Shown here: positions 1-64,000 of the stretch, in pieces
How the letters are laid out: every line of letters begins with the position of its first letter
Position numbering within the stretch: position 1 is the stretch's first letter
Program-made: the position numbers and the translations under genes
From: a virus
Length of the DNA: 64,000 bases
Direction: 5' to 3' (one strand)
IMG/VR virus record: IMGVR_UViG_3300032053_011398
The notes under the pieces: model-generated
Told to the model about the DNA's origin: nothing
The model's database searches: none
What the model saw: only the letters and a program-made list of their open reading frames with translations

Positions 1-407
1 AAAGGGCTGGCGGACGCCAGGTAAGGACACCCGTTCAGGATCATGCCGCGCTCGGCGTAGGCGTAAAAGTAGAGATTGATTTCGCCGCCCGTGACATGGT
101 GAAGGTAGGCCATCGGGCCGGTCGTAAAGAGCAGATCGCCGATTCCACGGTCGCGGTATCGCTCGATCAAAATGGTGGAGTCGGTCAGACGCACCTTCGA
201 GGCCGTCCTTAACGGCTTGTAGAGGGACGAACCCTCCAGATCGGACATCTTTTCGATGTAAGGAGCCAGGTCATCCAGCACGTCGGCATTCAAGATGTGG
301 CGGCGTTTTGGGTTCAGTAGCCAGGTCTCGTCATCCGACCGGCGCATCATGACCGGCCTGTTTAACGATGCCACTACCCATCGCGCGTTGTGCGGTTTTC
401 GATTCAT
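1..407 (-). CDS. Partial glycosyltransferase, GT9/heptosyltransferase-like (runs off the window edge)
   Basis: Manual translation MNRKPHNARW...LIERYRDRGIGDLLFTTG; the GIGD motif is typical of GT9 N-termini; GGTTCT motif 9 nt upstream. Confidence 0.6.
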   Translation of the reverse strand, partial: MNRKPHNARWVVASLNRPVMMRRSDDETWLLNPKRRHILNADVLDDLAPYIEKMSDLEGSSLYKPLRTASKVRLTDSTILIERYRDRGIGDLLFTTGPMAYLHHVTGGEINLYFYAYAERGMILNGCPYLASASP

Positions 408-427
408 GCTCAAAGAAGAACCCTTTT

Positions 428-688
428 TCAAACGTATCGTTCCGAAATCCGTATTAAGCCCTGGGACGACCGTGGCTGCTTCCTGACCATCGACACGCGC
501 CGATAGCGGATCACTTTCTTCTGCCGCGTCAGCACGGCCAGGTCAGAGAGCAGCCTGCCTCTCAACCGTCTCGATTCTGTTCTATCTTTAACCCGGCGCG
601 TCAGCTCGTCGATCATCGCCATCGTCTGGACAAGTTGGCCACGCCTGACCCGCAAATAGGCCAGAATGTCATCCGTGAAATCAAGCAT
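428..688 (-). CDS. Hypothetical basic protein
   Basis: 86-aa ORF overlapping the upstream stop, same strand as neighbours. Confidence 0.55.
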   Translation of the reverse strand: MLDFTDDILAYLRVRRGQLVQTMAMIDELTRRVKDRTESRRLRGRLLSDLAVLTRQKKVIRYRRVSMVRKQPRSSQGLIRISERYV

Positions 689-1202
689 CGCTACATTTTG
701 GTTCGTTAAAAATTTGCTTAATCATCCCTTGATGGTTGACAAATTTGCCCCGTTCATACTCGTAAAGCGCATTGCAGTTATGACAGCGAATATCAACATC
801 CTGTTTCTTACCCAACCAAATTAGAGTCAGTTCACCCATAGATAATTTTCGCTTCTTGTCCTTAAGATGATTGATCGCAAGAACCCGCACATCTGTATTT
901 CCACAAACGGAACACGCGGCTCCCAGTTTTCTAATAATTAAGAACCTTAAATAAGTCTGGCCAGAAACACCAAACTTCGCTGCTTCAAAGACCGCACCGT
1001 GAATTTTCTTGCGTCGAGGAGGACGCCGCTTAATTCCCAACATCTTGAGCACGCTTAAAATGGATGGTTTTGCGGTTCCATCGACTTTAGCGATTTCCTG
1101 GGCTGACAAACCGTAGCCATAAAGACGGCCAATTTGCTTTCGGCTGAGTTTACCAATCAACCTCGCTTTTTTCTTAAAATAACCAGTCGGTCTTTTCCAC
1201 AT
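681..1202 (-). CDS. HTH plus HNH-like putative homing endonuclease
   Basis: HTH-like LSAQEIAK segment; CxxC...LAINH...RCHNCN; lower GC than flanks. Confidence 0.6.
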   Translation of the reverse strand: MWKRPTGYFKKKARLIGKLSRKQIGRLYGYGLSAQEIAKVDGTAKPSILSVLKMLGIKRRPPRRKKIHGAVFEAAKFGVSGQTYLRFLIIRKLGAACSVCGNTDVRVLAINHLKDKKRKLSMGELTLIWLGKKQDVDIRCHNCNALYEYERGKFVNHQGMIKQIFNEPKCSDA

Positions 1203-1218
1203 ATTGCCCTAAATACAC

Positions 1219-3588
1219 TCAAAGTTTACCCATATACGGATGGATCGTTTCAGGTATGCTTTCCCATTCTTGTTTCGACCAAGATCGGACAGCGGGCCAT
1301 ATCTGGTAATTCTTAAAAAAATGGATTCCTTTTGGTCCATTGGGATAATTGTGGACATAGCCGGGACGAATATTAGGCAAAACCTTGTTCAAAAACTCCT
1401 CGAAATCGTAAAGCGGATCGTCAAAGTGACCACTCTGGACGTGCTTCTCCCTGGTTTCCTCTTTCGTCCGGCGCGTGCTTGTGAAGTGGTAAACGATGAC
1501 CCGGTTTTCGTTGTAAACCTGGCCGATGGGCGTCCGGCAATCGCGGAAGACGCAGCTCTGGCCGACATAGGAAATCACCCGGTCGGTCGCGCCTTGGATC
1601 GGGTAGCCCGGAAAGCCCACCACCGGGATCATCGGCAATGAGATTGCCAGCGGGTTGCTTTTGTCAACAATATCCTTTATGAGTGCCAGAGAACCAATCT
1701 GCCACAGTTCGTCGCTATCCACGACGCAGATTTGATTGAAGCCGTTCTGCCGCACCCAGGCCAGGCTGTCGTTGCGAACCCGCGTCTCAACCGCGATCCG
1801 GCTGTCGCCCGCGAAGCGGTAATCGGACACGCAGAAGATTTTGGCCAGGGCCTTGGCACCCAAGGAGCGCAGCCACTCGGCGGCGTCGAGCACCTGCTGG
1901 ATGTCGCCCTGGGGTGTGGACTTGCCCGACCAATATTCGTCCGGGATGCAGAAAAAGAAGTTGCGGATACCCTCGTCAAACAGCCGTTTGACCACTTCCC
2001 GCAGGCAAAGGTCGTCACGGGTCGCTTGCGTATAGACGGCGAACTTGCTGTAGTCCGCGCTTGGGCGTGCCGCCTCGGCCTTGACCGCGCCCTTCACGTC
2101 GTTGGGGAAATTGCGGTGCTTGCGGAAATTGAACAGCATCTCTCCCCGATTCCACCGCTCTTTACTGGCGTGGACCAGATCAACTTCGTCGCGGGGGCGC
2201 TTGTTGCAGTCCGGGTGAAGATGCTCAATGGGGATGTGCTTGGCATTGATGACCCGGCCTTCGCCGTAAGCGACCTCGGTGAACTCGGTATCGCAATTGT
2301 GGCTCAGATACCCCCCTGCGATGAAGTTCTTTGTTGACGTTTTTAAGCAGACCACCGGACCCATTCCTGCCGGTTCGATTCGCATGATCCGGTCGGGCGC
2401 GGTGAAGCGCGATTTCAAAATTCTGGAAAGTGCCTGCGGCGAAGTTCGCTTCAACGGCAGAACCATGTTCAGAAACCGGACGTAAGCCGATTTGCCGCCA
2501 GTGATCGTAAACACGCGCTGCTTGTGCTGCCGACCCGTCTTTTTGGAATAGCGCGAGTCGTCCCAGTCGTCCGCCGAAAAGGAAAACCCATATTTAGCCA
2601 GCAACCGTTCAATCTCCGCACAGATGGTAGGATTAGCCACAACCGATTGGCTGATAACAGGAAAAGTGCCTTCACCGTCCATGATCCCAGCGAGCCATCC
2701 AAGCTCCCGTGCCTCCGTGACGGAAACATTCGGAAGTTCCGTAGATTCGATGACGTGCAGCAGTTGCCGTCCGACTCTTGGATGCCCGTAGATGAAACCG
2801 TTTTCTACAAGAATCGGTCCATTTTTAAGTGCCAAACCGGGAACTTTGGCCGTGCTGCCTGCCAGTCGGCCATCGCCCTTGTAAGCCCAAAAATGGTCCG
2901 GTGTGCAGATCAATTCGCGCCCGGAATCCAAAATGACGCGCACACGTTCGGACTCGCGGCGCATTACCCTCGCTACTTTGGCTTCGGACAGAAAATTGCG
3001 TTGCTGGAGCGCATCGCCGCGTGCTCCGAATTTCCGTGTTGAACCGATTACAGCGTCACCTACCGCGACATCCCCAATCGGCTTGAAGGTGATGTCGCCC
3101 ATCCAAACCGGAGTTTCAGGGGAAAGGCAGAAGATCGACTCGTAGCTGGGATAAAACAGGTAGCCGAACTTCTCATAGCGGACACGGGTCAGGATGGCCA
3201 AGACCATCAGGTCGTGGACGTAGCCGTCTTCGGTGTGGGCCGTCCAGTCCTCGTCGATCCACCCGGTTTTTAATGTAAACAATTTCTCATCCCAGTCCTG
3301 ACAGGGTTTGAAGTCGTCGGCGATGGCGAGGATGACTTTGCCGGTTGTGGCGGCTGCGGCCAGATTCCAGCCTCGCACGCTGTTGTAAGGTGGTTCATCC
3401 TGAATGACTATCTTGGCATCCGGCACGTGCTTGGCGTATTCGATGGCCTTGAGGTTGTTGCCGTCCACGGCGATGACAACCTCGACGGTGTGCTTACCCG
3501 AAGCAGTTCTGCGCCAGGTCTCGACGGCAATCGGAATCACGTCGGCCCGGACGCTCGTGTAAGCCAATGAGAAAGTTGGTTGTGCCAT
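1219..3588 (-). CDS. Two-domain GT-A (GT2-like) glycosyltransferase containing an intein; likely start MAQPTF at 3588
   Basis: VVIAVDG, GWNLAA, IADDF (DxD) in domain 1; VDSDE in domain 2. Confidence 0.8.
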   Translation of the reverse strand: MAQPTFSLAYTSVRADVIPIAVETWRRTASGKHTVEVVIAVDGNNLKAIEYAKHVPDAKIVIQDEPPYNSVRGWNLAAAATTGKVILAIADDFKPCQDWDEKLFTLKTGWIDEDWTAHTEDGYVHDLMVLAILTRVRYEKFGYLFYPSYESIFCLSPETPVWMGDITFKPIGDVAVGDAVIGSTRKFGARGDALQQRNFLSEAKVARVMRRESERVRVILDSGRELICTPDHFWAYKGDGRLAGSTAKVPGLALKNGPILVENGFIYGHPRVGRQLLHVIESTELPNVSVTEARELGWLAGIMDGEGTFPVISQSVVANPTICAEIERLLAKYGFSFSADDWDDSRYSKKTGRQHKQRVFTITGGKSAYVRFLNMVLPLKRTSPQALSRILKSRFTAPDRIMRIEPAGMGPVVCLKTSTKNFIAGGYLSHNCDTEFTEVAYGEGRVINAKHIPIEHLHPDCNKRPRDEVDLVHASKERWNRGEMLFNFRKHRNFPNDVKGAVKAEAARPSADYSKFAVYTQATRDDLCLREVVKRLFDEGIRNFFFCIPDEYWSGKSTPQGDIQQVLDAAEWLRSLGAKALAKIFCVSDYRFAGDSRIAVETRVRNDSLAWVRQNGFNQICVVDSDELWQIGSLALIKDIVDKSNPLAISLPMIPVVGFPGYPIQGATDRVISYVGQSCVFRDCRTPIGQVYNENRVIVYHFTSTRRTKEETREKHVQSGHFDDPLYDFEEFLNKVLPNIRPGYVHNYPNGPKGIHFFKNYQIWPAVRSWSKQEWESIPETIHPYMGKL
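2296..3129 (-). mobile_element. Intein with LAGLIDADG endonuclease in the glycosyltransferase
   Basis: F|CLSPETPV, block B CTPDH, WLAGIMDGEG, LSHN|C. Confidence 0.9.
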
Positions 3589-3590
3589 AA

Positions 3591-3610
3591 TTCCGTTCTG
3601 TAGAACGGAA
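3591..3610. promoter_or_regulatory. Palindrome TTCCGTTCT-GT-AGAACGGAA made of two opposed CGTTCT motifs between divergent genes
   Basis: Perfect 9-bp inverted repeat between starts at 3588(-) and 3617(+). Confidence 0.6.
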
Positions 3611-3616
3611 AACGAT

Positions 3617-3859
3617 ATGGTGTGCGAGAACGAGAAACTGCGCGAGAAACAACAAAAGTGTTTGGCGCTGGCCCAACAAAGCGCGAGGTTGTCGGCGAAG
3701 GTTGCGCCCCTGGTCATCGCTTCGGCCTTGCTCCAGGAAGCGATGAACCTGAACCAGCAGTTGGTCTTGCTGGCCAATGAATTGAGCAATGAGCGAGAAG
3801 CAAAAAATCCTGACCCTCATGGTGGAGAAGTTCCGCCAGAAGCACGGCCATCCGCCTGA
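3617..3859 (+). CDS. Hypothetical protein
   Basis: ORF directly after the CGTTCT motif; overlaps next ORF. Confidence 0.45.
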   Translation: MVCENEKLREKQQKCLALAQQSARLSAKVAPLVIASALLQEAMNLNQQLVLLANELSNEREAKNPDPHGGEVPPEARPSA

Positions 3860-4067
3860 GAAAATCGTGGTCGCCCCCGTGGCGCTGGTCTCGCTGGGCC
3901 TGAAGAAAAGCGTCGCGCCGGTCTGGAACGACGTGCCGGTCGAGTGCCGCCTGTTCAAGGAGGAGGAAGTCGCAGCCCGGCATGAAAAAGCCAAAGTCAA
4001 AAATCTCGGCGTCTTCGTGAAGGAGAAGCGGGGCAGGCTCCAATTGGCAGCCTGTGACCTGCTTTAG
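3789..4067 (+). CDS. Hypothetical protein
   Basis: 92-aa ORF directly upstream of the methyltransferase. Confidence 0.55.
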   Translation: MSEKQKILTLMVEKFRQKHGHPPEKIVVAPVALVSLGLKKSVAPVWNDVPVECRLFKEEEVAARHEKAKVKNLGVFVKEKRGRLQLAACDLL

Positions 4068-4078
4068 CTAGGAACGCA

Positions 4079-4645
4079 ATGATGACTTATCTCGACATCG
4101 ACAAAGTGCAGAAAGCAAAAGCTGGATTCAGTTTTGACTACGGTCCTTTGCTGGACCAATTGCTCGCCCGCGTGCCGGTTAACGGCTTGGTGGTTGAATT
4201 AGGCTGTTTTTTGGGGTGCAGCACCGCTTATATCGCCCAATTTTTTAAACAACGCCAGCAAGCTGTGCGATTTATAACCTGCGATACTTTTCAAGGCTAC
4301 GCGGCAGCGAATCAATTTTACTTTGAAACGCTGAATAACCTGAAAGCCTGCGGGGTGCGCGATAACGTCCACGTCGTCACCGCCCGGTCCTGGGACTTGG
4401 CTGATCTCTTTGACAGCCAGGAGGTAGATTTCGTTTGGGTGGACGCCGCGCATGACTACCCATCTGTTCAACATGACTTAGAAGCATGGCTACCCAAGCT
4501 CAAATCGGCGCATTGCATTGCAGGCCATGACTATAGCGAAACTGGAGTGAAGCGGGCGGTTGATGAAATGGCCGCAGAACACAATCTGAGAGTCCAAGTT
4601 TACAATCCGGCAGGTTGGCAAAGCTGGTTCTTTAATTCAGCATAA
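4079..4645 (+). CDS. Class I SAM-dependent methyltransferase (Methyltransf_24-like)
   Basis: VELGCFLGCS, DFVWVDAAHDY, IAGHDY. Confidence 0.85.
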   Translation: MMTYLDIDKVQKAKAGFSFDYGPLLDQLLARVPVNGLVVELGCFLGCSTAYIAQFFKQRQQAVRFITCDTFQGYAAANQFYFETLNNLKACGVRDNVHVVTARSWDLADLFDSQEVDFVWVDAAHDYPSVQHDLEAWLPKLKSAHCIAGHDYSETGVKRAVDEMAAEHNLRVQVYNPAGWQSWFFNSA

Positions 4646-4689
4646 TCCTAGAACCAGCTTCTTGGATTACTTTAATTTGTAAACAAAAG

Positions 4690-5598
4690 CTATCGTTCGA
4701 CCAATTTTCCGTGCTGACCGCGCTTATATCGGGTGATAGAATGCTCCTTCGGGGTGCCGTTAAGCCGATTCCCGTAGTGCTGTTCAAAAGCATTATCATA
4801 GGTCCAAGCAGCGTCAACTTCCAGTTTGAAGTAGCCAAGGCATACCAACTTGCGGTCAATGGTGACCCGGCACTGCCAGCTTTTTCCAGGAGCAAACCAA
4901 GTGACACCCCGGTAGCTTGATTTCGCCCCCACTATGCGCGTCATGCGCCCCATGTTGGCCCGGCTGATTTTGTCGCGCTGCTCTGGAGTGCGCTTTAGAC
5001 CTCGGTGTGCCGCCGCGCACTTCTCAACGTGCTCCAAGGATTGTTTTTGACCGAGCTGGGCCTTGGCCATGCTCCGGCAGTGCTGTTTCAGCCAAGCTTG
5101 AAGTCCTGGATTAGCAGCACGAGCCGCCTGGACTTTAGCTACGTGTTCCGGGCTGACGACTTTGCCTTTGTTACTTGTGCTAATTCTGGCAGCAATTTCA
5201 GGAAGCATCCTGTGGCCAGTTTCGGCTTCGAGCTTGTCACAATAGACTTTTCTGGCTTTCCTCATAGCTTCACGGCGAGCTTCTTTGATATGCCCGGCCA
5301 GTGGACCGGTATGGCTTTCTCCCCAGTTGAGCAAGGTATCAACTCCGTAAAACCTGATGCGCCGTCTTTCTTCCATCAATGCTTCGATTTCGTCATCGGT
5401 CTCGAAGACTTTGCGCGGTTTGAAATCCTTACCAGAAGCAATCAAGTCGCTGAGGCCATGGTAAAGATAGAGCTGAGTTTTGGAGGGTGGTTGAAGGGCA
5501 TAACGCCGATGCTTATACATCCTCTGACCAGAACCTTTACCTACGTAGCAGACAGTCCCACCAGGCACGATCACTAATTCGTAAACATAATACTTCAT
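4690..5598 (-). CDS. GIY-YIG homing endonuclease with NUMOD3-like repeats and C-terminal AP2-like domain
   Basis: YYVY...YVGKG...R; SPEHVAK/TPEQRDKIS repeats; SSYRGVTW...LGYF..EVDAA. Confidence 0.85.
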   Translation of the reverse strand: MKYYVYELVIVPGGTVCYVGKGSGQRMYKHRRYALQPPSKTQLYLYHGLSDLIASGKDFKPRKVFETDDEIEALMEERRRIRFYGVDTLLNWGESHTGPLAGHIKEARREAMRKARKVYCDKLEAETGHRMLPEIAARISTSNKGKVVSPEHVAKVQAARAANPGLQAWLKQHCRSMAKAQLGQKQSLEHVEKCAAAHRGLKRTPEQRDKISRANMGRMTRIVGAKSSYRGVTWFAPGKSWQCRVTIDRKLVCLGYFKLEVDAAWTYDNAFEQHYGNRLNGTPKEHSITRYKRGQHGKLVER

Positions 5599-5625
5599 GC
5601 GTCAACTATGGCGCATGTTTATCCC

Positions 5626-6399
5626 CTAGTCAATTTGCACGGGCGGAAACAATTGCATATTTTGCAGCCGCTCGCGGAGCTTGTCCAGGCGAGCCTGGGC
5701 GTTGGTGCGCTTGGCTTGATCGAGGATCATGGGCTGAAGCGGGGCGGGCACCGCGCCGGAGAATTTGGCCAGAACTTCACCGTAGGTGTAACGGGCCTGC
5801 TCCGTGGCGAACTCCTTGACCCACTGGGAACCGGTCAAATCCAGGTCATCGGTCCTGGCGTAAGAGGCATACATAAAGACACCTGCCTGGTATCGCTCGA
5901 TGGGATTGTGGATCATCAGGCACTTTCGACCTTCATCGTAAAACCACTGGGGCTGGACCGAGGTCACGCGCTGCCAGACCTTCCGCCAGCGGAGGAACGT
6001 GTCATACTCGTCCAGGCCAGTGCGGAACAGGGGCGCGGGGTTAATCAAATTTCCGTAGAAAATTTCCGTCGGAACAGGGTTAGGCTCAACGAAATGCACC
6101 TCCACGACGCCCTGGTAAACATTGGCGTCCTTGAGATATTCGTAGATGCCTTTGACTAGGCTGAGACTGCCGACCCGGATGGTGGGCCTCCACTGGCCGT
6201 AGAGCTGAAGGCCGTCGTTGACGGCATCGAGAACCTGCTGCCGGGTCAGCTCGACATTCCAGGTAGGGGCACCAAGCTGGCGGAAGATATAATTAACGAG
6301 CTGGTCCATGGTGTAACCAGTCTGCGGCAGCGTGTCGGGCGACGCCGCCGAAGTCATCACCGGCTGGGCCGAATTGCTACTTGGGCCTGATACAGACAT
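5626..6399 (-). CDS. Neck/head-completion protein, T4 gp13-like
   Basis: LVNYIFRQLGAPTWNVELTRQQVLDAV resembles the gp13 N-terminus; GTAGTTA motif upstream. Confidence 0.75.
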   Translation of the reverse strand: MSVSGPSSNSAQPVMTSAASPDTLPQTGYTMDQLVNYIFRQLGAPTWNVELTRQQVLDAVNDGLQLYGQWRPTIRVGSLSLVKGIYEYLKDANVYQGVVEVHFVEPNPVPTEIFYGNLINPAPLFRTGLDEYDTFLRWRKVWQRVTSVQPQWFYDEGRKCLMIHNPIERYQAGVFMYASYARTDDLDLTGSQWVKEFATEQARYTYGEVLAKFSGAVPAPLQPMILDQAKRTNAQARLDKLRERLQNMQLFPPVQID

Positions 6400-6406
6400 G
6401 CCCTAA

Positions 6407-7546
6407 CTACCCCTCGGCAGGGTATGGATTCATCAAGTCGTCGGCAGTCGCCGGGTATTTGCGCTTCACGTAGCGTTCCAGTTCGGAGCGGAATTTGAAA
6501 TGCTTGCCATCGGCGAGACAGATGAACCGCTTATCATCCTGCTCCTCGGTCGCCGGAGGCGGCTCCAGGACAGGATCGGGCATCCCGCTCTCCTGGATCG
6601 GTTGAAGTATCCCAAACCGCTGTTCGAGCGTTTGATCCTGTCCCTCGGCTGGTTCGGCGGGCGGGGGTTCCTGGACGACGGCGGCAACCCGCTTGGGCAA
6701 GATGCGCTGGGGTATGGCGGGCGAGGAAGAAGCGATGGGGGCCGGGGCGTGGGACACGCCCGGAGAAACCGGGCGGCGGGACTGGATCGGCTGCGCCGAA
6801 GACAAGTCGGACAAACTCGTGGGTTGATCCGGCGCAACGAGCCTGACAGACGCGACAGCTTTGACCCTGCTGGGATCGAAGTTTTCCGGGGAAGCAACTT
6901 GAGCAGCGCGATTCAAACCCTGCTGGAGCTGAACGCGCCGAACGGCCTCAACGGGAGCGATGCGTTCGTCCACTGCGGTCAATTCCGGCGTCATTGGCGC
7001 GGCTGTCCTCAGCTTGGGCGGCGACTCGATGGAATATCTTATGTCGGGCAGTTCTTTGCTCGACTGGGGTGCGCCGGATGTGTCGGTGGTTCCGAAATCT
7101 TCTGGCACGAGGCGCGGCTTGCCGATAAAACCAAGTTCGCGTGCCCGCGCAACGGTCATTCCAAGGTGCGGCACCTTGTTGATCGCGATTTCCGGGAGCG
7201 CCCTGGTTGGGTCTTGCGCGTAAGAGGGCACCACCTGGCCGTCCGGCTGCCGAACGAAGCCGGTAGCCTGGGTGACCGAGTGAGCCGGGCGAACAGACTT
7301 GACGAAGCGCGGCACCCAGTTGATGGACACCGGCGTCGGGCTGGTGGACTTGCTCAAACCCTTCGGTTGAACGTAGTTCTCGAAAATCGGGTCGTTGATG
7401 TAGCGGCCCGCTCGATCCCGAACGTATTGGCCTGGGTTCAGCTCGCACTTGAGGTTCAGCTCCGAAATCTCAATGTAGATTCGATACTGGTTGGGATTGA
7501 AAAATCCAACCACATTGGTCGTCGCCGCTGTTGTGTCTCCGTTCAT
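6407..7546 (-). CDS. Hypothetical protein with Pro/Ala-rich linker
   Basis: 379-aa ORF, CGTTCT motif 9 nt upstream. Confidence 0.7.
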   Translation of the reverse strand: MNGDTTAATTNVVGFFNPNQYRIYIEISELNLKCELNPGQYVRDRAGRYINDPIFENYVQPKGLSKSTSPTPVSINWVPRFVKSVRPAHSVTQATGFVRQPDGQVVPSYAQDPTRALPEIAINKVPHLGMTVARARELGFIGKPRLVPEDFGTTDTSGAPQSSKELPDIRYSIESPPKLRTAAPMTPELTAVDERIAPVEAVRRVQLQQGLNRAAQVASPENFDPSRVKAVASVRLVAPDQPTSLSDLSSAQPIQSRRPVSPGVSHAPAPIASSSPAIPQRILPKRVAAVVQEPPPAEPAEGQDQTLEQRFGILQPIQESGMPDPVLEPPPATEEQDDKRFICLADGKHFKFRSELERYVKRKYPATADDLMNPYPAEG

Positions 7547-7651
7547 ACACCTTGAAGAACGGATTTATTCGGAAAGCGTCTAGGAAGAATTTTCTGTAAA
7601 CATAAAAAATTACTCCTGGCCCGTGCTAGCGGCTGCTTTAACTACCCAAAA

Positions 7652-7667
7652 TGTTCCACGTGGAACA
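7652..7667. promoter_or_regulatory. parS-like palindrome TGTTCCACGTGGAACA
   Basis: Perfect 16-bp palindrome matching the chromosomal ParB site consensus; intergenic. Confidence 0.75.
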
Positions 7668-7729
7668 ATTCTGGTTCTAATTATGCGGTCAGTGCGGGAA
7701 TTGGACAAGTCTCCTGAACTGGCGACAGG

Positions 7730-7963
7730 CTATTGACGAGCGAGCAGCGGTGCCACGGCTCGCTCGGCCCATTCGGTGAGGGAGATTTGGACGCCGCTTT
7801 CGTCGTCGTCATCCCCGCCGCCAGCGGACAGTTCGGGCTGTGGTGCCGTGTTCAACGTCGCCCAATCGGGCACGCAAAACTCGCAGAAGCAGAGTCGTCC
7901 GTGCGCCTTTGGCGCTTGCGTCAGTGTGTTCGTTTCTGCGCTCACAGGGCCAATATCGCCCAT
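7730..7963 (-). CDS. Small hypothetical protein
   Basis: 77-aa ORF with CxCxxC and an acidic tract. Confidence 0.4.
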   Translation of the reverse strand: MGDIGPVSAETNTLTQAPKAHGRLCFCEFCVPDWATLNTAPQPELSAGGGDDDDESGVQISLTEWAERAVAPLLARQ

Positions 7964-8047
7964 GAGAGGGAGGAAGTAAACAAATTATTGCTAAAAAGAT
8001 CAAAAAAGTTTACGATAGCGGGCATGATTCGAGACAAGGAATAGGCT

Positions 8048-9256
8048 TTAGGCCGGTTGTCCCGGCCCAACCTGGCCCTGGATAGGGCCTTGCTCCGCCC
8101 CGCCCTGGGGGCGCATGGCCGGGTGCTGGCGCTCAGCCGGTAGCTGGCTGGGATCGGAGTGCTGCCAAATCTCCGGGCGCTCCCGGTAGAGGATGTCCAG
8201 GTAGTAATCGGGCAGGTCTTTGAGCAGGAAGTTATGCTCCGGCAGATAGCCCTCACCGGCGAGGCCCTGGATTTCCTTCCGTTGACGAAGCAGCTCGAAA
8301 ATGTATTTCCAAAGCCTGGGTGACGGCTTCTGGTTCTTGCGGCCCTTCATCTCTCCTAAAACGCGCGTATTCGTATCGAAGATAAACGTCGCGTGCGGCT
8401 TCCAGACGGTTTTGCCCGCGATGTTGAACGGCTCAGCCAACTCGTAAATCGTCTGCCCCTCCTTTTTTGCTGCCACATTGCCACAATGGCCCATCGTGGT
8501 CTGGCCGTGGAGCACGGAGCAATTCCGGTGGAGGTCGAACCAGCGCCAGCCGTTCGGGAACGTCAAAAGTGTCTGGAGCGGGCCTTCCGAGTCCTTGAAG
8601 TCAAACGGCTTGCGGTTGTAAGGAGTCGCCTCCCAGTTGGCCATGTATTTTCGCAGGAGCATGATCTGGCCACGCCGGAAGATCGAAGCGATCTCGCCGA
8701 AGGTCTGCCGCAGGAAGATCGTCTTGTGAATGATGTTGTCCGGCTCGCGCTCGCCGTAGGTATCAGCCAGCTCCAGGTAGCGGCCAATCACATCCAGGAT
8801 CGTGTCGATGACGCCGTAGCCGCTGTAGGGCGGCTCGAAGGCTTCCGGGTCTTCCGGGTCAACCTCCTGAAAGGCAGTGGTATCCACGTCGGCCAGCTTT
8901 TGGAGCTGGCGCTGAAGGCCGGATTGATTCGGGGCCGGGGGCGAACCAACTTTTTTCTGGAAATATTCCGGCTCGTGCTGGGTCATCCACAGCAGCTCGG
9001 AAACCAAGCCCTTTTTGTATTGCCGGAGCGCCCAAACGATCCGATCTTCCCGCTTGAGGATTTTCCGGGCTTCCTCCACCTTGCGAGCGACTTCCGGGGA
9101 CAATTCGGTGACCTTGGCCACTTTGCCGTTAGCCAGAGGCACAACCAGGCTGTCGATCATGGGCAAATACTTGTCCACCGCCTCGCACACGAACACGAAG
9201 GCGTGAACCCCATCTGTCGTAAGCACTTGTTCGACTATCCGAGCAGCATCGGTCAT
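8048..9256 (-). CDS. Hypothetical protein with PcfJ-like C-terminal domain
   Basis: MGHCG...IYEL...KPHATF...EMKGRKNQKP; GTAGTTA upstream. Confidence 0.6.
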   Translation of the reverse strand: MTDAARIVEQVLTTDGVHAFVFVCEAVDKYLPMIDSLVVPLANGKVAKVTELSPEVARKVEEARKILKREDRIVWALRQYKKGLVSELLWMTQHEPEYFQKKVGSPPAPNQSGLQRQLQKLADVDTTAFQEVDPEDPEAFEPPYSGYGVIDTILDVIGRYLELADTYGEREPDNIIHKTIFLRQTFGEIASIFRRGQIMLLRKYMANWEATPYNRKPFDFKDSEGPLQTLLTFPNGWRWFDLHRNCSVLHGQTTMGHCGNVAAKKEGQTIYELAEPFNIAGKTVWKPHATFIFDTNTRVLGEMKGRKNQKPSPRLWKYIFELLRQRKEIQGLAGEGYLPEHNFLLKDLPDYYLDILYRERPEIWQHSDPSQLPAERQHPAMRPQGGAEQGPIQGQVGPGQPA

Positions 9257-9280
9257 AAACTCTGACCATAACTACCGCGT

Positions 9281-9313
9281 AAACAAAAACGGCCCCAGGT
9301 TTCTTTGGGGCCG
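9281..9313 (-). terminator. Intrinsic terminator after the HNH gene
   Basis: CGGCCCCA/TGGGGCCG stem followed by a T-tract on the minus strand. Confidence 0.65.
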
Positions 9314-9317
9314 AGTG

Positions 9318-9917
9318 TCAATGAGTCAGGAAGTGGTTCCAGTCCGGCTTATCCGGCCTGCGCCGGATCAACAGCGTGATCGGGACTTCCTTTGGCTCCT
9401 GCGGAGGGCGGATCAGCTTCCAACCCATCTCGCGGAGGGTGCGGCTGCCCTTCTTGCTGTTCAGGTCACGCCGCATCCAAACCATATTGCGCCAAGACTT
9501 CTTGGCACCGCCACGGCTCTTGGGGATTAGGTGGTCAACCGAACCGTCCGGGCAAAACTCGCCCGTAACCTGGCACCGGCAGTTGTCGCGCTGCTTGATA
9601 CCCCGGTTGTCCAGCTTCGGACGTTTCATGGGCACGTTGGCGTAGTTGACCGCCGCGATGACCGTGGGCACCCGAACCTGGCCGCGCACAGTGCCAAGAA
9701 ACTTATCCCCCGGATGTCCAGCTTTGACCGGTCGGATCGGAAGCGCCAACCACTCCGCCAAACTGACGGCGCGAAAGCCCCTCGACTCGTCTCCCGTGTC
9801 GATACCCGTGGCTATCCCACGGAACATGTCACAGAGGGCGGTCGCCACGTCAGTCGTGTCAATGGCCTGCCAATTTCTGTTGAGCACCAGAACGGAATCT
9901 GTCAGCGCGTCGGTCAT
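9318..9917 (-). CDS. HNH endonuclease (McrA-like, VLVLN family)
   Basis: SVLVLNRNWQAI, RDNCRCQ, SVDHLIPKSRGG..SWRN...N..KG. Confidence 0.85.
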   Translation of the reverse strand: MTDALTDSVLVLNRNWQAIDTTDVATALCDMFRGIATGIDTGDESRGFRAVSLAEWLALPIRPVKAGHPGDKFLGTVRGQVRVPTVIAAVNYANVPMKRPKLDNRGIKQRDNCRCQVTGEFCPDGSVDHLIPKSRGGAKKSWRNMVWMRRDLNSKKGSRTLREMGWKLIRPPQEPKEVPITLLIRRRPDKPDWNHFLTH

Positions 9918-9958
9918 AAGTCTGGCACACGGTTAAAATGTGTGCTCTTTGTTGAAAT

Positions 9959-10032
9959 TGGCTGCCGAAGAAGGAGTTGCACCCTCACGAACTGGTTCAG
10001 AGCCAGCCATGCTGCTGTTACATCATTCGGCA
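9959..10032 (-). tRNA. tRNA-Gln(CTG)
   Basis: Cloverleaf, loop ctCTGaa, encoded CCA. Confidence 0.85.
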
Positions 10033-10056
10033 AAGATAAAAGCCGGATACACGAGC

Positions 10057-10512
10057 CTACCGGCATTCCACTGACTCTGCTCGTAGAGCTGCAACGATTG
10101 CTCGTTGCACGGTGGGATCAACCGACCATTCGAGCACGATCTGAGAGAACGTGATCGGCTGATCCCGCCGCCCAAGAATTATGGCGTCCTTGGTGACGGT
10201 GGTGTTTTCCGCTGTAAACGATTTGTGACGGCCACGCAAGCTTAGCTTGCGGCAGTTGGGATACGATGTGTTAAACAAAACGTATCCATTCTTGACGCGA
10301 AAACCCTTTGAGGAAACAGCGTAAGACCGCCAGTGCTCACCTCCGCCGTTGTCAAAATGGAAGACGATGAAATCACCGGCCCGCAAAAAACGGGTGTTCC
10401 TGACCATCATTCCCATAAACACGTGCTCGTGCTTGCATGGGAAATTATCCAACGCATAGCCCAACGTCCGATCCAATTGCTGCTCCGGCGTCAAATAGGT
10501 TTTCTGTCTCAC
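10057..10512 (-). CDS. Hypothetical protein
   Basis: 151-aa ORF. Confidence 0.55.
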   Translation of the reverse strand: MRQKTYLTPEQQLDRTLGYALDNFPCKHEHVFMGMMVRNTRFLRAGDFIVFHFDNGGGEHWRSYAVSSKGFRVKNGYVLFNTSYPNCRKLSLRGRHKSFTAENTTVTKDAIILGRRDQPITFSQIVLEWSVDPTVQRAIVAALRAESVECR

Positions 10513-10513
10513 A

Positions 10514-10550
10514 ATTAAAGAGTGCGGGCCGCTAGCACGCGACCCGCACC
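10514..10550 (-). terminator. Putative terminator closing the permuted tRNA-like RNA
   Basis: GTGCGGG/CCCGCAC stem then TCTTTAATT. Confidence 0.5.
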
Positions 10551-10574
10551 AGTTTTCAACGAAGCCTTTTAGCT

Positions 10575-10845
10575 TTGGCCGTCAGTAAACCCGGTGTCGT
10601 CAGCCTAATTCTGATGCTCTACCCCTGAGCTACAGGGCAGTGATTGGACTAACGAAATGCACTGCGAAATTGGCTGCCCCGGTGGGATTTGAACCCACGA
10701 CCTCAGTTTAATTGGACACCGCCTACTCACGACCCTTTCGTTGGTGGATGAGCCTTCGGGTAATAACCTAAGCCGTTAGCCTGAACTTTGAGCATTACCC
10801 TGAGCCTGGACAAGGCTTTCGCTTGCGCTACTCGCCCTACCCGAA
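10575..10845 (-). ncRNA. Permuted tRNA-mimic ncRNA (T-arm, acceptor 3' strand with CCA, spacer, acceptor 5' strand, D-arm) on a long closing helix, preceded by short AGGCT-like repeats
   Basis: GTGGG-TTCAAAT-CCCAC-CGGGGCA-G-CCA (~10706-10671) precedes TGCCCTG-TA-GCTC-AGGGGTA-GAGC (10639-10616); flanks pair CTGA/TCAG, CGGTGTC/GACACCG, GGTCGT/ACGGCC. Confidence 0.75.
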
Positions 10846-10849
10846 ATCG

Positions 10850-11611
10850 TTAAATCTTGCCGTCGAACACGAAGCTCAGAACCTTGTTGCCCAGCTTCTT
10901 GTTGTGATCGACCTCTGCGTCGTTCGCACGGGAACGCGCACGCTTGAATGCCCGAACGAGCATTTCAGCCCGGTCCAGCATTTCCGCCTTGTGGGCGACG
11001 GTGATGAGGCTCGTCCATTCCTGCTCGGCCACGGTGCCGATGGGGACATCGACGTTCATCAGGTCAGCCTGTCCGGGGTGCTCCTTGGTCGGAGCAAACT
11101 TGACCACGATCTTCACGTCCTTCTTGGTGCGGGTCTTGGTCACGTCGCGGGCCTTGAAGTAGCCCTCGCCGCGCTGCGTGTCAGGCTGGAAGCCCTTGGC
11201 CGGATCGAGCGTGGGAATCGCCGCCACAAGCTGCTGAATCTCAGCGGCCCGCTTCTCCAGCTCCAGGAGGGCCGTGACGGGCACGCCCATCAGGAGCACG
11301 GTGCCAGCGTCGTCTTCGAGGATCACGTCGGCGCGGGCCTTGGTGTTCGTCTCGGCGACCTGGTAACTGGCGTCGAGCGCCTTCTGGAGCTTTTCCTTGA
11401 TCCAGTCCAGCTCTTTGTGGACGGTGGTCTGGATGTCGCAGATGACCTTGGTGCTCGCCTGCTCGGTTTCCACGCAGGGCGTGAAGACCTCTTTCTTTTC
11501 CTCGAAGTGATGGCGCTTCTTCGTGAAGGTTTCCACCAGATCGGTGCGGCATTTCGTGGCCTGGTTCTCCAGGTTCGTCTCCGCCGCAAGGAGTTCATGT
11601 AGTTTTGTCAT
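10850..11611 (-). CDS. Conserved hypothetical protein (recalled as DUF7873-like; unverified) directly upstream of the permuted RNA
   Basis: MTKLHELLA, ARADV, VPVTALLELEK, RTKK, PTKEHPGQ, KRARSRAN; start MTK chosen from an SD-like GAAAGG. Confidence 0.75.
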   Translation of the reverse strand: MTKLHELLAAETNLENQATKCRTDLVETFTKKRHHFEEKKEVFTPCVETEQASTKVICDIQTTVHKELDWIKEKLQKALDASYQVAETNTKARADVILEDDAGTVLLMGVPVTALLELEKRAAEIQQLVAAIPTLDPAKGFQPDTQRGEGYFKARDVTKTRTKKDVKIVVKFAPTKEHPGQADLMNVDVPIGTVAEQEWTSLITVAHKAEMLDRAEMLVRAFKRARSRANDAEVDHNKKLGNKVLSFVFDGKI

Positions 11612-11709
11612 TGTCGTCTTGCCTTTCTCCCGCACTAACCACAGAAGAACGTAACGGATCGGCCAGACCCATGCAATATAATTCGTAAACTATTTTACGT
11701 TCATCAAAA

Positions 11710-11784
11710 TGGCTCCCCCGGCAGGTTCCGCCCCTGCAACCGTCTGCTTCAAAGGCAGCCGCGCCACTGTTACGCCACGGGGGA
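11710..11784 (-). tRNA. tRNA-Gln(TTG)
   Basis: Loop ctTTGaa, CCA. Confidence 0.8.
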
Positions 11785-11790
11785 ATAAAT

Positions 11791-11866
11791 TGGTGCCCCC
11801 GCCCGGAATCTCACCGGGAACCCTCCGGTTAAAGGCCGGATGCTCTGGACGTTGAGCTACGGAGGC
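11791..11866 (-). tRNA. tRNA-Lys(TTT), C33 variant
   Basis: Loop ccTTTaa, CCA. Confidence 0.8.
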
Positions 11867-11870
11867 GAAA

Positions 11871-11955
11871 TGGTGCCAGCCGGGGGACTTGCACCCCCAA
11901 GGCTCACAGGCTCTCGACCTGTGGGGTCTGCTAATTCCCGCTTAACCAGGCTGGC
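11871..11955 (-). tRNA. tRNA-Leu(GAG), atypical (large D-loop, no long variable arm)
   Basis: Loop tcGAGag, A73-CCA. Confidence 0.7.
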
Positions 11956-12472
11956 GTCTTCCGCAACGATATGCAACTTGCGGAATTTCACTTTCAAAAT
12001 GGGCACCCGAAAGATTTGGCAGTAAGACCTCAAAGCGTTTGGTCTGCGGCGGCACCGGAGGTTTTTCCGGGTTGTTGGCTTCGTAGCGGTCAACAGCCTC
12101 CTTGGCGATTTGTTCCAGCTCGGCGCACGTCTTCTTCAGCTCCTCGATTTCGGCTTCCAGCTCGGATCGGCTTTTCTTCTTTTCGGCTTTGAGTTTTGCC
12201 CTGTCCGGCACCACCGCTGTCACGTCCCATAGCGCGGCGGTGAAGCCGGTGATGCTACAAATGCGCTCACCAACAACTTCGATCACACCCATTTTCTCCA
12301 GTTCGGAAGGGCGATTTCGCACGCTGTCGATCTGGTATTGGGGCATCTTTTGCGCGATTTCACCAGCCGTGAGCGGCCCGCCATTGTAGATGTGGTTGTA
12401 AACTTCTAGTTGTATGCCGCCCAGGATGCCCTGAATTTTGGCGAAAGCTTCGGCACTGGTCTTGCGTGTCAT
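11942..12472 (-). CDS. Winged-HTH plus coiled-coil hypothetical protein
   Basis: PLTAGEIA...SVRNRPSELEKMGVI; CGTTCT 7 nt upstream. Confidence 0.7.
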   Translation of the reverse strand: MTRKTSAEAFAKIQGILGGIQLEVYNHIYNGGPLTAGEIAQKMPQYQIDSVRNRPSELEKMGVIEVVGERICSITGFTAALWDVTAVVPDRAKLKAEKKKSRSELEAEIEELKKTCAELEQIAKEAVDRYEANNPEKPPVPPQTKRFEVLLPNLSGAHFESEIPQVAYRCGRRQPG

Positions 12473-12485
12473 GCCCGATAGAACG

Positions 12486-12560
12486 TGGTTGGCCCGACCG
12501 GTAACGACCCGGTGACCTGACGATTATGAGTCGCCTGCTCTACGTCTGAGCTACGGGCCA
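12486..12560 (-). tRNA. tRNA with CAT anticodon (probably Ile2, possibly Met)
   Basis: Loop ctCATaa, GGCCC-type acceptor. Confidence 0.75.
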
Positions 12561-12571
12561 ATCGCTAAATA

Positions 12572-12661
12572 TGGCGGAAGGCGGAGGGCATCATCCTCAC
12601 CCCAGTTAAGGGGCCATCGGTTTAGCAAACCGTGACGGCCAAGCCAGCCGCTTCACCTTCC
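12572..12661 (-). tRNA. tRNA-Ser(GCT)
   Basis: Loop ttGCTaa, long variable arm, G73-CCA. Confidence 0.8.
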
Positions 12662-12722
12662 GAAATCCCAATTACTAATTCGGTATAAATTGGTAGCAAA
12701 TTAGTAATTGCGCCCCAAGGCG

Positions 12723-13283
12723 CTAGTTGGTGCCGCCGGTTTTGACGGTGCCTTCCTCGCCGCCAAAATCCACTGTGCCTGGCCCAGACTTGCTGATCTG
12801 AAATCCATCGAACCTGGCCTCGCCCTTCTTCATATCCGTGGTGTCCCAGTGGGGCACCAGGCGATAGCCGGACATGGCGTAGAGCACGCCGTTGAGCAGA
12901 TCGAGGGCGCTAAGCGTAAATTGGTTACCACTGCCCGTCTGGATAGCCCCAGGCAGGATCGTGCCACTTTGAGCCATCTGCTCGTTAGTTTGGACGCGGT
13001 TGTTGATGAGCAGCCACATGCCGACCGGATCACGTTGAACGGCATCATTGAGCACGGCCTCGGCCAGCTCGATGTCCGTCTCCAGGAAGCGCACCACCCC
13101 AGTCTCGGCGACCTGGAGGCGATAGACCTCACTGCCATCAACAATGCAGATGACCCGGCTGCCTAAGAGCACCTTATCGGCTTTGATGCCCAAGGCATCG
13201 GCAATTTGGTTCCGGGTTTCATCGGTGACGGGCGCGAATTTTTTGGCCTCAATGACCTCAGCGATTCTTTCTTTATCCAACAT
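12723..13283 (-). CDS. Hypothetical protein (likely start MLDKE) downstream of the second permuted RNA
   Basis: The longer predicted start overlaps the RNA helix. Confidence 0.65.
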   Translation of the reverse strand: MLDKERIAEVIEAKKFAPVTDETRNQIADALGIKADKVLLGSRVICIVDGSEVYRLQVAETGVVRFLETDIELAEAVLNDAVQRDPVGMWLLINNRVQTNEQMAQSGTILPGAIQTGSGNQFTLSALDLLNGVLYAMSGYRLVPHWDTTDMKKGEARFDGFQISKSGPGTVDFGGEEGTVKTGGTN

Positions 13284-13342
13284 AAGCTTGTAGTTTTTCC
13301 AATGGTTCTCGATGCGCGAGCAATTCATACTGACCGCAAACT

Positions 13343-13495
13343 GATGCGCGACAAGCGCGGGCAAGGGTTTGCGCCAAAGACCCCCTTCAGGGAGACCGCT
13401 GCTCTACCAGGCTGAGATACGTGCCCTTTCAAGGCTGGATTTGAACCAGCGACCAACGGTTCTCAGACGCATTTAACCCGCGCATGTCGCGCACC
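13343..13495 (-). ncRNA. Second permuted tRNA-mimic (YrlA/Y-RNA-like) with a closed acceptor region
   Basis: GCTGG-TTCAAAT-CCAGC, then a short linker/hairpin, then D-arm-like TCTC-AGCCTGGTA-GAGC; terminal helix GGTGCGCGACA-T-GCGCGGG / CCCGCGC-T-TGTCGCGCATC. Confidence 0.7.
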
Positions 13496-13594
13496 AAAAA
13501 GGATGAGCATCGGTGCTGAGAATGAAAGACTGCCCTGCCCCGCACTGACCACAGGCTTTTGAACAGAACGACTTTGCAGCACCGGTGCCCAAGA

Positions 13595-14026
13595 TGGTGG
13601 AGCTGGCGGGGAGTTGAACCCCGCGTCTTTGACATGATCCGACGCACATCCACATGCTTCTTCCGGTCAAACCGATTGCAACAGATTAGGCAGGCCCATG
13701 ACCGGATAAACTCTGGCCTGTGCTGCATTTTGCTGAACCTTTATTAAACAGGGCTTCAGAACCCCTGTTTTACCTGCTGGTTACGCCCACACCCCGTAGC
13801 AGGTGTCAAAGGGTGGACGGTCTGGCGCATTAGGCCAGAACAGGTTCGGCATAGCCCGTGCGAGCCAGAACTTCGTCAGGGTTGGCGAAGATCGCAGCAA
13901 CCTGGGCCAGCAAACCGTCTTCATTGCTTTTGGCAGATGATTTTTGATGGAGAGATTATCGTGGCCGACCATCATCCACGGCATGTCGTAACGGCTTCAC
14001 GTATCAAATCGAAGCCCGGCAGCCCC
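13595..14026 (-). ncRNA. ssrA: tmRNA, tag (A)AKSNEDGLLAQVAAIFANPDEVLARTGYAEPVLA*
   Basis: 5' GGGGCTG, 3' GACGCGGGGTTCAACTCCCCGCCAGCTCCACCA with G3-U70; tag ORF 13934-13830. Confidence 0.92.
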
Positions 14027-14028
14027 AA

Positions 14029-14042
14029 ATTTTCAAAGATCA
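14029..14042 (-). promoter_or_regulatory. boxA-like element TGATCTTTGAAAA just upstream of tmRNA
   Basis: Resembles the rrn boxA consensus. Confidence 0.45.
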
Positions 14043-14045
14043 AAA

Positions 14046-14144
14046 TGGCTAAAGTGTTCCGCCGCCCATGGTGGGGCGGCGGAAGGGGAGAACCGGATTC
14101 GGTTCGCCGTCCACCAGTCGGTCATGCGGGCCGACACGCCCCTA
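14046..14144 (-). ncRNA. Unknown multi-hairpin RNA ending in CCA
   Basis: Three GC-rich hairpins, CCA plus T-rich trailer like neighbouring tRNAs. Confidence 0.4.
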
Positions 14145-14147
14145 AAT

Positions 14148-14226
14148 TGGCGTCAGCCGGTCTGTTTTCACACGCCAGGGGGTTTTCGAGTGGCATCCTG
14201 ACTGTGCTGCCATCATTCCGGCTGAC
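14148..14226 (-). ncRNA. Unknown RNA with a 9-bp acceptor-like stem and G-CCA end
   Basis: GTCAGCCGG...CCGGCTGAC-G-CCA-ATTT. Confidence 0.5.
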
Positions 14227-14240
14227 ATTAAATCAAAAAT

Positions 14241-14317
14241 TGGTTGCGGGGGCTGGATTTGAACCAGCGGCCTTCAGGTTATGGGCCTGATGAGCTACCA
14301 GGCTGCTCCACCCCGCG
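14241..14317 (-). tRNA. tRNA-fMet(CAT)
   Basis: C1xA72 mismatch, CGCGGGG, canonical TTCAAAT T-loop. Confidence 0.92.
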
Positions 14318-14412
14318 ATCCAGTTCAAAGAACGGTTATTTAAACTACGCAGCCACTTTACAACGGCACCCAGGGGGAGTCAACAACTTTGTAAACTTTT
14401 CTGCGTAAAAAT

Positions 14413-14496
14413 TGGTCGGCAGGAGGAGACTTGCACTCCCAAGGCTCAGCGTGTTTGAGGCGCTGGGGTCTGCTATTCCCTCTAAACCACCTGCCG
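14413..14496 (-). tRNA. tRNA-Leu(CAA), atypical
   Basis: Loop ctCAAac, large D-loop, short variable region. Confidence 0.72.
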
Positions 14497-14512
14497 AAAT
14501 AGCGCACGCCCC

Positions 14513-14588
14513 GTCGCGGTCAGCGGGACTCGCACCCGCAACTTCTGGTTTCTGAAACCAGCGACTCTGCTGATTGGCCTATCCCGGC
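14513..14588 (-). pseudogene. Degenerate tRNA-Leu(CAG)
   Basis: D, anticodon (ttCAGaa) and T arms present; acceptor 3' strand does not pair and there is no CCA. Confidence 0.6.
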
Positions 14589-14592
14589 AAAT

Positions 14593-14670
14593 TGGTAGCG
14601 GCGACAGGATTTGCACCTGCACTGTCTTCGCTCTAAACGAAGTGCCTCCTGCTGGTTGGGCTACGCCGCC
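14593..14670 (-). tRNA. tRNA-Leu(TAG), short variable loop
   Basis: Loop ttTAGag, A73-CCA. Confidence 0.78.
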
Positions 14671-14677
14671 GTCTAAA

Positions 14678-14761
14678 TGGTGCCAAGCCAGGGACTTGCA
14701 CCCTGAAGGCTCCGACGTTTTAAGGATCGGGGGTCTGCTATTCCCGCTTAACCAGCCTGGC
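14678..14761 (-). tRNA. tRNA-Leu(TAA), atypical
   Basis: Loop ctTAAaa, weak anticodon stem, large D-loop. Confidence 0.65.
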
Positions 14762-14892
14762 TACACTGCGGGCCAGACGACGACCCTTGACGAACCGATT
14801 GTCGTCCAGGTTGTGCGCCTGCCAAGATGAGCTTCCCGCATTTTGGCCTTCGTTTCTTCGGAGTGCTGTCGGCCTATCCACCACTTTGGCAT
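14761..14892 (-). CDS. 43-aa NUMOD3-motif mini-protein or homing endonuclease remnant
   Basis: MPKWWIGRQHSEETKAKMREAHLGRR...; too short for the supplied ORF track. Confidence 0.55.
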   Translation of the reverse strand: MPKWWIGRQHSEETKAKMREAHLGRRTTWTTIGSSRVVVWPAV

Positions 14893-14935
14893 AAACTTCC
14901 GTCAATAGTGAGCCACTGCTTCACACTGTAGATAC

Positions 14936-15011
14936 TGGTGCCCCAGGGGAGACTCCCACTCCCAACCAGCGGTTCCGAGGACCGCCGCGCTGATAATTGC
15001 GCCACTGAGGC
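14936..15011 (-). tRNA. tRNA-Arg(TCG)
   Basis: Loop ccTCGga, CCA. Confidence 0.78.
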
Positions 15012-15031
15012 GAAAGTGTTCTTAAGTAGGC

Positions 15032-15679
15032 ATGAGCAAAGAGAATCTTGAATGGGTCATGGAGCAGGCCAAACCTGCTGACCTTGAAATCGCTCACGAA
15101 GCCTGGTTCCGCTACCGGGAAATCGTAGGAAGAGTTGCCCAAAAACATGGATATTCGCTAGAAGTGGGCGTCGGCGTCTTCTCCTCTTTAAGTCCAAATT
15201 CGGATTACCTGGGCAATCTCCGGGACACGGTCCGGCTCCTGGCCGCAGCGCACGCGGGCGACCCCATCGAGAGCTTCCCGGTCTCAACCTACGGAAACAA
15301 CAAGCGGAAAGCCTGGCGGATCGCCCACGGCGAAAATCCGCTCGATTTGATCGTCTCCCCCAAAACCCGCAACTTCTTCCTGAACATCATCGACCCTGCC
15401 GATCCCGGCCCGGTGACCGTGGACGGGCACATCTTCAATGCCTGGACAGGGGTGCGCCTCCCGCTGGTTTCAGCCGCGCAGAAACTCCGGGCGGGTTTCT
15501 ACGACGACGTAGCTCAGGACATCCGGCAGATCGGGGCCGAACGCCGGTTGATTCCCAACATCGTTCAGGGCATCATCTGGTATTCGTGGAAGCGGCTGCA
15601 TAGGATCAAGCGCAGCGATCAGCTTGAGTTCTGGAAACCGGACTTTACGGCGGCGGCGCTGGGCTACGAACGAGAGTAA
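15032..15679 (+). CDS. Conserved phage protein, HhH-GPD glycosylase-like (recalled as DUF7178-like)
   Basis: WF...SSLSP...PKTRNF...VTVDGH...VQGIIW. Confidence 0.6.
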   Translation: MSKENLEWVMEQAKPADLEIAHEAWFRYREIVGRVAQKHGYSLEVGVGVFSSLSPNSDYLGNLRDTVRLLAAAHAGDPIESFPVSTYGNNKRKAWRIAHGENPLDLIVSPKTRNFFLNIIDPADPGPVTVDGHIFNAWTGVRLPLVSAAQKLRAGFYDDVAQDIRQIGAERRLIPNIVQGIIWYSWKRLHRIKRSDQLEFWKPDFTAAALGYERE

Positions 15680-15750
15680 CTAGAAATATGAGTGATTTGA
15701 ACAAACCTAATCCATCCCTCTGAGCCTGGAGCAGAACAATAAAAACAAAT

Positions 15751-16506
15751 ATGGCTGAACCTCAAACTACACTAATCACTGTTTTTCACAATGGAATTCA
15801 TGCTCTTAAACTGCTGTGGAGGAGCTTTTCTAACGCTAACCCCGAACCCGCGCTATTTTGGTGCTACGACAATGCCAGCAACGACGGATCAGGATACTAC
15901 GCTAAATCTGTTTCCAACTATACGTTCAGGTCTTGCTGTAACTATGGCCACGGACGGGGCTTAGACACGCTATGTGCTAAGGTCCGCACGCCTTACACGC
16001 TCATCGCTGACGTTGATGTCGAATTTCTTCAACCAGCCACAGCAAGAATGATCGCAGAACTAAAAGGAACACCGTCAGCTCTCTGCACGGCTTATCCATC
16101 ACTGAAAGAGGAATGTGTTGTCGTCAATAATTACTTAGGATCAAATTTATCTGGACAAAAGCGCATAAACCCTTGCTGCGCTATGTTTGACACGCTCAAG
16201 CTGCAACAGGTACTAAAATACTTCAGTTTCGGAGTTTATGGGGGACCGGGTAAGTTTTACGACGTTGGAGCTATGATATACACGGCCAGTTTAGCGTGCA
16301 ATCTATCTGTCCTAGAACCAACCTGGATCAGGCAAGCGGTGCGGCACTACGGCGGCATCGGCGGCTATGTCTCCGGCGCATTTCCTAAAGACAGCCCAAA
16401 GTTCATAGCATCACAAAAAGCGTATAGCCTCATAGAGCAACGAGCAGCGAGCTACGCTGAACCCGGTCGAAAATTGAACGAGGCTATTTTTGAACTAGAA
16501 GCATAG
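15751..16506 (+). CDS. GT2-like glycosyltransferase
   Basis: YDNASNDGS, NYGHGRGLD, ADVDV. Confidence 0.8.
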   Translation: MAEPQTTLITVFHNGIHALKLLWRSFSNANPEPALFWCYDNASNDGSGYYAKSVSNYTFRSCCNYGHGRGLDTLCAKVRTPYTLIADVDVEFLQPATARMIAELKGTPSALCTAYPSLKEECVVVNNYLGSNLSGQKRINPCCAMFDTLKLQQVLKYFSFGVYGGPGKFYDVGAMIYTASLACNLSVLEPTWIRQAVRHYGGIGGYVSGAFPKDSPKFIASQKAYSLIEQRAASYAEPGRKLNEAIFELEA

Positions 16507-16510
16507 AACT

Positions 16511-17008
16511 ATGGACTTAAACAAAATACCCAGTGCGTGGAAAAACTTAGACAACTTCGCTTTCTGGTTAGTAGCCGCTTTCAAACCTGACGTTATTGTC
16601 GATTTGGGGGTTGACCACGGCTATTCAACGATAGTCCTGGCCATGCCGGGCATAGGCACTGTTTACGGCATAGACGCGGTGATGTGCCGTGCCGAGCCTT
16701 TCATAGCAGAAGCCAACCTTAAAAACATCATTCTGATTAAAGGAGACTTTTCCACTTTAGCTTCAACTTGGGCGCAGCCAATAGACATCCTGCACATTGA
16801 CGGCAACCACGATTATGAAAGCGTGCAGAGAGACTTCACCGTCTGGTCCCCTTTCGTTAGAAAGGGCGGAATCATTCTCTTACACGACACAATATCGTTC
16901 CCTGATGGACCAGGACGTGTTTTTTCGGACGTAACTTGGCCAAAATTCAACATCGACAAGACGCGGCAGCAAACATGCGGACTCGGAGTTATTCTTAAAA
17001 CGCAGTAG
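16511..17008 (+). CDS. SAM methyltransferase (Methyltransf_24-like)
   Basis: VDLGVDHGYS, IDILHIDGNHDYESV, GGIILLHD. Confidence 0.85.
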   Translation: MDLNKIPSAWKNLDNFAFWLVAAFKPDVIVDLGVDHGYSTIVLAMPGIGTVYGIDAVMCRAEPFIAEANLKNIILIKGDFSTLASTWAQPIDILHIDGNHDYESVQRDFTVWSPFVRKGGIILLHDTISFPDGPGRVFSDVTWPKFNIDKTRQQTCGLGVILKTQ

Positions 17009-17070
17009 TCGCCAGCAGTCAGAGCGTGAAGGACCGAACAGGTTCAGGCAAAAATCTCTGAAACACATGC

Positions 17071-18063
17071 CTAGCCCATCAGTTCTTCGGCGTAAGCGCA
17101 CAAAACCTTGACTTCAAAACTTCCGTAAAGGTTACTGGGCACCCTACAGGGCCGATAAGGCAGCTTAAGAAGCTGGGCGGCTACGCGGGCTGGATCGGCG
17201 CTGGTTTTGTAGATTACACTCAAGGGATCGCCCGGTTTATAGTCCAGAGGTATAGGCGTGTAGTCGATGGGTATGTCGATGACGACACCACCGATTTCTT
17301 GGGCGTGCTCCACGCAGCTTGGACTGCCCGACGCGACAGCAACCAGGCAACCCGCCGCCGCCGCTTCGGACATGAGCCGTGAGTGCCCCTCCACGGCGGA
17401 TGGATAGAAGAACACCTTCGATTGACCCAGCAAGGACCAAAGTTCAGCTTTAGACTTGCCTGAAATGTTCTGTGGGGCGATGCCGCCTTGCCGCCTGGCC
17501 TCCTCCAACACCAATCCCGCAAACCAATCACCCTTGGCTGGCGAACAGGATGCCGTAGCCACGTCGTAAATCCTCTCGCCGTGATAGTGCTGGATCGCTT
17601 CCACGTTCACGCCCGAAGGCAGCCATTCGACTCGGCGACAGTAGGGCGCGAAGTAGCGCACGTCACTAGCGGCGGCGGTCAGCAACAAATCTATCTGGCT
17701 CAAACAGTTGATACGATCCGCTGTCCACAGTTCCGGCCCAAACCCTCGAACTCTCCACGCTATCTGCCTGGCTTTCCACCCGCCCGACTTTAAACACTTC
17801 AAGCCAATGTCAGGCCAACTGCTAAACAAAATCAAATCCGCAGTAACCGATGGATACTCTCCCTTTACGCAAATGAACTCAACGCCATCTTGCACGGTAT
17901 TTCGAGAGAGGTCATAAGTGCCGAGCACTGCAATTACCCGGTGACCTCGCCGAGCCATTTCTTTAGCGAACGTGATCGGTGTAAACGCATATTCGTCAAA
18001 AGCGTTCACGGCTAACCAAGTTTCTAATAGGTTGGGATAGCGACATTCCACTACGATTGTCAT
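17071..18063 (-). CDS. GT-B (GT4-like) glycosyltransferase
   Basis: LPSGVN, FFYPSAVEGHSRLMSEAAAAGC. Confidence 0.78.
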   Translation of the reverse strand: MTIVVECRYPNLLETWLAVNAFDEYAFTPITFAKEMARRGHRVIAVLGTYDLSRNTVQDGVEFICVKGEYPSVTADLILFSSWPDIGLKCLKSGGWKARQIAWRVRGFGPELWTADRINCLSQIDLLLTAAASDVRYFAPYCRRVEWLPSGVNVEAIQHYHGERIYDVATASCSPAKGDWFAGLVLEEARRQGGIAPQNISGKSKAELWSLLGQSKVFFYPSAVEGHSRLMSEAAAAGCLVAVASGSPSCVEHAQEIGGVVIDIPIDYTPIPLDYKPGDPLSVIYKTSADPARVAAQLLKLPYRPCRVPSNLYGSFEVKVLCAYAEELMG

Positions 18064-18157
18064 CTCCCCGTAGAACGTGAAGACGTTAGCTAAATTGTGT
18101 AAACTTTTTCATTCCGTTCTAAAACGTCGTGGTTAACGCGGGCGCGATAGTTACAGC

Positions 18158-18517
18158 GTGAAAGTTGCAGGTCAAGAGATCGAAGTTCAAACCGAGCGGT
18201 ATCACGGCGGCTGGATGAGCGTGGCCTGCCTGCCGGACGGCAAGCAGATTGCCTCGGCCCCGTGGAACACCCGCGAGGCCGCTGAGCACGACGTGTATCA
18301 GCAAGCTTTGATGCGCCTGGCCCCCATGCCCGCCTTCGATCCGGGCAAGACCTACGAAGCAGCCCTGATCCAGCGCCGGGCGGACGCCCTGCTGGAGCAC
18401 TGCGGCTACTGCGCCCGCCGCCCACCGCGCCGCCGCAAGCGTCTGCCCCCGCCCAAAGCTTCGTTCTACCCCGGCAGTGGCGGATCAGCCGGAATCGGAG
18501 GGCTTTCAAATGCCTGA
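18158..18517 (+). CDS. Hypothetical protein; C-terminus reads through repeat copy 1
   Basis: GTG start 4 nt after ATAGTTA. Confidence 0.5.
   Translation: MKVAGQEIEVQTERYHGGWMSVACLPDGKQIASAPWNTREAAEHDVYQQALMRLAPMPAFDPGKTYEAALIQRRADALLEHCGYCARRPPRRRKRLPPPKASFYPGSGGSAGIGGLSNA
18450..18515. repeat. 66-bp direct repeat, copy 1 (structured)
   Basis: 63/66 identical to 19553-19618. Confidence 0.9.
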
Positions 18518-18525
18518 AAAATGAG

Positions 18526-18597
18526 TGGAGCCGAAAGCCGGTGCTGCCCCGGCCTGGTCAAGTTTACAAAACTCGTCCCTTCGCTGGAAGCTTCGGC
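18526..18597 (-). tRNA. tRNA-Thr(TGT), reduced D-arm
   Basis: Loop ttTGTaa, GCC acceptor start, CCA. Confidence 0.7.
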
Positions 18598-18602
18598 AAA
18601 AT

Positions 18603-18678
18603 TGGTGGGTTCGATGGGCGACGATCCCACAACATCCTGATTAAGAGTCAGGTGCTCTACCAATTGAGCTACGAACCC
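18603..18678 (-). tRNA. tRNA-Lys(CTT)
   Basis: Loop ctCTTaa, CCA. Confidence 0.9.
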
Positions 18679-18682
18679 AAAA

Positions 18683-18757
18683 TGGTCGCTGTGCCCGGAC
18701 TCGCACCGGGAACCGTCACCTTATGAGGATGCCGCGCTGCTATTGCGCCACACAGCG
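18683..18757 (-). tRNA. tRNA-Met(CAT), probably elongator
   Basis: Loop ctCATaa, CCA. Confidence 0.78.
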
Positions 18758-18762
18758 GAAAA

Positions 18763-18840
18763 TGGAGCCTCCACCCGGACGTGCGCCGAGCTATCGCCCA
18801 TACCAAGGGCGTGCATCGCTGCTGCCTATGCTTTGGAGGC
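18763..18840 (-). tRNA. tRNA-Thr(GGT)
   Basis: Loop ttGGTat, CCA. Confidence 0.78.
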
Positions 18841-18841
18841 G

Positions 18842-18915
18842 TGGAGCGAGTGACCGGAATCGCACCGGTATCTGATGCTTGGAAGACACCAGCTCTACTA
18901 TTGAGCTACACTCGC
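18842..18915 (-). tRNA. tRNA-Gly(TCC)
   Basis: GCG acceptor start, loop ctTCCaa, U73-CCA. Confidence 0.85.
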
Positions 18916-18923
18916 GCTGAAAA

Positions 18924-19271
18924 TTAAGTCCACGAAGTCTGCATTTCGGCAGCCTTCGGCGGGATGGCTGCCTTGATCTGTTCGCGGGCCTTCTCGCGCT
19001 CCTTGCGCCAGGCTTCCCATTCCTCGAAAGAGGGCACTGAATCGAGGATTTCGTCGCCAGGGCGCAGAAACGTGTGCGACCATTCGCCCCTGGCATTCGG
19101 GTATCCAATCGAATGAAGAATGCCTTTGCCATAATCACGTGCGTCGTAGTAGCCGTTCCACTCGGCCTGGACGACCCCTTGCGGCGTGCGGACACGGACG
19201 ACCCGGCGGGCCATGTCGGGCAGATCGTCTTCCAAAAGCATCTTCACGATGAGCTGTGCCATTCTACTCAT
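18924..19271 (-). CDS. Hypothetical protein with N-terminal LLEDD motif
   Basis: Start MSRMAQ 7 nt after GTAGTTA. Confidence 0.6.
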   Translation of the reverse strand: MSRMAQLIVKMLLEDDLPDMARRVVRVRTPQGVVQAEWNGYYDARDYGKGILHSIGYPNARGEWSHTFLRPGDEILDSVPSFEEWEAWRKEREKAREQIKAAIPPKAAEMQTSWT

Positions 19272-19292
19272 ATCGGCATAACTACGAGAAAC

Positions 19293-19367
19293 TGGAGTCC
19301 GGCCAGGGGATCGCACCCTGCACCACCGCTTTGCAGGCGGGGCCGTTCGCTAGCTCGGTCGCCGGAC
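19293..19367 (-). tRNA. tRNA-Cys(GCA)
   Basis: Loop ctGCAaa, U73-CCA. Confidence 0.82.
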
Positions 19368-19376
19368 GCGAGAAAT

Positions 19377-19453
19377 TGGGGCCAGTAGGCGGACTCGCAC
19401 CGCCGAATACCGGTTTACGAAACCGGCCCTGTAGCTGCTGGAGGCATACTGGC
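19377..19453 (-). tRNA. tRNA-Thr(CGT)
   Basis: Loop ttCGTaa, CCA. Confidence 0.8.
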
Positions 19454-19458
19454 AAAAG

Positions 19459-19532
19459 TGGTAGGGGATAACGGTGCCGCCCCGCTGCCTCGTCGGTGTA
19501 AACGACGCACGCTGCTGTTACGCCAATCCCCC
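19459..19532 (-). tRNA. tRNA-Val(TAC)
   Basis: Loop ttTACac, CCA. Confidence 0.8.
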
Positions 19533-19552
19533 ACTCCGAAAACAGTTGTTCT

Positions 19553-19618
19553 CGCCCAAGGCTTCGTTCTACCCCGGCAGCGGTGGATCAGCCGGAATCG
19601 GAGGGCTTTCAAATGCCT
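19553..19618. repeat. 66-bp direct repeat, copy 2
   Basis: 63/66 identical to 18450-18515. Confidence 0.9.
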
Positions 19619-19690
19619 AAGTTCATCCTTCCAAAAATGTAAACTTTTTAATTCCGTTCTATAACATTGTGGTCAGTGCGGGTTGAAATT

Positions 19691-20452
19691 ATGAGTGAAC
19701 CGTTCAAGGCGCAAGTCGAAAAGTTCTTCCTGGAACATGTGCTCCACGAACCCCCACACTGCTATAATCCGTTCGTGACCATGCACTGCCAGCGTTACGT
19801 CCACTCCGTGCTGTTCGCTGAGTTGGAACTGAAAGCGGCCAAGGTGGTCCTGGAAGTGGGCGGCGGATGGGGGGCGTTTACGGAGGGCTTGCGGGCCTTG
19901 TTTCCCAGCCTGGTGATCGAAGGCTCCTCCGCTGATCTCCGCACGGTCTTCACCAACAAGGTGGACTACTATGACTTCATCCTGAACATGGAAGTCATCG
20001 AGCACATAAAAGACCTTGAAATTCCGGGAGATTGGCGTCAGCGGGATGCCTACATCGGTGACGGCCTGAAAAATTTTGTAAACACTTGCTACCAATGCCT
20101 GAAACCGGACGGCAAGATGTTCCTGACCACGCCAAATCTCAGCTCCGTTAAAAGTCTCTGGCGGGTAATGAATTACAGCGACCCGTTCTCCTATGAGATG
20201 CACTTCCGCGAGTTTTCGATGAACGACCTGTTGAGAATACTGGTCGAAGCCGGGTTCCAGATCGAACGCTATACGACCATGCAGTGCTACGAGCAAAACC
20301 AGGTTCCGCCCGAAGCCAAGGCCCGCATTCTAAGCTTTTTGCGGGAGATGAAACTGTCCACAAACAACCGCGAAGAAGTCCAGTTCGTCATGGCCGTCAA
20401 GTCCGCAGTTAAGATGGCTGCGGTTTCCCAAGGTCCAGTGAACTCCCCGTAA
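19691..20452 (+). CDS. Class I SAM methyltransferase (likely start MSEPF)
   Basis: VLEVGGGWG, EVIEHI, LKPDGKMFLTTPN, HFREFS. Confidence 0.85.
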   Translation: MSEPFKAQVEKFFLEHVLHEPPHCYNPFVTMHCQRYVHSVLFAELELKAAKVVLEVGGGWGAFTEGLRALFPSLVIEGSSADLRTVFTNKVDYYDFILNMEVIEHIKDLEIPGDWRQRDAYIGDGLKNFVNTCYQCLKPDGKMFLTTPNLSSVKSLWRVMNYSDPFSYEMHFREFSMNDLLRILVEAGFQIERYTTMQCYEQNQVPPEAKARILSFLREMKLSTNNREEVQFVMAVKSAVKMAAVSQGPVNSP

Positions 20453-20468
20453 ATTAGTTCTGGCCACT

Positions 20469-21206
20469 ATGCTGACCATCGGAATTTTGAACTGTCACCG
20501 CCAAGCCAATGTCGTTAAGCTGGTCAAGCGTTACTCTGCCATGCCCCTCGTTTCGCGGATCACCGTCTGGAGCAGTCCGCCCGGCGACTTCCGCATCACC
20601 GACAATCCAAAGGTTTTGACGGCTACCTGTGCGCCGGATTGGGGCATGTATGCCCGCTTTCAGTCGGTGCTCAACGCGCCCACGGAGTGGATCATGACGG
20701 TCGATGACGATCTATTCGTCCCGGAGGAGTCGATCAAAACGATGCTCGACGCCCGGATGAAGGACAAGGACAAAATGGTCAGCGGCATGTTCGGCAGACG
20801 GCCTTCCAGAACTCAAGAGTTTGCCGTGTTCCATGATATTGAAGACACGGTGTGCGAAATCGTCGTAGGCCGCGTTATGGTGTTTCACGTCAGCCTGATT
20901 AGCCGCTTCTTCGACGTGGTGCGGAATCCGAAGTGGGAAGAACTCTACGCCCAGGGGCGTCAAGCGGGCTGGAGCAAGACCACCAACATCGAAGACATCA
21001 TCATGAGCTATGTGGCAATGCAGACCGCTCCCGGCAGGCTCAACCAGATTCACAAATTGGGTTGCCAGGAACTAGATGCCCCATTCCCGGTTTGGACGAT
21101 GCGGAATTTCTTTAAGTATCGCCAGGCGGGCATGACCTTCACCCAGCAGTTCTTCAACAACTGGTCGCATAGCGAACACCCCACCGGATACGGGTTAAGG
21201 CGCTGA
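20469..21206 (+). CDS. GT-A glycosyltransferase (GT64/GT2-like)
   Basis: ARF, IMTVDDD, EDIIMS. Confidence 0.7.
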   Translation: MLTIGILNCHRQANVVKLVKRYSAMPLVSRITVWSSPPGDFRITDNPKVLTATCAPDWGMYARFQSVLNAPTEWIMTVDDDLFVPEESIKTMLDARMKDKDKMVSGMFGRRPSRTQEFAVFHDIEDTVCEIVVGRVMVFHVSLISRFFDVVRNPKWEELYAQGRQAGWSKTTNIEDIIMSYVAMQTAPGRLNQIHKLGCQELDAPFPVWTMRNFFKYRQAGMTFTQQFFNNWSHSEHPTGYGLRR

Positions 21207-21208
21207 AA

Positions 21209-21288
21209 TGGCGCTCCCACCAGGATTCGCACCTGGAGCCTTCTCCTTCGCAGGGAGATGTGCAGATTACTAATTACACCTTGGGAGC
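21209..21288 (-). tRNA. tRNA-Arg(GCG)
   Basis: Loop ctGCGaa, CCA. Confidence 0.8.
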
Positions 21289-21295
21289 TTCAAAA

Positions 21296-21372
21296 TGGTG
21301 CTCACGGCAAGAATTGCACTTGCAACCTGCGGTTTCGGAGACCGCCGCTCTATCTACTTGAGCTACGCGAGC
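21296..21372 (-). tRNA. tRNA-Arg(CCG)
   Basis: Loop ctCCGaa, CCA. Confidence 0.85.
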
Positions 21373-21376
21373 AAAA

Positions 21377-21453
21377 TGGCAGCCCAGACGGGTTCCGCCC
21401 CCGTGATCTCCTGTGTGAAAAACAGGCGTGTTGACTAGCTACACTACTGGGCC
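21377..21453 (-). tRNA. tRNA-Glu(TTC)
   Basis: Loop ttTTCac, CCA. Confidence 0.82.
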
Positions 21454-21458
21454 AAAAT

Positions 21459-21537
21459 TGGTGTTCGTGGACGGACTCGCACCGTCTAATTATCCAGTAT
21501 GAGAGACTGGCCGCTCGGCTACTTCGCGCTCACGAAC
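21459..21537 (-). tRNA. tRNA-Glu(CTC), overlapped by the 3' end of the HNH ORF
   Basis: Loop ctCTCat, CCA. Confidence 0.75.
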
Positions 21538-22023
21538 TTTGTTTCTTCCTGAAAAAGTTGGTTGCTGGCTGTTACAATTCGGACACAGCAGCCTTAAATT
21601 TTCTGCGCGGTGATCGTCCCTAACGCCATTTTTATGATCCAGAATCAAAACTAACGGTTTACTGTTCCACGTGGGCTTTAAGCCACAAATAGCGCACTCG
21701 TTCCCAAGTATGCCTTGCTCTATAAGCCTGTGCTTCAAATGACCACGGCAATAAGTAGAGTGCTCGACCATAATCTCCTCTAAAAGCAACAGAGTTTTGG
21801 GCGATCCAAACCTTCTGCCTGTGTTTGAGCCGCGCCCTATGGGTATGTGTGAAATATCAATTCCGTCTTGTTGACAGCGTTGACGAAGTGTTTTGTAAAA
21901 GGAAGAACACCCGGCATATTTAAGACTTCGTGCAATCGCCAAAACCGATCCAGATTTTTTCACTACGGCCAAAAGTTCTTCTTTAGGCATTTTCCATATT
22001 CTGCCCGTTTTTATCGTATTCAT
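21490..22023 (-). CDS. HNH homing endonuclease inside the tRNA array
   Basis: ECAICG...WNSKPLVLILDHKNG..DHRAENLRLLCPNCNSQ. Confidence 0.88.
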   Translation of the reverse strand: MNTIKTGRIWKMPKEELLAVVKKSGSVLAIARSLKYAGCSSFYKTLRQRCQQDGIDISHIPIGRGSNTGRRFGSPKTLLLLEEIMVEHSTYCRGHLKHRLIEQGILGNECAICGLKPTWNSKPLVLILDHKNGVRDDHRAENLRLLCPNCNSQQPTFSGRNKVREREVAERPVSHTG

Positions 22024-22039
22024 AATACTCAAGAACCCG

Positions 22040-22073
22040 AATCAAACGTGTTGACTGGCTACACCACAGGGAC
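22040..22073 (-). pseudogene. Orphan tRNA 5' half (Glu-like) directly upstream of the HNH gene
   Basis: GTCCCTG-TG-GTGTAGCCAGTCAACAC-G is near-identical to the D-arm of tRNA-Glu(TTC); no T-arm or CCA. Confidence 0.7.
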
Positions 22074-22084
22074 GGAACGGGAAT

Positions 22085-22161
22085 TGGTGCCAAAGACCGG
22101 GATTGCACCGGTGACCTCCTGTTTTTCAGACAGGCGCTACTACTAACTGAGCTACTTTGGC
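22085..22161 (-). tRNA. tRNA-Phe(GAA)
   Basis: Loop ctGAAaa, CCA. Confidence 0.88.
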
Positions 22162-22167
22162 AAAGGA

Positions 22168-22244
22168 TGGTAGCCACGACAGGCTTTGCTCCTGTGGCCT
22201 TCACCTTATCAAGACGCTGCTCTGCTGAACTGAGCTACGTGGCT
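22168..22244 (-). tRNA. tRNA-Ile(GAT)
   Basis: Loop ttGATaa, CCA. Confidence 0.82.
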
Positions 22245-22248
22245 AAAA

Positions 22249-22335
22249 TGGCGGCTCCGCGAGGACTCGCACCCCGACCGGTTTTACCCGCACTCTGTTT
22301 TCGAGACAGGGGCATTACTATTCTGCCACGGAGCC
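22249..22335 (-). tRNA. tRNA-Ser(CGA)
   Basis: Loop ctCGAaa, long variable arm, G73. Confidence 0.82.
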
Positions 22336-22351
22336 AAAAATGTTTACAAAT

Positions 22352-22426
22352 TGGTGCTGCTGATAGGATTCACACCTATGTTTTCCCGCTTAGGAGGCAG
22401 GTGCCTGATTTCTCGGCCACAGCAGC
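22352..22426 (-). tRNA. tRNA-Arg(CCT)
   Basis: Loop ctCCTaa, CCA. Confidence 0.8.
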
Positions 22427-22430
22427 AAAT

Positions 22431-22506
22431 TGGCACCCCCGCCAGGACTCCCACCTGGATCAGACCGCTTAGAAAACGGTCGCTCTTGTGATTGAGCTAC
22501 AGGGGC
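22431..22506 (-). tRNA. tRNA-Arg(TCT)
   Basis: Loop ttTCTaa, CCA. Confidence 0.82.
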
Positions 22507-22513
22507 TTACAAA

Positions 22514-22589
22514 TGGCTGCCAGGGTCCGGCTCGCACGGACATCCCTTCGATTAACAGTCGAATGCTCGACTAATTGAGCTACCTGGCA
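22514..22589 (-). tRNA. tRNA-Asn(GTT)
   Basis: Loop ctGTTaa, G73-CCA. Confidence 0.85.
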
Positions 22590-22592
22590 AAA

Positions 22593-22668
22593 TGGTCAGC
22601 GCGAAGGGCTTTGCTCCCTCGGCCTCCCGGCCCCGAACCGGGCGCTCTGCTGGCTGAGCTACGCGCTG
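22593..22668 (-). tRNA. tRNA-Pro(CGG)
   Basis: Loop ttCGGgg, C1-G72, A73. Confidence 0.85.
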
Positions 22669-22689
22669 ATTCCGCACTGGCCACAGAAC

Positions 22690-22765
22690 TGGTCGGGCTG
22701 GCGAGAATTGCACTCGCGGCTTCCGCACCCCCAGTGCGGCGCTCTGCTGGCTGAGCCACAGCCCG
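22690..22765 (-). tRNA. tRNA-Pro(GGG)
   Basis: Loop ctGGGgg, CCA. Confidence 0.85.
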
Positions 22766-22769
22766 AAAA

Positions 22770-22845
22770 TGGTCAGGGCGGGGAGTTTCGCAATCCCGGC
22801 CTCCTGCTCCCAAGGCAGGCGCTCTAACTTCTGAGCTACGCCCTG
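22770..22845 (-). tRNA. tRNA-Pro(TGG)
   Basis: Loop ctTGGga, CCA. Confidence 0.85.
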
Positions 22846-22866
22846 AAGTGGTAGTTATGGCGAAAT

Positions 22867-25257
22867 ATGGAAATCACTTACGTTCCAGACCCGTCCAAAG
22901 CGGATGGGAAAGCAGTTGTCGGAGAGATTGTTACCCTCGGCACGACGGTCGTGCAGTTTTCAGGAGTGCAGCCCGTCTTCGTGACGGGCGGAACGATCCA
23001 AGCGGACATCAGCTTCACAGGAAGCTACGATGTTGACATCGGTGATGTCAAGCTTGAGGATGCGAACGGCAACTATGCGGTGATGCCTCCAGCATCCGAT
23101 GCCAAGACGGGCGCTACCAATGCCCTTGTGGTTCAAGCCGTCGATGATACTGGAACCCCTTTGCGCCAAGCCACTCAAGACGCCATCCTGAACAACCAGG
23201 GCACCCAGGCTACGGCTGCTAACCAGGCGGCGGGCAACAGCTTGCTGACGGTCATCATGAACAACCAGGGGACGCAAGCCACGGCTGAAGCAGCCGAAAT
23301 CGCTGCGTTTTCGGTGATGATGAACAACCAGGGCACATTGGCAACCTCGGCGCTCCAAACCGCAGGCAATGCGCTCCTGGAGGTCGTGATGAATAACCAG
23401 GGGACGCAAGCCACATCTGCCAATCAAAGCGCATCCAACAGTTTCCTGGCGGTTGTGATGAACAACCAGGGCACTCAGGCAACTTCAGCCCTACAAACCG
23501 CAGAAAATTCAATCTTGAGCCTGGCCGTCAACAACCAGGGCACGCAGGCCACGTCAGCCCTACAGACCGACGCCAACTCGCTGCTCACTCTGGCTACGAA
23601 CAATCAAGGGACGCAGGCGACCAGCGCCCGACAGGACACGCAGAGCAGCATCCTGAGCCTGATTCTGAACGCCCAGGGCACGCAAGGCGCAGGGGCGGGA
23701 GCAACCCAGGAAACCACTTTAGTCAGAGTGGCCAACGACCAGGGCACGCAGGCCACGTCAGCCCTACAGACCATTGGCAACACCGCACTGACTGGCATTT
23801 ACAACGCCCAGGGCACGATCCAAAGGACGGCGATTTACGGCACCAACGGAATGCCCGTTCATACGGCGGCGACGACCAATGGCGAGTATCACCTGGCCGT
23901 GGCGATGATCCAGGCAGTGTATGCCAGCACCAAGAACAACTATAGCGGCAACTTGACCGTGGGAGGAGTTTTCTACGGCACAACAGAAACCACGCTGGGG
24001 GTTGCCGCTATCCAAACGATGCTCAAGACGGATCAGAACTGCATTGTCAATGTCGATCAAAGCGGCAATGGGGGCTTCAACTGGGATACTTCGGACGCCT
24101 ACAACTATTATCACGCCTTTGGCGGAGCAAGCTGGACGACACAAGCCGTTGGCGACACCTACCGTATCAGAATTCAAAACACGGGAACGGCCACGACTAA
24201 TTATTTCCGCTCTACCGTAGCCCTGTGCCCGGTCGTCGAAGCTCTGCCAAGGGCATTGTCTGCAAATGGCAATCTTAAAGTTGATGTTAAAGAACTTGAG
24301 AGCAGCTTCGGCGTTTATGGCCAACCGGGGCGAATCACGCCTTTTGGCAATCTGCTGACGACGGGTAGTGTCCGGCTTGCGGGGGCCGCTTTTACCGACA
24401 CTCTGGACGTAAATTTTTGGGGCAGCACCGCGACAAGCACGGGAACTATTATCTTAGATGGGCGAGCCTCAATGCAGACCGGCACCGGAGCTGATGGCAC
24501 GGTGCAAGTCCTAAGCGTTCGCACCGCCCGCTATAGCGCAGCCAGCACGAATTATTTCCACGCGAGCGTTCTCATCTCCGCTATTACGGGCACAAATTTA
24601 CGGCGGTGGGGGGCTTATACCGCCAACGATGGCTGCTTTTTCGAGCACGATGGAACAAGACTTGCTCTGGTCTGCCGCAAAGGCGGAATAGATAACCGCG
24701 TCCCCAGCGGAAGCTTCAATGGCAATCTGGGCACGGTTGTTATCCCGACCAATATCCTCTATGTTTTTGAGATTCATTGGACTCAAAGTTGTGCCTGGTT
24801 CTTAATCAACGGCCAGATCGTTCACACATTTTTCGGGGATACATCGCCGCTGATGAACACCATCCACCTGCCGATCTGCGCCCAAAATAATAATTCAGGC
24901 GGCAACACAGCCAACAACCTCCTGGACATTCGCGTCATGCAGATCAGCCGGTATGGCCCACTGGAAAATGAGAAAATTTACAAGCTCATCGGTGCGAGCG
25001 GCCCTGCCGTCTTGAAGTATTCGCCGGGCCGGTTGCACCGCATCAACGTCCTGAATCCAAACTCAGGGGCCTCGACCATTGCACTTTACGACAACACTTT
25101 TCCAAGCAGCATCACAAGTATGGGCACCCTCGTCATGCCTGCGGTTGCTTCCCAGGCCAATCCGCTGCCCTACACTTTGGAGTATGCCTGCCCGTTTTTT
25201 ATTGGACTATGCGTCGTGCCATCCACGACCTCGCAGCTCCTCGTCATCTATGAGTAG
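22867..25257 (+). CDS. Putative virion fibre/decoration protein with ~10 NNQGTQAT repeats and a beta-rich C-terminus
   Basis: Thr/Gly/Asn-rich; 21-23-aa repeats at ~23191-23820; GTAGTTA 9 nt upstream. Confidence 0.65.
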   Translation: MEITYVPDPSKADGKAVVGEIVTLGTTVVQFSGVQPVFVTGGTIQADISFTGSYDVDIGDVKLEDANGNYAVMPPASDAKTGATNALVVQAVDDTGTPLRQATQDAILNNQGTQATAANQAAGNSLLTVIMNNQGTQATAEAAEIAAFSVMMNNQGTLATSALQTAGNALLEVVMNNQGTQATSANQSASNSFLAVVMNNQGTQATSALQTAENSILSLAVNNQGTQATSALQTDANSLLTLATNNQGTQATSARQDTQSSILSLILNAQGTQGAGAGATQETTLVRVANDQGTQATSALQTIGNTALTGIYNAQGTIQRTAIYGTNGMPVHTAATTNGEYHLAVAMIQAVYASTKNNYSGNLTVGGVFYGTTETTLGVAAIQTMLKTDQNCIVNVDQSGNGGFNWDTSDAYNYYHAFGGASWTTQAVGDTYRIRIQNTGTATTNYFRSTVALCPVVEALPRALSANGNLKVDVKELESSFGVYGQPGRITPFGNLLTTGSVRLAGAAFTDTLDVNFWGSTATSTGTIILDGRASMQTGTGADGTVQVLSVRTARYSAASTNYFHASVLISAITGTNLRRWGAYTANDGCFFEHDGTRLALVCRKGGIDNRVPSGSFNGNLGTVVIPTNILYVFEIHWTQSCAWFLINGQIVHTFFGDTSPLMNTIHLPICAQNNNSGGNTANNLLDIRVMQISRYGPLENEKIYKLIGASGPAVLKYSPGRLHRINVLNPNSGASTIALYDNTFPSSITSMGTLVMPAVASQANPLPYTLEYACPFFIGLCVVPSTTSQLLVIYE

Positions 25258-26661
25258 TCAGCGCAGATCGGGAATCCAGTCCTTGCGGTCATCGGTATCG
25301 TAGCCGACGATCCGCATAGCCAGGCAGATGTCATACCAGACCAGCGCCCGGACATCGGTGCTCGAATTGCGGAGCACGTAGGCCGGGTGAAAAGTGGGAA
25401 CGAGCGGAGTGCCATCCAGGTCTTTGACGTGGCCGCGCACTTTGCTGATGGCATCGGCCTTGCCAGTCAAGCCCTGCAACGCGGTCGCCCCCAGAGCAAT
25501 GATGATCTTGGGCTGGATGATCTGGATTTGCTCCTTGAGGTAGGGGAGACAGGCTGCCATTTCCTCCGGCTCAGGCTTCCGGTTGCCTTCATCGGCATCC
25601 GGGCGGCACTTGAGCACATTGGCAATATAGACCTGATCGCGGGTGAACCCCATCAGGCGGATCACGGCGGTCAAAAATTGCCCGGCGCGGCCACAATTAT
25701 GAACTGCAAATCCATTGGCAATGAACGTGCCGCCCGTAGTTTTTATGTCAACCACATCTCGGATTCCAAGTGGCTCCTTACCTAGAACTTTCACTTGGTG
25801 CGTCTTGAATTGAGGAGGATAACGCCGGATTAAATCAAGAAACTTTGGTAATAACCTCGAAGGCTGTATCCTCCCGATAAACTCCATTTGAGCGCAAATG
25901 CCACCCGTCAGATAATGGCGCTCGCAAACAACCCCCTTATGGACTGATTCTTCCGCACGGTAACGAGTCTTGAAGCCAAGAACTTTGAGTTTTGAGAGTG
26001 CTTCTAAACAAGTCGCACCGGCATTTTGCGTGAATCCAACGCCGGTATAGCCGCTCGATTTCTTGTGGGTCACGTGGCCTTCACCGTTGTAAAATCCAGC
26101 AATCCACCCTGCATCATACGAATTATCGAATTTCCATGGAACATTAAACAGAGCTAACTGCGAACTTCGCTTTTCTCCGCAGCACATAAGCTGGCCGATG
26201 CGAAGCCAACGCCTGCCACTTTGGCCGTGATGCGTCAAAAGAGCATGATCGGCGGTTCCGGCAATATCACCAGAATTGGTCAAAATTCGGAAGACCGGCT
26301 GCCTTGAGCTGTGCGTGCTGATAACTGTCGCGCTGCCCATTCGGCGTAATGCCCGCCCGGAAGCACCAATTCCGGTTACAACCGCTTGCTCGTCAAAGGA
26401 CATTATTTGATCCCCTGGTTTTACCCCACCCAAGCTTTTCCATCTCAGGTCAGCCATTAAAACGGGAGTATCCGGCACCAAACAAAAAGGTTCGCCCAGC
26501 CGGTCTTCATCCTTGCCTGGAGCCTCGCCAACGAACATGAACTCCGCGTCGGGATCACCAGCGCCAAACACCGTTTGCGTCCTGGATTGAACCAGGTGCG
26601 GGCAGCGGCGGCACCGGATGACCCTGTATGAGAGGGCATGTAACTGTTCCTGCTTCGTAAC
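25258..26661 (-). CDS. Uracil-DNA glycosylase family 4 with intein; start codon uncertain
   Basis: CxxC, FVGEAPG, GEPF[C]GRAG, NVLKCRP, PTFHPAY. Confidence 0.9.
   Translation of the reverse strand, partial: VTKQEQLHALSYRVIRCRRCPHLVQSRTQTVFGAGDPDAEFMFVGEAPGKDEDRLGEPFCLVPDTPVLMADLRWKSLGGVKPGDQIMSFDEQAVVTGIGASGRALRRMGSATVISTHSSRQPVFRILTNSGDIAGTADHALLTHHGQSGRRWLRIGQLMCCGEKRSSQLALFNVPWKFDNSYDAGWIAGFYNGEGHVTHKKSSGYTGVGFTQNAGATCLEALSKLKVLGFKTRYRAEESVHKGVVCERHYLTGGICAQMEFIGRIQPSRLLPKFLDLIRRYPPQFKTHQVKVLGKEPLGIRDVVDIKTTGGTFIANGFAVHNCGRAGQFLTAVIRLMGFTRDQVYIANVLKCRPDADEGNRKPEPEEMAACLPYLKEQIQIIQPKIIIALGATALQGLTGKADAISKVRGHVKDLDGTPLVPTFHPAYVLRNSSTDVRALVWYDICLAMRIVGYDTDDRKDWIPDLR
25696..26484 (-). mobile_element. 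Intein with LAGLIDADG endonuclease in UDG
   Basis: F|CLVPDTPV, TADH, WIAGFYNGEG, AVHN|C. Confidence 0.9.
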
Positions 26662-26679
26662 GCAGGGTAGAACGGAAAA

Positions 26680-26756
26680 CGGCGGACACGACCGGACTCG
26701 CACCGGCTGACTTCCCCGTGACAGGGGGTTGATTCGACTCCTTCATCTCCGTGTCC
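26680..26756 (-). tRNA. tRNA-Asp(GTC), encoded 3' end CCG
   Basis: GGA acceptor start, loop ctGTCac, G73. Confidence 0.8.
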
Positions 26757-26758
26757 AG

Positions 26759-26846
26759 TGGTGGGAGATGCTGGTTACGCTCCAGCCGCCACTACCTGTG
26801 ATGTTGAAGGCACCAGTTTTACAGACTGGCCACAGGACCATCTCCC
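26759..26846 (-). tRNA. tRNA-Tyr(GTA) lacking a D-arm
   Basis: GGGAGAT/ATCTCCC-A-CCA, loop ctGTAaa, only 10 nt between acceptor and anticodon stems, 26-nt variable region. Confidence 0.7.
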
Positions 26847-26857
26847 GTATTTAAAGC

Positions 26858-27391
26858 ATGAAATTGATCGCAGCCTTGGCGCTGGCTCTGGTTCTTTCTG
26901 GCTGTATGACGCAGCGCGGCTTTCCGCCTGAGCACCAAATTGTAAACTTCGACCGCGTGGATGACACCCTTTACCGGGGCGCTCAGCCCACGCTCAGCAG
27001 CCTGGATTACCTCAAATCTTTGGGGATCAAAAGCGTGGTCAACCTCCGAATGCCCCAGGACATCCTGCCAGGCGAACCCGCCGCCGTCAGCGCCCTGGGC
27101 ATGAGGTTCGTGAACCTGCCCATGAACGGGGTCACGGCCCCACCGCCCGCCGAGATGGACCGGATGCTCGACGTGATCGAGGCGTTGCCCGCCCCGGTCT
27201 TCATCCACTGCCAATTCGGCTGTGACCGCACGGGCACGGTGATCGCCTGCTGGCGCATCTGCCACGGCTGGCAGAACGAGGCCGCGCTCCAGGAGGCCAA
27301 GAACTACGGCATTTCGCCGCTGCTCCAGGGGATGCAAGAGCTGATTCGCACTTACGCCCGCACTGACCACAAACCGCACAAGACCCTGTAA
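26858..27391 (+). CDS. Lipoprotein with Cys-based (PTP/DSP, Siw14-like) phosphatase domain
   Basis: Signal peptide with lipobox LSGC; LYRGAQP; IHCQFGCDRTG. Confidence 0.85.
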   Translation: MKLIAALALALVLSGCMTQRGFPPEHQIVNFDRVDDTLYRGAQPTLSSLDYLKSLGIKSVVNLRMPQDILPGEPAAVSALGMRFVNLPMNGVTAPPPAEMDRMLDVIEALPAPVFIHCQFGCDRTGTVIACWRICHGWQNEAALQEAKNYGISPLLQGMQELIRTYARTDHKPHKTL

Positions 27392-27401
27392 CTATTGACA
27401 T

Positions 27402-27440
27402 TGGCGCTAGGGCTTCTTCGGTCTCGACGACCGCCCCAGC
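27402..27440 (-). ncRNA. 39-nt minihelix-like RNA ending G-CCA
   Basis: GCTGGGGC-GGTC-GTCGA-GACC-GAAGAA-GCCCTAGC-G-CCA right after tRNA-Trp. Confidence 0.45.
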
Positions 27441-27446
27441 ACAAAT

Positions 27447-27520
27447 TGGCACGGAGTGGGAGTGCTGCCCTCCCCGAAGCTGGTTTTGGAGACCGGCCTG
27501 CACAAGCTGGTGCCCTCCGT
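27447..27520 (-). tRNA. tRNA-Trp(CCA)
   Basis: Loop ctCCAaa, G73-CCA. Confidence 0.78.
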
Positions 27521-27523
27521 AAA

Positions 27524-27937
27524 CTACCAAAACAGTTCCTCCAGGTCGCGTATTCCCTTCTCCTGCTGGTTCTTAGCCCGTTCAAATCTTACAGTCAAGG
27601 TGCTATGCCCTGCAAAATCATTTGGTTTAAGACATGCAACTCTATCTACCGCAGGGACATATACCAGGATAAGATCAATTTGATCGTTGGTGTATAAGTG
27701 GCTGCTGCGCTTTTTGCCGCGTTCCCTTCCTGGTCGCAATCCAATCGTAACACTACCTTTAGAATGGCTGCACCGGCTATTGACATACTTTACCTGAGCA
27801 CGCAACAGTTCTGTGCCCGTGTCGATAATAAGGTCATATCGGCATGGAATTGAAGGGCGGCTTGCGACATAGCCTTTCTCTACGGCACGAAGTTGAACGC
27901 GCAATTCTGCAATTTCACCTTTTTAATTTGGAGTCAT
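27524..27937 (-). pseudogene. PD-(D/E)XK homing endonuclease (group I intron-associated type) with in-frame TAA at codon 5
   Basis: MTPN*KGEIAELRV...GY..S.P....RYDLIID.....RAQVK; SD GGAG before ATG 27937. Confidence 0.75.
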
Positions 27938-27952
27938 AGCTCCTGTAACTAC

Positions 27953-27983
27953 ACAAGCACTCTGCTAATTGAATCACCTGCTC
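27953..27983 (-). pseudogene. Orphan tRNA 5' half upstream of the PD-(D/E)XK gene
   Basis: GAGCAGG-TG-ATTC-AATTAGCA-GAGT-G-CTTGT followed directly by the GTAGTTA motif. Confidence 0.55.
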
Positions 27984-28076
27984 AACCCACACATGATGCC
28001 AGTTGGCGGGCTGTCCGATCTTGACCGTCCCGCACCGGCAATCCGTGCGTCGGTCTCGCGTTAGAGCAGGTAAAGA

Positions 28077-28274
28077 CTAGAGTTGGTGATGATGGCGCAC
28101 GCGGCCAACTCGCGCCAGCGTGCAAAGTTTTTTAAGCCGTGATCGAAGCTGCATCAGCTCCTCGAATCGTTTCTGGTTTTTCAAGGCTTCTGAAACCAGC
28201 CGTTGTTTTTCCGCTGCGGATGGCTTGCCGATCAACCCCCGCAGCGCCAATTCAAAAAAGGCGTTATCTCTCAC
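28077..28274 (-). CDS. Small hypothetical protein
   Basis: 65-aa ORF. Confidence 0.4.
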   Translation of the reverse strand: MRDNAFFELALRGLIGKPSAAEKQRLVSEALKNQKRFEELMQLRSRLKKLCTLARVGRVRHHHQL

Positions 28275-28316
28275 ACCTGTATATCCGCGTTGACGGCAAC
28301 TTTTCTTCGCTCAAAA

Positions 28317-28390
28317 TGGTGGAACCACGGGGAGTCGCACCCCGATCTATGCGTTGCGAACGCACCGCTCTGCTATTGAGCTATGGCCCC
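28317..28390 (-). tRNA. tRNA-Ala(CGC)
   Basis: G3-U70, loop ttCGCaa. Confidence 0.85.
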
Positions 28391-28401
28391 GTAACTAAAA
28401 G

Positions 28402-29259
28402 GTGAAACCGCGCTGCGTTTCCATTTTTCCGACCAACCGCTGCAACGCCCGGTGCTACTACTGCGCCTACCAGACGAACTACGCCCTGGCCGACGCGGAG
28501 GCGCTGTGCCGGAAAGGTGACGCGCTCAACCGCGACCTGCTGCTCAAGTTCATGGACGAGCTGCCGGTCAACAACATCGAAATCTCAGGAGGCGGCGAGC
28601 CGCTGGCGCACCCTGACTTTGCTTGGTTCGCCGGGGAGCTGGTCGCCCGCAACATCGGGGCCAAGCTCATCACCAACGGCATTCTGCTCGATGGCCCTGC
28701 CGCTGAAGCTGCGGCCAAGTTGAGCTACATTGAGCTATCGGTGAATTACTGGGACCACCGAAGCTTCGCCGAGACTCGCGGCCTGCCGGAGTTCTGGTTC
28801 GACATCGTGACGGCCAACATCATGAAACTGGCCCGGAGCAGGCCATCCTGCGTGCTGGGGGCCAAGGTGGTCCTGACCAGCCGGAACTACCCGTCGCTCC
28901 AGAAAATTCGTGAATACCTGATGCAGTTCGGGATTACCCGGCTGGTGGTCACGCCGGGCTACAGCCGCGATCCAAAAGAAGTCCCGCCGCCCGAAGTCTT
29001 CGGGCGCGACCGGTTGGCCCGCGCCAAGCCAAAGTGCCTTTGTTGCCAGCGCCAGCTCGACCATCCGGTCGTGGGCGCGGACGGCCACATCTACGCCTGC
29101 TGCTACTTCACCTACGTCCCCGGCATGAGGATCGGGAATCTGGCCGCGCAAAAGCTGGCGGACGTTCTGGACAACCCCGTCTTCGATCAGGGCCTTTGCG
29201 CCAAGGTCGAGCAGGTCATCACGGACTACCGGAACGGCGTCGTCACCGCCTTCCCCTGA
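28402..29259 (+). CDS. Radical SAM enzyme with SPASM/Twitch-like C-terminus
   Basis: CNARCYYC, ISGGGEP, ITNG, ADGHIYACC. Confidence 0.88.
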   Translation: MKPRCVSIFPTNRCNARCYYCAYQTNYALADAEALCRKGDALNRDLLLKFMDELPVNNIEISGGGEPLAHPDFAWFAGELVARNIGAKLITNGILLDGPAAEAAAKLSYIELSVNYWDHRSFAETRGLPEFWFDIVTANIMKLARSRPSCVLGAKVVLTSRNYPSLQKIREYLMQFGITRLVVTPGYSRDPKEVPPPEVFGRDRLARAKPKCLCCQRQLDHPVVGADGHIYACCYFTYVPGMRIGNLAAQKLADVLDNPVFDQGLCAKVEQVITDYRNGVVTAFP

Positions 29260-29265
29260 ACAAAC

Positions 29266-29372
29266 TGGCGCGGGAGTGGGCCGTCAGCCCACCTGACCAC
29301 GCTGGTCGCGTCAAAACAGCGGCTTGGCGTCTGCCCCTGGTGTAGGACGCTTGGCGAAGCCTTCGCTCCCGC
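29266..29372 (-). ncRNA. Non-canonical tRNA-like RNA (107 nt, four internal hairpins, G-CCA end)
   Basis: GCGGGAG/CTCCCGC-G-CCA closing stem, T-arm-like hairpin, no recognisable anticodon loop. Confidence 0.5.
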
Positions 29373-29378
29373 AAAAAT

Positions 29379-29454
29379 TGGTGGAAGTGAAGGGACTCGC
29401 ACCCTCAACCCCCTGCTTGCAAGGCAGGCGCTCTACTAATTGAGCTACACCCCC
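29379..29454 (-). tRNA. tRNA-Ala(TGC)
   Basis: G3-U70, loop ctTGCaa. Confidence 0.88.
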
Positions 29455-29459
29455 GAAAT

Positions 29460-29533
29460 TGGAGCGGGTGAGCGGTAACGATCCGCCGTATCAGCGTTGG
29501 CAACGCCGCGCTCTGCCATTGAGCTACACCCGC
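29460..29533 (-). tRNA. tRNA-Gly(GCC)
   Basis: Loop ttGCCaa, U73-CCA. Confidence 0.88.
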
Positions 29534-29535
29534 AT

Positions 29536-29612
29536 TGGGGCGAACGAGGAGATTTGCACTCCCAACGGTCGGACTCACAATCCGAGGCTCTGCTAATTGA
29601 GCTACGTTCGCC
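29536..29612 (-). tRNA. tRNA-His(GTG)
   Basis: G-1:C73, loop ttGTGag. Confidence 0.85.
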
Positions 29613-29800
29613 ACTCTGAAAATCAAAGCCCCACGGCCTCCACCTATGCTCGTGGATTGGGCCGTGGGGCATTTCAACAAAGAACAACACACTTCCATCA
29701 AGATTTCCACTGGTCTCCCAGTCTTGAAGCCACAGCATTCACGGTGGTCGTTTACCGGATTATCGGCCCGGCTCTCGGCTCCATCCGGAGCATGTGTGCT

Positions 29801-29844
29801 TAAAACTGAAAACCCCCGCACTCTTTCGGGTAGCGGGGGTTTTC
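29801..29844 (-). terminator. Attenuator terminator hairpin
   Basis: GAAAACCCCCGC/GCGGGGGTTTTC 12-bp stem then AGTTTT. Confidence 0.8.
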
Positions 29845-29861
29845 AAAATCTGGTTGGTCCG

Positions 29862-30002
29862 CTACCCTACTACCTCACCTGGTTCGCGTGTGCTACGGGT
29901 GGCAAAGCACAACGACGTGCCAGTATCCCACCCTTGGGCCAGGGCAGAATACTGCGCCCAGCTATTGGCAGGTTTCGCTGACACGCTATGCAACTTCATC
30001 AT
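29862..30002 (-). CDS. Putative 46-aa attenuation leader peptide of the tRNA array
   Basis: MMKLHSVSAKPANSWAQYSALAQGWDTGTSLCFATRSTREPGEVVG*; stop lies within the antiterminator strand GGGTAGCGG. Confidence 0.65.
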   Translation of the reverse strand: MMKLHSVSAKPANSWAQYSALAQGWDTGTSLCFATRSTREPGEVVG

Positions 30003-30009
30003 CGCGGTG

Positions 30010-30038
30010 AGTCTAAATCGTTTTCGTAAACGGTGCAA
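30010..30038 (-). promoter_or_regulatory. sigma70-like promoter TTGCAC-N17-TAGACT, 7 nt before the leader ATG
   Basis: Consensus-like hexamers at 17-nt spacing. Confidence 0.6.
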
Positions 30039-30126
30039 GAACTTTCACAACTTTTTAGCAACTTTTTAGCAACTTTTTTCGTAAACACAAACCACTGGGC
30101 CACAACGAGGAGCAACGAATACGCGC

Positions 30127-32175
30127 TTATTCTTCCAGATTTTTCTGCACGACTGGCATTGGAACACCCATCATTTGATACAATTCCTCCTCCGAAATGA
30201 CCCGCGTGCCGTGCTTCCTCGCGCCCTCCGCCTTGTTATTGCCCCCGCCCGTGCCTTGCACCAGGAAGTCCACCTTCTTGGTCACCTGCCCCTTGACGAC
30301 GCCGCCGTTCTGCTCGATCAACGCGCTCACATCATCGCGCCGACCGCTCTGGAGTGCTCCGGTAATGCAGAAAGTTTTTCCACCGAGCACGCCTCCAGCC
30401 TGCTGATCCTCCTCGAAGTAAAATCCACAATCAGCCAACATCTCCAGCTCCTCGATGTTCCGCGTAAAATAGGTCAGCAACTCCGCCGTGGCGACTTTCC
30501 CGATCAGCTCCTCGACTTCGTGCTGGTATTGCTCGATTCGTTGCAGCGGTGACAGCCTTTTTTGCTTTTCGTCCTCCTCGTTGATCGGTCGGCTGAACTT
30601 GGTCGCCAAATCCTGGCAGCTCGTCTTGCCAATGCCCTCAATGCTCAGCGCCGAGAGCTTGCGCCACAGCGGGCCGTTCTTGGCCGCTGCCAGCCCCTCC
30701 CTCATCTTCCTGGCCGTCGCGGGCTTGAGGAAGCTGAAGTCGGCGATGGCGAACAAATCGGATAGTTTCTTAACGCTGGCCTTGTCCATCAACTGGCGCA
30801 CGGTCGTATCCCCGCAGCCGTCGATGTCAAGCGCATCCTTGCTCACCGCGTAAACCAGCCGGGCGAACACCTGGTCATCGCACTCCGGGTTCACACAGTA
30901 GGAATGAACCAGGCCCGTGGGGCGCTCCAGGGGCGTGGAGCAGCAGGGGCAGGTTTTGGGCATCTGGTAGCTCTGGTTGGGGTTCTTTTTGGTCGGCGAG
31001 GGCCGGGCTAAGCCGACCACCTTGGGGATCACTTCGCCGCTGCGCTGGACGAGCACGTAGTCGCCCACGTCGATGCCGAGGCGGTCCAGCTCGTCCTGGT
31101 TGCAGAGCGAAGCGCGGGCCACGACGGCTCCGCCGAGGCTGACCGGCTCCAACTGCGCGACCGGCGTCACCTGGCCGGTCTTGCCCACCTGAACGAGCAC
31201 GCCAGCCAGCCGCGTTTCCTTGGTATCAGGTGGGAACTTATAGGCCGCGCCCCATTTGGGCGCACGCTCGCCCTCACCCAAGTCGCGCTGCTTCTCCATG
31301 GAATTAACCTTGATAACCAGGCCATCGGTGTCCAAATCGAGAGCCTTCCGGTAAGCGTCCAGGTGATGGATGGCCGGGATCAGGTCAGCGTCGGCCATGC
31401 AGGTCGTGTAAGGCAACCCTGGCATGTCCTGGCGCACAGGAAGCGTCATCGTAGTGGGGAAGCCCAAGGTTTCCAGATAGTCGAGCAGCGACTCCTGGGT
31501 GGTGACGCCGGGCGGCAGGTCGGACGGGACGCTATAAGCCGCGAAGCTGAGTTTGCGCTTGGCGACCTCCCTGGAATCCTTGAGCATCATGCTCCCGGAG
31601 GCCCCGTTGCGCGGATTGGCCAACCGGTCATTCTCCGAAACACCCTGATTGTAGGCGCTAAACGAAGACAAACTCCAATAAACCTCGCCGCGCACCTCGA
31701 TGGTCACCGGTTTGCGGAGCGTCAGGGGGATCGAGTGGACGGTGCGAGCATTCTCGGTCACGTCCGCGCCCTCGACGCCGTTGCCACGGGTGAGCGCCTG
31801 GACGAGCTGGCCTTCCCTGTAGCTCAGGTGCAGGCTGAGGCCGTCGATTTTCATTTCGAGGATAACCTCCTCGCTCTCCAGGCCCGCGAAGAAAGTCGCG
31901 GTCTCGTTGGCGTTGTTGATGTTATCTAGCGACAACATCTTGACCTTGTGCCGGATTTTCCGCAACCCGTTGGGGGTCGGACAGCCGACCCGCGTGATAG
32001 GCGAATTGGGATCGCCCATTTCCGGGTGCTCCTGCTCCAGGACAGTCAGCTCACGGAATTTTTGGTCATACTCTACATCAGAGATGGTGGGGCTGTTCGC
32101 CACGTAGTAGCGAAACGAGTGATCGGTCAGCTCCTTGCGGAGCGCGAGAATCTTTTGCGCATCGGTCATGTTCAT
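30127..32175 (-). CDS. ligA: NAD-dependent DNA ligase
   Basis: EMKIDG, ALTRGNG, EVRGEV, NPRN, DGLVIK, zinc finger, BRCT. Confidence 0.95.
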   Translation of the reverse strand: MNMTDAQKILALRKELTDHSFRYYVANSPTISDVEYDQKFRELTVLEQEHPEMGDPNSPITRVGCPTPNGLRKIRHKVKMLSLDNINNANETATFFAGLESEEVILEMKIDGLSLHLSYREGQLVQALTRGNGVEGADVTENARTVHSIPLTLRKPVTIEVRGEVYWSLSSFSAYNQGVSENDRLANPRNGASGSMMLKDSREVAKRKLSFAAYSVPSDLPPGVTTQESLLDYLETLGFPTTMTLPVRQDMPGLPYTTCMADADLIPAIHHLDAYRKALDLDTDGLVIKVNSMEKQRDLGEGERAPKWGAAYKFPPDTKETRLAGVLVQVGKTGQVTPVAQLEPVSLGGAVVARASLCNQDELDRLGIDVGDYVLVQRSGEVIPKVVGLARPSPTKKNPNQSYQMPKTCPCCSTPLERPTGLVHSYCVNPECDDQVFARLVYAVSKDALDIDGCGDTTVRQLMDKASVKKLSDLFAIADFSFLKPATARKMREGLAAAKNGPLWRKLSALSIEGIGKTSCQDLATKFSRPINEEDEKQKRLSPLQRIEQYQHEVEELIGKVATAELLTYFTRNIEELEMLADCGFYFEEDQQAGGVLGGKTFCITGALQSGRRDDVSALIEQNGGVVKGQVTKKVDFLVQGTGGGNNKAEGARKHGTRVISEEELYQMMGVPMPVVQKNLEE

Positions 32176-32230
32176 AAAAATCGTTCTTTCAATTAGAAGA
32201 TGGCGGATCAGATGGAAAAGGTAAACAAAA

Positions 32231-32704
32231 TTGTGTATGATGCGTGATCTATTTTTGGACGTGCTCTACGCCTGCGGCTCAATCTCTGCCCTGGCGATCA
32301 CCGTTGCCCTCCTTAAAACCGCCAGCAACTACGTGAGCGGAAAGATGTTTCTCCCTAAAGACCAAGTGTTTGTGACTTCCCCCGTCACCAATGCTGGAAC
32401 GACTTCCGGCTGGGCGTCTATGACGCTGGATGAACCCATAGCCGCAGCTACCAAGTTCGACCTGCCGCCGCCCGGCCTGCCGCCGCCCACCGGCATCATC
32501 AAACCCATCGAATCCGTTGACAGCACCTTTCCACCGCCCGAACAAGGCCGACCGATCAGGTCGCAAGAGGACTTTATTTTGGAGTGCGGCAACTGCCGCA
32601 AGCATATCAAGTCTTCCCCGATCAGCATAGACTCGAAAGGTGGAAAAACGGAAATGCGTTATCGTTGTGAAACCTGCGGAGCCACGGTCGCGGTGAAGGT
32701 TTAG
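32231..32704 (+). CDS. Membrane-anchored protein with C-terminal zinc ribbon
   Basis: N-terminal hydrophobic helix, CxxC...CxxC. Confidence 0.6.
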   Translation: MCMMRDLFLDVLYACGSISALAITVALLKTASNYVSGKMFLPKDQVFVTSPVTNAGTTSGWASMTLDEPIAAATKFDLPPPGLPPPTGIIKPIESVDSTFPPPEQGRPIRSQEDFILECGNCRKHIKSSPISIDSKGGKTEMRYRCETCGATVAVKV

Positions 32705-33903
32705 TCGATCAGCGCCCGGATGATTTTCTGGGCGCACTCTCCCATACCCTCGTCTTCGCCCTCGGCGCGGGCGATGTCGTCCTTGATCCGTTGCGCCAAT
32801 TGCCGGAGCATCGTCATCCCTCGCGGCGACTTGGCGTAAAGCTCTTTCATGAAGGAGTTGAACTCATCCACATCCATGCGCTGGATATAGCCGTAAAGGT
32901 GCATGGTCAACTCCCGCTCGTTCTCCGCGTCCGTGATGGCCACGAACTGGTCCCAAAGCTGCGGCCCCAGGATCATGTGCCAGGCTTCCATGTCCACCAG
33001 GTCGGCCTTTCGCAGCACTTCCTGGCGATCCGCAGCATCACGAGGTAGGCCCGGTGAAGAAGCCATTTCGGTCAGGCCCTTGATGATCTCCTGAATCAAA
33101 ACCGGGAAGTGCTTAGCTTGGGCTGTAACCTTGGGCGTCTGTCCGTCCTCGGAGGCTTCAATCCGGGTTGAACCGACCTGAAGCTCAGCTTTTGCCCCAG
33201 CGATGACTTGGCTTTGGGGAAACATCCAATAGCCAATTTCCGTAGCAACCATCAGGATGCCGTATGCTTTGCGAAGCTGCGGATGAATCCGGTCAAGTGC
33301 TTGACCGCCCAGCTCGAACAAGTAATTGTTGCTGACCGCCGACCCCTGGATGATGGCGTTAGTGAAGTGCCGCCGCTGGATCATCTTTTCGATCCAGACT
33401 TTCTCAGCCGGGGTGCGCTCCTGGCTCAGCGGCTCCTGGGCCTCCGGGTCATCAGAAGTCATGCCGCCCTCCATGCTCGGCGCGTCGGTCAGCTCCGCGT
33501 CGATGGCAATGCGATTAGCCTCATACTCCTTTTTGGCACTCTTGAACTCGGCCAGCTCGAACACCAACTCGATGGCCAGGGCCTCCAGCTCCTCCTTGTG
33601 CGTGGCCTCAGCTTGCGCGATCAAGTTCATGGCCCCGACGAGTTTGGTCTGGATGGTGCCAAGAGCCTGCCGGGTGAGCGGCACGCCCAGGTATTGCTGG
33701 CCTTTTTGAAGGATTTTCTGCCACTGGCGCGACGCCAGAACTTCCTCGTAATTGGTGGTGTGAGCACCGGGGCCTGGTTGGTGCTCAGGATAGGCCGGGT
33801 GACCACCCAGGGGGTGAGTTCTACCGGCGATGGCCTGGTGCTTCTCCTGGTGAATCAAGCCACTCGGATCGTCGATGGCCTCGATGATTTCCCATGCTTT
33901 CAT
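32701..33903 (-). CDS. Hypothetical (possibly virion) protein
   Basis: 400-aa ORF coupled to the upstream gene. Confidence 0.7.
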   Translation of the reverse strand: MKAWEIIEAIDDPSGLIHQEKHQAIAGRTHPLGGHPAYPEHQPGPGAHTTNYEEVLASRQWQKILQKGQQYLGVPLTRQALGTIQTKLVGAMNLIAQAEATHKEELEALAIELVFELAEFKSAKKEYEANRIAIDAELTDAPSMEGGMTSDDPEAQEPLSQERTPAEKVWIEKMIQRRHFTNAIIQGSAVSNNYLFELGGQALDRIHPQLRKAYGILMVATEIGYWMFPQSQVIAGAKAELQVGSTRIEASEDGQTPKVTAQAKHFPVLIQEIIKGLTEMASSPGLPRDAADRQEVLRKADLVDMEAWHMILGPQLWDQFVAITDAENERELTMHLYGYIQRMDVDEFNSFMKELYAKSPRGMTMLRQLAQRIKDDIARAEGEDEGMGECAQKIIRALID

Positions 33904-34829
33904 TGTCCTTCAACCTGTTCCAGCTTCTCGTAATACTCCGAGTCTTCGTCCAGGTGGTCTTTGGCGATCTTCTTGGCTTCGTTCTCGTTGCTGGTGTGCT
34001 CCTTTTCGACCTCGACACCTTTGGCCAGAGCGGGCGGGTCGTAATTCTCGTCAGGGCGCTCGTCTGGCTCCGTCAGTTCCATTTCGCCAGTCTTCTGTTC
34101 CTCATCACCGACCGTGGTGCCATCGAGAGTAACCGCATTGGCAGTCTTGTCGGAAACCACGCCCAGGATGGCTTGAACCAGGTTATCAACAGCCTGGGTG
34201 AGCTGATTGGCAGGCTCCCCCTGGATAACTTCGATCTCGCCTTCGCCTGATTCATTGCCCAGGATACCAGAAATGGTGCTGTCCACCGGTTCAGCCGGGC
34301 CAGCCTCGCCGTCGAACGAAAAGCCACTTTCGCCGGGGCCTTCGCCGCTCCTGCTCTCCTCGCCTTCCTTATCTTCCCTGTCTTCCTCATCTTCCTCACC
34401 CTTCTCGTCGCCCTTGTGGTCGTCGTCTTCCTGGATGCCCTCAGCGAAGGCCATCTGACCAAAGACGCCGATTTCGTCAAGCTGCTCGCGGGTATAAGTT
34501 TCCACAGAGCCGTCGTCGAGGAGCAAGCGCAAATTGCTGCCGTCCCATTCCCAGTCCTGGATGGGTTGCTGGGTCGCTTCGAGCCAGCTTTCAATGGCCT
34601 CGCTCTCGTCCTCCGCCTTGGGGCGCGGAAATGTGCCTGGCTCCCAATCCGGGGGCACCTGGTAAGGGCTGGGAGAGGGCCTTGGCGGCGAGTAGGGCCT
34701 TGGCCTTGGGCGGGAGGGCGGGGGCGCAGGCGCAGTTCCCGGTTGCTCTACATCCGGTTCAACCTCTGGCTCGGCGACCGGAGCTTCATCCAGAGCGGCC
34801 AATCGTTCGATAATATCTCTCGCATTCAC
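33900..34829 (-). CDS. Acidic protein with C-terminal DUF5661-like motif; likely GTG start
   Basis: GVEVEKEHT...AKKIAKDHLDEDSEYYEKL; GTAGTTA 4 nt upstream of the GTG. Confidence 0.7.
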   Translation of the reverse strand: MNARDIIERLAALDEAPVAEPEVEPDVEQPGTAPAPPPSRPRPRPYSPPRPSPSPYQVPPDWEPGTFPRPKAEDESEAIESWLEATQQPIQDWEWDGSNLRLLLDDGSVETYTREQLDEIGVFGQMAFAEGIQEDDDHKGDEKGEEDEEDREDKEGEESRSGEGPGESGFSFDGEAGPAEPVDSTISGILGNESGEGEIEVIQGEPANQLTQAVDNLVQAILGVVSDKTANAVTLDGTTVGDEEQKTGEMELTEPDERPDENYDPPALAKGVEVEKEHTSNENEAKKIAKDHLDEDSEYYEKLEQVEGQ

Positions 34830-34836
34830 GCGATAA

Positions 34837-37800
34837 CTACTCATGCTTCCCCCAGGGTAGAAGCAACTTGTCCCAGTCCGGGTTGTCCCCTGAGATTTTG
34901 CGCGTCTCCAGGTAGTTTAAGCCCACCTCGCTGTCGCCCGCAAGCGGAACGATCACCCAAGACGCATCGAAGTCCGGCAGCAGTGATTGGATGACCTGGG
35001 GGATGTCGTTCATGACGCTATACACGATGTCGTGGATCACCGGAAGCTCCTCGCGGAGCGAATCAACGACCAAGCTGTCATGGACGGTGGACACCAACAG
35101 GCTGTTCAGCCCGGCATCCCGCATAAGCGCCTCAATCGTAATCAGGCAGAGAAGCATCATGTCGGAAGCCGTGCTTTGGATCAGGTGATTGCACCCGGCG
35201 CGGAGGGCCTTGCTCCGGGCCTCGTTGTCGTCGCTCCAGATTTCCTCGAAGTGGCGCACGCGCCCGAAGATCGAAACCGCCCGGCCATGCTCCTCGATGA
35301 AATTTTTGTAAACACCCAGAAATCGCTTGAGCGCCGGATACGCCTCGAAGAAGGATTCGATGATGCCCTCGCATTCCTCCAGGGGAATATAGACCTCGTT
35401 GTTCGCAAGAACATTTTGTAAACCAAATGCACCGCCGCCGTAGCCGGTCAAAAAGTTTACAGTTTTTGCTACCTTGCGCTTCAGTTCCAACTTTTTGGCC
35501 TGCTCGGTTTTACCAGACCGCTGAAGCTCCTCCATGTGCTTTTTCGTGAATTCCTTGTAGTTGTGCATCCCGTCCTTCCACTTGATCTTGCTGGCCGTCA
35601 GGGAATGGAGGTCGATGCCGTTCAGGTAGGCATCGACCATCGACTCGTCGCCGCAGGCAGCCGCCATCAACCGCAACTCAATTTGGCTCAAGTCCGCCGC
35701 ATAAATGCACCCGCGATCCTTGAACCGGGAGCTGAACAGCCGCTTGACGATGCCGTCGCTGGGCAACTGTTGCAAATTTGGGTCTCGACAAGAAAGCCGT
35801 CCCCCGCGTGTGCCCGTCAACATGAAGCTGGCATGGATGCAGTGGTCAACCGACAGGTGCGGCTCCTTGACCCGCTGCTTCTTGTCCAAATGCTTCGCCA
35901 TCATGTTGCGGAGGGGCCGAACGTAGGTGCTGTAGAGCTTGAAAACCTTTCGGTATTCCTGGAGGGGCCGGAGGTTCGGGTGATCGACCACCAACCTATT
36001 GAGGGTGAACTTGTCCACGGCGGCATACTTAACCTGCTCCTCCCGGCTCAGGTGCCCCCAGCCTGCAACGTCGTCACCATAAATCTTCCGGCCCCCCTTA
36101 GTGAACCGGACAGGATCGAGCTTGAGCGCGGTAAACAGCAGCTCCTTCAACTGGCCCTTGTTTTCCAGGTCAAGCTCCCACAGGGAACCTTCGGCATGGC
36201 CTTCTTTGGGTATCGCGGCTTCCTGGGTCTTCGTCTGGCACCAACGCTCGATGACCTCATCCACGTCCCGCAACTTCTTTTTGGCGGCTTCGACCTCGTG
36301 CGGAAAACTCTCCTCCTGCCGGTGCAGTTCCTCCGGGTTGATATACATGCCCCTGGCCATCATCTTGGTCAGCGTGCGCGAGGCCGGGGCCACAATGTTT
36401 CGGTAAACCCACTGCCGGTTGGGCGCGGAGTAGTAGCGGAACCTGCCCGGACAGCCCGGCCACGCTAGAGGAATTTTGTAAACTTTTGTTGTCTCCAGCC
36501 GTGATTCCAGGGCGTCCCTGGACTGGTAGGTAACCTCCACGTCGCCCATGACGTAGGGTTTCAGGTGCGAGTCCCACAGGGATTTGGGGCAGTTGGCGTA
36601 GTGCCCGCCCTTGTTGTTGGCGGGGTTCATGGTGTTGCCATAAAGGTCGATGAGCAGCGTCATCTCCTCCTCGTAACCGGCCAGGTCGGGTGCCCAATCA
36701 TAGGCCAGAACTTCCAGGCCAAGGCTGCCCCGGCGCTGAAGCAGCGTGAAAGCCATGTGCCAGGTGTCCCAGCCCGCCGCGCTCGCCAGCAGGTTGATGC
36801 GGTCCTGGAGGGCCAGCCAATCCGGGTTGAATTGGCCGTCTGGCAGAAAAGGTTCGTTTTCGCCCTCGCGCCTGCCGACCGTGGCAATGGTGAACAGTTC
36901 GTCGAAGGTCAAATGATGGCCGATCACATCCGCCGTGGCCAACAATTCGATCACGTAAGGCGTCAAATCATCAAGGAACGGCTTTAGCTCGCTCGTCTCG
37001 TAGTCCCAAGGGAAACCGATAGATTCCGGCTGGCTGTTCACCGGGTTGATCCAGCGGAACATCATGAAGACAATCCGGGGGTCAGGCGAACGCACCACCG
37101 TATCAGGAATCTTTTCGACCGGCATGTCCGGCGCTTCCCCCGACCCTTCCGCCTTGACGCGCCGGAAGTGCGCCCATTGCTTCAAGCCGGTCGTCTCCAC
37201 GTCGTAGGCCACTTTGAATGGGCGATGATCGTTCGCATATTGAATGACCTGCTTGAGCGTGGCGATGGCCTCCTGGTGGTCGGTCGTGATCCGATACCAG
37301 GGACGGATATAGTTGGGCGGCGGCACGCCCTGCCTGCCGGTGCGGAGCGCCGTAATCATGTGGTCTTCCCATTCCTTGGCCAGCACCGGATTCTGGTAAC
37401 TCAGCACCAGGTTCCGGCTCTGCACCGGCACCATCGGGATGCGGATGTTGGGCGGCGCTCCGAAGATGGGATGGCCCTTGACGAAGCCGCCCTCGTGGGC
37501 CGGGTCGGGCCGATCCAGCATGAAGTTCTCGTCGATCAACCAATCGTCGGGCCAACCGCGCCAAGTCAGCAGCCGACCTGACCAGTCTTGCGCGTTGCTC
37601 TTATGGCTGAACAGGCCCAGGACGGACGTGCCCACCGGTATCACTACCTTGGGCGGATAAAGAAGCAGGTCATGGATGACGTGGTAGCGGCACCAGTTTC
37701 CCTTGGTCTTGTAATTAGGCGGTTTGCCGTCGCGGTAGGCGCACCGGGTCAACGGCACCCAGCGTATCTCGTCGAGGGTAACTCCATGCTCGCTCTGGAG

Positions 37801-38217
37801 TTTATAGATGACCGCCGCAAGATGAGCAATCGGCCCCTTGCCCGCACCCAAACCACCTTTGTCGTCTTCCGACTTGGAAACTGAATCCACAATGATGGTC
37901 GCCACGGGGTTCTCCGGCCCCACGTAGTCCAGGTAAGGATTCTTGGCCCCCATCTGGTCGAGGCCGCAGGCCGAACAAACTGGACTGTCTTTGCCGGGGC
38001 ACAACTGTCGCTCGCCCAGGGGTGCATTAGCGTCAGGCACTTCAACCAGTTCAGATTCCTCCCAGGCCCGCACCCCGTTGTGGTAAGCGATGAGGTCACG
38101 GAAAAACTTCTTCATGCCCTTGTAGTCCACCGGCTCGCCTGCGCGAGTTCGCCAAACCTTGGGCGCATTCCTGCGCTTCTTTACAACCGGTTCTTTGGCC
38201 TGTGCTTCATCAGCCAT
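34837..38217 (-). CDS. Family A DNA polymerase with N-terminal UDG-like domain and 3'-5' exonuclease
   Basis: YDVETTG, TGTRGGRLSCRDPNLQQ, ADLSQIELR, RKVAKTVNF, TVHDS. Confidence 0.93.
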   Translation of the reverse strand: MADEAQAKEPVVKKRRNAPKVWRTRAGEPVDYKGMKKFFRDLIAYHNGVRAWEESELVEVPDANAPLGERQLCPGKDSPVCSACGLDQMGAKNPYLDYVGPENPVATIIVDSVSKSEDDKGGLGAGKGPIAHLAAVIYKLQSEHGVTLDEIRWVPLTRCAYRDGKPPNYKTKGNWCRYHVIHDLLLYPPKVVIPVGTSVLGLFSHKSNAQDWSGRLLTWRGWPDDWLIDENFMLDRPDPAHEGGFVKGHPIFGAPPNIRIPMVPVQSRNLVLSYQNPVLAKEWEDHMITALRTGRQGVPPPNYIRPWYRITTDHQEAIATLKQVIQYANDHRPFKVAYDVETTGLKQWAHFRRVKAEGSGEAPDMPVEKIPDTVVRSPDPRIVFMMFRWINPVNSQPESIGFPWDYETSELKPFLDDLTPYVIELLATADVIGHHLTFDELFTIATVGRREGENEPFLPDGQFNPDWLALQDRINLLASAAGWDTWHMAFTLLQRRGSLGLEVLAYDWAPDLAGYEEEMTLLIDLYGNTMNPANNKGGHYANCPKSLWDSHLKPYVMGDVEVTYQSRDALESRLETTKVYKIPLAWPGCPGRFRYYSAPNRQWVYRNIVAPASRTLTKMMARGMYINPEELHRQEESFPHEVEAAKKKLRDVDEVIERWCQTKTQEAAIPKEGHAEGSLWELDLENKGQLKELLFTALKLDPVRFTKGGRKIYGDDVAGWGHLSREEQVKYAAVDKFTLNRLVVDHPNLRPLQEYRKVFKLYSTYVRPLRNMMAKHLDKKQRVKEPHLSVDHCIHASFMLTGTRGGRLSCRDPNLQQLPSDGIVKRLFSSRFKDRGCIYAADLSQIELRLMAAACGDESMVDAYLNGIDLHSLTASKIKWKDGMHNYKEFTKKHMEELQRSGKTEQAKKLELKRKVAKTVNFLTGYGGGAFGLQNVLANNEVYIPLEECEGIIESFFEAYPALKRFLGVYKNFIEEHGRAVSIFGRVRHFEEIWSDDNEARSKALRAGCNHLIQSTASDMMLLCLITIEALMRDAGLNSLLVSTVHDSLVVDSLREELPVIHDIVYSVMNDIPQVIQSLLPDFDASWVIVPLAGDSEVGLNYLETRKISGDNPDWDKLLLPWGKHE

Positions 38218-38251
38218 ACCTCCTAGAACTGGATGCCGTTCTTACCTCCAA

Positions 38252-39268
38252 GTGGAAAGAGTCGCCATAACGCCACCGTGCCAATGCTTCGGGCTTGAAC
38301 AAAGCCTGGACAGTCCTGTCTGTCCCGGCTGCCTGCACCGCACCGAGTGCATCGGCGTTATGGGCCATCTGGCGCAGCGCGAGGGCGTTGACAAAGCCAT
38401 CTTCCGCTTTTTGCCCGATAACCTTCTTCACTATGAGAACATGGATGTTTACGGAAGCGACCCGGACGCCGTGGTGATGGAAGAAGTTTACCAATTTTGT
38501 CATCAGTGGGTCTTCGAGCACAAAGCACCTGGAAAAATCGGCCTTAACCGCAGGGCAATCTTGGAGCGCGTGCGCGAAAGCGAGACTTCCATCAAGCTGT
38601 TTTTTCTGGCCAACATGCTGGCCTGGCAACAGTCGCACGAGACGGAGCCATTCCACGCAAAGGTGTTGACGGGAGACTTCGCCGTCCATCAGGTCAAGAC
38701 GTTTGCGGCGAGTTGCCGTAAACAGTTTGGAGCTTTCGACACTACCACGCTCGACCGGCTCATGGGTTCGGACGTGGCCAAACAAGACTTCGAGGGGTTG
38801 TTGCTGAGCAGCGAAATGACGGCGGGTAATTTCATTATCGGATACAAAATGTTTCACTCCGGCACAGTCAGCCAAACGCTGTATCGGGAAAAGGAGGGCA
38901 CCCTTCATCCTTACTGGCTGGCCGTGGAGCAAACCTACTACGATGACCTTCTCCACCAGCACATCAGACGCCCTGATCCGAACCTGTCGCCGGTGCTGGC
39001 CAAACACCGCTGGAACACCCTCCACATCCTGGGTCAGCTCAAGCGGCATAGCCGTCAAGCTGTGGCCGTCTTCCTGGCGCGGGAAAGGATCATGCCCGAA
39101 GCGGTAAAGCGCGTGCTGGTCCAGCATGGCTACGCGCCAGAGGACTTCATGATCGAGCGCCGGATCGTCACCAGCCCGCTCAAGTTCTGGTCAAGGCTCG
39201 CGGTTGCAATCCAACAAATGGAACTGCTGGATTTCGTGGACGGAAATCCGTCCATTTTCGATTCATAA
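38252..39268 (+). CDS. Hypothetical replication-region protein with Cys-rich N-terminus (likely GTG start)
   Basis: CFG...CxxC...C; CGTTCT 9 nt upstream. Confidence 0.65.
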   Translation: MERVAITPPCQCFGLEQSLDSPVCPGCLHRTECIGVMGHLAQREGVDKAIFRFLPDNLLHYENMDVYGSDPDAVVMEEVYQFCHQWVFEHKAPGKIGLNRRAILERVRESETSIKLFFLANMLAWQQSHETEPFHAKVLTGDFAVHQVKTFAASCRKQFGAFDTTTLDRLMGSDVAKQDFEGLLLSSEMTAGNFIIGYKMFHSGTVSQTLYREKEGTLHPYWLAVEQTYYDDLLHQHIRRPDPNLSPVLAKHRWNTLHILGQLKRHSRQAVAVFLARERIMPEAVKRVLVQHGYAPEDFMIERRIVTSPLKFWSRLAVAIQQMELLDFVDGNPSIFDS

Positions 39269-39285
39269 AAATGATGCTATAAAGT

Positions 39286-41820
39286 ATGTTTGAAAGATAC
39301 AACTTTTCCGCCGAATTTCAGGACTTGCTTTTGGCGTGCATCATGAAGCACCCAAAGTTGTTTCTGCACAATGCGGGAACCCTGAACTCGGCTTACTTCG
39401 CGGGCGTGGAGCGCACGGCCACGGCGCGGGCGCTCTTTGCTTACTGGCGCAAGAATGGCCGGTTCCCGTCCGAGGAGGCGCTGCTCCAGCTCGTTTACGA
39501 TTCCATCATCCGCTCGTCCGAGGCCAAAGAGGAGGACAACGTGATGACGTATGTCCACAAGCTGAGGGGGATGGACACGTCCGATGCCGCCTACGTGTCC
39601 GAGCGCGTGGTCCAGTTCGCCAGGGAGCGGGCCATCTTCATCGCCGTGCAAAAGACCTACGATTTCCTGAAGCTGGGCGAAACCCCGCCCGGAGGCTACG
39701 CCAAGATGTTCGAGGACGCGCTCAAGATTGGGCAGAACCTCGAAGACCTGGGCTACAAGTTGGGGCCGGATTACCCCGACGAAGTGAACAAAATCATCGA
39801 CAAGCTGAGGACCAAAGACTACGGCACTTCGACCGGCTTTGGCGACCTGGACAAAATCTGGCCGCTGGGCTGGGGGCCGGGCTGGCTCATCTCCATCCTG
39901 GCTCCGCCGAAGCGGTATAAGTGTTTAAGCCCTGGGACTGAGATACTTATGTTCGACGGCACCGTAAAGTTAGTCGAGAACATCACTGTCGGAGACCAAA
40001 TCATGGGGGACGACTCAACGCCGCGCAGAGTGCTCACCTGCGGCAAAGGACGCGGCCCCCTCTACTCGGTGAAGCAATCCAGCGGCAAAGACTTTATCTG
40101 CAACGACGCCCACATCCTGTGCCTGCGCTCTCCTGACGGGCGCATTAAGGAAATGAGCGCTGAAGACTACGCCAAGCAAGCTCCGTGGTTCCACAGGCAG
40201 TGGCAAGGTTACAAGAACAAAGTGGATTTCCCGGATAAAAGCGTGCCGCTCGATCCCTACTTCCTGGGCTTATGGCTAGGTGACGGAACAACCTCCAAGC
40301 CTGAAATCTGTGTTTCCAGCGCTGACCGCGAAATTGCCGACTACCTCCGCCAATATGCAGTCGGTCAAGGGCTGAGGATCACTTACGGGGACGGAGACGG
40401 GTGCCGCCAGTTTAGCCTTGTTAAAGCACCGAAGCACGGACTCGTTTGCAGTGTTCCGGGGTGCCAAGAACCTCACCGTGCCGGTGGATTTTGCCACAAG
40501 CACTACTGCCGGGCCAAGTATCATCACGGATTCAAAGTCACGCCGGTCGGCCAAACCCGCTGGAAAAATCCGGTAACAGAGGGGCTAAGATCACTCGGCA
40601 TATTTGACAACAAGCGCGTCCCCACTGCCTACAAGGTCAATAGCCGTAGCATCCGGCTTCAACTTCTGGCCGGTCTTATCGACAGCGATGGCAGCTTCGC
40701 TAAAGGGCACGGATTTGTTCTGAGCCTGGTCTCCCGTGACTTAGCTCTGGATACCTGCTGGCTGGCGCGGAGCCTTGGCTTTCTTACGGGCATAAAACTC
40801 TACAAAACAACCATTAAGTCTATAGGATACATCGGGTGCGCGTGGCGCATAACCATTGCGGGGAACCTCTCTGAAATCCCGACACTGCTCCCTCGCAAGC
40901 GTGGCGCTAATTCCTTCAAGCATCGCCTTGGCCGCTACAAAGTCAAAGTCACACCCATCGGCGAAGGCGATTACTATGGCTTTACGATTGACGGCAACAG
41001 ACGCTTTTTGCTGGATGATTTTACGGTCACGCACAATACCGCCTTCTGCATCAACCTGGCGATGAACATGGTCACGATGTATAATAAGCCTGTCTTCTAC
41101 TACCCGTGCGAGATCAGCCAGGAGCTTGCCGCCGTCCGCTGCCTCTGCAATCTGACCAACATCCCCAGCGACTTCGCCTACCGTAACCTGAACACCTTTG
41201 CGGAAAAAGCGACCGAGGCGGTCATGAAGGAGATGAAAAAGACGCTCCTCATCAAGGGTTACCCGTCGCGGACGGCGACCATCGGCGGCGACATCCGCGC
41301 CCACGCGCTCACCGCCCGCAGCCAGCTCGGCCTCAACCCTGGGGCCATCTTCATCGACTTCGCGGAGACGGTGAAGCCCAGTTCCGACCCCAAGCGGACC
41401 AGCGAGTGGCGTGCCCAGGGCGAAATCTACCTGGAAGCCCGCGCCCTGGGATCGGAGTTCGAGTGCCCCGTGATCCTGCCCGACCGCTGTACCAAGGAGA
41501 CCGTGGGACACGCGGTGCCCAGCATGAAGTCATTCCAAGGATCGTTTGAAAAAGCTGGCATCGTGGACGCTGCCATCGGCCTCTGCGCCAGCGATCAGGA
41601 ATACCTGGACAACGCGATTCGCTACTTCGTGTTTCTGAACCGCCACGGCCCGGCTTACCAGCACTTCCGAGGAACAGTTGATCCGAAAGCCATGCGAATG
41701 AGCTTCCTGGAGAAAGTCGAGTGGCACCCCGAAGACGATGAGTGGGACGAACGTCGAAACGCTCGCCGTCCTGGCGGTAATCGCCGCCGTTTTGCTGCCC
41801 CGGTTGACCGGATAGGCTAG
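39286..41820 (+). CDS. DnaB/gp41-like replicative helicase with intein
   Basis: STGFGDLD, P-loop APPKRYK|T, CEIS, IFIDF, LNRHG. Confidence 0.85.
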   Translation: MFERYNFSAEFQDLLLACIMKHPKLFLHNAGTLNSAYFAGVERTATARALFAYWRKNGRFPSEEALLQLVYDSIIRSSEAKEEDNVMTYVHKLRGMDTSDAAYVSERVVQFARERAIFIAVQKTYDFLKLGETPPGGYAKMFEDALKIGQNLEDLGYKLGPDYPDEVNKIIDKLRTKDYGTSTGFGDLDKIWPLGWGPGWLISILAPPKRYKCLSPGTEILMFDGTVKLVENITVGDQIMGDDSTPRRVLTCGKGRGPLYSVKQSSGKDFICNDAHILCLRSPDGRIKEMSAEDYAKQAPWFHRQWQGYKNKVDFPDKSVPLDPYFLGLWLGDGTTSKPEICVSSADREIADYLRQYAVGQGLRITYGDGDGCRQFSLVKAPKHGLVCSVPGCQEPHRAGGFCHKHYCRAKYHHGFKVTPVGQTRWKNPVTEGLRSLGIFDNKRVPTAYKVNSRSIRLQLLAGLIDSDGSFAKGHGFVLSLVSRDLALDTCWLARSLGFLTGIKLYKTTIKSIGYIGCAWRITIAGNLSEIPTLLPRKRGANSFKHRLGRYKVKVTPIGEGDYYGFTIDGNRRFLLDDFTVTHNTAFCINLAMNMVTMYNKPVFYYPCEISQELAAVRCLCNLTNIPSDFAYRNLNTFAEKATEAVMKEMKKTLLIKGYPSRTATIGGDIRAHALTARSQLGLNPGAIFIDFAETVKPSSDPKRTSEWRAQGEIYLEARALGSEFECPVILPDRCTKETVGHAVPSMKSFQGSFEKAGIVDAAIGLCASDQEYLDNAIRYFVFLNRHGPAYQHFRGTVDPKAMRMSFLEKVEWHPEDDEWDERRNARRPGGNRRRFAAPVDRIG
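39922..41037 (+). mobile_element. Intein with LAGLIDADG endonuclease in the helicase P-loop
   Basis: K|CLSPGTE, LGLWLGDG, LLAGLIDSDG, VTHN|T. Confidence 0.93.
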
Positions 41821-42572
41821 ATGGCAATGGTCGCCATCGAAATATCGTCGTAGGCATAGCTGCCCGCCATCATAGGGGAGAGTGGCCGCATCAAGTAGGC
41901 TTCCAGCATTTCGCGCCAGTCTCGACGGCTCATGTGCGCATCTCGAAAGCTGTCGATGCCATCAGAACAAAGGTAGATAACATCGCCCGGCTGAACGGGA
42001 GTTTGGATCACGACCGGTTCCAGAAACCTGCTGCTGATCGTGCTGCCGCTTTCATCGTGGCCCTGAAGGATACAGTCGTAATACTCCTTGTTCTTTCCAT
42101 GCTGAGCAGCGAGATAGCTCGCTTTGCGAGCTTCATCAAGGCCGTAGGACAGGAAATCAGGCTGAGGGCTGTTGACGTGAACCACGCGCACGTGCTCGTG
42201 GTTCTTATGGATGAACGTGCCATTGCCGTAAAGGTAGGCCGTCATCTTGTCGCCCTTCACCCAGGCCACAAGCAGAGAGACATCTAGCGCCTGGTAGTGC
42301 AAAGCGGGAAAGATAAGCTTCATGGCCGACGCCTTGCCAATAGTGTAAGTGCCGAAGAAGGCCGGAAACAAGTCCGTCGTGCGAGCCAGGCGCACCGTTT
42401 CCCTGGCAGCTAAGGTTACCGCCCGCACGCCGAAGTCCATGTCGGGAATCTTGTTCGGCCCCTGGCCGTCGCAAATGATGGCATAAGCGAAATCGCCCGA
42501 CGTTCCTGAAAGTGCGTAATCGACGCAGGCGATGAACGCCTGGCCCGCTAGATAAGTGTGAGTCGTTTTCAT
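41817..42572 (-). CDS. PP2C-like phosphatase domain protein (likely start MKTTH)
   Basis: CVDY, IICDG, LCSDG, DDIS. Confidence 0.75.
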   Translation of the reverse strand: MKTTHTYLAGQAFIACVDYALSGTSGDFAYAIICDGQGPNKIPDMDFGVRAVTLAARETVRLARTTDLFPAFFGTYTIGKASAMKLIFPALHYQALDVSLLVAWVKGDKMTAYLYGNGTFIHKNHEHVRVVHVNSPQPDFLSYGLDEARKASYLAAQHGKNKEYYDCILQGHDESGSTISSRFLEPVVIQTPVQPGDVIYLCSDGIDSFRDAHMSRRDWREMLEAYLMRPLSPMMAGSYAYDDISMATIAI

Positions 42573-43282
42573 TTGCCAATTTTCGCTTTTACTTTCTTTT
42601 CCTCCGCCTCCGCCAAACGGCGGGCCGCAATCTTGATCTTGATCTCCGCGATATGCTTCTCGGTCATCTTGACGAGGCAAAACACCTGAGCGCCGAAGCT
42701 GGTGAGCGACACGGCCCAGCCCTGTATGGCTTTGCCATAGGTCTTGACCAAGACGCCCTTGATGCGGTGGACATACCGGATCAAGGGCTTGAAGTCGTCC
42801 TTGAGCTGAAACGAATTTCCTTTGAACTTGAACCGTTCGGCATCGCTCTCGTCATTCTTGACAGCCTTGCCCCAAAAGTGCCAGGGGGGCTTCGCCTCGA
42901 AGAAACCGAAATTTTGCTCCAGCGTAACGGGTTGATCGAAAACTATCCGCAGCGCCCGGCTCACTTTCGCCCGCTGTTTGTCGCAATCATTCAGCATACG
43001 CAAACAGTCCAGCTCGATTCGCACGCGCTCAGCAGCCATTTGCAGGTTGCCCACGCTGCGCTGAAGAACTTCGAGATAGTCTTCGGGCGTCTCGCACAAG
43101 TGGGAGTAAAACACCGGTTGGAAGCAAGGACGCCAATAGCGGCTGCGGTCGGTTAGCTCCAGTTGCACTCGCGGATCGCCTTCGTTGTTGGTGCCGAACT
43201 CTTTCTTGAGAACGGCCTCCAGCCGGTGGGTGACCTTCCAAAGTTTTTTGGTATCGACGGGGTTATGTTCGGGGATTTTCAT
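42569..43282 (-). CDS. Hypothetical protein (likely start MKIPEH)
   Basis: ORF coupled to the PP2C gene; CGCTCT variant motif upstream. Confidence 0.6.
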   Translation of the reverse strand: MKIPEHNPVDTKKLWKVTHRLEAVLKKEFGTNNEGDPRVQLELTDRSRYWRPCFQPVFYSHLCETPEDYLEVLQRSVGNLQMAAERVRIELDCLRMLNDCDKQRAKVSRALRIVFDQPVTLEQNFGFFEAKPPWHFWGKAVKNDESDAERFKFKGNSFQLKDDFKPLIRYVHRIKGVLVKTYGKAIQGWAVSLTSFGAQVFCLVKMTEKHIAEIKIKIAARRLAEAEEKKVKAKIGK

Positions 43283-43337
43283 ATTATCGGTAGAGCGGCG
43301 TTTCCCGAAAGGGAATGTTTCCGGTTCTAATTCGTGG

Positions 43338-44255
43338 TCAGTGCGGGTTGTTGAGTTGGCTAAGCCGGGAAGCCAGGCCAGCTCGCCCGGCCTTTGGCGG
43401 CATCTTGGGTGTCGTAATGGCCGTGGCGGTGGGCTTGTCTCCGAAATCATGGGTTTTGAGAAAGGATACCGGCACTGGCGTTTTCACGTCATACCCATTC
43501 GTGGTGACCGCCTTGAAAACGTAACACTTGTTCCCCAGTGCCTCAACCAGAGCCATGCCCAAGTTGAGCGAGTTTTCGACGACCGACATCTGGACGTATT
43601 CCTGGCGGCTGTGCATCCTGAAGTAGCCCGCAGGCAGGTTCAAGCACGGAAAGTCGAATTTCCGCTTGAGGACCGAAACGTCGGTGTAGGGATGGTGCTG
43701 CCAGTTCGTGGCACCGAACTTCTGGAGCTGGGGCCAGATGGCCTCGAAGAACGGCCCCTGAGTCGGGAACAACTGGGTGCCGTCGCAGGTGAAAGTCAGG
43801 ATGTCGTCGCATGGGCTGTCGAACTCCAGCACGTAGCCCACACTCAGGAACCACTCCTCCAGGCAGTGGCGCGAGCCGTGACAACCGTTCTCCTCCGAGA
43901 CGAAAAAAGCTGCCTTGCAAATCGGGAGCTGTTCGAGCATCTGGAGGCAGAGGTAGATGCCACTTTTGTCGTCCCCACCACAGCCGACCTGCTCCTCCGT
44001 CCAATCGGTCGCAAAGAGTCTGTCGCCCTCTTCGTGGATGATGACGTTGGTCGGTTCGTGGACCGTATCCGTGTGGGCCGCGACGCATGGATAGACTACC
44101 GCCACGCCTTTGGTGACGTAAATGTTGCCTCGTGGGTCTCTCCTGGCGACGCAGTTCGTGGCCTTGAAATACTCCATAAGCCATTCCAGCATAAGGGTTT
44201 CACGCCCAGTAGCGGTCGGCACTCTCAGCAGGTCTTTCAGCAATCGCTTATTCAT
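43338..44255 (-). CDS. M20/M28/M42-clan metallopeptidase-like protein
   Basis: AHTDTV, GGDDKSG, SEENGC, H..QEY. Confidence 0.82.
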   Translation of the reverse strand: MNKRLLKDLLRVPTATGRETLMLEWLMEYFKATNCVARRDPRGNIYVTKGVAVVYPCVAAHTDTVHEPTNVIIHEEGDRLFATDWTEEQVGCGGDDKSGIYLCLQMLEQLPICKAAFFVSEENGCHGSRHCLEEWFLSVGYVLEFDSPCDDILTFTCDGTQLFPTQGPFFEAIWPQLQKFGATNWQHHPYTDVSVLKRKFDFPCLNLPAGYFRMHSRQEYVQMSVVENSLNLGMALVEALGNKCYVFKAVTTNGYDVKTPVPVSFLKTHDFGDKPTATAITTPKMPPKAGRAGLASRLSQLNNPH

Positions 44256-44357
44256 TCGAGAGAAAAGTAAACTATTTCCACTCCGGCGTCAAGAGGGTTG
44301 TGAAGATTTTTCACTGGGCACCCGGTCCACCAATTTCGTTCTCAGGAAGAGACGATT

Positions 44358-44960
44358 ATGAACTATAGCCAGAATAACGAAGAAACGGTGATTTTGAGCC
44401 TGCTGAAGACCCCCGGCTACAGCAAAGGGCGCTTCCTGGACATTGGAGCTTACGACGGAAAAACCTTCAGCAATACGCTCCGCCTGGCCGAGCTGGGCTG
44501 GGCCGGAGTCTGCGTTGAACCCTCGCCGACCGCGTTCACCGGCCTGATAAAGACTCACCAAGCCAACCCGGAGATCATTCTCGTCCAGGCTGCGGTCAGC
44601 GTGGATGGCGGATGGCTCGATTTTTACGACAGCGGCGGCGACGCCGTATCGTCCTCCGATCTGGCGCACATCGAGAAGTGGCGCACCAATGCGGGCGTCA
44701 AGTTCACCCGCTTTTGCCTCAAATCAATTTCCATCGGGGAATTGTTTACAAAATTCGGGAACAACTACGATTTTATCAATCTCGATGTCGAGGGGCTGAA
44801 CTGGGAACTATTCCAGGCACTTCCCTGGGAATTCCTGACTCGCACCCAAATCATCTGCGTGGAGCACGACTTCCACGCAGAAGAGATGGCCAAACTGGCT
44901 CTAGGCTACAGCTTCAAAAAGGTCGCGGTGAACGCCGAGAACTTAATCCTCGCCAAATGA
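44358..44960 (+). CDS. FkbM-family methyltransferase
   Basis: YSQNNEE, FLDIGAYDGKTFSNT, VEP, LDVEG. Confidence 0.88.
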   Translation: MNYSQNNEETVILSLLKTPGYSKGRFLDIGAYDGKTFSNTLRLAELGWAGVCVEPSPTAFTGLIKTHQANPEIILVQAAVSVDGGWLDFYDSGGDAVSSSDLAHIEKWRTNAGVKFTRFCLKSISIGELFTKFGNNYDFINLDVEGLNWELFQALPWEFLTRTQIICVEHDFHAEEMAKLALGYSFKKVAVNAENLILAK

Positions 44961-45682
44961 GATGCGTTGTCAATTACGCCAAGGCTGCCCCGTGGCCCAA
45001 CCTATGGTATCCACGCGGGCAGCAACGGCTGGAGCGCAGTTTGTCCGACCAGGGCTGGAACGAGGGCGTCTTGCTGTTCCGTGATGAGTCGGAACTGGGC
45101 GTGCCGCCGCACGCGGAGCTGCCCTATGCCTTTAAAGTCGCGGCTCTGCGAGTGGCAGCCAAGCGGGGTTACACGTCCCTGCTGTGGACGGATGCTTCGA
45201 TCTTTGCGATCAAACCGCTTAATCCGGTGTTCGAGCACATCGAGAAGCACGGCCATCTGTTTTTCCATGCGGGATTCAACTGTGCCCAGTGGACGAACGA
45301 CCGGGCGCTCTCAATCCTGGGCGTCACCCGCGACGAGGCCGAAAAGATTCCGATGCTCATGGCGCTGTGCCTGGGCCTTGACCTGCGAAACGAGCGCACC
45401 CAGCGGTTTCTCGATAAAATCGAGTCCATCATCCTCCATACCGAAGCGGTGCGCGGGGGTTGGACGAACGAGAACAAGCAGGAATCGGCTGACCCGCGCT
45501 GCCTGGGACACCGGCACGATCAATCGGTTGCGAGCATCATTGCCGGGCAACTCGGCATGGCGCTGGAACCTCCTGCCCTCATGAACTACTATGGCCCGCA
45601 GTTGTATCAGTATGGCTGGCCCAACGACATGAGCAGAATTGCCGACAGCGTGGTGCTGCTGGCACAAGGGATGATGTCATGA
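44957..45682 (+). CDS. GT-A-like protein, paralogue 1 (start MRCVVN)
   Basis: YAFK, LLWTDAS, GHRHDQSV. Confidence 0.65.
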   Translation: MRCVVNYAKAAPWPNLWYPRGQQRLERSLSDQGWNEGVLLFRDESELGVPPHAELPYAFKVAALRVAAKRGYTSLLWTDASIFAIKPLNPVFEHIEKHGHLFFHAGFNCAQWTNDRALSILGVTRDEAEKIPMLMALCLGLDLRNERTQRFLDKIESIILHTEAVRGGWTNENKQESADPRCLGHRHDQSVASIIAGQLGMALEPPALMNYYGPQLYQYGWPNDMSRIADSVVLLAQGMMS

Positions 45683-46353
45683 AAAGGTGCATCATCAATG
45701 TGGCGGTCGGAGGCTGGTATCCACGCGGGCAACAACGGCTGGAGCGCAGCATTCATCAACACGGCTTCCAGGGCGACTTCCTAGCTTGGGAAGGGAAGTA
45801 TCCCCCTGGCAGCCCGCCGCACGCGGAGCTGCCCTACGGCTTCAAATCTTACGCTTTCACCGAAGCCGTTAACCAGGGCTACGAAACGATTCTCTGGCTC
45901 GACGCCTCCTGTTGGGCTATCAAGCCCTTGGAGTTGCTGTTTGACCACATCGAACAGGAAGGCCACGTCTTTTCCTATGAAGGCTGGTGGGCCGGTCAAT
46001 GGCTAAAAGACCAAGCCTTGGCCAACATGAGCATTAGCCGCGACGACGCCCTCAAGGTGCCGCTGCTCGGCGGCATGTTCATGGGCATCCACCTGATGCA
46101 CGAACGCTCGCGCAAATGGCTGGAGCAGTTCATCACCATCTGCCAGAACGGCATGACTCTGCCCGGCCAACCTAGAAATGTTGACCACTGTGTTTCGCAG
46201 GACGACCGTTGCCTGGGCCACATCGCCGATCAAGCGGTCGCTTCGATCCTTGCCTACCGTTTAGGCATGGAGATCACGCATCCCCCGAAATGGCGCGACT
46301 GGGCGCGTCCAGACCCCGATCCCTCGACCGTAATCCTAGCCGCAGGCATGTAG
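45679..46353 (+). CDS. GT-A-like protein, paralogue 2
   Basis: YGFK, ILWLDAS, GHIADQAV; shares WYPRGQQRLERS and PPHAELPY with paralogue 1. Confidence 0.65.
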   Translation: MKRCIINVAVGGWYPRGQQRLERSIHQHGFQGDFLAWEGKYPPGSPPHAELPYGFKSYAFTEAVNQGYETILWLDASCWAIKPLELLFDHIEQEGHVFSYEGWWAGQWLKDQALANMSISRDDALKVPLLGGMFMGIHLMHERSRKWLEQFITICQNGMTLPGQPRNVDHCVSQDDRCLGHIADQAVASILAYRLGMEITHPPKWRDWARPDPDPSTVILAAGM

Positions 46354-46355
46354 TT

Positions 46356-46910
46356 ATGTATATCGTTGAAGGTTCATTCACTGGACTCCACGGCACAGAA
46401 ATCGAAGTTTTCCGCCGCGTGCTTCAGGGCACGGGCGGAATTGGAGTGGAGATTGGCTGCTGCGATGGCTACAGCACGGTCAACATCCTGGCGGTCTCCG
46501 ATCTTCACTTGACCAGCATCGACCCATTCATCGTCGATCCGGTCGCGCCCTGCCTCCAAGGCAAGCTGGAACGATTCCAGACAAATCTAAAACCGTTCGG
46601 CGAACGCATCACGCTGCTCCAGGACTACTCCTGGAACGTGGTGAAGACCTGGAAAACCCCGCTGGACTTCCTGTTCATCGACGGCGACCACCGCTACGAA
46701 AGCGTCCTGCGCGACTTCAACGAGTGGACACCCTTGATTAAAACTGGGGGCATCCTGGCCATGCACGATTCCCGCATGGGGCGGGCAGGCGGAGCCACTT
46801 TCCATCCCGGCCCAACGCGGGTCGCACGCGAACAAGTTTACGACCAGCCACACCGCTGGGCGATCATTGGCGAAGCGTTTTCACTCACCGTAGCGCGTAA
46901 AATCACATGA
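46356..46910 (+). CDS. SAM methyltransferase (Methyltransf_24-like; start MYIVE)
   Basis: VEIGCCDGYS, DFLFIDGDHRYESV, GGILAMHD. Confidence 0.85.
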   Translation: MYIVEGSFTGLHGTEIEVFRRVLQGTGGIGVEIGCCDGYSTVNILAVSDLHLTSIDPFIVDPVAPCLQGKLERFQTNLKPFGERITLLQDYSWNVVKTWKTPLDFLFIDGDHRYESVLRDFNEWTPLIKTGGILAMHDSRMGRAGGATFHPGPTRVAREQVYDQPHRWAIIGEAFSLTVARKIT

Positions 46911-47728
46911 AAATTTTCGTAGGATATTCCATTTGGTGCCAACAGGATATGCTCAGTTATCTGCTCGAAGGCATCGTGGACAACTTCGACCCGGATAAAA
47001 CCGAACTTGGCTTTGTGTTTACAAAGCCAGAAAACCCCGCTTTTGACGCCTTTAACTGTATGCACTATTTTTGGTTGACTGAGCGCGGATTCAAATTCGT
47101 GCCCAACCAACCAAAACCGCACGATACGAAATCTTTCAAATTCATAGCGATCAAAGCTGACCACGACCTTACAGAATGTGGCGGTCACAATGTGCTTTTA
47201 CGCTATTTCATGGAGCAAACGGACTGCGACGTGATGCTAGCGCCGCAAGATGACACGCGCTTTTTACAGCCTGTTCATCAAGAGCTAGAGACTGTTTTGA
47301 AAAGGTATGGGGATAAAATCGGTTTAATCGGCAGCCGCGACGGATTTAGCACACTCGGATTTCAGGACACAGCCAGCTCATTTTGGTCCAATTCAAATCC
47401 CCCTCCAAAAATCTACTTAAAACACGGAGAATGTGCCGAACGCACCCTTTTCAACTCAGGACCGGTCACATACCCCCGGACTACGGTGCAAAAAGTTGGC
47501 TATCTTGACGAGCTGTTTACTGCCTGGAACATTTGGGTGGATTACGGATGGCGGTGCAAAAAAGCAGGTTTAACCAGCGTCTCTATGGGCATGAACGTCC
47601 GTCACTACAAGTTTGGACGGCAAGATCAATCTTGGATTTACGACTCCGTAGATGGCGTAGTTTGCGGATATACAGCGAAAGATAACCGCTATTTGCTTCA
47701 GAAGCATCCAGACTTGATGCACACCTAG
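46907..47728 (+). CDS. GT2-like glycosyltransferase
   Basis: PQDD, KVGYLDE.F, DYGWR. Confidence 0.7.
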   Translation: MKIFVGYSIWCQQDMLSYLLEGIVDNFDPDKTELGFVFTKPENPAFDAFNCMHYFWLTERGFKFVPNQPKPHDTKSFKFIAIKADHDLTECGGHNVLLRYFMEQTDCDVMLAPQDDTRFLQPVHQELETVLKRYGDKIGLIGSRDGFSTLGFQDTASSFWSNSNPPPKIYLKHGECAERTLFNSGPVTYPRTTVQKVGYLDELFTAWNIWVDYGWRCKKAGLTSVSMGMNVRHYKFGRQDQSWIYDSVDGVVCGYTAKDNRYLLQKHPDLMHT

Positions 47729-47744
47729 CCAACAGGCTCGCCAC

Positions 47745-48422
47745 GTGTTTGACTACACCGAAATACCGACTGAAAATCTTAGGGCTTTAAGCCGCTATCC
47801 ATACTTAAACCACATCCAGCGCGGCTTTCAAACTTACCTCATTACCTGCACCATCTTGCGCGAAAACGTGCCCGGAGCGTGCGTGGAGTGCGGCGTTGGC
47901 AGCGGTGGAATGCCCGCAGCTATGGCTTTGGCGATGAAACAACTTAAAATTCGCCGACCTATCCATCTGTTCGACAGCTTCGAGGGAATTCCACTGGCTG
48001 GCCCCAAGGACAAAGAACAACCTGGCATAGGAAAAATCACAACAGACGTGCTCCAGCCAATCGAAAAACGGTTAGTCAGCAGCAAGATAGCAACTTGTTC
48101 CGTCACCGATGTAAAAAACTACTTGGCAAAGTGGGGCTTCCAGGACTATGAGTTTTACTTTCATGTGGGCTGGTTTCAGAAGACCATGCCTGGCACAAAC
48201 ATTGGACCCATTGCTTTCCTCCGCTTAGACGCCGATCTTTACGAATCCACAGAATGCGCCCTTCAGCATCTTTACCCCTTTGTTTGCCCTCAAGGTTTTG
48301 TTTTTATTGACGACTGGGGTCTGGCTGGCTGCCAACAAGCCGTAAAAGATTACTTTACAAGTCAACCTTCAGTTCCCTGTTATCAGTTTGAAGAATTTGG
48401 AGCTGCTTACTGGAGAAAATAG
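47745..48422 (+). CDS. TylF/MycF/NovP-family sugar O-methyltransferase
   Basis: VECGV..G, LFDSFEG.P, GWF..T, LRLDADLYEST, IDDW. Confidence 0.9.
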   Translation: MFDYTEIPTENLRALSRYPYLNHIQRGFQTYLITCTILRENVPGACVECGVGSGGMPAAMALAMKQLKIRRPIHLFDSFEGIPLAGPKDKEQPGIGKITTDVLQPIEKRLVSSKIATCSVTDVKNYLAKWGFQDYEFYFHVGWFQKTMPGTNIGPIAFLRLDADLYESTECALQHLYPFVCPQGFVFIDDWGLAGCQQAVKDYFTSQPSVPCYQFEEFGAAYWRK

Positions 48423-48423
48423 T

Positions 48424-49053
48424 ATGGGCATCGTTCCTACCAGCTTAGATTTCCTGAACCGTCACCTTCCCTTGGTTGGCGGATTAAACAACTGCCGCAT
48501 GATGGAGCTGGGCAACCAGCAGATGTATTGGCACCCCAACATCCCCGAAGGCAGCGCGGCCAAATCCTGGTTTGAGCGGATGGGTGCCCGGCACACGTCC
48601 ATCGACAGCAATGGCGAACTCGGCTCGATCAAGCTCGATCTGTCTCTGCCAATTGAAAGACCGGAGTGGATTGGCACGTTCGACGTGGTAACCGACTTCG
48701 GAACCGGTGAGCACATCGGAATCAATGAACACATCAGAAAGCCCCTGGAAGGTCTCTACCAATGCCGGGCCAACTGCCATCGCTGGTGCCGCCTGGGCGG
48801 CATCATGCTGTTCATGAACCCAAAGACAGGCCACTGGCCGCTTCACGGTTTCCACTACTTTACAGTGGCCCACTACCAGCAGTTGGCCGAAGCCTGCTCA
48901 TACACGACTCTGGAACTTTCCGAGCACCCCTCCGGTGGAAACTACGTGGACGGCTTGCAGATTCACGCCGCGTTACAGAAGGTAAGCGACGTTCCCTTTG
49001 TCACGCGGGAGCGGTTCACCGAAATTTGCAACAGCACGGTCTTCCCAGCTTAG
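48424..49053 (+). CDS. Methyltransferase-fold protein (start MGIVP)
   Basis: MELGNQ, DLSLP, FDVVTDFGTGEH. Confidence 0.75.
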   Translation: MGIVPTSLDFLNRHLPLVGGLNNCRMMELGNQQMYWHPNIPEGSAAKSWFERMGARHTSIDSNGELGSIKLDLSLPIERPEWIGTFDVVTDFGTGEHIGINEHIRKPLEGLYQCRANCHRWCRLGGIMLFMNPKTGHWPLHGFHYFTVAHYQQLAEACSYTTLELSEHPSGGNYVDGLQIHAALQKVSDVPFVTRERFTEICNSTVFPA

Positions 49054-49108
49054 GGCAGCGCATTAAGCAGTGACTTGTGATCTCCAGATTGGCGCTCGCG
49101 TAGCCGGT

Positions 49109-49483
49109 TCACCGAATTTTCATGGACGAGAGCCGATGCGCGTCATCATCCTTGACCTGGCCAGCGGAGTCTTCGCTTAAGACACAGGGCCAAACCGCAC
49201 CTTCATATATGACGGTGCAACCTATTAAATCAGGATTCTTCACCGTGGGCGAAGGGTTGCTTAGGACGCGGCAACACAAGCCCGCGCTTTCATCCTCCCT
49301 GGGATCGCCCAAGACAATACAGTGGTCATCCTTCATGAGCGCCCGGAAGGGCTGATTGCGCAACATCTTACCGTCGCGCAGAATGTCCACGCGGCGCAAC
49401 ATCGTGGTTTGAATCGCTGCCGCGCCCGTGGCAGTAGCCAGAAGCGTGAGCAAGCCCGCCCGGAGAAATAAACGTCTGTTCAT
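49109..49483 (-). CDS. Hypothetical protein with Tat-like signal peptide
   Basis: MNRRLFLRAGLLTLLATATGAAA. Confidence 0.55.
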   Translation of the reverse strand: MNRRLFLRAGLLTLLATATGAAAIQTTMLRRVDILRDGKMLRNQPFRALMKDDHCIVLGDPREDESAGLCCRVLSNPSPTVKNPDLIGCTVIYEGAVWPCVLSEDSAGQVKDDDAHRLSSMKIR

Positions 49484-49514
49484 AATGGGGTCAAAGGTTT
49501 TTATCGTTGCAAAT

Positions 49515-50132
49515 CTATTTGGCGGATGGTGGTGCCCCGGCAACCGCGATCTCTTTGGACGGTTCAGCCGGGAGAGTGTCATGGATGAAGTAAATCTGCA
49601 TCCACCGGAACACATAGTCAATGATCGAGGAGGCGCTGCGAATTTCCGGGTTAAGTGTCAAGCCGGACGGCTCGAACCGCTGGTTGCTGAACTTGGTCGA
49701 GAGCGTGCTGATACCCACCCCATATTGAAGCGCAATGCTCGTCATGCAGCCGATGGTGTCCATCAAGCCGCCGATGGTGGAGCCTTCCTTGGCCATCGTG
49801 ATGAACAGTTCGCCCGGCGCACCGTGGTCATACATGCCCACCGTCATGTAGCCCTCGTGGCCCCCAACCGTGAACTTATGCGTGACAGCGCGACGGGTGT
49901 CCGGCAGCCGCTTCCGCACCGGCACTCCGATTTTGTCCTTCAAGTTCTCGTTTTCTCCTGTGAGTTTGAAGATGCGAGCATTCAGAGCGTCATTCTGGTC
50001 GGCAAACTCCTTGTTTTGAACGAGAAGCCGGTTAGCATTGACCAACGCGCTGTCCATCTGCTCTTTGCTTTCAGCCAATCCTTTTTGATAGGCGGCTTCG
50101 AGTTGATCGGACAGGTCTTTTCCGTGTTTCAT
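49515..50132 (-). CDS. Stand-alone class II RNR (NrdJ) C-terminal TSCPD-like domain with N-terminal coiled coil
   Basis: RKRLPDTR.AVTHKF.VGGHEGY, PGELFI.MAKEGST, FEPSG, ASSIIDYVFRW. Confidence 0.8.
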   Translation of the reverse strand: MKHGKDLSDQLEAAYQKGLAESKEQMDSALVNANRLLVQNKEFADQNDALNARIFKLTGENENLKDKIGVPVRKRLPDTRRAVTHKFTVGGHEGYMTVGMYDHGAPGELFITMAKEGSTIGGLMDTIGCMTSIALQYGVGISTLSTKFSNQRFEPSGLTLNPEIRSASSIIDYVFRWMQIYFIHDTLPAEPSKEIAVAGAPPSAK

Positions 50133-50266
50133 GCCCTATAGAACGGAAAAGCACGCCAAGGTGCTACGGTGCCAACCCGAACAGTGCGGGCGCTTACCTG
50201 CCAACATCGAACAAAAATTTCCTCGTGCAAGGCCCTGTTGCTGCCAACGTAGCACATGTTGTCTGC

Positions 50267-52597
50267 CTAGTCGCTAAAATTATTTATTACGCATTCCCCG
50301 ATCCGCAGCAGCTCGGTCTCGACGGCGCTGGCCATCTTGCTGGTGCTCCCCGGCGTATCGAGAGCCACGCGGTTGACCGAAGTGACGCCAATTATCGCCC
50401 TGACGACCTCGGTGATGTTGGACTTGGAGCCGGTAATACCCGCGATTTCACTGCCATAGATGGATGCTTCCACCGAGAGGCCGTCGCCCCAAGATCGGAT
50501 GGCCGAGCGGATTTCCCGGCGCTTGCTCTGCGACGTATTGCCCGCGAAGCCAACGTAAACATTCACCAGTTTGTCCGAAGCGTAGCCGCTTACTGGGATC
50601 AACTTCATGCTCAAATCGCCGGGGACACCCTTGATCCAAAGCGCAATTGCGCCGGTGAGCAGGTTGATGGTGGACGGATAGGCGAGGTCGCCGCTGAGAT
50701 TTTCGCCAAAAACCTGGGCAGTGCCGGGGATGATGCCTGGCTGAATCGTCAATTCCTTGGTGCCCAGGAACATTCTGAGCGACCAAGCCGAAATTGGATA
50801 AACCACCAGTTGGGCGGAGTAGAGACTGATCGAAACCAGGTCGTAATTGCTCCAAATCGGCGTCCCGCTGGCCTGCTTGCTGAGGCCATAGATGTATTCG
50901 GCATTCGGCTTCGTCCACAACTCCAGTGAGTTGGACGGGTAAAGGTCGGAAGTCGGGGTGGACATGGCGATGGTATCGACGCCGTAAACTTCGTCGAGCG
51001 CCCGCACCAAGTTGGAGTAGGGCACCGGCTGGCCAGGGCGCAAAATGTCCACAAAACTGTTCAGCGTGTCCTGCACCAGCAGCCCGGTATCCGTGACACT
51101 GAAACCCTGGAAGACCTTGTAACGCATACTGACGGGGATGGGCCGGGCGGTGCCATCGCCGATCCGCACCAGGTCGGTGCCCAACGCCTTGGTCTGCATG
51201 AAATTCTCCAGCTCAATCTTCTGCGAAGCGTTCAGATTGACCAGGCTGCCAACGGGGCCGCTCGTCCAGGCATAGATGAAGACGATGTTGCCCTCCAGGA
51301 GGGCATTTTCCGTCCTCACCGTGGCACGGGCGAAGACCACGCCAGGGTAACTCATCGCCATCGTCTGGTAATCTTCCAAGGTTACCGACCGGTCATTGGC
51401 ACGGGTCATGGCCGGAATGTTCACCCGCGCTTCCTCCAGCGTCTCGGCCTCGCGCCCACCCGTGCCCGCGCTGGTTGTGTTGGTGATCTGAATGGTAATG
51501 GGATTGGTGGTCGAAGCGATCAGAGCCGTGATAGATGTGTTGATCGAATTGAGCGCGATGTTGCCAGCCGTGCCGCCGCCGACCCGGTAAGCCGCGTTGA
51601 TCGTGGCGTCAGTCGGAATCATCAAGCCCAGGGTGCCATCACCGAAAATGATGAGCGGCTGACCGGACGCGGTGGTCTTAAACACGTAGTCCGTAGAATC
51701 GACCGTGGACTTGGCAAAGCTGATGACCTGGTTCCAGGCTGAGCCATTGACGAAGACATCGACCGATCCATCAATGACTGGGGTCGTGCTGAGCTTGAAG
51801 ACGAACGCAGGCGTGGCGTCGGACGGGGAAACGAAGCTGTCCCGAACGGTCAGCCCTTGGAGGCAGTTGATGCGCTGGTCGTAGATCGTAGCTGTCGCGC
51901 TGGCCTGGACAGCACCGGCGTAAGGAGTGGCCAAGACGAGCCGGTTGTTGCTGACTGCGCCGGGCGATGCCTGGATGTCCGAGATCAAGTAGGTCGCAGC
52001 CTCGCCATCGACCTTGAAAACCTGGCCCGCTTGCACGAAGTCGGCCAGGTTAATGGTCGTGTCCAGCAGATCGGCATTGCTCGATCCAGGCGTCACGTTG
52101 ACGAACGTGGAAAGCACGGATGCGCCGGGGGTGGAAGGCGAAATCGTGGCTATCGGGGTGACCGGCGTCGTGTTGCCGGGAAGGATGAAATAGTCCTTCT
52201 CGACCTCGAACGCAATCGAGTCCTGGGAGGAACTGCGGATGACCGTCCCTTTGGCGATGGTGACCGTGGCCGAAGATAGTGGGGCAGTGATAGACGCCTC
52301 GCACGCCACGCTCGCCGCTGTCGGTCCTCGCAGCTCGTAGCCGGTGAGGCTGCCGATGTTCACGGCGGACTCCCTCAAGGTCATGGTGTTGACGTAATTC
52401 TCGCCCGCCGCCCGGTTGACCAGGAAAGCCATCGTGGCGGTTGACCAGGCAATCAGATCGACCAAAACGATCCCGAAAGAGTTGTTCAAGAAGTCGTTCC
52501 AAACACGGGGGTAGCGGGCGCGAACGCGCTGGAGGAGCGCATCCTTGTGTGCCTGATAATCGACGCGGATAAACCGAAGGCTGTTTTCAGTCGCCAT
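50267..52597 (-). CDS. Baseplate wedge protein (T4 gp6 / baseplate J-like)
   Basis: WNDF...FG, FGDG..G.IP, YRVGGG.AGN, GG.EAETLEE, R.VTLEDY. Confidence 0.88.
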   Translation of the reverse strand: MATENSLRFIRVDYQAHKDALLQRVRARYPRVWNDFLNNSFGIVLVDLIAWSTATMAFLVNRAAGENYVNTMTLRESAVNIGSLTGYELRGPTAASVACEASITAPLSSATVTIAKGTVIRSSSQDSIAFEVEKDYFILPGNTTPVTPIATISPSTPGASVLSTFVNVTPGSSNADLLDTTINLADFVQAGQVFKVDGEAATYLISDIQASPGAVSNNRLVLATPYAGAVQASATATIYDQRINCLQGLTVRDSFVSPSDATPAFVFKLSTTPVIDGSVDVFVNGSAWNQVISFAKSTVDSTDYVFKTTASGQPLIIFGDGTLGLMIPTDATINAAYRVGGGTAGNIALNSINTSITALIASTTNPITIQITNTTSAGTGGREAETLEEARVNIPAMTRANDRSVTLEDYQTMAMSYPGVVFARATVRTENALLEGNIVFIYAWTSGPVGSLVNLNASQKIELENFMQTKALGTDLVRIGDGTARPIPVSMRYKVFQGFSVTDTGLLVQDTLNSFVDILRPGQPVPYSNLVRALDEVYGVDTIAMSTPTSDLYPSNSLELWTKPNAEYIYGLSKQASGTPIWSNYDLVSISLYSAQLVVYPISAWSLRMFLGTKELTIQPGIIPGTAQVFGENLSGDLAYPSTINLLTGAIALWIKGVPGDLSMKLIPVSGYASDKLVNVYVGFAGNTSQSKRREIRSAIRSWGDGLSVEASIYGSEIAGITGSKSNITEVVRAIIGVTSVNRVALDTPGSTSKMASAVETELLRIGECVINNFSD

Positions 52598-52734
52598 ATT
52601 TTTAACTACCGATCACCAATCGGCCAGGGATCGCCCGCTGCCTTGGCCACGGCAGCGATCTGCTCGTCCAAAGTCGTTCTTTTAGGTGGTCAGTGCGGAC
52701 CATGATGGCTAAAAGTTTGAGGGTATGCGAAGCA

Positions 52735-53139
52735 TCAGAGCATGAAGATTCCACTGGGACCGTCGTCCCAGTGGATTCGCACCACGTTGCCCTGGGGCGC
52801 GAAGGGCAACCCGTGCGCAGTATCCAGGTAGGCGACCAGCTCCGACGTGCTTTCCGTCCCCGTATCGTGGAATACCACCAATGCCGTGATGTCCTGCCCA
52901 AAAACCGGCCCGACCACTACATCATCAGCTCTGGCCACGCCGTCCGTGGCCGTTTTGCCCGACAGCGGCCCGCTCAACACCACCCGCGCTGCGACGGAGA
53001 TGTCCGCCAGGCTGCGGTGGACCGCCAAATTTACGGAATACTGGCGCGTATCAACCAGCACAACCCGAAACATTTGGTTGAGCCAATTGAGCTGACCGGA
53101 TAGGAACCGTTCTGAACTATAAACGTATCGTTGATTCAT
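52735..53139 (-). CDS. Hypothetical, possibly tail-associated protein
   Basis: 134-aa ORF upstream of the baseplate gene. Confidence 0.55.
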   Translation of the reverse strand: MNQRYVYSSERFLSGQLNWLNQMFRVVLVDTRQYSVNLAVHRSLADISVAARVVLSGPLSGKTATDGVARADDVVVGPVFGQDITALVVFHDTGTESTSELVAYLDTAHGLPFAPQGNVVRIHWDDGPSGIFML

Positions 53140-53725
53140 GCCAAAATTAAAACTCTGCGCTTGTGGCTGTGGAGAACCAACTCCGCTGGCAGCACGTAAC
53201 CGAACGGATCGGTGTCAAATTAAAGGAAAACCGGTGCAGTATGCACCTTTTCATGCGAGAAAGACTCGTTCCGGGCCTCACGTATCTCCTGGAAAGAAAT
53301 GGTGTTACGCCTGCAAAGATGCAAAACCACTTAGCCAGTTTGCGCCTTCTGATCGCGTTAAATCTGGCAAAAAAGGGATTTGCAGACCGTGCAATAAAAT
53401 AAAATCGGCGCGGTGGAGAGAGACCAACCGCGACTACTTCCGGCTCAAAATGCGCCAATTTCATTTGAAAAAATTCGGTCTCACCGCTGCTAACTACGAA
53501 ACCATGCTCCAAAAACAGAATGGCCTTTGTGCAATTTGCGCTCAACCCGAAAAAGAGCGACGAAATGGCCGACTCAAGCTTTTGGCCGTGGACCACTCAC
53601 ATAAAACAGGCCAGGTGCGCGGTCTGCTTTGCGGGAAATGCAATCAACTCCTTGGAATATGCCGAGAAAATCGTGATTTCCTGAATCGGGCCATACTCTA
53701 CTTGGAAAAGTGGCACGCCGATTGA
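53138..53725 (+). CDS. Endonuclease VII-type homing endonuclease
   Basis: CACGCG, QNGLCAIC, LAVDHSHKTGQVRGLLCGKCN. Confidence 0.88.
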   Translation: MPKLKLCACGCGEPTPLAARNRTDRCQIKGKPVQYAPFHARKTRSGPHVSPGKKWCYACKDAKPLSQFAPSDRVKSGKKGICRPCNKIKSARWRETNRDYFRLKMRQFHLKKFGLTAANYETMLQKQNGLCAICAQPEKERRNGRLKLLAVDHSHKTGQVRGLLCGKCNQLLGICRENRDFLNRAILYLEKWHAD

Positions 53726-53756
53726 ACTTGTTTACAAAATCTAGTTCTGTTGGAAT

Positions 53757-55418
53757 ATGAACGTGGCTGAGACAACGGCAACGCCTGGAATCATGAAGCA
53801 CTTCGTGCTCGACCAGGCCCGCACCAAACAGGTAACAGCCCTGGAATACATTGAGCGCAAGTATGTTGAAGGCTTTAAGAACATCGTGATCGCTGCGCCG
53901 ACTGGAATTGGAAAAAGCGCAATAGGCGCAGCTTGCTGTTTTTGGGGCGCAAGTCAGGAAATTCAAGAACCAGGAGAAGCTGGAGGTTTTTACCTGGTCA
54001 CGCAGAAGATGCTCCAGGATCAGCTCCAACGGGACATCCCCAAATATCGAATACCCGAAGCCATTCGGAACTGCTGCTCGATCAAATCGGCCTCCGAATA
54101 TCGCTGCCTCAATCACGGCAACTGCGCCTTCGGCATGAGCCGCAAGACCAAGTGCGGGTGCATAGGCCAAGGCAATTGCGCCTACATCCTGGCCAGGACG
54201 GCGTTTGGCCGGGCCAAAATGGCGATCACCAACTACCCTTACCTATTCACCGAGCACCAGCTTGTCAACAAGCTCTTGCCGAGGAAGGTGCTGATTCTGG
54301 ATGAGTGCCACAGCCTGGAGCGGCAAGTTTTGAAATTCGTCGAGGTCTCGATCACTCAGGCGAGCCTGGAAAAGTGGGCCAGGGTTATCAAGCAAGTGCC
54401 TCATTTTGATGATGTTGTTGACTTCGCTGACTACCTTATCAAGACCTATCTGCCAACCATCAAACCACGCCTGGACGCCCTGGCGGATTGGGAAGCAACT
54501 GGCAACTCGCCTGAAGACTGGCAGATGTCCCAGGAGAAAATTGACCTCCAGAAACATTACGGCCAGGTGCTCTTAGGTGCGCAGTTGATCCACGACGATC
54601 CCGACAACTGGGTCTTCTGGCAGGATCAAGACCGGCATGGAAACCTCGAAGCCTTGGCGAAACCTCTTGACGCCTCCCCGTTCGGTCAAGAGTTGGTGTT
54701 CGAGATGGGCCACGTCCGCATCTTCATGTCGGCTTACCCCGGCTCCAAGAAAGTCTTCTGCGAGAGCCTGGGCCTCAATCCCAACGAAGTAGCCTGGCTG
54801 AACCTGAACAGCACTTTCCCAATCGAGAACCGGGAGATTTTCCTGACCACCATCGGTTCGATGAGCCGAAGGAACCGGGAACAAACCATGCCTGCCTTCT
54901 TGCGGTTCACCGGCAAGGTCATGGAGACCCACCACGACACCAAGGGAATCATCCATTGCAACAGCTACGAGTTGGGACAAGCCATCTTCGACGCCTTCCG
55001 GGGAACTCCCCACAGTGCCCGGCTGCTGTTTCCGACCTCTTCCGACGAACGTGACCCGACGTTTGTAAGACACAAGCTCTCGCCCTTACCAACCGTCATT
55101 ATCAGCCCATCCATGACGGAGGGTTTCGACTTTGCGGAAGACTTGGCCCGTTGGCAGATCATCGCCAAGGTGCCCTACCCCTACCTGGGCGACCGCCAAG
55201 TCGCGGCCAAGAAGGAAATGAACGCCGATTGGTATGACTTGCAGGCAGCTTCAACGATTATTCAAGCGTGCGGGCGCATCGTCCGCTCGGATACCGACGT
55301 GGGTCAGACCTACATCCTGGACAGTGACTTCCTTCAGCTATTCGAGCGGCAGAGCCACATGTTCCCGCGCTGGTGGACGGATGCCTTGGTATGGCCAAAA
55401 CGGAAGGAGAACCGGTAA
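53757..55418 (+). CDS. DinG/XPD-family SF2 helicase
   Basis: APTGIGKS, LQDQ, Cys cluster, DECH, EGFDF, KVPYP, QACGRIVR. Confidence 0.9.
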   Translation: MNVAETTATPGIMKHFVLDQARTKQVTALEYIERKYVEGFKNIVIAAPTGIGKSAIGAACCFWGASQEIQEPGEAGGFYLVTQKMLQDQLQRDIPKYRIPEAIRNCCSIKSASEYRCLNHGNCAFGMSRKTKCGCIGQGNCAYILARTAFGRAKMAITNYPYLFTEHQLVNKLLPRKVLILDECHSLERQVLKFVEVSITQASLEKWARVIKQVPHFDDVVDFADYLIKTYLPTIKPRLDALADWEATGNSPEDWQMSQEKIDLQKHYGQVLLGAQLIHDDPDNWVFWQDQDRHGNLEALAKPLDASPFGQELVFEMGHVRIFMSAYPGSKKVFCESLGLNPNEVAWLNLNSTFPIENREIFLTTIGSMSRRNREQTMPAFLRFTGKVMETHHDTKGIIHCNSYELGQAIFDAFRGTPHSARLLFPTSSDERDPTFVRHKLSPLPTVIISPSMTEGFDFAEDLARWQIIAKVPYPYLGDRQVAAKKEMNADWYDLQAASTIIQACGRIVRSDTDVGQTYILDSDFLQLFERQSHMFPRWWTDALVWPKRKENR

Positions 55419-55483
55419 TTGTTTACAAAACTACTCATGAGGGCGGTCATAACTGGGGGCGTAGTTAAATTGGACTAAACGGC

Positions 55484-56593
55484 ATGAAAAAGAATTTGCT
55501 AAGCTTCCTGTTCCTGGAGTCTGCTCACGCCGATGCAGTCGAGGCCGCAGGCCACGAACTGAACATCGCCGAGAGCCTGGAGCAACTATTCGAGGCCGCA
55601 GCCGAGATCGAAAAGGGCGAACTTGAGTCGAAGAAGACTCCGCTGGCGAAAGCACTTAGCGAGTTCGGCATTGCCGATGCCGAACTCCAGCTCGACCCGG
55701 AGGGGTTTTGCTTGGTCACCGACAACCGCGACCGCTATTCGGACATCTTGGCGGTGCTGGGCGACGCCGACGCCATGCACAAGCTGGCCGAAATGGGCTG
55801 GGTTGTTACCAAGCCCGGCGACGCTGCCATGACCAGCGAGCCTGCGGAATACCGCATCCGGTTCCTTGAGATCACGACCGTTGACACCGGGGACAAAGAC
55901 AAGTCCGATGAAAAGGTCAAAGCAATCACCCAAGCGGCCCGCGAGTTCGCTACCACACCTCTCGACCGGGACGATGACCTCAACCCCGTGGAAACGGATG
56001 ACGGTGAAATGGGGAAGAAGCAAGTCGGAGTGGGTAAGGCCAGCGATGGAACCGATCCAGAAGGCAAACCCAAAGGGGCAAATAAGGTTAAGGAATCGTG
56101 GCCCGAACGACAAGCCAAACCTTGTAGCTCCTACGAATCAGCTCAGGAACCCGAACAACCAAGCACGGTATGTTTCAATTGTGGCTGGCCCCGCCGCCGC
56201 CATTCCGACCAAAGCAGCCACATACACGACAACCTCAACGAAATGACCTCGACCAGCAGTATGGGCACCGTCGAGGGAGGCCCCCAGGGGATTGTGGGCG
56301 CGGGCATCGTTAAGAAGCCCAAGCCCTATGGCAAAGGCACCCGATTCGCCATGCCGGGGCAATGGACTGTCAAGCAGCCTATCGTCAAACAACAGATGAA
56401 GCGCAAAGTCCGCAGTGAGTCCACTACCGCCGAGGAATTTCTGAAGGAACCGCTGCCCGGCCATCCATCAACGTGCCGAAAGTGCGGCAAGGCTTTCAAT
56501 TTCGCCTCCATCCCGGAAACCCGGATGGGCAGCGTTCTCTGCCCGCACTGCGGAGCTGAAGTTGACCAAACAGGCACCCCCGCCAAGCAATGA
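55484..56593 (+). CDS. Hypothetical (probably head-associated) protein with C-terminal zinc ribbon
   Basis: First gene after GTAGTTA. Confidence 0.65.
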   Translation: MKKNLLSFLFLESAHADAVEAAGHELNIAESLEQLFEAAAEIEKGELESKKTPLAKALSEFGIADAELQLDPEGFCLVTDNRDRYSDILAVLGDADAMHKLAEMGWVVTKPGDAAMTSEPAEYRIRFLEITTVDTGDKDKSDEKVKAITQAAREFATTPLDRDDDLNPVETDDGEMGKKQVGVGKASDGTDPEGKPKGANKVKESWPERQAKPCSSYESAQEPEQPSTVCFNCGWPRRRHSDQSSHIHDNLNEMTSTSSMGTVEGGPQGIVGAGIVKKPKPYGKGTRFAMPGQWTVKQPIVKQQMKRKVRSESTTAEEFLKEPLPGHPSTCRKCGKAFNFASIPETRMGSVLCPHCGAEVDQTGTPAKQ

Positions 56594-57171
56594 AGACCTT
56601 TCACGATTACGAGAGCATGAGCACCGTGGGACAGGCCGAAAACCTGCAACCGGTGCTCCTGGAAGCGTATTCCGGTGCCTCCATCGTGGCTTGGTATGGG
56701 ACGATTGAGGACCAGCTTCAGCGGATGCTCGACGACCAGGAAGCCTCTCGAAATTTTGAGAACGCCGACCGGATTCGAGCCTTCCTGAACACCTGGCGTG
56801 ATAATGCGATCACCGGCTCCATCAACATCGACGAGTTGGAACCCCTCAAGGCCGCATCCGAGCAGCAAGCCTCCGCCAAGTGGCCCATGCGGAACTATTT
56901 CAGCTCTCTGCGGAATCAGCTTCGTAAGCTGATCGCGTCCGAAGAGGAACTGCCTCGCGGCATTGACACCAACCAGGTTGACCCGATGGCGGGCGGACTG
57001 GGCCGTGGCGCTCCTCCCATGAGTCCCGACTTCGGGCCAGAGGAAGAAGCCCCCGGTGATCTCAACGCCGCCGAGGGCGAGCCGGGTGCCAAAGGTGCCG
57101 GTCTGGAACAACCGGAAGACGAGAAAGACCTGAACAAGCAGGTCGCCTTCCCTCCCGCATCTAACCACTAA
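56590..57171 (+). CDS. Hypothetical protein
   Basis: Coupled ORF, VLLEA motif. Confidence 0.65.
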   Translation: MKTFHDYESMSTVGQAENLQPVLLEAYSGASIVAWYGTIEDQLQRMLDDQEASRNFENADRIRAFLNTWRDNAITGSINIDELEPLKAASEQQASAKWPMRNYFSSLRNQLRKLIASEEELPRGIDTNQVDPMAGGLGRGAPPMSPDFGPEEEAPGDLNAAEGEPGAKGAGLEQPEDEKDLNKQVAFPPASNH

Positions 57172-57189
57172 GCAGTTTAGCAGACAATT

Positions 57190-57834
57190 ATGAGCAAGAC
57201 AAAGCCCGAAATCGCAAAAGCACTCCTGGAACGTCGCAACCGGATGACCCACGTCATCTTGCCAGGCGAAATCACTGCCGAGATCGGCCCCGATGGTGTT
57301 GCCGAAGCTTTGAAGGAACGCTGGCTCGTGCCCGACCTGGATGAAGGGTTCCTCTGTGTCAGCAAAGACCTGGGCGTCATTGATGAGATGCGTCGCTTGG
57401 CCGAGATGAAGCCGGAAGAATACAAGGTCGAAGCGATCCCCGTCGCCGAGAGTCACGGCTTGTCCTTGCTCCACACGAAGCGCGGTCACCAACTCCATGA
57501 AATCGCAGCGCCGATGACCGGAGCACCATCGCCGGGCCTGGCAAGCACCGGTCAGCCCGCCCCCGCCGCAGCCGTAGGGTCTGTCCCTCCAATGGGGGCG
57601 CAACAAAGCCCCTATGTGGTCGGCAGTCCGGTGACCGTGGCACGCCAGGGTAAGTCGTCCAACGGCGTGATCGAAAAGCTGTTGCCTGATGGCCGGTTTC
57701 AAGTCGGTTTCGCAGACGGGCAGCCCCAGCAGGGAAATAACGTCTTCTCGAAAGAGGAAGTCAACTTGGTTCCTACGTCACCGCAGCGTCCACCTGGAGC
57801 CGCAGCCGCCCCTGTGGGCGCAGCCGCTTCATGA
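57190..57834 (+). CDS. Hypothetical protein with SH3-like C-terminal segment
   Basis: VGSPVTV...GVIEKL..DGRFQVGF. Confidence 0.65.
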   Translation: MSKTKPEIAKALLERRNRMTHVILPGEITAEIGPDGVAEALKERWLVPDLDEGFLCVSKDLGVIDEMRRLAEMKPEEYKVEAIPVAESHGLSLLHTKRGHQLHEIAAPMTGAPSPGLASTGQPAPAAAVGSVPPMGAQQSPYVVGSPVTVARQGKSSNGVIEKLLPDGRFQVGFADGQPQQGNNVFSKEEVNLVPTSPQRPPGAAAAPVGAAAS

Positions 57835-58328
57835 GCACGCTGCTACTACGCCGTATCCTGGAGGCCGACGACGAGGAGACCATTAAGGACATCCTCGGCG
57901 CGGACTACCACGAACCCCCTGACCAGCCCGAAGAAGGCGCGGTCATGCGGCATGATCGCTGGGCCGACGTAAAGATCGGCGACTGGAACTTCTGCATTTC
58001 CTACCTGACCCCCGTGGCCTACTACGAGCCTGGCCGGGGAGTCACCGTCACGGAGAAACGCTGGTCGAATGCCACACTCAAGCACATCATGAAGTGGGCG
58101 GAGGAGATCGGCTTCGGTGGACACCGGCGCTACGCTGAACTCGAAGCCCGCGCCAAGACCATGCCCCAGGAGCAGATGATCGAGTTGTTCAAGGAGAAAG
58201 CCGGGCGCGTCCGCTGGACGAAGCGCCAGTCCAAAAAGCTCGCCGCCGTCCCTTACAACAAGATTGCCACGGGCCTCAAGGGTGGGCGTGAAGATCGCAT
58301 CGAAATCGAACCACTTCCCCGCGCTTAA
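57831..58328 (+). CDS. Hypothetical protein, SYxTPVA family paralogue 1
   Basis: ISYLTPVAY...WSNATLKHI. Confidence 0.7.
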   Translation: MSTLLLRRILEADDEETIKDILGADYHEPPDQPEEGAVMRHDRWADVKIGDWNFCISYLTPVAYYEPGRGVTVTEKRWSNATLKHIMKWAEEIGFGGHRRYAELEARAKTMPQEQMIELFKEKAGRVRWTKRQSKKLAAVPYNKIATGLKGGREDRIEIEPLPRA

Positions 58329-59023
58329 TGACCGCTATCCAATCCATACTCGCGCACTTGCTCGAAGCCGAGGAAGAAGACTTCGAGTTAAAGGACGTTG
58401 AGACGACCGAGCCGGTCGGAGGCCGGGCCAAAGTTACGCGCCACGGTCGGTGGAAGACGGTGGACATGCTCCACTACACCTTCCTGATTTCTTATCTCAC
58501 CCCGGTTGCTTATCACGACAAGCTGCTCGACGCCTACTACCAGACCAGGAAGCAGTGGTCGCCCACCACCAATGGCCACATCTACCAGTGGCAGCACCAA
58601 ATTTCCAAGTCGCCGGAATGGCAAAACAACCCGGATAACAAAGTGTGGGAACCACCGACTGAGTGGAGGCCAGAAGGATACTGGCGCATGGAATCTCCGA
58701 AGTTCACTTACAAAAAGCAGGACGAAATTTCCAACCTGTTCAAGAAGATCATGGCGACGATGGAGCTGAAGCCGCACGAGAAGAAGCGGCTCTACCATGT
58801 CAATCCCCTCATGAGAAAGGGAGCACCCGGACGCGGCAGGCAATTATACGGCGGTCATCTCAAGCACCACGAGGCTGGCACACAGGGACTACCCCGGCCC
58901 GACCTTTGGAAGCACCAACCTGAATTGGAAAAGTTTTTTGGCGACTTCACCCCCGACGAAGCGGAAATGTGGGATTGGCAACAGGGCGAAAGGCGGAGCC
59001 AAGAACCCCATGAACCAGAGTGA
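58328..59023 (+). CDS. Hypothetical protein, SYxTPVA family paralogue 2
   Basis: ISYLTPVAY...WSPTTNGHI. Confidence 0.7.
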   Translation: MTAIQSILAHLLEAEEEDFELKDVETTEPVGGRAKVTRHGRWKTVDMLHYTFLISYLTPVAYHDKLLDAYYQTRKQWSPTTNGHIYQWQHQISKSPEWQNNPDNKVWEPPTEWRPEGYWRMESPKFTYKKQDEISNLFKKIMATMELKPHEKKRLYHVNPLMRKGAPGRGRQLYGGHLKHHEAGTQGLPRPDLWKHQPELEKFFGDFTPDEAEMWDWQQGERRSQEPHEPE

Positions 59024-59061
59024 TTCCGCACTGACCATGCTAAACTTTAAGGCATCCACAG

Positions 59062-59850
59062 GTGGACGCAAGAACAAAAGAAATCCTCACGGCATTGCTT
59101 GAGTCCGACGCCGATGACGAATCGAGCGTAAAGGACTTCCTTGGTGTTCCCCCGGAAATTCTTGATCGCCAGAAAAAGGAGCTGTTGCCTGTAGCCATCG
59201 AGCACAAGTCCAAATACCTGGGCTATCCCTGCGTCCAGGTTTATGAGCCGCATACCAATCCGCAGGGCGAAACCTACATCTTCGGCAGGTTCGGGAAGCG
59301 CGAACCGAGCACTACGATGTCCACTCTGCTCTACCTCAATCCCGACCGGGGCTGGCAGATCGTGGAAAGCGAAGAAGACGGCGAGGACTTCAAAGAGGTT
59401 TACGGCGGCGAGGAGCCAACGGCCTACTTACCCCTGGGCACGGTGATACATCGCACCATGCGCGAGGAAGACCTGATCCCGGCCTTCCTGGACGCTCTTG
59501 AAAGTGTAGCCCCGCGCCAGGCCGCTGAGATGCGCGAGGAATACGCCGACCAGATCGCACAGGCCGACCCGGAGTTCTGCTGGGAAGTGCTGGTGGACGC
59601 CCTGGACGCGCACGCGCCGCCCTATACCTACTTTGGATCGAATCCCGGCGACGGATCGGACATGGGGGTGTGGATCAGCGACGAGACGATCACCGACGAC
59701 TTGCACTACGAAGACGCGGACAAGCTCCAGGCCATGCGGAGGGGCGAGCGGATGCCCCAGGGCAGCCAATACGTCATCGTGACCGATCAGGGCGGCAACT
59801 ATGAGGAGCTGTTGGACGGCCTATCCGGGCAACAGATTTGGGCCGTATGA
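59062..59850 (+). CDS. Hypothetical acidic protein with LLE leader
   Basis: EILTALLESDADDE. Confidence 0.7.
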   Translation: MDARTKEILTALLESDADDESSVKDFLGVPPEILDRQKKELLPVAIEHKSKYLGYPCVQVYEPHTNPQGETYIFGRFGKREPSTTMSTLLYLNPDRGWQIVESEEDGEDFKEVYGGEEPTAYLPLGTVIHRTMREEDLIPAFLDALESVAPRQAAEMREEYADQIAQADPEFCWEVLVDALDAHAPPYTYFGSNPGDGSDMGVWISDETITDDLHYEDADKLQAMRRGERMPQGSQYVIVTDQGGNYEELLDGLSGQQIWAV

Positions 59851-60818
59851 CCGCCGTCGAACAAATCATTCACGGCCTGCTCTCGGAAAAGGGCACCGGC
59901 ATCTACCTGAAGCACCTCCGCAGCGGGCCGCTATACACTTGCAAGTGCCCAAACTGCGGCACGCTTCATGGCGGATTCAGGAGCTACACCGAGGCTCAGG
60001 CGAACCTGAAGTGCCGCCGCTGCAACCGCACCGAAGTTGACAAGCTGAAGAAGGACGTGGAGAAAGTGGAGGAGCCGCCCAAACCGCAGAAGAACATCTT
60101 CCAAAACCCCCTCAAGAAACCGACCGTGATCGGCGAGAGCGAGGAAAGCGACTTCGAGGTCAAGGACGTGGGCCTGCCCACCCCGGAACACGTCGCCTAC
60201 GAGATCGACGACGGCACTGAGCGATTCCCTGTGACCAACGAAGGCAAAATCGGTCGCCAGGGCTGGACGGACCTCAGCCAATTCAGTGGGCAGTGGCGGC
60301 TCATGGGCATCATGCACCAATTCAACGCTGCTGGGCAATGGCGGCGGTTCACCCCATGGTGCGAGATCGTCAAGCTCCTGGACAGCGGCGAGACGATCAG
60401 CGGCCACATGTATGACTTCGACCACGGCGGCTATCGCCAATGGGGCAGAAAAGCAAAAGTTTACAAAATCGGCGTAAACGAATCCCTCGACGACGACGAG
60501 GAGGAGCTTGAGGACGTGAAATCCATCCTCGGCGACATCCCGCTCGACCCCGACGCACCCACGGAGCCGGGACAGGTAAATATGTGGGTATGCGTAAACG
60601 CTCACTACAGGCAGGAGTTTTTTAGCCGCTACAAATTTTACGGGAATGGCTTTCCCAAGCGCGTGCGCGTGAGCGGCAAATGCAAAACCTGGAAAACAAG
60701 ACCAAATGAATTTAGGCTCCCAGTCAAGTATGGATTCAGTGAGAACCTTTATATCACCCATGATAACCAGGGCGACTGGAGCACAGTCCCCTTCGACGCC
60801 AGCGGCAGGCCGGTATGA
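59847..60818 (+). CDS. Hypothetical multi-module protein with zinc finger
   Basis: CPNC...CRRC; modules separated by acidic ES..D.KD linkers. Confidence 0.7.
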   Translation: MTAVEQIIHGLLSEKGTGIYLKHLRSGPLYTCKCPNCGTLHGGFRSYTEAQANLKCRRCNRTEVDKLKKDVEKVEEPPKPQKNIFQNPLKKPTVIGESEESDFEVKDVGLPTPEHVAYEIDDGTERFPVTNEGKIGRQGWTDLSQFSGQWRLMGIMHQFNAAGQWRRFTPWCEIVKLLDSGETISGHMYDFDHGGYRQWGRKAKVYKIGVNESLDDDEEELEDVKSILGDIPLDPDAPTEPGQVNMWVCVNAHYRQEFFSRYKFYGNGFPKRVRVSGKCKTWKTRPNEFRLPVKYGFSENLYITHDNQGDWSTVPFDASGRPV

Positions 60819-61491
60819 CGGCGTGATCCAGGAGGCTTCGGCGCTCCTGAAAGACGGCCCGATCAGCTCCCTGACCCACATCCAGCGCCGTTGGTCGGAC
60901 GTAAACTGGAACAAGATGGACGACCAGCGAGTGGCCACGGATGCCGAAGTCGCCCGCGACGGCACCCAGCGCATTACCCTTTACCCGTCGCTGCTGCAAA
61001 AGCCCAAGCAACTCGCCTGCTATACCTTGATCCGCGAGTTCGGGCACCTGCTCTACGGCAAGGCCCCGGAAAACTTGAAGCGCCGGTGGACGAACAAGTT
61101 ATGCCTCCCGGCCAGCGCACAAATTGATGCCGTTCAGCGCAAACTGACGCCCGACTTCAAAAGCTACCGGGACATGATGGAGTCCTTCAAGACTGCAATG
61201 GATCGCTACGTGGCGCTCAACATCGCCAACGCGCTCATCGCCAAAGGCGTGTCCTATGGCCAAGTGCAAAATGTAAACCTTCGCCAGTGGGGCGCGACGC
61301 AGGAATACGCCAACCGCCGCCGCTACCACGTCCTCATTCCCCTGGTCTCGGCCTACTCCTCAAAGGAAATCTTTGAAGACTTCGGAACCGCCCTGGCCGA
61401 TTGGCTCTGCGGCACCAACGGGATCACGGAGTCCAGCGTGGCGGAAGCCACGCACGGGATCATCATGAGCATCCTGGAACTGCTGCGCTAA
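60706..61491 (+). CDS. Hypothetical protein, zincin-like with degenerate REFGH motif (true start probably ~60824)
   Basis: TLIREFGH...EIFEDF resembles HExxH...EDFAE. Confidence 0.55.
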   Translation: MNLGSQSSMDSVRTFISPMITRATGAQSPSTPAAGRYDGVIQEASALLKDGPISSLTHIQRRWSDVNWNKMDDQRVATDAEVARDGTQRITLYPSLLQKPKQLACYTLIREFGHLLYGKAPENLKRRWTNKLCLPASAQIDAVQRKLTPDFKSYRDMMESFKTAMDRYVALNIANALIAKGVSYGQVQNVNLRQWGATQEYANRRRYHVLIPLVSAYSSKEIFEDFGTALADWLCGTNGITESSVAEATHGIIMSILELLR

Positions 61492-62168
61492 AGGCGCATC
61501 TTGAGCTTCTGCTCGGCCTCGCGCTTGGACATCATGAACTTGCTGCCGAACTCGTCAATGCCAAGGTAACCAACAAAAGCGATAATCTGGTTCGCCAGCG
61601 GCAACGCCCGAAACTCCTGCTCGCTCAGGCCGTGCATCTGAGCCACATTGGGCACCTTGGCATCCATCCATTGCTCTAATTTCCCACTCTCTGGCACGCC
61701 GATTTCATACCAAGGAAACTTCTTCCGCTCATTCAGGAAGGCTGCGCGGGCAACCTTGTATTGGTCAATCAACTGGTCGCGCTTCCGCTCGTTGTCATTC
61801 CTCTGGCGCTGCTGCCACTCCAGGTCGCCGTCCGGGTCAACATAGTCAGGCGGGAACTGCTGGTCGATCTTGGCCATGACCTGCGGCGGAACCTCGACAT
61901 CCTCGGACTTGATTTCCCCGATCTCCAACTGCTCCATCGTCTCCAGGCCCTCAAAGTGAAGCATCGTATGGGTCACTGGATTATACCAAGTGCCGCCGTA
62001 TTCCCAAGGATCGCCGTAGTCACCTTCGATCTGCTCCCACCAACTATCGCCTTCGCCAATGGGATCGGTGACATCCTTCACATCAAAGTCATCCTCCTCG
62101 TCTTCCAGCAGATGGCGGACGATTTCCGGCGCGTCGATTTTATGCCAGAGTTTGGCGGTTTCGGACAT
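61488..62168 (-). CDS. Hypothetical acidic protein with LLE leader
   Basis: EIVRHLLEDEEDDFDVKDV. Confidence 0.7.
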   Translation of the reverse strand: MSETAKLWHKIDAPEIVRHLLEDEEDDFDVKDVTDPIGEGDSWWEQIEGDYGDPWEYGGTWYNPVTHTMLHFEGLETMEQLEIGEIKSEDVEVPPQVMAKIDQQFPPDYVDPDGDLEWQQRQRNDNERKRDQLIDQYKVARAAFLNERKKFPWYEIGVPESGKLEQWMDAKVPNVAQMHGLSEQEFRALPLANQIIAFVGYLGIDEFGSKFMMSKREAEQKLKMRL

Positions 62169-62228
62169 ATTATTCTTGCGCCTGTGGATGGATTAGCCTA
62201 AAGTTCAACGTGGTCAGTGCGGAAGCTC

Positions 62229-63959
62229 TCATCGCAGCAGCAGATTGACGCACTGGGCCGCACGCTCCTCGATCTGTTCCCGCAAGCCCCGGCGCTGGCC
62301 CATCCTCGCTTTGTGGTAGGCGGCGGGATCGGCGACGATGTTGGACGGGTTGAACTCCTCGCCCCATTCGCGGATTACGCGGAACGCCTGGCTGAAGCTC
62401 CGCGCCAAGCCTTGGAACACCTGGAGTTCAAGCGTCTCCCGCCAGTGCTTCACAATTTCGAGCCAGGTGAACTCCCGGCCCTCGGCACCAACCCGAAACT
62501 TGACACCCATATAGGGAGGCCGCAGTTCCACCAGATCATCCATGCTCGTCGTCGCCAGCATTTTGGTCGGCGGACCAGCTTTAATCTGGAATATGATCGG
62601 GATTCTCTTAAAATCCTCCGCTCCGGCATTGCCTGCAAAATCGTAGGCATCCAGGCCGGACTGATACTGCGACCAAGCCGTCAAACCCTGCCTTCCATCC
62701 GCCGTGGCTTTGCTGAGCTGTTCCGGGTTGGAAATCTCCCATTCTTTTTGTCCGGCGCGGACAGCCGCCGCCAGCGTGAGTGGCACCAGGACATCGAGAT
62801 TCGCGTCCGAATACAGGCGCTCGCCCCGGCCCACTTTGCCCTTTGGCCCAGCGTAGCGAACGTCGCCCATGATGCGCTCGCGCAGCGGGAGATTGGCGAC
62901 GGCCTCGTTGGTCTTGCCCATCTCTTGGAGCGTCGGATATTTGCCAGTATAAACCAGATCGCCCTGTTTGGTCAGGGTCACCTTGCCGATGTCCATGCTA
63001 AGGTCGATAGGCTCCCGCTCAGGAATGTGCTGCTCCGGGGGCAGGACTGCGTTCTTCTGCTTCACCGCCGCATTCCACTGATCGAGCTGCGAATTCCGCC
63101 GCTCTACCCGCGCTTTGTTGATGAGGAACTGGCGCATAGCACTATAAACCGACTCGTAGCGGCTTTCCTTGCCGCCCGGCCAATGACGCCAAAAACCGAA
63201 CAACACGTAGTGTTTGGAATCCTCGTCGCCGAACAGATACTCCCTGCGCCGGTCCTTTTCGACCGACTTCCATTCCTGCTCCGCCGCGTCCCGATCCACG
63301 CCGCGCATCAGCTTGCTGAAAACGAACAGGGCGTGAACGCGGTCCCGCACCTTGGTTTCGAGCTGGTTCTTGATCCACTTCTTGATCTTGCCACTGACCA
63401 ACGCCATCGCCACTTTCTCCTCCTTGCCGGGGGCTACGCTGTTCGTGCGAAGGACGTTAATGGTGTTGTTGAAGCGTTCGGAGATTTGCGGTGAAGCGGT
63501 AGCCTGAAACAAAGCCCCGGCCAGGCTGGGAAGTTCATGAAGCCCGCTAGTTTGGGCATAGGCACTGATCTCCTGGGTGGTAAGCCGGGTGTTCGGGGCC
63601 TCCACCTGGAACTTGCGGAAGAAATCCTCCGGGGTTTTCTCCGGTGTATCGTCACCCCACTGCTTCTTGGCCTTCTCGAACGCCTCTGCCCCGCCGCCTG
63701 CCTGGTAGAGCATCCAATCCAGGTAGCGTTTGTCGGGAGTATCGTCCAGTTCGGCGAACTTGTTGAAGACCTCCGGGTCGAGCAACGGGCCGCGACCCAA
63801 GGGGCGGTTATCCGAGCCAACAGCATTGATGGCAACTGCCTCGTCCAGCCGATACTTCTTTTTCAGCTTGGCGAGCGCGGTTCCTGAACTCTTGCGGGTC
63901 TTGGCTTTCGGAGCGGGGGCCTCCGGGGCCTGACCGGGTTGTTCGATAGGTTCCGGCAT
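62229..63959 (-). CDS. Hypothetical (probably virion) protein
   Basis: 576-aa ORF; D.TPDKRYLDWM motif; GTATTTA 8 nt upstream. Confidence 0.7.
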   Translation of the reverse strand: MPEPIEQPGQAPEAPAPKAKTRKSSGTALAKLKKKYRLDEAVAINAVGSDNRPLGRGPLLDPEVFNKFAELDDTPDKRYLDWMLYQAGGGAEAFEKAKKQWGDDTPEKTPEDFFRKFQVEAPNTRLTTQEISAYAQTSGLHELPSLAGALFQATASPQISERFNNTINVLRTNSVAPGKEEKVAMALVSGKIKKWIKNQLETKVRDRVHALFVFSKLMRGVDRDAAEQEWKSVEKDRRREYLFGDEDSKHYVLFGFWRHWPGGKESRYESVYSAMRQFLINKARVERRNSQLDQWNAAVKQKNAVLPPEQHIPEREPIDLSMDIGKVTLTKQGDLVYTGKYPTLQEMGKTNEAVANLPLRERIMGDVRYAGPKGKVGRGERLYSDANLDVLVPLTLAAAVRAGQKEWEISNPEQLSKATADGRQGLTAWSQYQSGLDAYDFAGNAGAEDFKRIPIIFQIKAGPPTKMLATTSMDDLVELRPPYMGVKFRVGAEGREFTWLEIVKHWRETLELQVFQGLARSFSQAFRVIREWGEEFNPSNIVADPAAYHKARMGQRRGLREQIEERAAQCVNLLLR

Positions 63960-64000
63960 ATCAAATCTAAATACGTTAAATTCCGTTCTTCCCTTGTGGT

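What the first reader, a model, noticed from the sequence alone, without database searches (positions are those of the whole stretch)
10514..11655. Candidate RNP system: conserved protein gene followed by a permuted tRNA-mimic RNA that keeps an internal CCA
Seen: on the minus strand the order is CGTTCT motif, 253-aa ORF, short-repeat tract, T-arm (canonical TTCAAAT) plus acceptor 3' strand CGGGGCA-G-CCA, a 31-nt spacer, acceptor 5' strand TGCCCTG plus D-arm, then a terminator-like hairpin. The tRNA halves are therefore in reversed order. The anticodon arm is replaced by a long irregular helix (CTGA/TCAG, CGGTGTC/GACACCG, AGTAGG/TTTACT, GGTCGT/ACGGCC). Known: T-acceptor-D order on a long stem is the architecture of bacterial YrlA Y RNAs, which partner Ro60/TROVE; removal of an acceptor spacer is how two-piece tmRNAs mature. 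No TROVE gene is visible in this window, and the CCA is followed by the same ATTT trailer as the real tRNAs. Inference: the RNA may be processed into a two-piece, anticodon-less, possibly chargeable tRNA mimic that binds the adjacent protein, for example as a decoy for tRNA-targeting defences or a scaffold for RNA repair/decay.
Basis: partly seen in the sequence, partly recalled or inferred. Interest (0 to 1): 0.88.

Follow-up and report, generated by a model that had tools for sequence, protein, structure and literature searches.

The report
Phage tRNA-mimic RNA beside DUF7873
A large phage carries a gene of unknown function (DUF7873) followed by a folded RNA of about 340 bases whose core is a tRNA with its halves in swapped order, no anticodon loop and a built-in CCA; the same gene-RNA pair recurs in hundreds of phages and bacteria, mostly without Ro60, and I found it in no paper I could search.

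Summary
On the minus strand a 253-aa ORF (Pfam DUF7873, E 5e-56) is followed by a ~340-nt RNA. Its core reads T-arm, 7-nt acceptor 3' strand, G-CCA, 31-nt A/U-rich spacer, matching acceptor 5' strand, D-arm. This core sits on a long bulged helix and the RNA ends in a terminator.

- **Closest known family:** Rfam YrlA, matched below threshold (38 bits; cut-off 69).
- **Gene-RNA pairing:** a covariance model built here finds the module just downstream of DUF7873 in 90 of 93 phage loci. It also finds it in 80 of 80 actinobacterial loci that were not used to build the model.
- **Structure:** all 20 base pairs covary.
- **CCA:** 59 of 73 phage modules encode CCA.
- **Ro60 (TROVE):** present in only 8 of 30 carrier phages and absent from this window.
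- **DUF7873:** no known relative by fold or sequence; predicted to form a homodimer.

Most likely this is a Ro60-independent, Y-RNA-like RNA-protein cassette. Its RNA is probably cut by tRNA-processing enzymes into two paired pieces with a free CCA end. Protein binding, processing and function are inferred. Charging is unlikely.

This scan found the same pair before on other DNA. I found no published description.

The parts
10850..11611 (-). DUF7873 protein gene (253 aa), predicted homodimer of unknown fold
   Evidence: Pfam PF25283 E 5.2e-56, 190 bits against a cut-off of 27. AlphaFold2 model pLDDT 95.4. No PDB, Atlas, PHROG, NCBIfam or PADLOC relative. Homodimer score 0.75 against best control 0.00.
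10808..10842 (-). 5' hairpin directly after the stop codon (GGGTAGGGC...GCCTTGTCC); no U-tract follows, so read-through from the gene is likely
   Evidence: MFE fold. A hairpin at the same place in 18 clade members. No terminator called between the gene and the RNA.
10749..10807 (-). Hexamer-repeat tract (AGGCTCA, GCTCAA, AGGCTAA, GGCTTAG, AGGCTCA), partly displayed in the loop of hairpin GGGTAAT/ATTACCC (10800-10758)
   Evidence: Sequence. The 5-mers GCTCA, AGGCT, CTCAG, GGCTC and AGACT are enriched (z 10-19) in the non-tRNA-like parts of 69 homologous RNAs. Aligned repeats in clade members.
10715..10734 (-). 5' strand of the long bulged helix that replaces the anticodon arm (GGTCGTGAGTAGGCGGTGTC); preceded by AACGAAAGG
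   Evidence: MFE fold pairs it with 10577-10598.
10703..10706 (-). 3' strand of the anticodon-stem equivalent (CTGA); GGTC 10702-10699 takes the place of the variable loop
   Evidence: Pairs with TCAG 10614-10611. All 4 pairs covary in 60 sequences. 84.6% of cells are paired against 38-48% when the partner is slid. This helix was not used to select the sequences.
10682..10698 (-). T-arm, 5 bp with canonical TTCAAAT loop
   Evidence: 5 of 5 pairs covary.
10671..10681 (-). Acceptor 3' strand CGGGGCA, discriminator G, encoded CCA
   Evidence: CCA in 59 of 73 phage modules; discriminator C 23, T 19, A 17, G 14.
10640..10670 (-). 31-nt spacer starting ATTT; the likely excised segment
   Evidence: Spacers are 2-79 nt long and 67% A+T across the family. 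The trailer matches that of the window's 27 tRNAs.
10633..10639 (-). Acceptor 5' strand TGCCCTG; predicted RNase P site at 10640/10639
   Evidence: 7 of 7 acceptor pairs covary. The RNase P site is an inference from PMC4201824.
10616..10630 (-). D-arm GCTCAGGGGTAGAGC
10577..10614 (-). TCAG (anticodon-stem equivalent), conserved internal-loop motif AATTAGGCTGA (family consensus GAUYARRYUNA), then the 3' strand of the long helix
   Evidence: Alignments A3 and A4; fold.
10511..10576 (-). 3' tail: AAAGCTAAAAGGC motif, then a 12-bp G+C-rich hairpin (10550-10521) with a conserved apical CGCGTG-CTA-GCGG, then a T-rich tail; likely the terminator
   Evidence: Terminator scan. Same motif and hairpin in clade members.

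Best explanation
The locus is one cassette: the DUF7873 gene plus a dedicated ~340-nt non-coding RNA. It belongs to a very widespread gene-RNA pair in phages and bacteria that I could not find in print.

The RNA is built on the plan of bacterial YrlA Y RNAs. It has a tRNA body (T-arm, acceptor stem, D-arm, variable-loop and anticodon-stem equivalents) written in circularly permuted order and mounted on a long bulged helix. It also carries a track of AGGCUCA-like hexamers.

The window has the phage form, with one head. The acceptor stem is a true 7-bp stem followed by N-CCA and an A/U-rich spacer.

Proposed steps (all inferred):
1. The RNA is transcribed with or just after the gene.
2. The host's tRNA-processing enzymes cut it. 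RNase P cuts at 10640/10639, and the 3' side is trimmed back to CCA at 10671.
3. The two pieces stay paired and present a tRNA-like acceptor end.
4. A DUF7873 homodimer binds the RNA.
5. The particle works without Ro60, in tRNA or RNA surveillance or protection during infection.

Shown here: the structure, its covariation, the gene-RNA linkage and its independence from Ro60.
For: 1. **RNA family and structure.**
   - Rfam YrlA is the only meaningful match (38.3 bits).
   - Sub-threshold YrlA matches lie 200-400 nt downstream of DUF7873 in 8 of 12 isolate-phage loci.
   - RNAalifold on 29 clade members gives 20 pairs, all with compensatory changes.
   - On 60 sequences, 96.3% of cells are paired against 61% in shuffles and 38-48% when partners are slid. 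The covariation score is 0.92 against 0.23.
2. **Linkage.**
   - Model R1 scores 43 bits or more on the same strand just downstream of the gene in 90 of 93 phage loci.
   - It does the same in 80 of 80 actinobacterial chromosomal loci that were not used to build it.
   - In five near-complete phage genomes, the best R1 match is always the one beside the single DUF7873 gene.
3. **Ro60 independence.**
   - TROVE is present in 8 of 30 carrier phage records: 2 of 13 records at least 90% complete, and 1 of 5 isolates.
   - TROVE is absent from the window.
   - Where TROVE occurs, it has its own separate adjacent YrlA-like RNA.
4. **Processing signals.** One search shows CCA in 59 of 73 modules, U at -1 in 37 of 73, A/U-rich spacers, and the same CCA-ATTT trailer as all 27 tRNAs of the window. 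The precedent is M. smegmatis YrlA (PMC4201824).
5. **Protein.** The family holds 1905 clusters at 50% identity, all about 250 aa. The predicted symmetric homodimer scores 0.75 against a best control of 0.00. That mark was reached by 20 of 30 proteins solved as pairs of one chain and by 1 of 23 solved as single chains. The three runs agree in at least 97% of contacts, and pLDDT is at least 89.
6. **Repeats.** The reiterated hexamers are strongly enriched.
Against: - There are no transcript, end-mapping, binding or phenotype data.
- The protein is near neutral (pI 6.7, family median 6.75) and has no recognisable RNA-binding domain. Physical binding therefore rests on synteny alone.
- The bacterial versions are mostly loop-capped and lack CCA. 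A free CCA end is not part of the core mechanism, and in phages the CCA could partly reflect exchange with neighbouring tRNA genes.
- In several distant phage members the spacer pairs with the CCA (CCAAC...GTTGG), which could keep the acceptor closed.
- TROVE is enriched near the cassette when it is present, 0.1 to 19 kb away and once contiguous. A functional tie to Ro60 in some phages is therefore not excluded.
- Only 64 kb of this phage was available, so a TROVE gene may lie elsewhere in its genome.
- An earlier later-check within this scan put the odds of the 'protein binds RNA, Ro-independent unit' reading at 22 in 100.
Confidence: 0.5

Rival explanations
1. It is an ordinary Ro60-dependent Y RNA. 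The RNA is the partner of a Ro60/TROVE protein encoded elsewhere in this phage or in its host. DUF7873 is merely a neighbour or an accessory factor of the Ro60 particle.
For: - The best Rfam match is YrlA.
- TROVE occurs in 8 of 30 carrier phages, far more often than the 'small subset' of jumbo phages reported to carry it (PMC7824862).
- When present it lies 0.1-19 kb from the cassette, and in L021 TROVE, DUF7873 and the RNA are contiguous on one strand.
- A CGAAAG string resembling the Ro-binding motif GNCGAAN0-1G precedes the long helix at 10739-10734.
- Only 64 kb of the genome was seen.
Against: - 11 of 13 near-complete IMG/VR carrier genomes and 4 of 5 complete isolate genomes lack TROVE.
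- Phages that have TROVE also carry a separate, TROVE-adjacent YrlA-like RNA, which is loop-capped in 3 of 4 cases.
- Linkage of the RNA to DUF7873 is 170 of 173 loci, much tighter than its linkage to TROVE.
- The score is well below the YrlA gathering cut-off.
Confidence: 0.15
2. It is a cis-acting 3' untranslated element of the DUF7873 mRNA, not a trans-acting partner RNA. A tRNA-like structure would give RNase P and 3' exonucleases a defined stop. This would release and stabilise the mRNA from long tRNA-array transcripts, as mascRNA does for MALAT1 and as plant-virus tRNA-like ends do.
For: - The order is always gene then RNA on the same strand, with a short fixed distance and no terminator in between.
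- The cassette often lies inside tRNA arrays: 38 of 69 IMG/VR loci have a tRNA within 1.5 kb.
- After an RNase P cut, the mRNA-side fragment would end in a paired CCA.
Against: - An mRNA end-protecting element does not need 340 nt, a hexamer track, two heads in most lineages, or a conserved internal loop and apical motifs.
- The bacterial versions are loop-capped, so they offer no RNase P site in the acceptor loop.
- The Klebsiella phage FBKp24 record annotates a predicted promoter between the gene and the RNA.
Confidence: 0.15
3. It is a stand-alone decoy. The processed CCA-ended tRNA mimic soaks up a host tRNA-directed defence enzyme or toxin that reads the elbow and acceptor end. DUF7873 would have a different or merely supportive job.
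For: - The CCA-bearing form is typical of phages, not of the bacterial copies.
- The RNA keeps a canonical T-loop and D-loop.
- It sits among phage tRNA genes.
Against: - No defence or anti-defence family matched the protein.
- The same RNA-protein pair is a conserved chromosomal feature of hundreds of actinobacteria, which fits a housekeeping or stress role better than a phage-only counter-defence.
- Nothing here tests any target.
Confidence: 0.1
4. It is debris or a different known RNA: remnants of two decayed tRNA genes, a phage attachment-site copy of a tRNA 3' end, a permuted true tRNA gene, or a second (two-piece) tmRNA.
For: - Junctions of adjacent tRNAs in the window give weak matches to model R1 at 19-31 bits.
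- Betaproteobacterial two-piece tmRNA models match the T-arm-acceptor-CCA part weakly in some loci.
Against: - The two halves are complementary in the acceptor stem, with compensatory changes at all 7 pairs across 60 sequences. Junctions of unrelated tRNAs would not show this.
- The true modules score 43-91 bits.
- There is no anticodon loop. The D-arm is canonical, unlike that of tmRNA.
- G3:U70 occurs in only 2 of 73 modules.
- No tmRNA_permuted match was found in the window region.
- The phage already has a standard tmRNA at 13595-14026.
Confidence: 0.02

Closest known systems
YrlA (Y RNA-like A; Rfam RF02553) with Ro60/Rsr, especially the Mycobacterium smegmatis form (Chen et al. 2014, PMC4201824)
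   Same: - A permuted tRNA-like module (T-arm, acceptor stem, D-arm) mounted on a helix formed by the RNA's own 5' and 3' parts.
- The RNA is encoded next to the gene of its presumed protein partner.
- M. smegmatis YrlA has a 7-bp acceptor stem, is cut by RNase P in the acceptor loop, and carries CCA in vivo. It therefore exists as two paired pieces.
   Different: - It scores 38 bits against a gathering cut-off of 69.
- The adjacent gene is DUF7873, not TROVE. Most carrier phages have no TROVE at all.
- The CCA is encoded in the gene, not added afterwards.
- The RNA is about three times longer and carries a hexamer-repeat track.
- The GNCGAAN0-1G Ro-binding motif is not clearly present.
DUF7873-associated tRNA-mimic RNA, as noted earlier by this scan on other DNA (for example e1-2703945, e1-5696806, e1-5652427); not found in print
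   Same: - Same protein family and same gene-then-RNA order.
- Same permuted tRNA-like core and hexamer repeats, and mostly no Ro60.
- The single-head, CCA-encoding form was noted before in other phages.
   Different: - Most members, including all 80 actinobacterial loci tested here, have two heads with loop-capped acceptors. This window has one head with CCA and a 31-nt spacer.
- These are unreviewed notes, not literature.
Two-piece (circularly permuted) tmRNA of alpha- and betaproteobacteria and cyanobacteria
   Same: - Gene order is T-arm, acceptor 3' strand, CCA, intervening segment, acceptor 5' strand.
- Maturation removes the intervening segment and leaves two paired pieces.
   Different: - It has a canonical D-arm and no tag reading frame.
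- It has no G3:U70 alanine identity pair and no pseudoknots.
- It does not match the tmRNA_permuted model.
- The phage has a normal one-piece tmRNA 3 kb away.
Circularly permuted tRNA genes (Cyanidioschyzon merolae type)
   Same: The 3' half of the tRNA is encoded upstream of the 5' half.
   Different: - There is no anticodon loop. The anticodon stem continues into a long open helix.
- No bulge-helix-bulge splice motif is expected in bacteria.
- It cannot decode.

Membership tests
YrlA / bacterial Y RNA (Rfam RF02553) | Reaches the Rfam gathering score (69 bits) | tested here: not met
   38.3 bits at window 10588-10722 (-), E 6e-7 for a 501-nt search. No match at gathering threshold in the whole window.
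YrlA / bacterial Y RNA (Rfam RF02553) | tRNA-like module in the order T-arm, acceptor stem, D-arm, closed by a helix made of the RNA's 5' and 3' parts | tested here: met
YrlA / bacterial Y RNA (Rfam RF02553) | Ro60-binding motif GNCGAAN0-1G in the 5' strand of the terminal helix | tested here: inconclusive
   AACGAAAGG at 10742-10734 lacks the first G and lies just outside the helix. The position is A-rich but poorly conserved in the clade.
YrlA / bacterial Y RNA (Rfam RF02553) | Encoded beside a Ro60/TROVE gene | tested here: not met
   No TROVE in the 64-kb window, by Pfam on the ten largest ORFs and by tblastn with four phage TROVE proteins (best E 0.4). The rest of the genome is unseen.
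YrlA / bacterial Y RNA (Rfam RF02553) | Bound by Ro60 in vivo | not testable with these tools
   Needs immunoprecipitation.
Pfam DUF7873 (PF25283) | Full-length match above the curated cut-off | tested here: met
   190.5 bits against 27; residues 1-250 on profile positions 1-243 of 244.
DUF7873-associated tRNA-mimic RNA (unpublished; this scan) | Permuted tRNA-like module on the same strand within a few hundred nt downstream of a DUF7873 gene | tested here: met
   R1 gives 86 bits at 10598-10712 (-), starting 138 nt after the stop.
DUF7873-associated tRNA-mimic RNA (unpublished; this scan) | Two tandem tRNA-like heads | tested here: not met
   One head only in the window and in most of its clade. 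Between the stop codon and the head lies a hexamer-repeat hairpin in place of a first head.
DUF7873-associated tRNA-mimic RNA (unpublished; this scan) | Reiterated hexamer motif outside the tRNA-like core | tested here: met
   Seven copies of the RGCUNA type in the window RNA. Family-wide enrichment z 10-19.
Two-piece tmRNA | Match to a tmRNA covariance model, a tag reading frame, and G3:U70 | tested here: not met
   Only 12 bits, on the T-loop alone. C3-G70 in the window. G3:U70 in 2 of 73 modules.
Permuted tRNA gene | A complete anticodon stem-loop after joining the ends | tested here: not met
   The 4-bp anticodon-stem equivalent runs into a ~20-bp bulged helix with open ends. ARAGORN calls no tRNA here.

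The most novel reading that the evidence does not exclude
This would be a second, Ro60-independent class of tRNA-mimic ribonucleoprotein, shared by bacteria and phages.

- A homodimer of a protein with no recognised fold would grip a hexamer-repeat track and the tRNA-like heads of its own downstream RNA.
- In phages, the head would have been turned into a real substrate of RNase P and the 3'-end trimming enzymes.
- The particle would therefore display a free, tRNA-like CCA acceptor end without an anticodon.
- It would use that end to engage, or divert, enzymes that act on tRNA ends during infection.
Probability: 0.3. Interest if true: 0.85.

Novelty: new variant of a known kind. Interest (0 to 1): 0.72.

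Why it matters
Y RNAs are known only as partners of Ro60, and what their tRNA-like domain is for remains an open question.

Here a YrlA-like tRNA mimic is tied to a different protein with no recognised fold. The tie holds in 170 of 173 loci tested, in phages of at least six host groups and in hundreds of actinobacterial chromosomes, and usually without Ro60.

If the pair is a particle, tRNA mimicry is a more general way of building bacterial and phage RNA-protein machines than the Ro60 system suggests.

The phage form has an encoded CCA and tRNA-type processing signals. That gives a simple experimental handle, end mapping and pull-down, on what the tRNA-like end does.

It also assigns a concrete, testable context to a large family of unknown function: 1905 clusters at 50% identity.

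Tried and rejected
- **Phage DNA search.** Megablast of the locus against 50,697 phage records found no match. The window's phage has no close sequenced relative.
- **Whole genome.** None is held for the window.
- **Fold searches with the pLDDT-95 model.**
  - Foldseek against the PDB gave nothing at E <= 0.001.
  - VIA-align wide gave a best Z of 9.1 on a designed helical protein. The other matches were generic helical ones, within the range that tool reports for unrelated helical models.
  - The ESM Atlas returned only DUF7873 itself.
- **Sequence and profile searches.** A profile search of PDB sequences gave nothing meaningful. PHROGs, NCBIfam and PADLOC gave no match.
- **Fused forms.** A search for longer forms of the protein found none. 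This is weak evidence.
- **Literature.** Full-text searches for DUF7873 and PF25283 returned 0 papers. Searches for YrlA with phage and for permuted tRNA with phage returned nothing on this pair.
- **Bacterial genome scan.** The search for related loci on bacterial genomes failed with the broad alignments. It worked with a three-sequence actinophage alignment.
- **CGTTCT as a signal.** The hexamer alone is not enriched. The contexts of the intergenic copies show no clear common longer motif.
- **Rejected readings.** Second tmRNA, true permuted tRNA, attachment-site remnant and two decayed tRNAs; see the rival explanations.
Full report
**What is in the window.**

The window is part of a large phage-like genome. 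It holds 27 tRNA genes and a one-piece tmRNA at 13595-14026. It also holds a family A DNA polymerase, an NAD-dependent ligase, an intein-bearing DnaB helicase and a baseplate J protein. No whole genome is held for it, and it has no close relative among sequenced phages.

- a 253-aa ORF (11611-10850);
- a T-arm with a TTCAAAT loop (10698-10682);
- acceptor 3' strand CGGGGCA, discriminator G and CCA (10681-10671);
- a 31-nt spacer (10670-10640);
- the complementary acceptor 5' strand TGCCCTG (10639-10633);
- a canonical D-arm (10630-10616);
- a 12-bp G+C-rich hairpin with a T-rich tail (10550-10511).

**What the RNA resembles.**

At relaxed thresholds, the only meaningful Rfam match in the region is YrlA, the tRNA-like bacterial Y RNA. 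It scores 38.3 bits against a gathering score of 69. The difference is explained by a 36-nt insertion in the acceptor loop and a different basal helix. The tRNA model scores 14 bits and the tmRNA model 12 bits, the latter on the T-loop alone.

**The protein.**

The ORF is a full-length member of Pfam DUF7873 (E 5e-56). The family is large: 1905 clusters at 50% identity, nearly all about 250 aa.

With a 110-sequence alignment, AlphaFold2 gives a confident model (pLDDT 95.4). It consists of long helices plus a very long beta hairpin whose tip carries the conserved AT..HPAQ motif. I found no relative by any route:
- Foldseek on the PDB;
- VIA-align wide, where the best Z of 9.1 falls on generic helical matches;
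- the ESM Atlas;
- a profile search of PDB sequences;
- PHROGs, NCBIfam and PADLOC;
- a search for longer fused forms.

The protein is near neutral (pI 6.7), with two local basic patches.

A homodimer prediction passes clearly. The score is 0.75 against a best control of 0.00. That mark was reached by 20 of 30 proteins solved as pairs of one chain and by 1 of 23 solved as single chains. The three runs agree in at least 97% of contacts, and pLDDT is at least 89. The model supports pairing but does not show it.

**The gene-RNA pair is conserved.**

tblastn finds the protein in 75 isolate-phage records, at 25-33% identity. Their hosts are Vibrio, Rhizobium, Gordonia, Klebsiella/Serratia, Arthrobacter, Ralstonia, Rhodococcus and two cyanobacteria. 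In all twelve regions I fetched, the gene is followed by roughly 300-700 nt with no convincing gene, only a few tiny annotated ORFs. Eight of the twelve give a sub-threshold YrlA match there, on the same strand.

IMG/VR holds 408 relatives, and I took the best 80. A strict script looks for a T-arm, a 7-nt strand, a complementary 7-nt strand within 90 nt, then a D-arm. It finds such a module downstream of 68 of 80 distinct loci. On the opposite strand it finds 0 of 80, and in shuffles 1 of 400.

I aligned 60 modules with MAFFT and built covariance model R1 from them. R1 gives 43-91 bits just downstream of the gene in 90 of 93 phage loci. The three exceptions are:
- one locus with a HEARO RNA and a large ORF inserted;
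- one contig that ends 98 nt after the gene;
- one locus with a 36-bit match.

As an independent test I fetched 80 actinobacterial chromosomal loci, out of at least 578 relatives. None was used to build the model. All 80 have an R1 match on the same strand: 79 lie 170-370 nt after the gene and one (L145) about 1.2 kb downstream. Most have a second, weaker match before it.

In five near-complete phage genomes, the best R1 match is always the one beside the single DUF7873 gene.

An earlier later-check in this scan (e1-2703945) reported a word-pattern test that found the RNA beside only 17.8% of genes, and a fold test that found it in 20 of 21. My model-based count, 170 of 173, agrees with the fold test.

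**Covariation.**

On 29 clade members, RNAalifold predicts 20 pairs: 4 anticodon-stem equivalent, 5 T, 7 acceptor and 4 D. All 20 show compensatory changes.

On the 60-sequence MAFFT alignment:
- 96.3% of cells are standard pairs, against 61% in shuffles and 38-48% when partners are slid by 1-3 columns;
- 401 cells show a change on both sides, against 109 in shuffles.

One caveat applies. The T, acceptor and D stems were partly used to pick the sequences, so their pairing percentage is biased upward. The anticodon-stem equivalent was not used for selection. It is still 84.6% paired, and all four of its pairs covary. The 80 bacterial loci are a further independent confirmation.

**Features beyond the tRNA-like core.**

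In the window's clade the RNA has a fixed plan:
1. a hairpin right after the stop codon;
2. a second hairpin (GGGUAAU/AUUACCC in the window) whose loop and flanks display three to six copies of a hexamer such as AGGCUCA;
3. the long helix bearing the tRNA-like head, with a conserved 3' internal loop (GAUYARRYUNA) that holds another copy of the hexamer;
4. an AAAGCUAAAAGGC motif;
5. a terminal hairpin with a conserved apical sequence.

The 5-mers GCTCA, AGGCT, CTCAG, GGCTC and AGACT are enriched, with z of 10-19, in the non-core parts of 69 RNAs. The hexamer resembles positions 9-15 of the D-arm itself (AGCUCAG). I cannot say whether that matters.

**The CCA and the two-piece idea.**

One search gives these counts across 73 phage modules:
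- CCA follows the discriminator in 59.
- The discriminator varies freely (C 23, T 19, A 17, G 14).
- The 1-72 pair is G-C in 48.
- The base before the acceptor 5' strand is U in 37.
- Spacers are 2-79 nt long and 67% A+T.

In the window, the CCA is followed by ATTT. All 27 tRNAs of the window also encode CCA, and most are followed by ATTT or TTTT. The module therefore offers RNase P and the 3' trimming enzymes what a tRNA precursor offers.

There is a precedent. M. smegmatis YrlA has a 7-bp acceptor stem. RNase P cuts it in vitro and in vivo, and its 5' half carries CCA (PMC4201824).

Three observations count against a general role for a free CCA:
- The bacterial versions are mostly capped by a short loop such as GCTCGA and lack CCA.
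- In some distant phage members the spacer pairs with the CCA.
- I have no end-mapping data.

Charging is unlikely. There is no anticodon, no conserved discriminator, and G3:U70 occurs in only 2 of 73 modules.

**Relation to Ro60.**

TROVE is absent from the window. Among 30 carrier phage records it is present in 8. That is 2 of the 13 IMG/VR records that are at least 90% complete, and 1 of 5 isolates.

When present, it lies 0.1-19 kb from the cassette. In one contig (L021) the TROVE gene, DUF7873 and the RNA are contiguous on one strand.

In the four TROVE loci I examined, TROVE has its own adjacent YrlA-like RNA. Three of the four are loop-capped and lack CCA. Two separate protein-plus-tRNA-mimic units can therefore coexist. 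The DUF7873 unit is not simply the Ro60 unit. A functional relationship is possible where both occur.

**Conclusion and rivals.**

The best reading is a DUF7873 plus Y-RNA-like cassette that works without Ro60. In phages the head is probably matured like a tRNA into a two-piece, CCA-ended mimic (confidence 0.5 for the whole statement).

The structure, the linkage and the Ro60 independence are shown here. Transcription, cleavage, binding and function are inferred.

The rivals, with my odds, are:
- a Ro60-dependent Y RNA with DUF7873 as accessory (0.15);
- a cis-acting 3' end element of the mRNA (0.15);
- a stand-alone decoy (0.1);
- debris, an attachment-site copy, a permuted true tRNA or a second tmRNA (0.02), refuted by covariation and the lack of defining features.

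**Prior knowledge.**

I found no paper naming DUF7873 or PF25283, and none describing this pair.

This scan has noted the same pair many times on other DNA: 138 notes in at least 79 genomes. These include the single-head, CCA-encoding phage form. The window is therefore a further member of a recurring, apparently unpublished family, not a first sighting.

Noticed in passing
window 13385-13464 (-), within 13343-13570: A second permuted tRNA-like RNA lies next to the tmRNA. Model R1 gives 30 bits. It has a T-arm, a short loop-capped acceptor without CCA, and a D-arm, enclosed by a terminal helix of about 18 bp. This is the classical YrlA design, but no TROVE gene lies in the window.
   Followed up: partly
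window 9959-29611 (-): All 27 tRNA genes encode their CCA, and most are followed by ATTT or TTTT. Rfam calls three further tRNAs that ARAGORN misses, at 21212-21288, 19462-19532 and 14515-14588.
   Followed up: partly
window 39286-41820 (+): A DnaB-type helicase gene is interrupted by an intein (Hint domain plus LAGLIDADG homing endonuclease).
   Followed up: no
L010 3276-3485 (Microcoleus phage My-WqHQDG, OR578707.1): A HEARO RNA (129 bits) and a 425-aa ORF sit directly downstream of the DUF7873 gene, where the tRNA-mimic RNA lies in other phages. This looks like an IscB/IS200-605-type insertion.
   Followed up: no
G003 (IMG/VR contig of L026) 42171-42604 (-): Two further permuted tRNA-like RNAs (R1 60.8 and 41.9 bits) lie 26 kb from the only DUF7873 gene, in a complete phage genome without TROVE. 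Such mimics therefore also occur away from both proteins.
   Followed up: no
L003/L012 3357-3448; L005 3310-3399; L006 3381-3492; L011 3359-3446: In two-headed phage RNAs, the first head has a long, leucine-type D-arm (GCGGAATTGGTAGACGC) and a very short spacer after ACCA. The second head has the common GCTCAG..GGTAGAGC D-arm.
   Followed up: partly
window 10521-10550 (-) and the same place in L016, L017, L026, L042, L048: The terminal, terminator-like hairpin has a conserved apical sequence (CGCGUG-NUA-GCGG). This is unusual for a plain intrinsic terminator.
   Followed up: no
window 11646-11651, 12480-12485, 13565-13570, 14329-14334, 18072-18077 (-): CGTTCT recurs just upstream of several minus-strand RNA or protein genes in the tRNA region. 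The hexamer is not enriched in the window as a whole, and I saw no clear longer consensus.
   Followed up: partly

Follow-up and report, generated by a model that had tools for sequence, protein, structure and literature searches.

A candidate ribosome-dependent attenuator with an amino-acid-diverse leader ahead of a structured RNA and tRNA genes in phages

Described leader systems and the phage locus

In the enterobacterial attenuators trpL, hisL, thrL, pheL, and ilvL, a short open reading frame (ORF) lies between a promoter and an intrinsic terminator, the antiterminator has one strand in common with the terminator, arrival of a ribosome at the leader end prevents antiterminator formation, and a hairpin is completed just ahead of the terminator region. 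The same arrangement is seen, with translation and the blocking by a ribosome predicted, in a phage leader located in the window, that is, the whole 64-kb stretch of viral DNA analyzed here. Unlike its enterobacterial counterparts, this leader carries no run of codons for a single amino acid but uses nearly all 20 once or a few times, and its ORF is three to four times longer, with a start that is probably leaderless. Its untranslated default is predicted to be read-through, whereas theirs is super-attenuation, and its targets would be phage RNA genes (a structured RNA and tRNA-His/Gly/Ala) instead of biosynthetic enzymes. The initial annotation had described the locus as a classical attenuator; judged by comparison with relatives, this stands for the leader ORF with mutually exclusive antiterminator and terminator and for the ORF end as the antiterminator 5' strand, but there is neither a trp-type codon run nor a set of biosynthesis genes downstream.

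Several other systems resemble parts of this design. In vmlR of Bacillus subtilis, slowing of the ribosome on an upstream ORF leads to read-through, and the trigger is not the shortage of one amino acid (PMC9226507). Leaders of this class, known from Term-seq, share with the predicted phage switch the upstream ORF, the terminator/antiterminator folds, and an output that repairs translation (PMC9226507); however, they are cellular, have very short ORFs without enrichment in amino-acid diversity, and serve ABCF/efflux genes in a drug response. The predicted folding and the all-amino-acid composition of the phage leader are consistent with read-through upon slowing at any codon. The leaderless polycysteine small ORFs (sORFs) of mycobacteria also lie at the transcript 5' end and control the downstream operon genes through their translation, but they sense one amino acid by consecutive Cys codons, whereas the phage leader has no such run and an evident terminator/antiterminator pair (bioRxiv 10.1101/834739). 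T-box riboswitches, as proposed for the phage leader, let tRNA status set the expression of translation-supply genes through a terminator/antiterminator choice; the phage leader, in contrast, has no T-box sequence or specifier architecture, and its sensing would pass through the ribosome and not be tRNA specific. Finally, the terminated leader of Sinorhizobium, rnTrpL/peTrpL, is an abundant structured small RNA (sRNA) with a peptide (PMC6614838, PMC7968998). By analogy, and given its strong nucleotide conservation, the ~200-nt product ending at the phage terminator could be a dual-function RNA, but no trans target is known for it and its peptide is not conserved. Sub-threshold Rfam matches to the rnk leader and to Thr_leader were rejected as family memberships; for Thr_leader (RF00506; 28.3 bits for the window, 33.1 bits for leader L008, gathering threshold 55 bits), the terminator carries most of the alignment.

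Anatomy and recurrence of the leader unit

All leader features named in the initial annotation were read from the window sequence on the minus strand (Table 1), including the 46-codon ORF that uses 19 of the 20 amino acids and misses Ile, and the TTGCAC-N17-TAGACT promoter 7 nt before its ATG, a pattern with a single match in the whole window. At the equivalent place, the closer relatives carry TTGMNN-N17 followed by TAGAGT, TAGACT, TAGTTT, or TAGGCT, and relatives also have comparable A/T-rich tracts preceding the -35; the tract in the window resembles an UP element and may act as one. The site is a putative promoter of the stable-RNA type. The ATG follows the -10 hexamer by 7-10 nt in 9 of 13 leaders, none with a Shine-Dalgarno sequence, and the mRNA, judged by its putative transcription start, is probably leaderless. 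In the other four, the ATG lies 18-43 nt from the putative -10, again without a Shine-Dalgarno sequence, which counts against the timer reading given below.

Table 1. Features of the leader unit and its downstream region in the window
Feature	Position	Strand	Description
A/T-rich tract	30039..30079	-	Phased A runs and tandem 11-nt AAAAAGTTGCT repeats; adjoins the -35 on its upstream side
Promoter-like site	30010..30038	-	-35 TTGCAC (30038-30033), 17-nt spacer, -10 TAGACT (30015-30010); GC-rich discriminator CACCGCG next
Leader ORF	29862..30002	-	46 codons and TAG stop; ATG at 30002, stop at 29864-29862
Structured 5' domain	29916..29986	-	Within the leader ORF; hairpins nested across the K-P ... 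Q-G-W-D codons
Hairpin P2	29889..29912	-	TTGTGCT / AGCACA
Region 2	29859..29873	-	Final four codons, stop codon, and next five bases; antiterminator 5' strand
Post-stop spacer	29844..29861	-	GCGGACCAACCAG...; ACGGACG is the clamp 3' strand in relatives
Intrinsic terminator T1	29801..29843	-	5' arm AAAACCCCCGC (29843-29833), loop (29832-29820), 3' arm GCGGGGGTTTT (29819-29809); U tract to 29801
Element 2	29618..29800	-	Conserved structured RNA, no assigned family; multi-branch fold (z-score -4.10); invariant segment GTTCTTTGTTGAA, then hairpin T2 (29670-29628), then CTTTGATTTTC
First tRNA cluster	29379..29611	-	His(GTG), Gly(GCC), Ala(TGC); begins 6 nt past the T2 tail

The leader region is strongly folded (z-score -3.66 for 29800-30010), and RNAalifold recovers a hairpin in the 5' domain with some two-sided changes; a role of this domain in RNA polymerase pausing is a guess. 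The arms of P2 vary by lineage (e.g., TCGCTC/GAGCGA and GTTCG/CGAAC), and its loop in the relatives carries the 5' strand of a further helix, here called the clamp. T1 has a predicted energy of -17.7 to -20.7 kcal/mol in the window, varying with the stretch that is folded, and its 5' arm, reaching into the loop to 29828, constitutes region 3. There is one leader copy per locus, with no second copy elsewhere in the window.

The unit was also recovered from 12 other phage contigs with LigA proteins 45-80% identical, giving 13 leaders with the window. Its place is always just 5' of element 2, of tRNA genes, or of both, and two relatives without tRNAs adjoining ligA lack it. About 90 further relatives in the LigA list are outside this set of 13. 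A DNA search with 29600-30130 gave no match in the phage database, where LigA had no relative above 35% identity, and exact 25-mer and 19-mer scans of viral contigs recovered nothing or the L001 contig only. A first metagenome scan with a codon-degenerate pattern had zero matches, and a second one yielded duplicates of L004 and L008 and, beyond these, chance matches only. Three genome-contig matches in Bacteroidota metagenome-assembled genomes were likewise chance matches that do not fit the leader profile, and are uninformative on the host. At the protein level, a profile of the peptide run against 5.8 billion proteins matched solely the L001 ORF, and gene finders mostly skip this reading frame.

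The reading frame is kept among the relatives. Gap runs come in multiples of three in 8 of 9 cases inside the ORF versus 1 of 10 past the stop (Fisher p = 0.001), and 9 of the 10 alignable leaders have 46-49 codons despite internal indels, the range across all leaders being 42-62 codons; a +1 frameshift in L027 may be an assembly error. The encoded peptide follows a different pattern. At codon positions 1/2/3, identity amounts to 0.66/0.60/0.57, the amino-acid level (0.47) falls short of the nucleotide level, codon differences comprise 206 synonymous versus 1,126 nonsynonymous ones, and the peptide of L035 is unalignable to those of the other leaders. Judged from these comparisons, the leader peptide is not under purifying selection. 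Since the ORF nucleotides are more conserved than the peptide, we conclude from the alignment that selection also maintains some function of the RNA itself, be it an aptamer, a protein site, or an sRNA, which the timer model presented below leaves unexplained.

This nucleotide conservation bears on two other explanations. It is possible that a ligand, a protein, or a tRNA governs the antiterminator, in the manner of a riboswitch, a T-box, or an RNA-binding antiterminator, with the 5' domain or the repeated CGAACCAG as sensor and the ORF secondary or weakly translated. Such control would account for the many codons without synonymous change, in phages in which ligA third positions (0.43 identical) are near saturation, for the strong structure of the 5' domain, and for the occurrence of GAACCAG both in the ORF and in the spacer. 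However, no Rfam family reaches threshold; T-box (RF00230) has no match in 29300-30400 even at E <= 10 and none at the gathering threshold in the window. Moreover, L035 lacks the 5' domain sequence and yet has the ORF, the antiterminator, T1, and a near-complete amino-acid set; the indels also preserve the frame, and the stop codon has a constant position at the edge of region 2. We regard a ligand-type control as quite unlikely.

The same data could describe an ordinary small gene or a dual-function sRNA with its own terminator, in which the product is the ~200-nt T1-ended transcript or the peptide, the complementarity serves RNA stability or is incidental, and element 2 and the tRNAs are transcribed from unregulated leakage. 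A strong promoter and a strong terminator flanking a structured RNA of ~200 nt are the usual anatomy of an sRNA gene, there are precedents for attenuator-derived RNAs and leader peptides that act in their own right (rnTrpL/peTrpL; PMC6614838, PMC7968998), and the JGI annotation calls the L001 ORF a hypothetical protein. We hold this to be improbable, given that the peptide evolves without purifying selection and has no alignable counterpart in L035, that the ORF end continues to pair with the terminator in five or more different sequence versions, each time at the stop, and that a dedicated promoter is missing for element 2 and for the tRNAs.

Pairing of the ORF end with the terminator

As the initial annotation had pointed out, GGGTAGCGG (29867-29859), which holds the ORF stop, is the exact complement of CCGCTACCC (29836-29828) in the 5' arm and loop of T1. 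In the window, these 9 bp overlap just four bases of the T1 stem, and 14 of 300 shuffled upstream sequences equal the energy of the duplex, which places the window alone marginally above chance; the pairing is judged non-random because of the comparison with the relatives. In all 13 leaders, the best upstream partner of the T1 5' arm has its end at -1 to +6 nt relative to the stop codon. The register homologous to that of the relatives pairs GGTAGTAGGG (29873-29864) with CCCCGCTACC, with one mismatch and one G-U, and is offset by 5-6 nt from the perfect 9-bp register; both compete with the terminator. Thus, the expectation that the ORF and its complementarity would be conserved was borne out for the frame and the ORF-end pairing, but the conserved register lies 5-6 nt away from the annotated one and covariation by column is thin.

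Across the alignment, 92.9% of the antiterminator cells are paired, compared with 29-56% when the partner strand is slid. Five coordinated variants of the two strands were found: GGTAGCAGG/CCTGCTACC; GGTAGCGGG/CCCGCTACC, a version in which GCA has become the synonymous GCG in the ORF strand; GGAGCGGG/CCCGCTCC; GGTAAGCAGG/CCTGCTTACC; and GTGTGGTGGG/CCCACCACAC. Column-wise, the MAFFT alignment contains one pair with a two-sided substitution, a score reached by 17 of 500 shuffles, and the main support for the pairing comes from the coordinated indels and the distant variants, each read individually. A swap test of region 3 against non-self upstream regions discriminated poorly, because most lineages have an identical arm.

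T1 is a canonical hairpin with 4-6 U in all 13 leaders (-14 to -24 kcal/mol). Since MAFFT puts its 3' arm out of register, it was scored per sequence by folding; a consensus terminator scanner missed both T1 and T2, whose loops exceed 8 nt. When the RNA is ended at the T1 loop, the minimum free energy (MFE) fold has the antiterminator in 13 of 13 leaders, while the full-length RNA folds with T1 in 11 of 13. Masking the positions from stop-15 to stop+12, as a ribosome footprint would, gives T1 in every leader. In these folding models, the antiterminator precedes T1 as long as nothing masks the ORF end.

The clamp helix is the candidate for a 1:2 hairpin: it is conserved and compensated, lies in a pseudoknot-like arrangement with the antiterminator, and loses to it in the nascent-RNA folds that include region 3. 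Its 5' strand starts 39-44 nt ahead of the stop codon, and the final base of that codon is where its 3' strand begins. If it acted as a pause or anti-antiterminator hairpin, the leader would be a three-state, trp-like attenuator: in the untranslated RNA the clamp would keep region 2 engaged, leaving T1 to form, and read-through would occur only if the ribosome stalled on the ~10 codons over the clamp 5' strand (L-C-F-x-V-R-S-T-L-E), freeing region 2. A few specific codons, e.g., the CGT of Arg, would then be sensed, and not all. The fixed geometry of the clamp fits this, with GTCCGT/ACGGAC in eight leaders and compensated forms in distant ones (TGGTCGCC/GGCGACCG in L035, TGTGTCC/GGACACA in L111, and CGTGC/GCACG in L008), as do its predicted formation in the nascent RNA before region 3 is made and the presence of CGT in all 12 alignable leaders (10 aligned, L032, and L111; not L035), with GAA CCA being nucleotide-invariant in the 10 aligned. 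Against it, the clamp loses to the antiterminator in every MFE fold once region 3 is added, and it is weak in the window itself. In addition, clamp and antiterminator form an arrangement like an H-type pseudoknot, with 0-2 nt from region 2 to the clamp 3' strand, and so may coexist instead of competing. A trp-like scheme would also leave the upkeep of all 20 amino acids and the shifting of single-copy positions across the ORF unexplained, and we consider it unlikely.

Amino-acid completeness and the proposed switch

All 20 amino acids are used in 10 of the 13 leaders and 19 in the remaining three, including the window. The suggestion of the initial annotation that the leader samples almost every tRNA therefore extends to sequences it had not seen (10 of the 12 other leaders with 20 amino acids, two with 19). 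Each leader has 35-41 distinct codons, with no amino acid clustered, and completeness persists without the final six codons. The chance of finding all 20 is 0.3-0.8% in random 42-48-mers of LigA composition, 1.2-2.3% in windows of 43-48 residues from the phage's own ORFs, and 1.5-6% in nucleotide shuffles of 42-49-codon leaders. For single sequences, the significance is modest (P 0.015-0.23 versus nucleotide shuffles), and the sequences are not independent. Across the 10 aligned leaders, the summed amino-acid count is 198, against 187.7 +/- 2.2 (maximum 195) in column-permuted chimeras; 0 of 5,000 permutations reach 198, and for six lineage representatives P = 0.0008. The single-copy residues Cys, Asp, Phe, His, and Tyr occupy columns that differ between lineages. 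A by-eye comparison gave no clear pattern for a regulatory codon or for leader codons matching the phage tRNA set.

On computational grounds, considering the pairing, the folding, and the kept frame together, we find it fairly probable that the leader attenuates transcription in a ribosome-dependent manner, serving as a timer of its own translation and as a general sensor of translation speed. The stable-RNA-type promoter would start the mRNA at the AUG or a few bases earlier, and a ribosome coupled to the polymerase would translate the 42-62-codon ORF, in which practically every amino acid has one codon or more. The final three to four codons and the stop would form the 5' strand of the antiterminator, the partner of the T1 5' arm. 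If the ribosome has reached the ORF end when the polymerase makes T1, this strand would be covered, T1 would fold, and transcription would be off; with a late ribosome, or none, the antiterminator would form first and the polymerase would continue into element 2 and the first tRNA genes (on). Any one scarce aminoacyl-tRNA, or a general impairment of translation, could delay the ribosome, and more tRNA would speed translation and restore termination, i.e., a negative feedback. With slightly more doubt than confidence, we further suggest from the composition that selection keeps at least one codon per amino acid, making the leader a pan-aminoacyl-tRNA "speedometer" in which a shortage of any charged tRNA switches on the regulatory RNA and the phage tRNA genes, with termination resuming upon recovery. 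Such shortages could arise from host shut-off, starvation, or tRNA-cleaving defenses.

The switch would govern no more than element 2 plus the tRNA-His, -Gly, and -Ala genes of the first cluster. The initial annotation had put the leader at the head of one ~20-kb operon, which does not hold: plus-strand genes (e.g., 28402-29259) interrupt the tRNA region, and element 2 with T2 precedes tRNA-His. There is no space for a promoter between T1 and element 2, nor between T2 and tRNA-His, so that element 2 and the tRNAs would require read-through. It is possible that T2 stops this read-through ahead of the tRNAs, which counts against a control of the tRNAs. No Rfam family was matched by element 2, and at the gathering threshold the Rfam hits in the window are tRNAs and tmRNA only. 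The locus also reveals a second conserved structured RNA, whose expression is predicted to depend on the switch, as no room for its own promoter exists past T1.

To our knowledge, the control of phage tRNA expression has been little studied. The purpose of phage tRNA genes themselves is debated: they might provide codon compensation, stand in for host tRNAs that have been degraded, or allow an escape from anticodon nucleases (PMC10264068). If the proposed switch is true, a cis-element couples transcription of phage tRNAs to the speed of translation, and the replacement hypothesis would become directly testable. It would also represent a new design of ribosome-mediated attenuation, whose leader samples every amino acid and not one; sensing by amino-acid completeness instead of a codon run was not found described in the literature searched. 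Such a leader would be a compact, portable sensor of overall translational capacity and, for the phages that carry it, a virus-borne homeostatic controller of tRNA supply.

Leader unit of the window and of related phages

The initial annotation had described a promoter, an ATG, an ORF with its stop codon, a complementarity and a terminator, and on reading the minus strand every detail of these proved correct. The promoter-like site was the sole TTGCAC/17-nt/TAGACT match in a pattern scan of the 64 kb. Phased A-tract repeats and a GC-rich discriminator, both seen here, are characteristic of promoters for stable RNAs controlled by growth rate or the stringent response. The leader ORF uses 19 amino acids, with Ile missing, and GGGTAGCGG at its end is exactly complementary to CCGCTACCC, which takes in the upper part of the 5' arm together with the loop of the intrinsic terminator T1 (hairpin AAAACCCCCGC/GCGGGGGTTTT, with the U tract next; -17.7 to -20.7 kcal/mol, varying with the stretch folded). 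The whole 211-nt leader stretch folds unusually well (z-score -3.66). The complementarity in the window is on its own weak evidence, since 14 of 300 shuffles of the upstream window sequence reached the same duplex energy.

Features of the leader unit and downstream region in the window
Feature	Position	Strand	Remark
NAD-dependent DNA ligase (ligA), end	30127	-	Sequence read
A/T-rich tract	30079-30039	-	Three tandem 11-nt AAAAAGTTGCT repeats, phased A tracts; directly upstream of -35
-35 TTGCAC	30038-30033	-	Then 17-nt spacer
-10 TAGACT	30015-30010	-	Then GC-rich discriminator CACCGCG
Leader ORF, 46 codons	ATG 30002; stop TAG 29864-29862	-	19 amino acids, no Ile
GAACCAG, ORF copy	29881-29887	-
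GGGTAGCGG	29867-29859	-
GAACCAG, post-stop spacer copy	29851-29857	-
CCGCTACCC	29836-29828	-
Element 2	29800-29618	-	Conserved structured RNA, ~15 nt after T1
tRNA-Ala	29379	-	Gene map; plus-strand genes then interrupt tRNA region
Radical-SAM (SPASM-type) gene	28402-29259	+	Inside tRNA region
Further tRNA-model hits	21212-21288, 19462-19532, 14515-14588	-	Rfam
tmRNA	14026-13595	-	Rfam, 88.9 bits

DNA and ligase searches found nothing similar in the isolate-phage collection; the ligase of the window marks a clade of ~220-255-kb metagenomic phage contigs. From the contigs of this clade and IMG/VR, 12 further distinct copies of the leader unit were obtained. Ligase identity to the window at their loci was 80% (L004), 70% (L005), 65% (L001), 64% (L006 and L007), 63% (L027), 62% (L009), 61% (L008), 56% (L025), 47% (L032) and 45% (L035); for L111 the ligase is outside the locus examined and there is no identity figure. 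In every case the unit is directly upstream of element 2, the structured RNA after T1, and/or of tRNA genes. Other genes part it from ligA in L008, L025 and L032, where it stays with element 2 or the tRNAs, and it is absent from L024 and L026, which have no tRNAs beside ligA. A sequence profile identified one copy per locus, the window having no second copy.

Antiterminator pairing and predicted switch

Each of the 13 leaders has a canonical T1 terminator whose stem runs straight into 4-6 U, and in each the best upstream partner of the T1 5' arm is the last three or four ORF codons, the duplex ending -1 to +6 nt from the stop codon. On the MAFFT alignment A3, 92.9% of the cells of the 11-pair antiterminator helix were paired, versus 29-56% with the partner slid by 1-3 columns. 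By a strict column count, two-sided substitutions occurred at one pair only (AU to GC, three sequences), a score reached by 17 of 500 shuffles. Stronger evidence for a switch than column covariation is the coordinated change, unscored by that count, of three strands, namely region 2 (the ORF end, 5' strand of the antiterminator), region 3 (T1 5' arm and loop) and region 4 (T1 3' arm). Regions 2 and 3 read GGTAGCAGG and CCTGCTACC in five leaders, and GGTAGCGGG and CCCGCTACC in L009, where the ORF-side change is synonymous (GCA to GCG). Two bases are lost on both strands in L006 (GGAGCGGG/CCCGCTCC) and L007 (GAGCGGGTT/AACCCGCTC), one base is gained on all three strands, including region 4, in L032 (GGTAAGCAGG/CCTGCTTACC), L111 has GGGTAG-g-CGGG with CCCGCTACCC, and in L035 the sequence is entirely different (GTGTGGTGGG/CCCACCACAC). 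The 9-bp pairing first proposed for the window is indeed perfect, but constitutes a second register; the one homologous to the relatives joins GGTAGTAGGG with CCCCGCTACC, with one mismatch. In most relatives, region 2 holds a Shine-Dalgarno-like (A)GGAGGT, with 4 nt between it and the last two codons (e.g., L004 6264-6272, L025 6643-6651); it could keep a ribosome that is terminating translation in place on this strand of the antiterminator, or be no more than a result of pairing with the ACCTC of region 3.

Each leader RNA was folded at two stages, as a transcript ending at the T1 loop (region 4 absent) and as the complete RNA. At the first stage, the antiterminator was in the minimum-free-energy structure of all 13 leaders (7-16 pairs), and in the complete RNA, T1 won in 11 of 13. 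T1 formed in 13 of 13 when, in imitation of a ribosome sitting on the stop codon, the stretch from stop-15 to stop+12 was kept single-stranded. From the two-stage and masked folds, a thermodynamic switch is predicted in which an ORF end free of ribosomes would form the antiterminator and let the polymerase read through, whereas a ribosome reaching the ORF end in time would lead to termination.

Region 2 is enclosed by a third conserved helix, the clamp, whose 5' segment starts 39-44 nt before the stop codon and 3' segment at the stop codon's last base, and which is complete just before region 3 is transcribed. In eight leaders (C)GTCCGT pairs with ACGGAC(G) in this helix; compensation is complete in L035 (TGGTCGCC/GGCGACCG, -17.4 kcal/mol, 0.6% of shuffles) and L111 (TGTGTCC/GGACACA) and partial in L008 and L001, and in the window the clamp is weak. 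As in trp and his, the clamp could be a pause hairpin letting the ribosome catch up; given that only 0-2 nt separate its 3' strand from region 2, it could also form an H-type pseudoknot by stacking on the antiterminator.

Reading frame and amino-acid content of the leader ORF

In a MAFFT alignment built without knowledge of codons, eight of nine gap runs within the ORF have a length divisible by three (36, 6, 3, 3, 3, 3, 3 and 6), compared with one of ten after the stop codon (Fisher p = 0.001). Insertions and deletions offset one another, and the ORF has 46-49 codons in nine of the ten alignable leaders. The sole non-triplet gap is +1 base in L027, where an extra G (CAGGTAT, 5140-5150) shifts the leader to the +1 frame, each half matching the family in its own frame; the extra base may be an artefact of assembly or a genuine frameshift, and the contig name points to a long-read assembly.

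Leader identity at codon positions 1/2/3 is 0.66/0.60/0.57, amino-acid identity is 0.47, below nucleotide identity, and codon differences are 1126 nonsynonymous versus 206 synonymous. Third-position identity of the neighbouring ligase is only 0.43, and the L035 peptide could not be aligned to the other leaders. The leader peptide is thus not under normal purifying selection; frame and length matter and the product does not, as in a regulatory leader ORF. This pattern also implies an RNA-level constraint on the same bases, and the nucleotides inside the ORF are strongly conserved. There are two copies of the motif (C)GAACCAG, one supplying the invariant GAA CCA (Glu-Pro) codons of the ORF and the other in the post-stop spacer, and relatives carry them at corresponding positions; the duplicate may be a pause signal or a binding site.

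The initial annotation had also guessed that the leader senses the loss of almost any tRNA, an idea strengthened by amino-acid composition out of sample: of the 12 other leaders (42-62 residues), 10 have the full set of 20 amino acids and two have 19 (L025 without Tyr, L035 without Asn). The chance of a complete set is 0.3-0.8% in random 42-48-mers of ligase composition, 1.2-2.3% in 43-48-residue windows of the phage's own long ORFs, and 1.5-6% in open-frame nucleotide shuffles of the 42-49-codon leaders (18% for the 62-codon L001). Because the leaders are related, residues were permuted within alignment columns, which keeps column composition and breaks within-sequence combinations. The summed amino-acid count was 198, versus 187.7 +/- 2.2 in the chimeras (maximum 195 in 5000), and one representative for each of six lineages gave P = 0.0008, although the completeness statistics are post hoc in details and the lineages not fully independent. 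The excess arises because residues used once per leader occupy different columns in different lineages: Cys, usually in column 49, is in 34 and 44 in L025; Asp (42) is in 30 in L008, L009 and L027, where column 42 is Asn or Lys; Phe (50) is in 35 in L006 and L007; His (20) is in 19, 33 or 38 in other leaders; and Tyr (34) is in 43 in L006. Dropping the last six codons, which lie under a ribosome already covering region 2, leaves the sets complete. Completeness fits a timer counting the decoding time of every codon, with a late or absent ribosome giving T1 read-through, and is hard to explain by rivals such as a trp-like attenuator; we consider it an even or slightly better prospect that completeness itself was selected.

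Downstream genes and known systems

Element 2 (~170-250 nt) lies between T1 and the first tRNA (L004 6331-6510, L008 6795-7045 and L032 6175-6360 in relatives) and matches no Rfam family. It has a multi-branch fold (z-score -4.10), a single-stranded segment GTTCTTTGTTGAA that is invariant, and a co-varying terminal hairpin, T2, with a U tract that several relatives have in broken form or lack. Its helices co-vary across relatives; those surrounding the loop GCCGATAAT, for example, read CCGG/CCGG, CCAG/CTGG, CTGC/GCAG and TCGG/CCGA. tRNA-His begins 6 nt past the tail of T2. The space before element 2 and before the tRNAs is too short for a separate promoter, which would make both dependent on T1 read-through, and element 2 looks like a small regulatory RNA with this dependence. 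In L009, T1 and element 2 are parted by a ~570-nt insertion that carries ORFs on the reverse strand (4100-4690), so the two RNA elements are separable.

The ~20-kb tRNA/tmRNA region at whose head the unit was first placed is interrupted beyond tRNA-Ala by the radical-SAM gene and other plus-strand genes, and control by the attenuator can thus extend neither to all 20 kb nor to the tmRNA. The radical-SAM gene adjoins a PTP-family phosphatase gene, in a place conserved in L004 and L005. ARAGORN did not call the three further tRNA-model hits, and conversely several of the tRNAs it did call have low Rfam scores; this phage's tRNAs look atypical.

The leader unit scored 28-33 bits with Rfam Thr_leader (threshold 55) and gave no T-box match, and our literature search returned no account of an attenuator placed before tRNA genes in a phage, or of a leader whose defining property is a complete amino-acid set. 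The unit lacks the codon run of classical leader-peptide attenuators, and no biosynthetic operon is under its control. In function it would come closest to two kinds of attenuator, the ribosome-mediated ones that respond whenever translation slows (PMC9226507) and the leaderless short-ORF ones known from mycobacteria (bioRxiv 10.1101/834739). We infer that the leader unit would work like a leader-peptide attenuator; it stands outside every described family.
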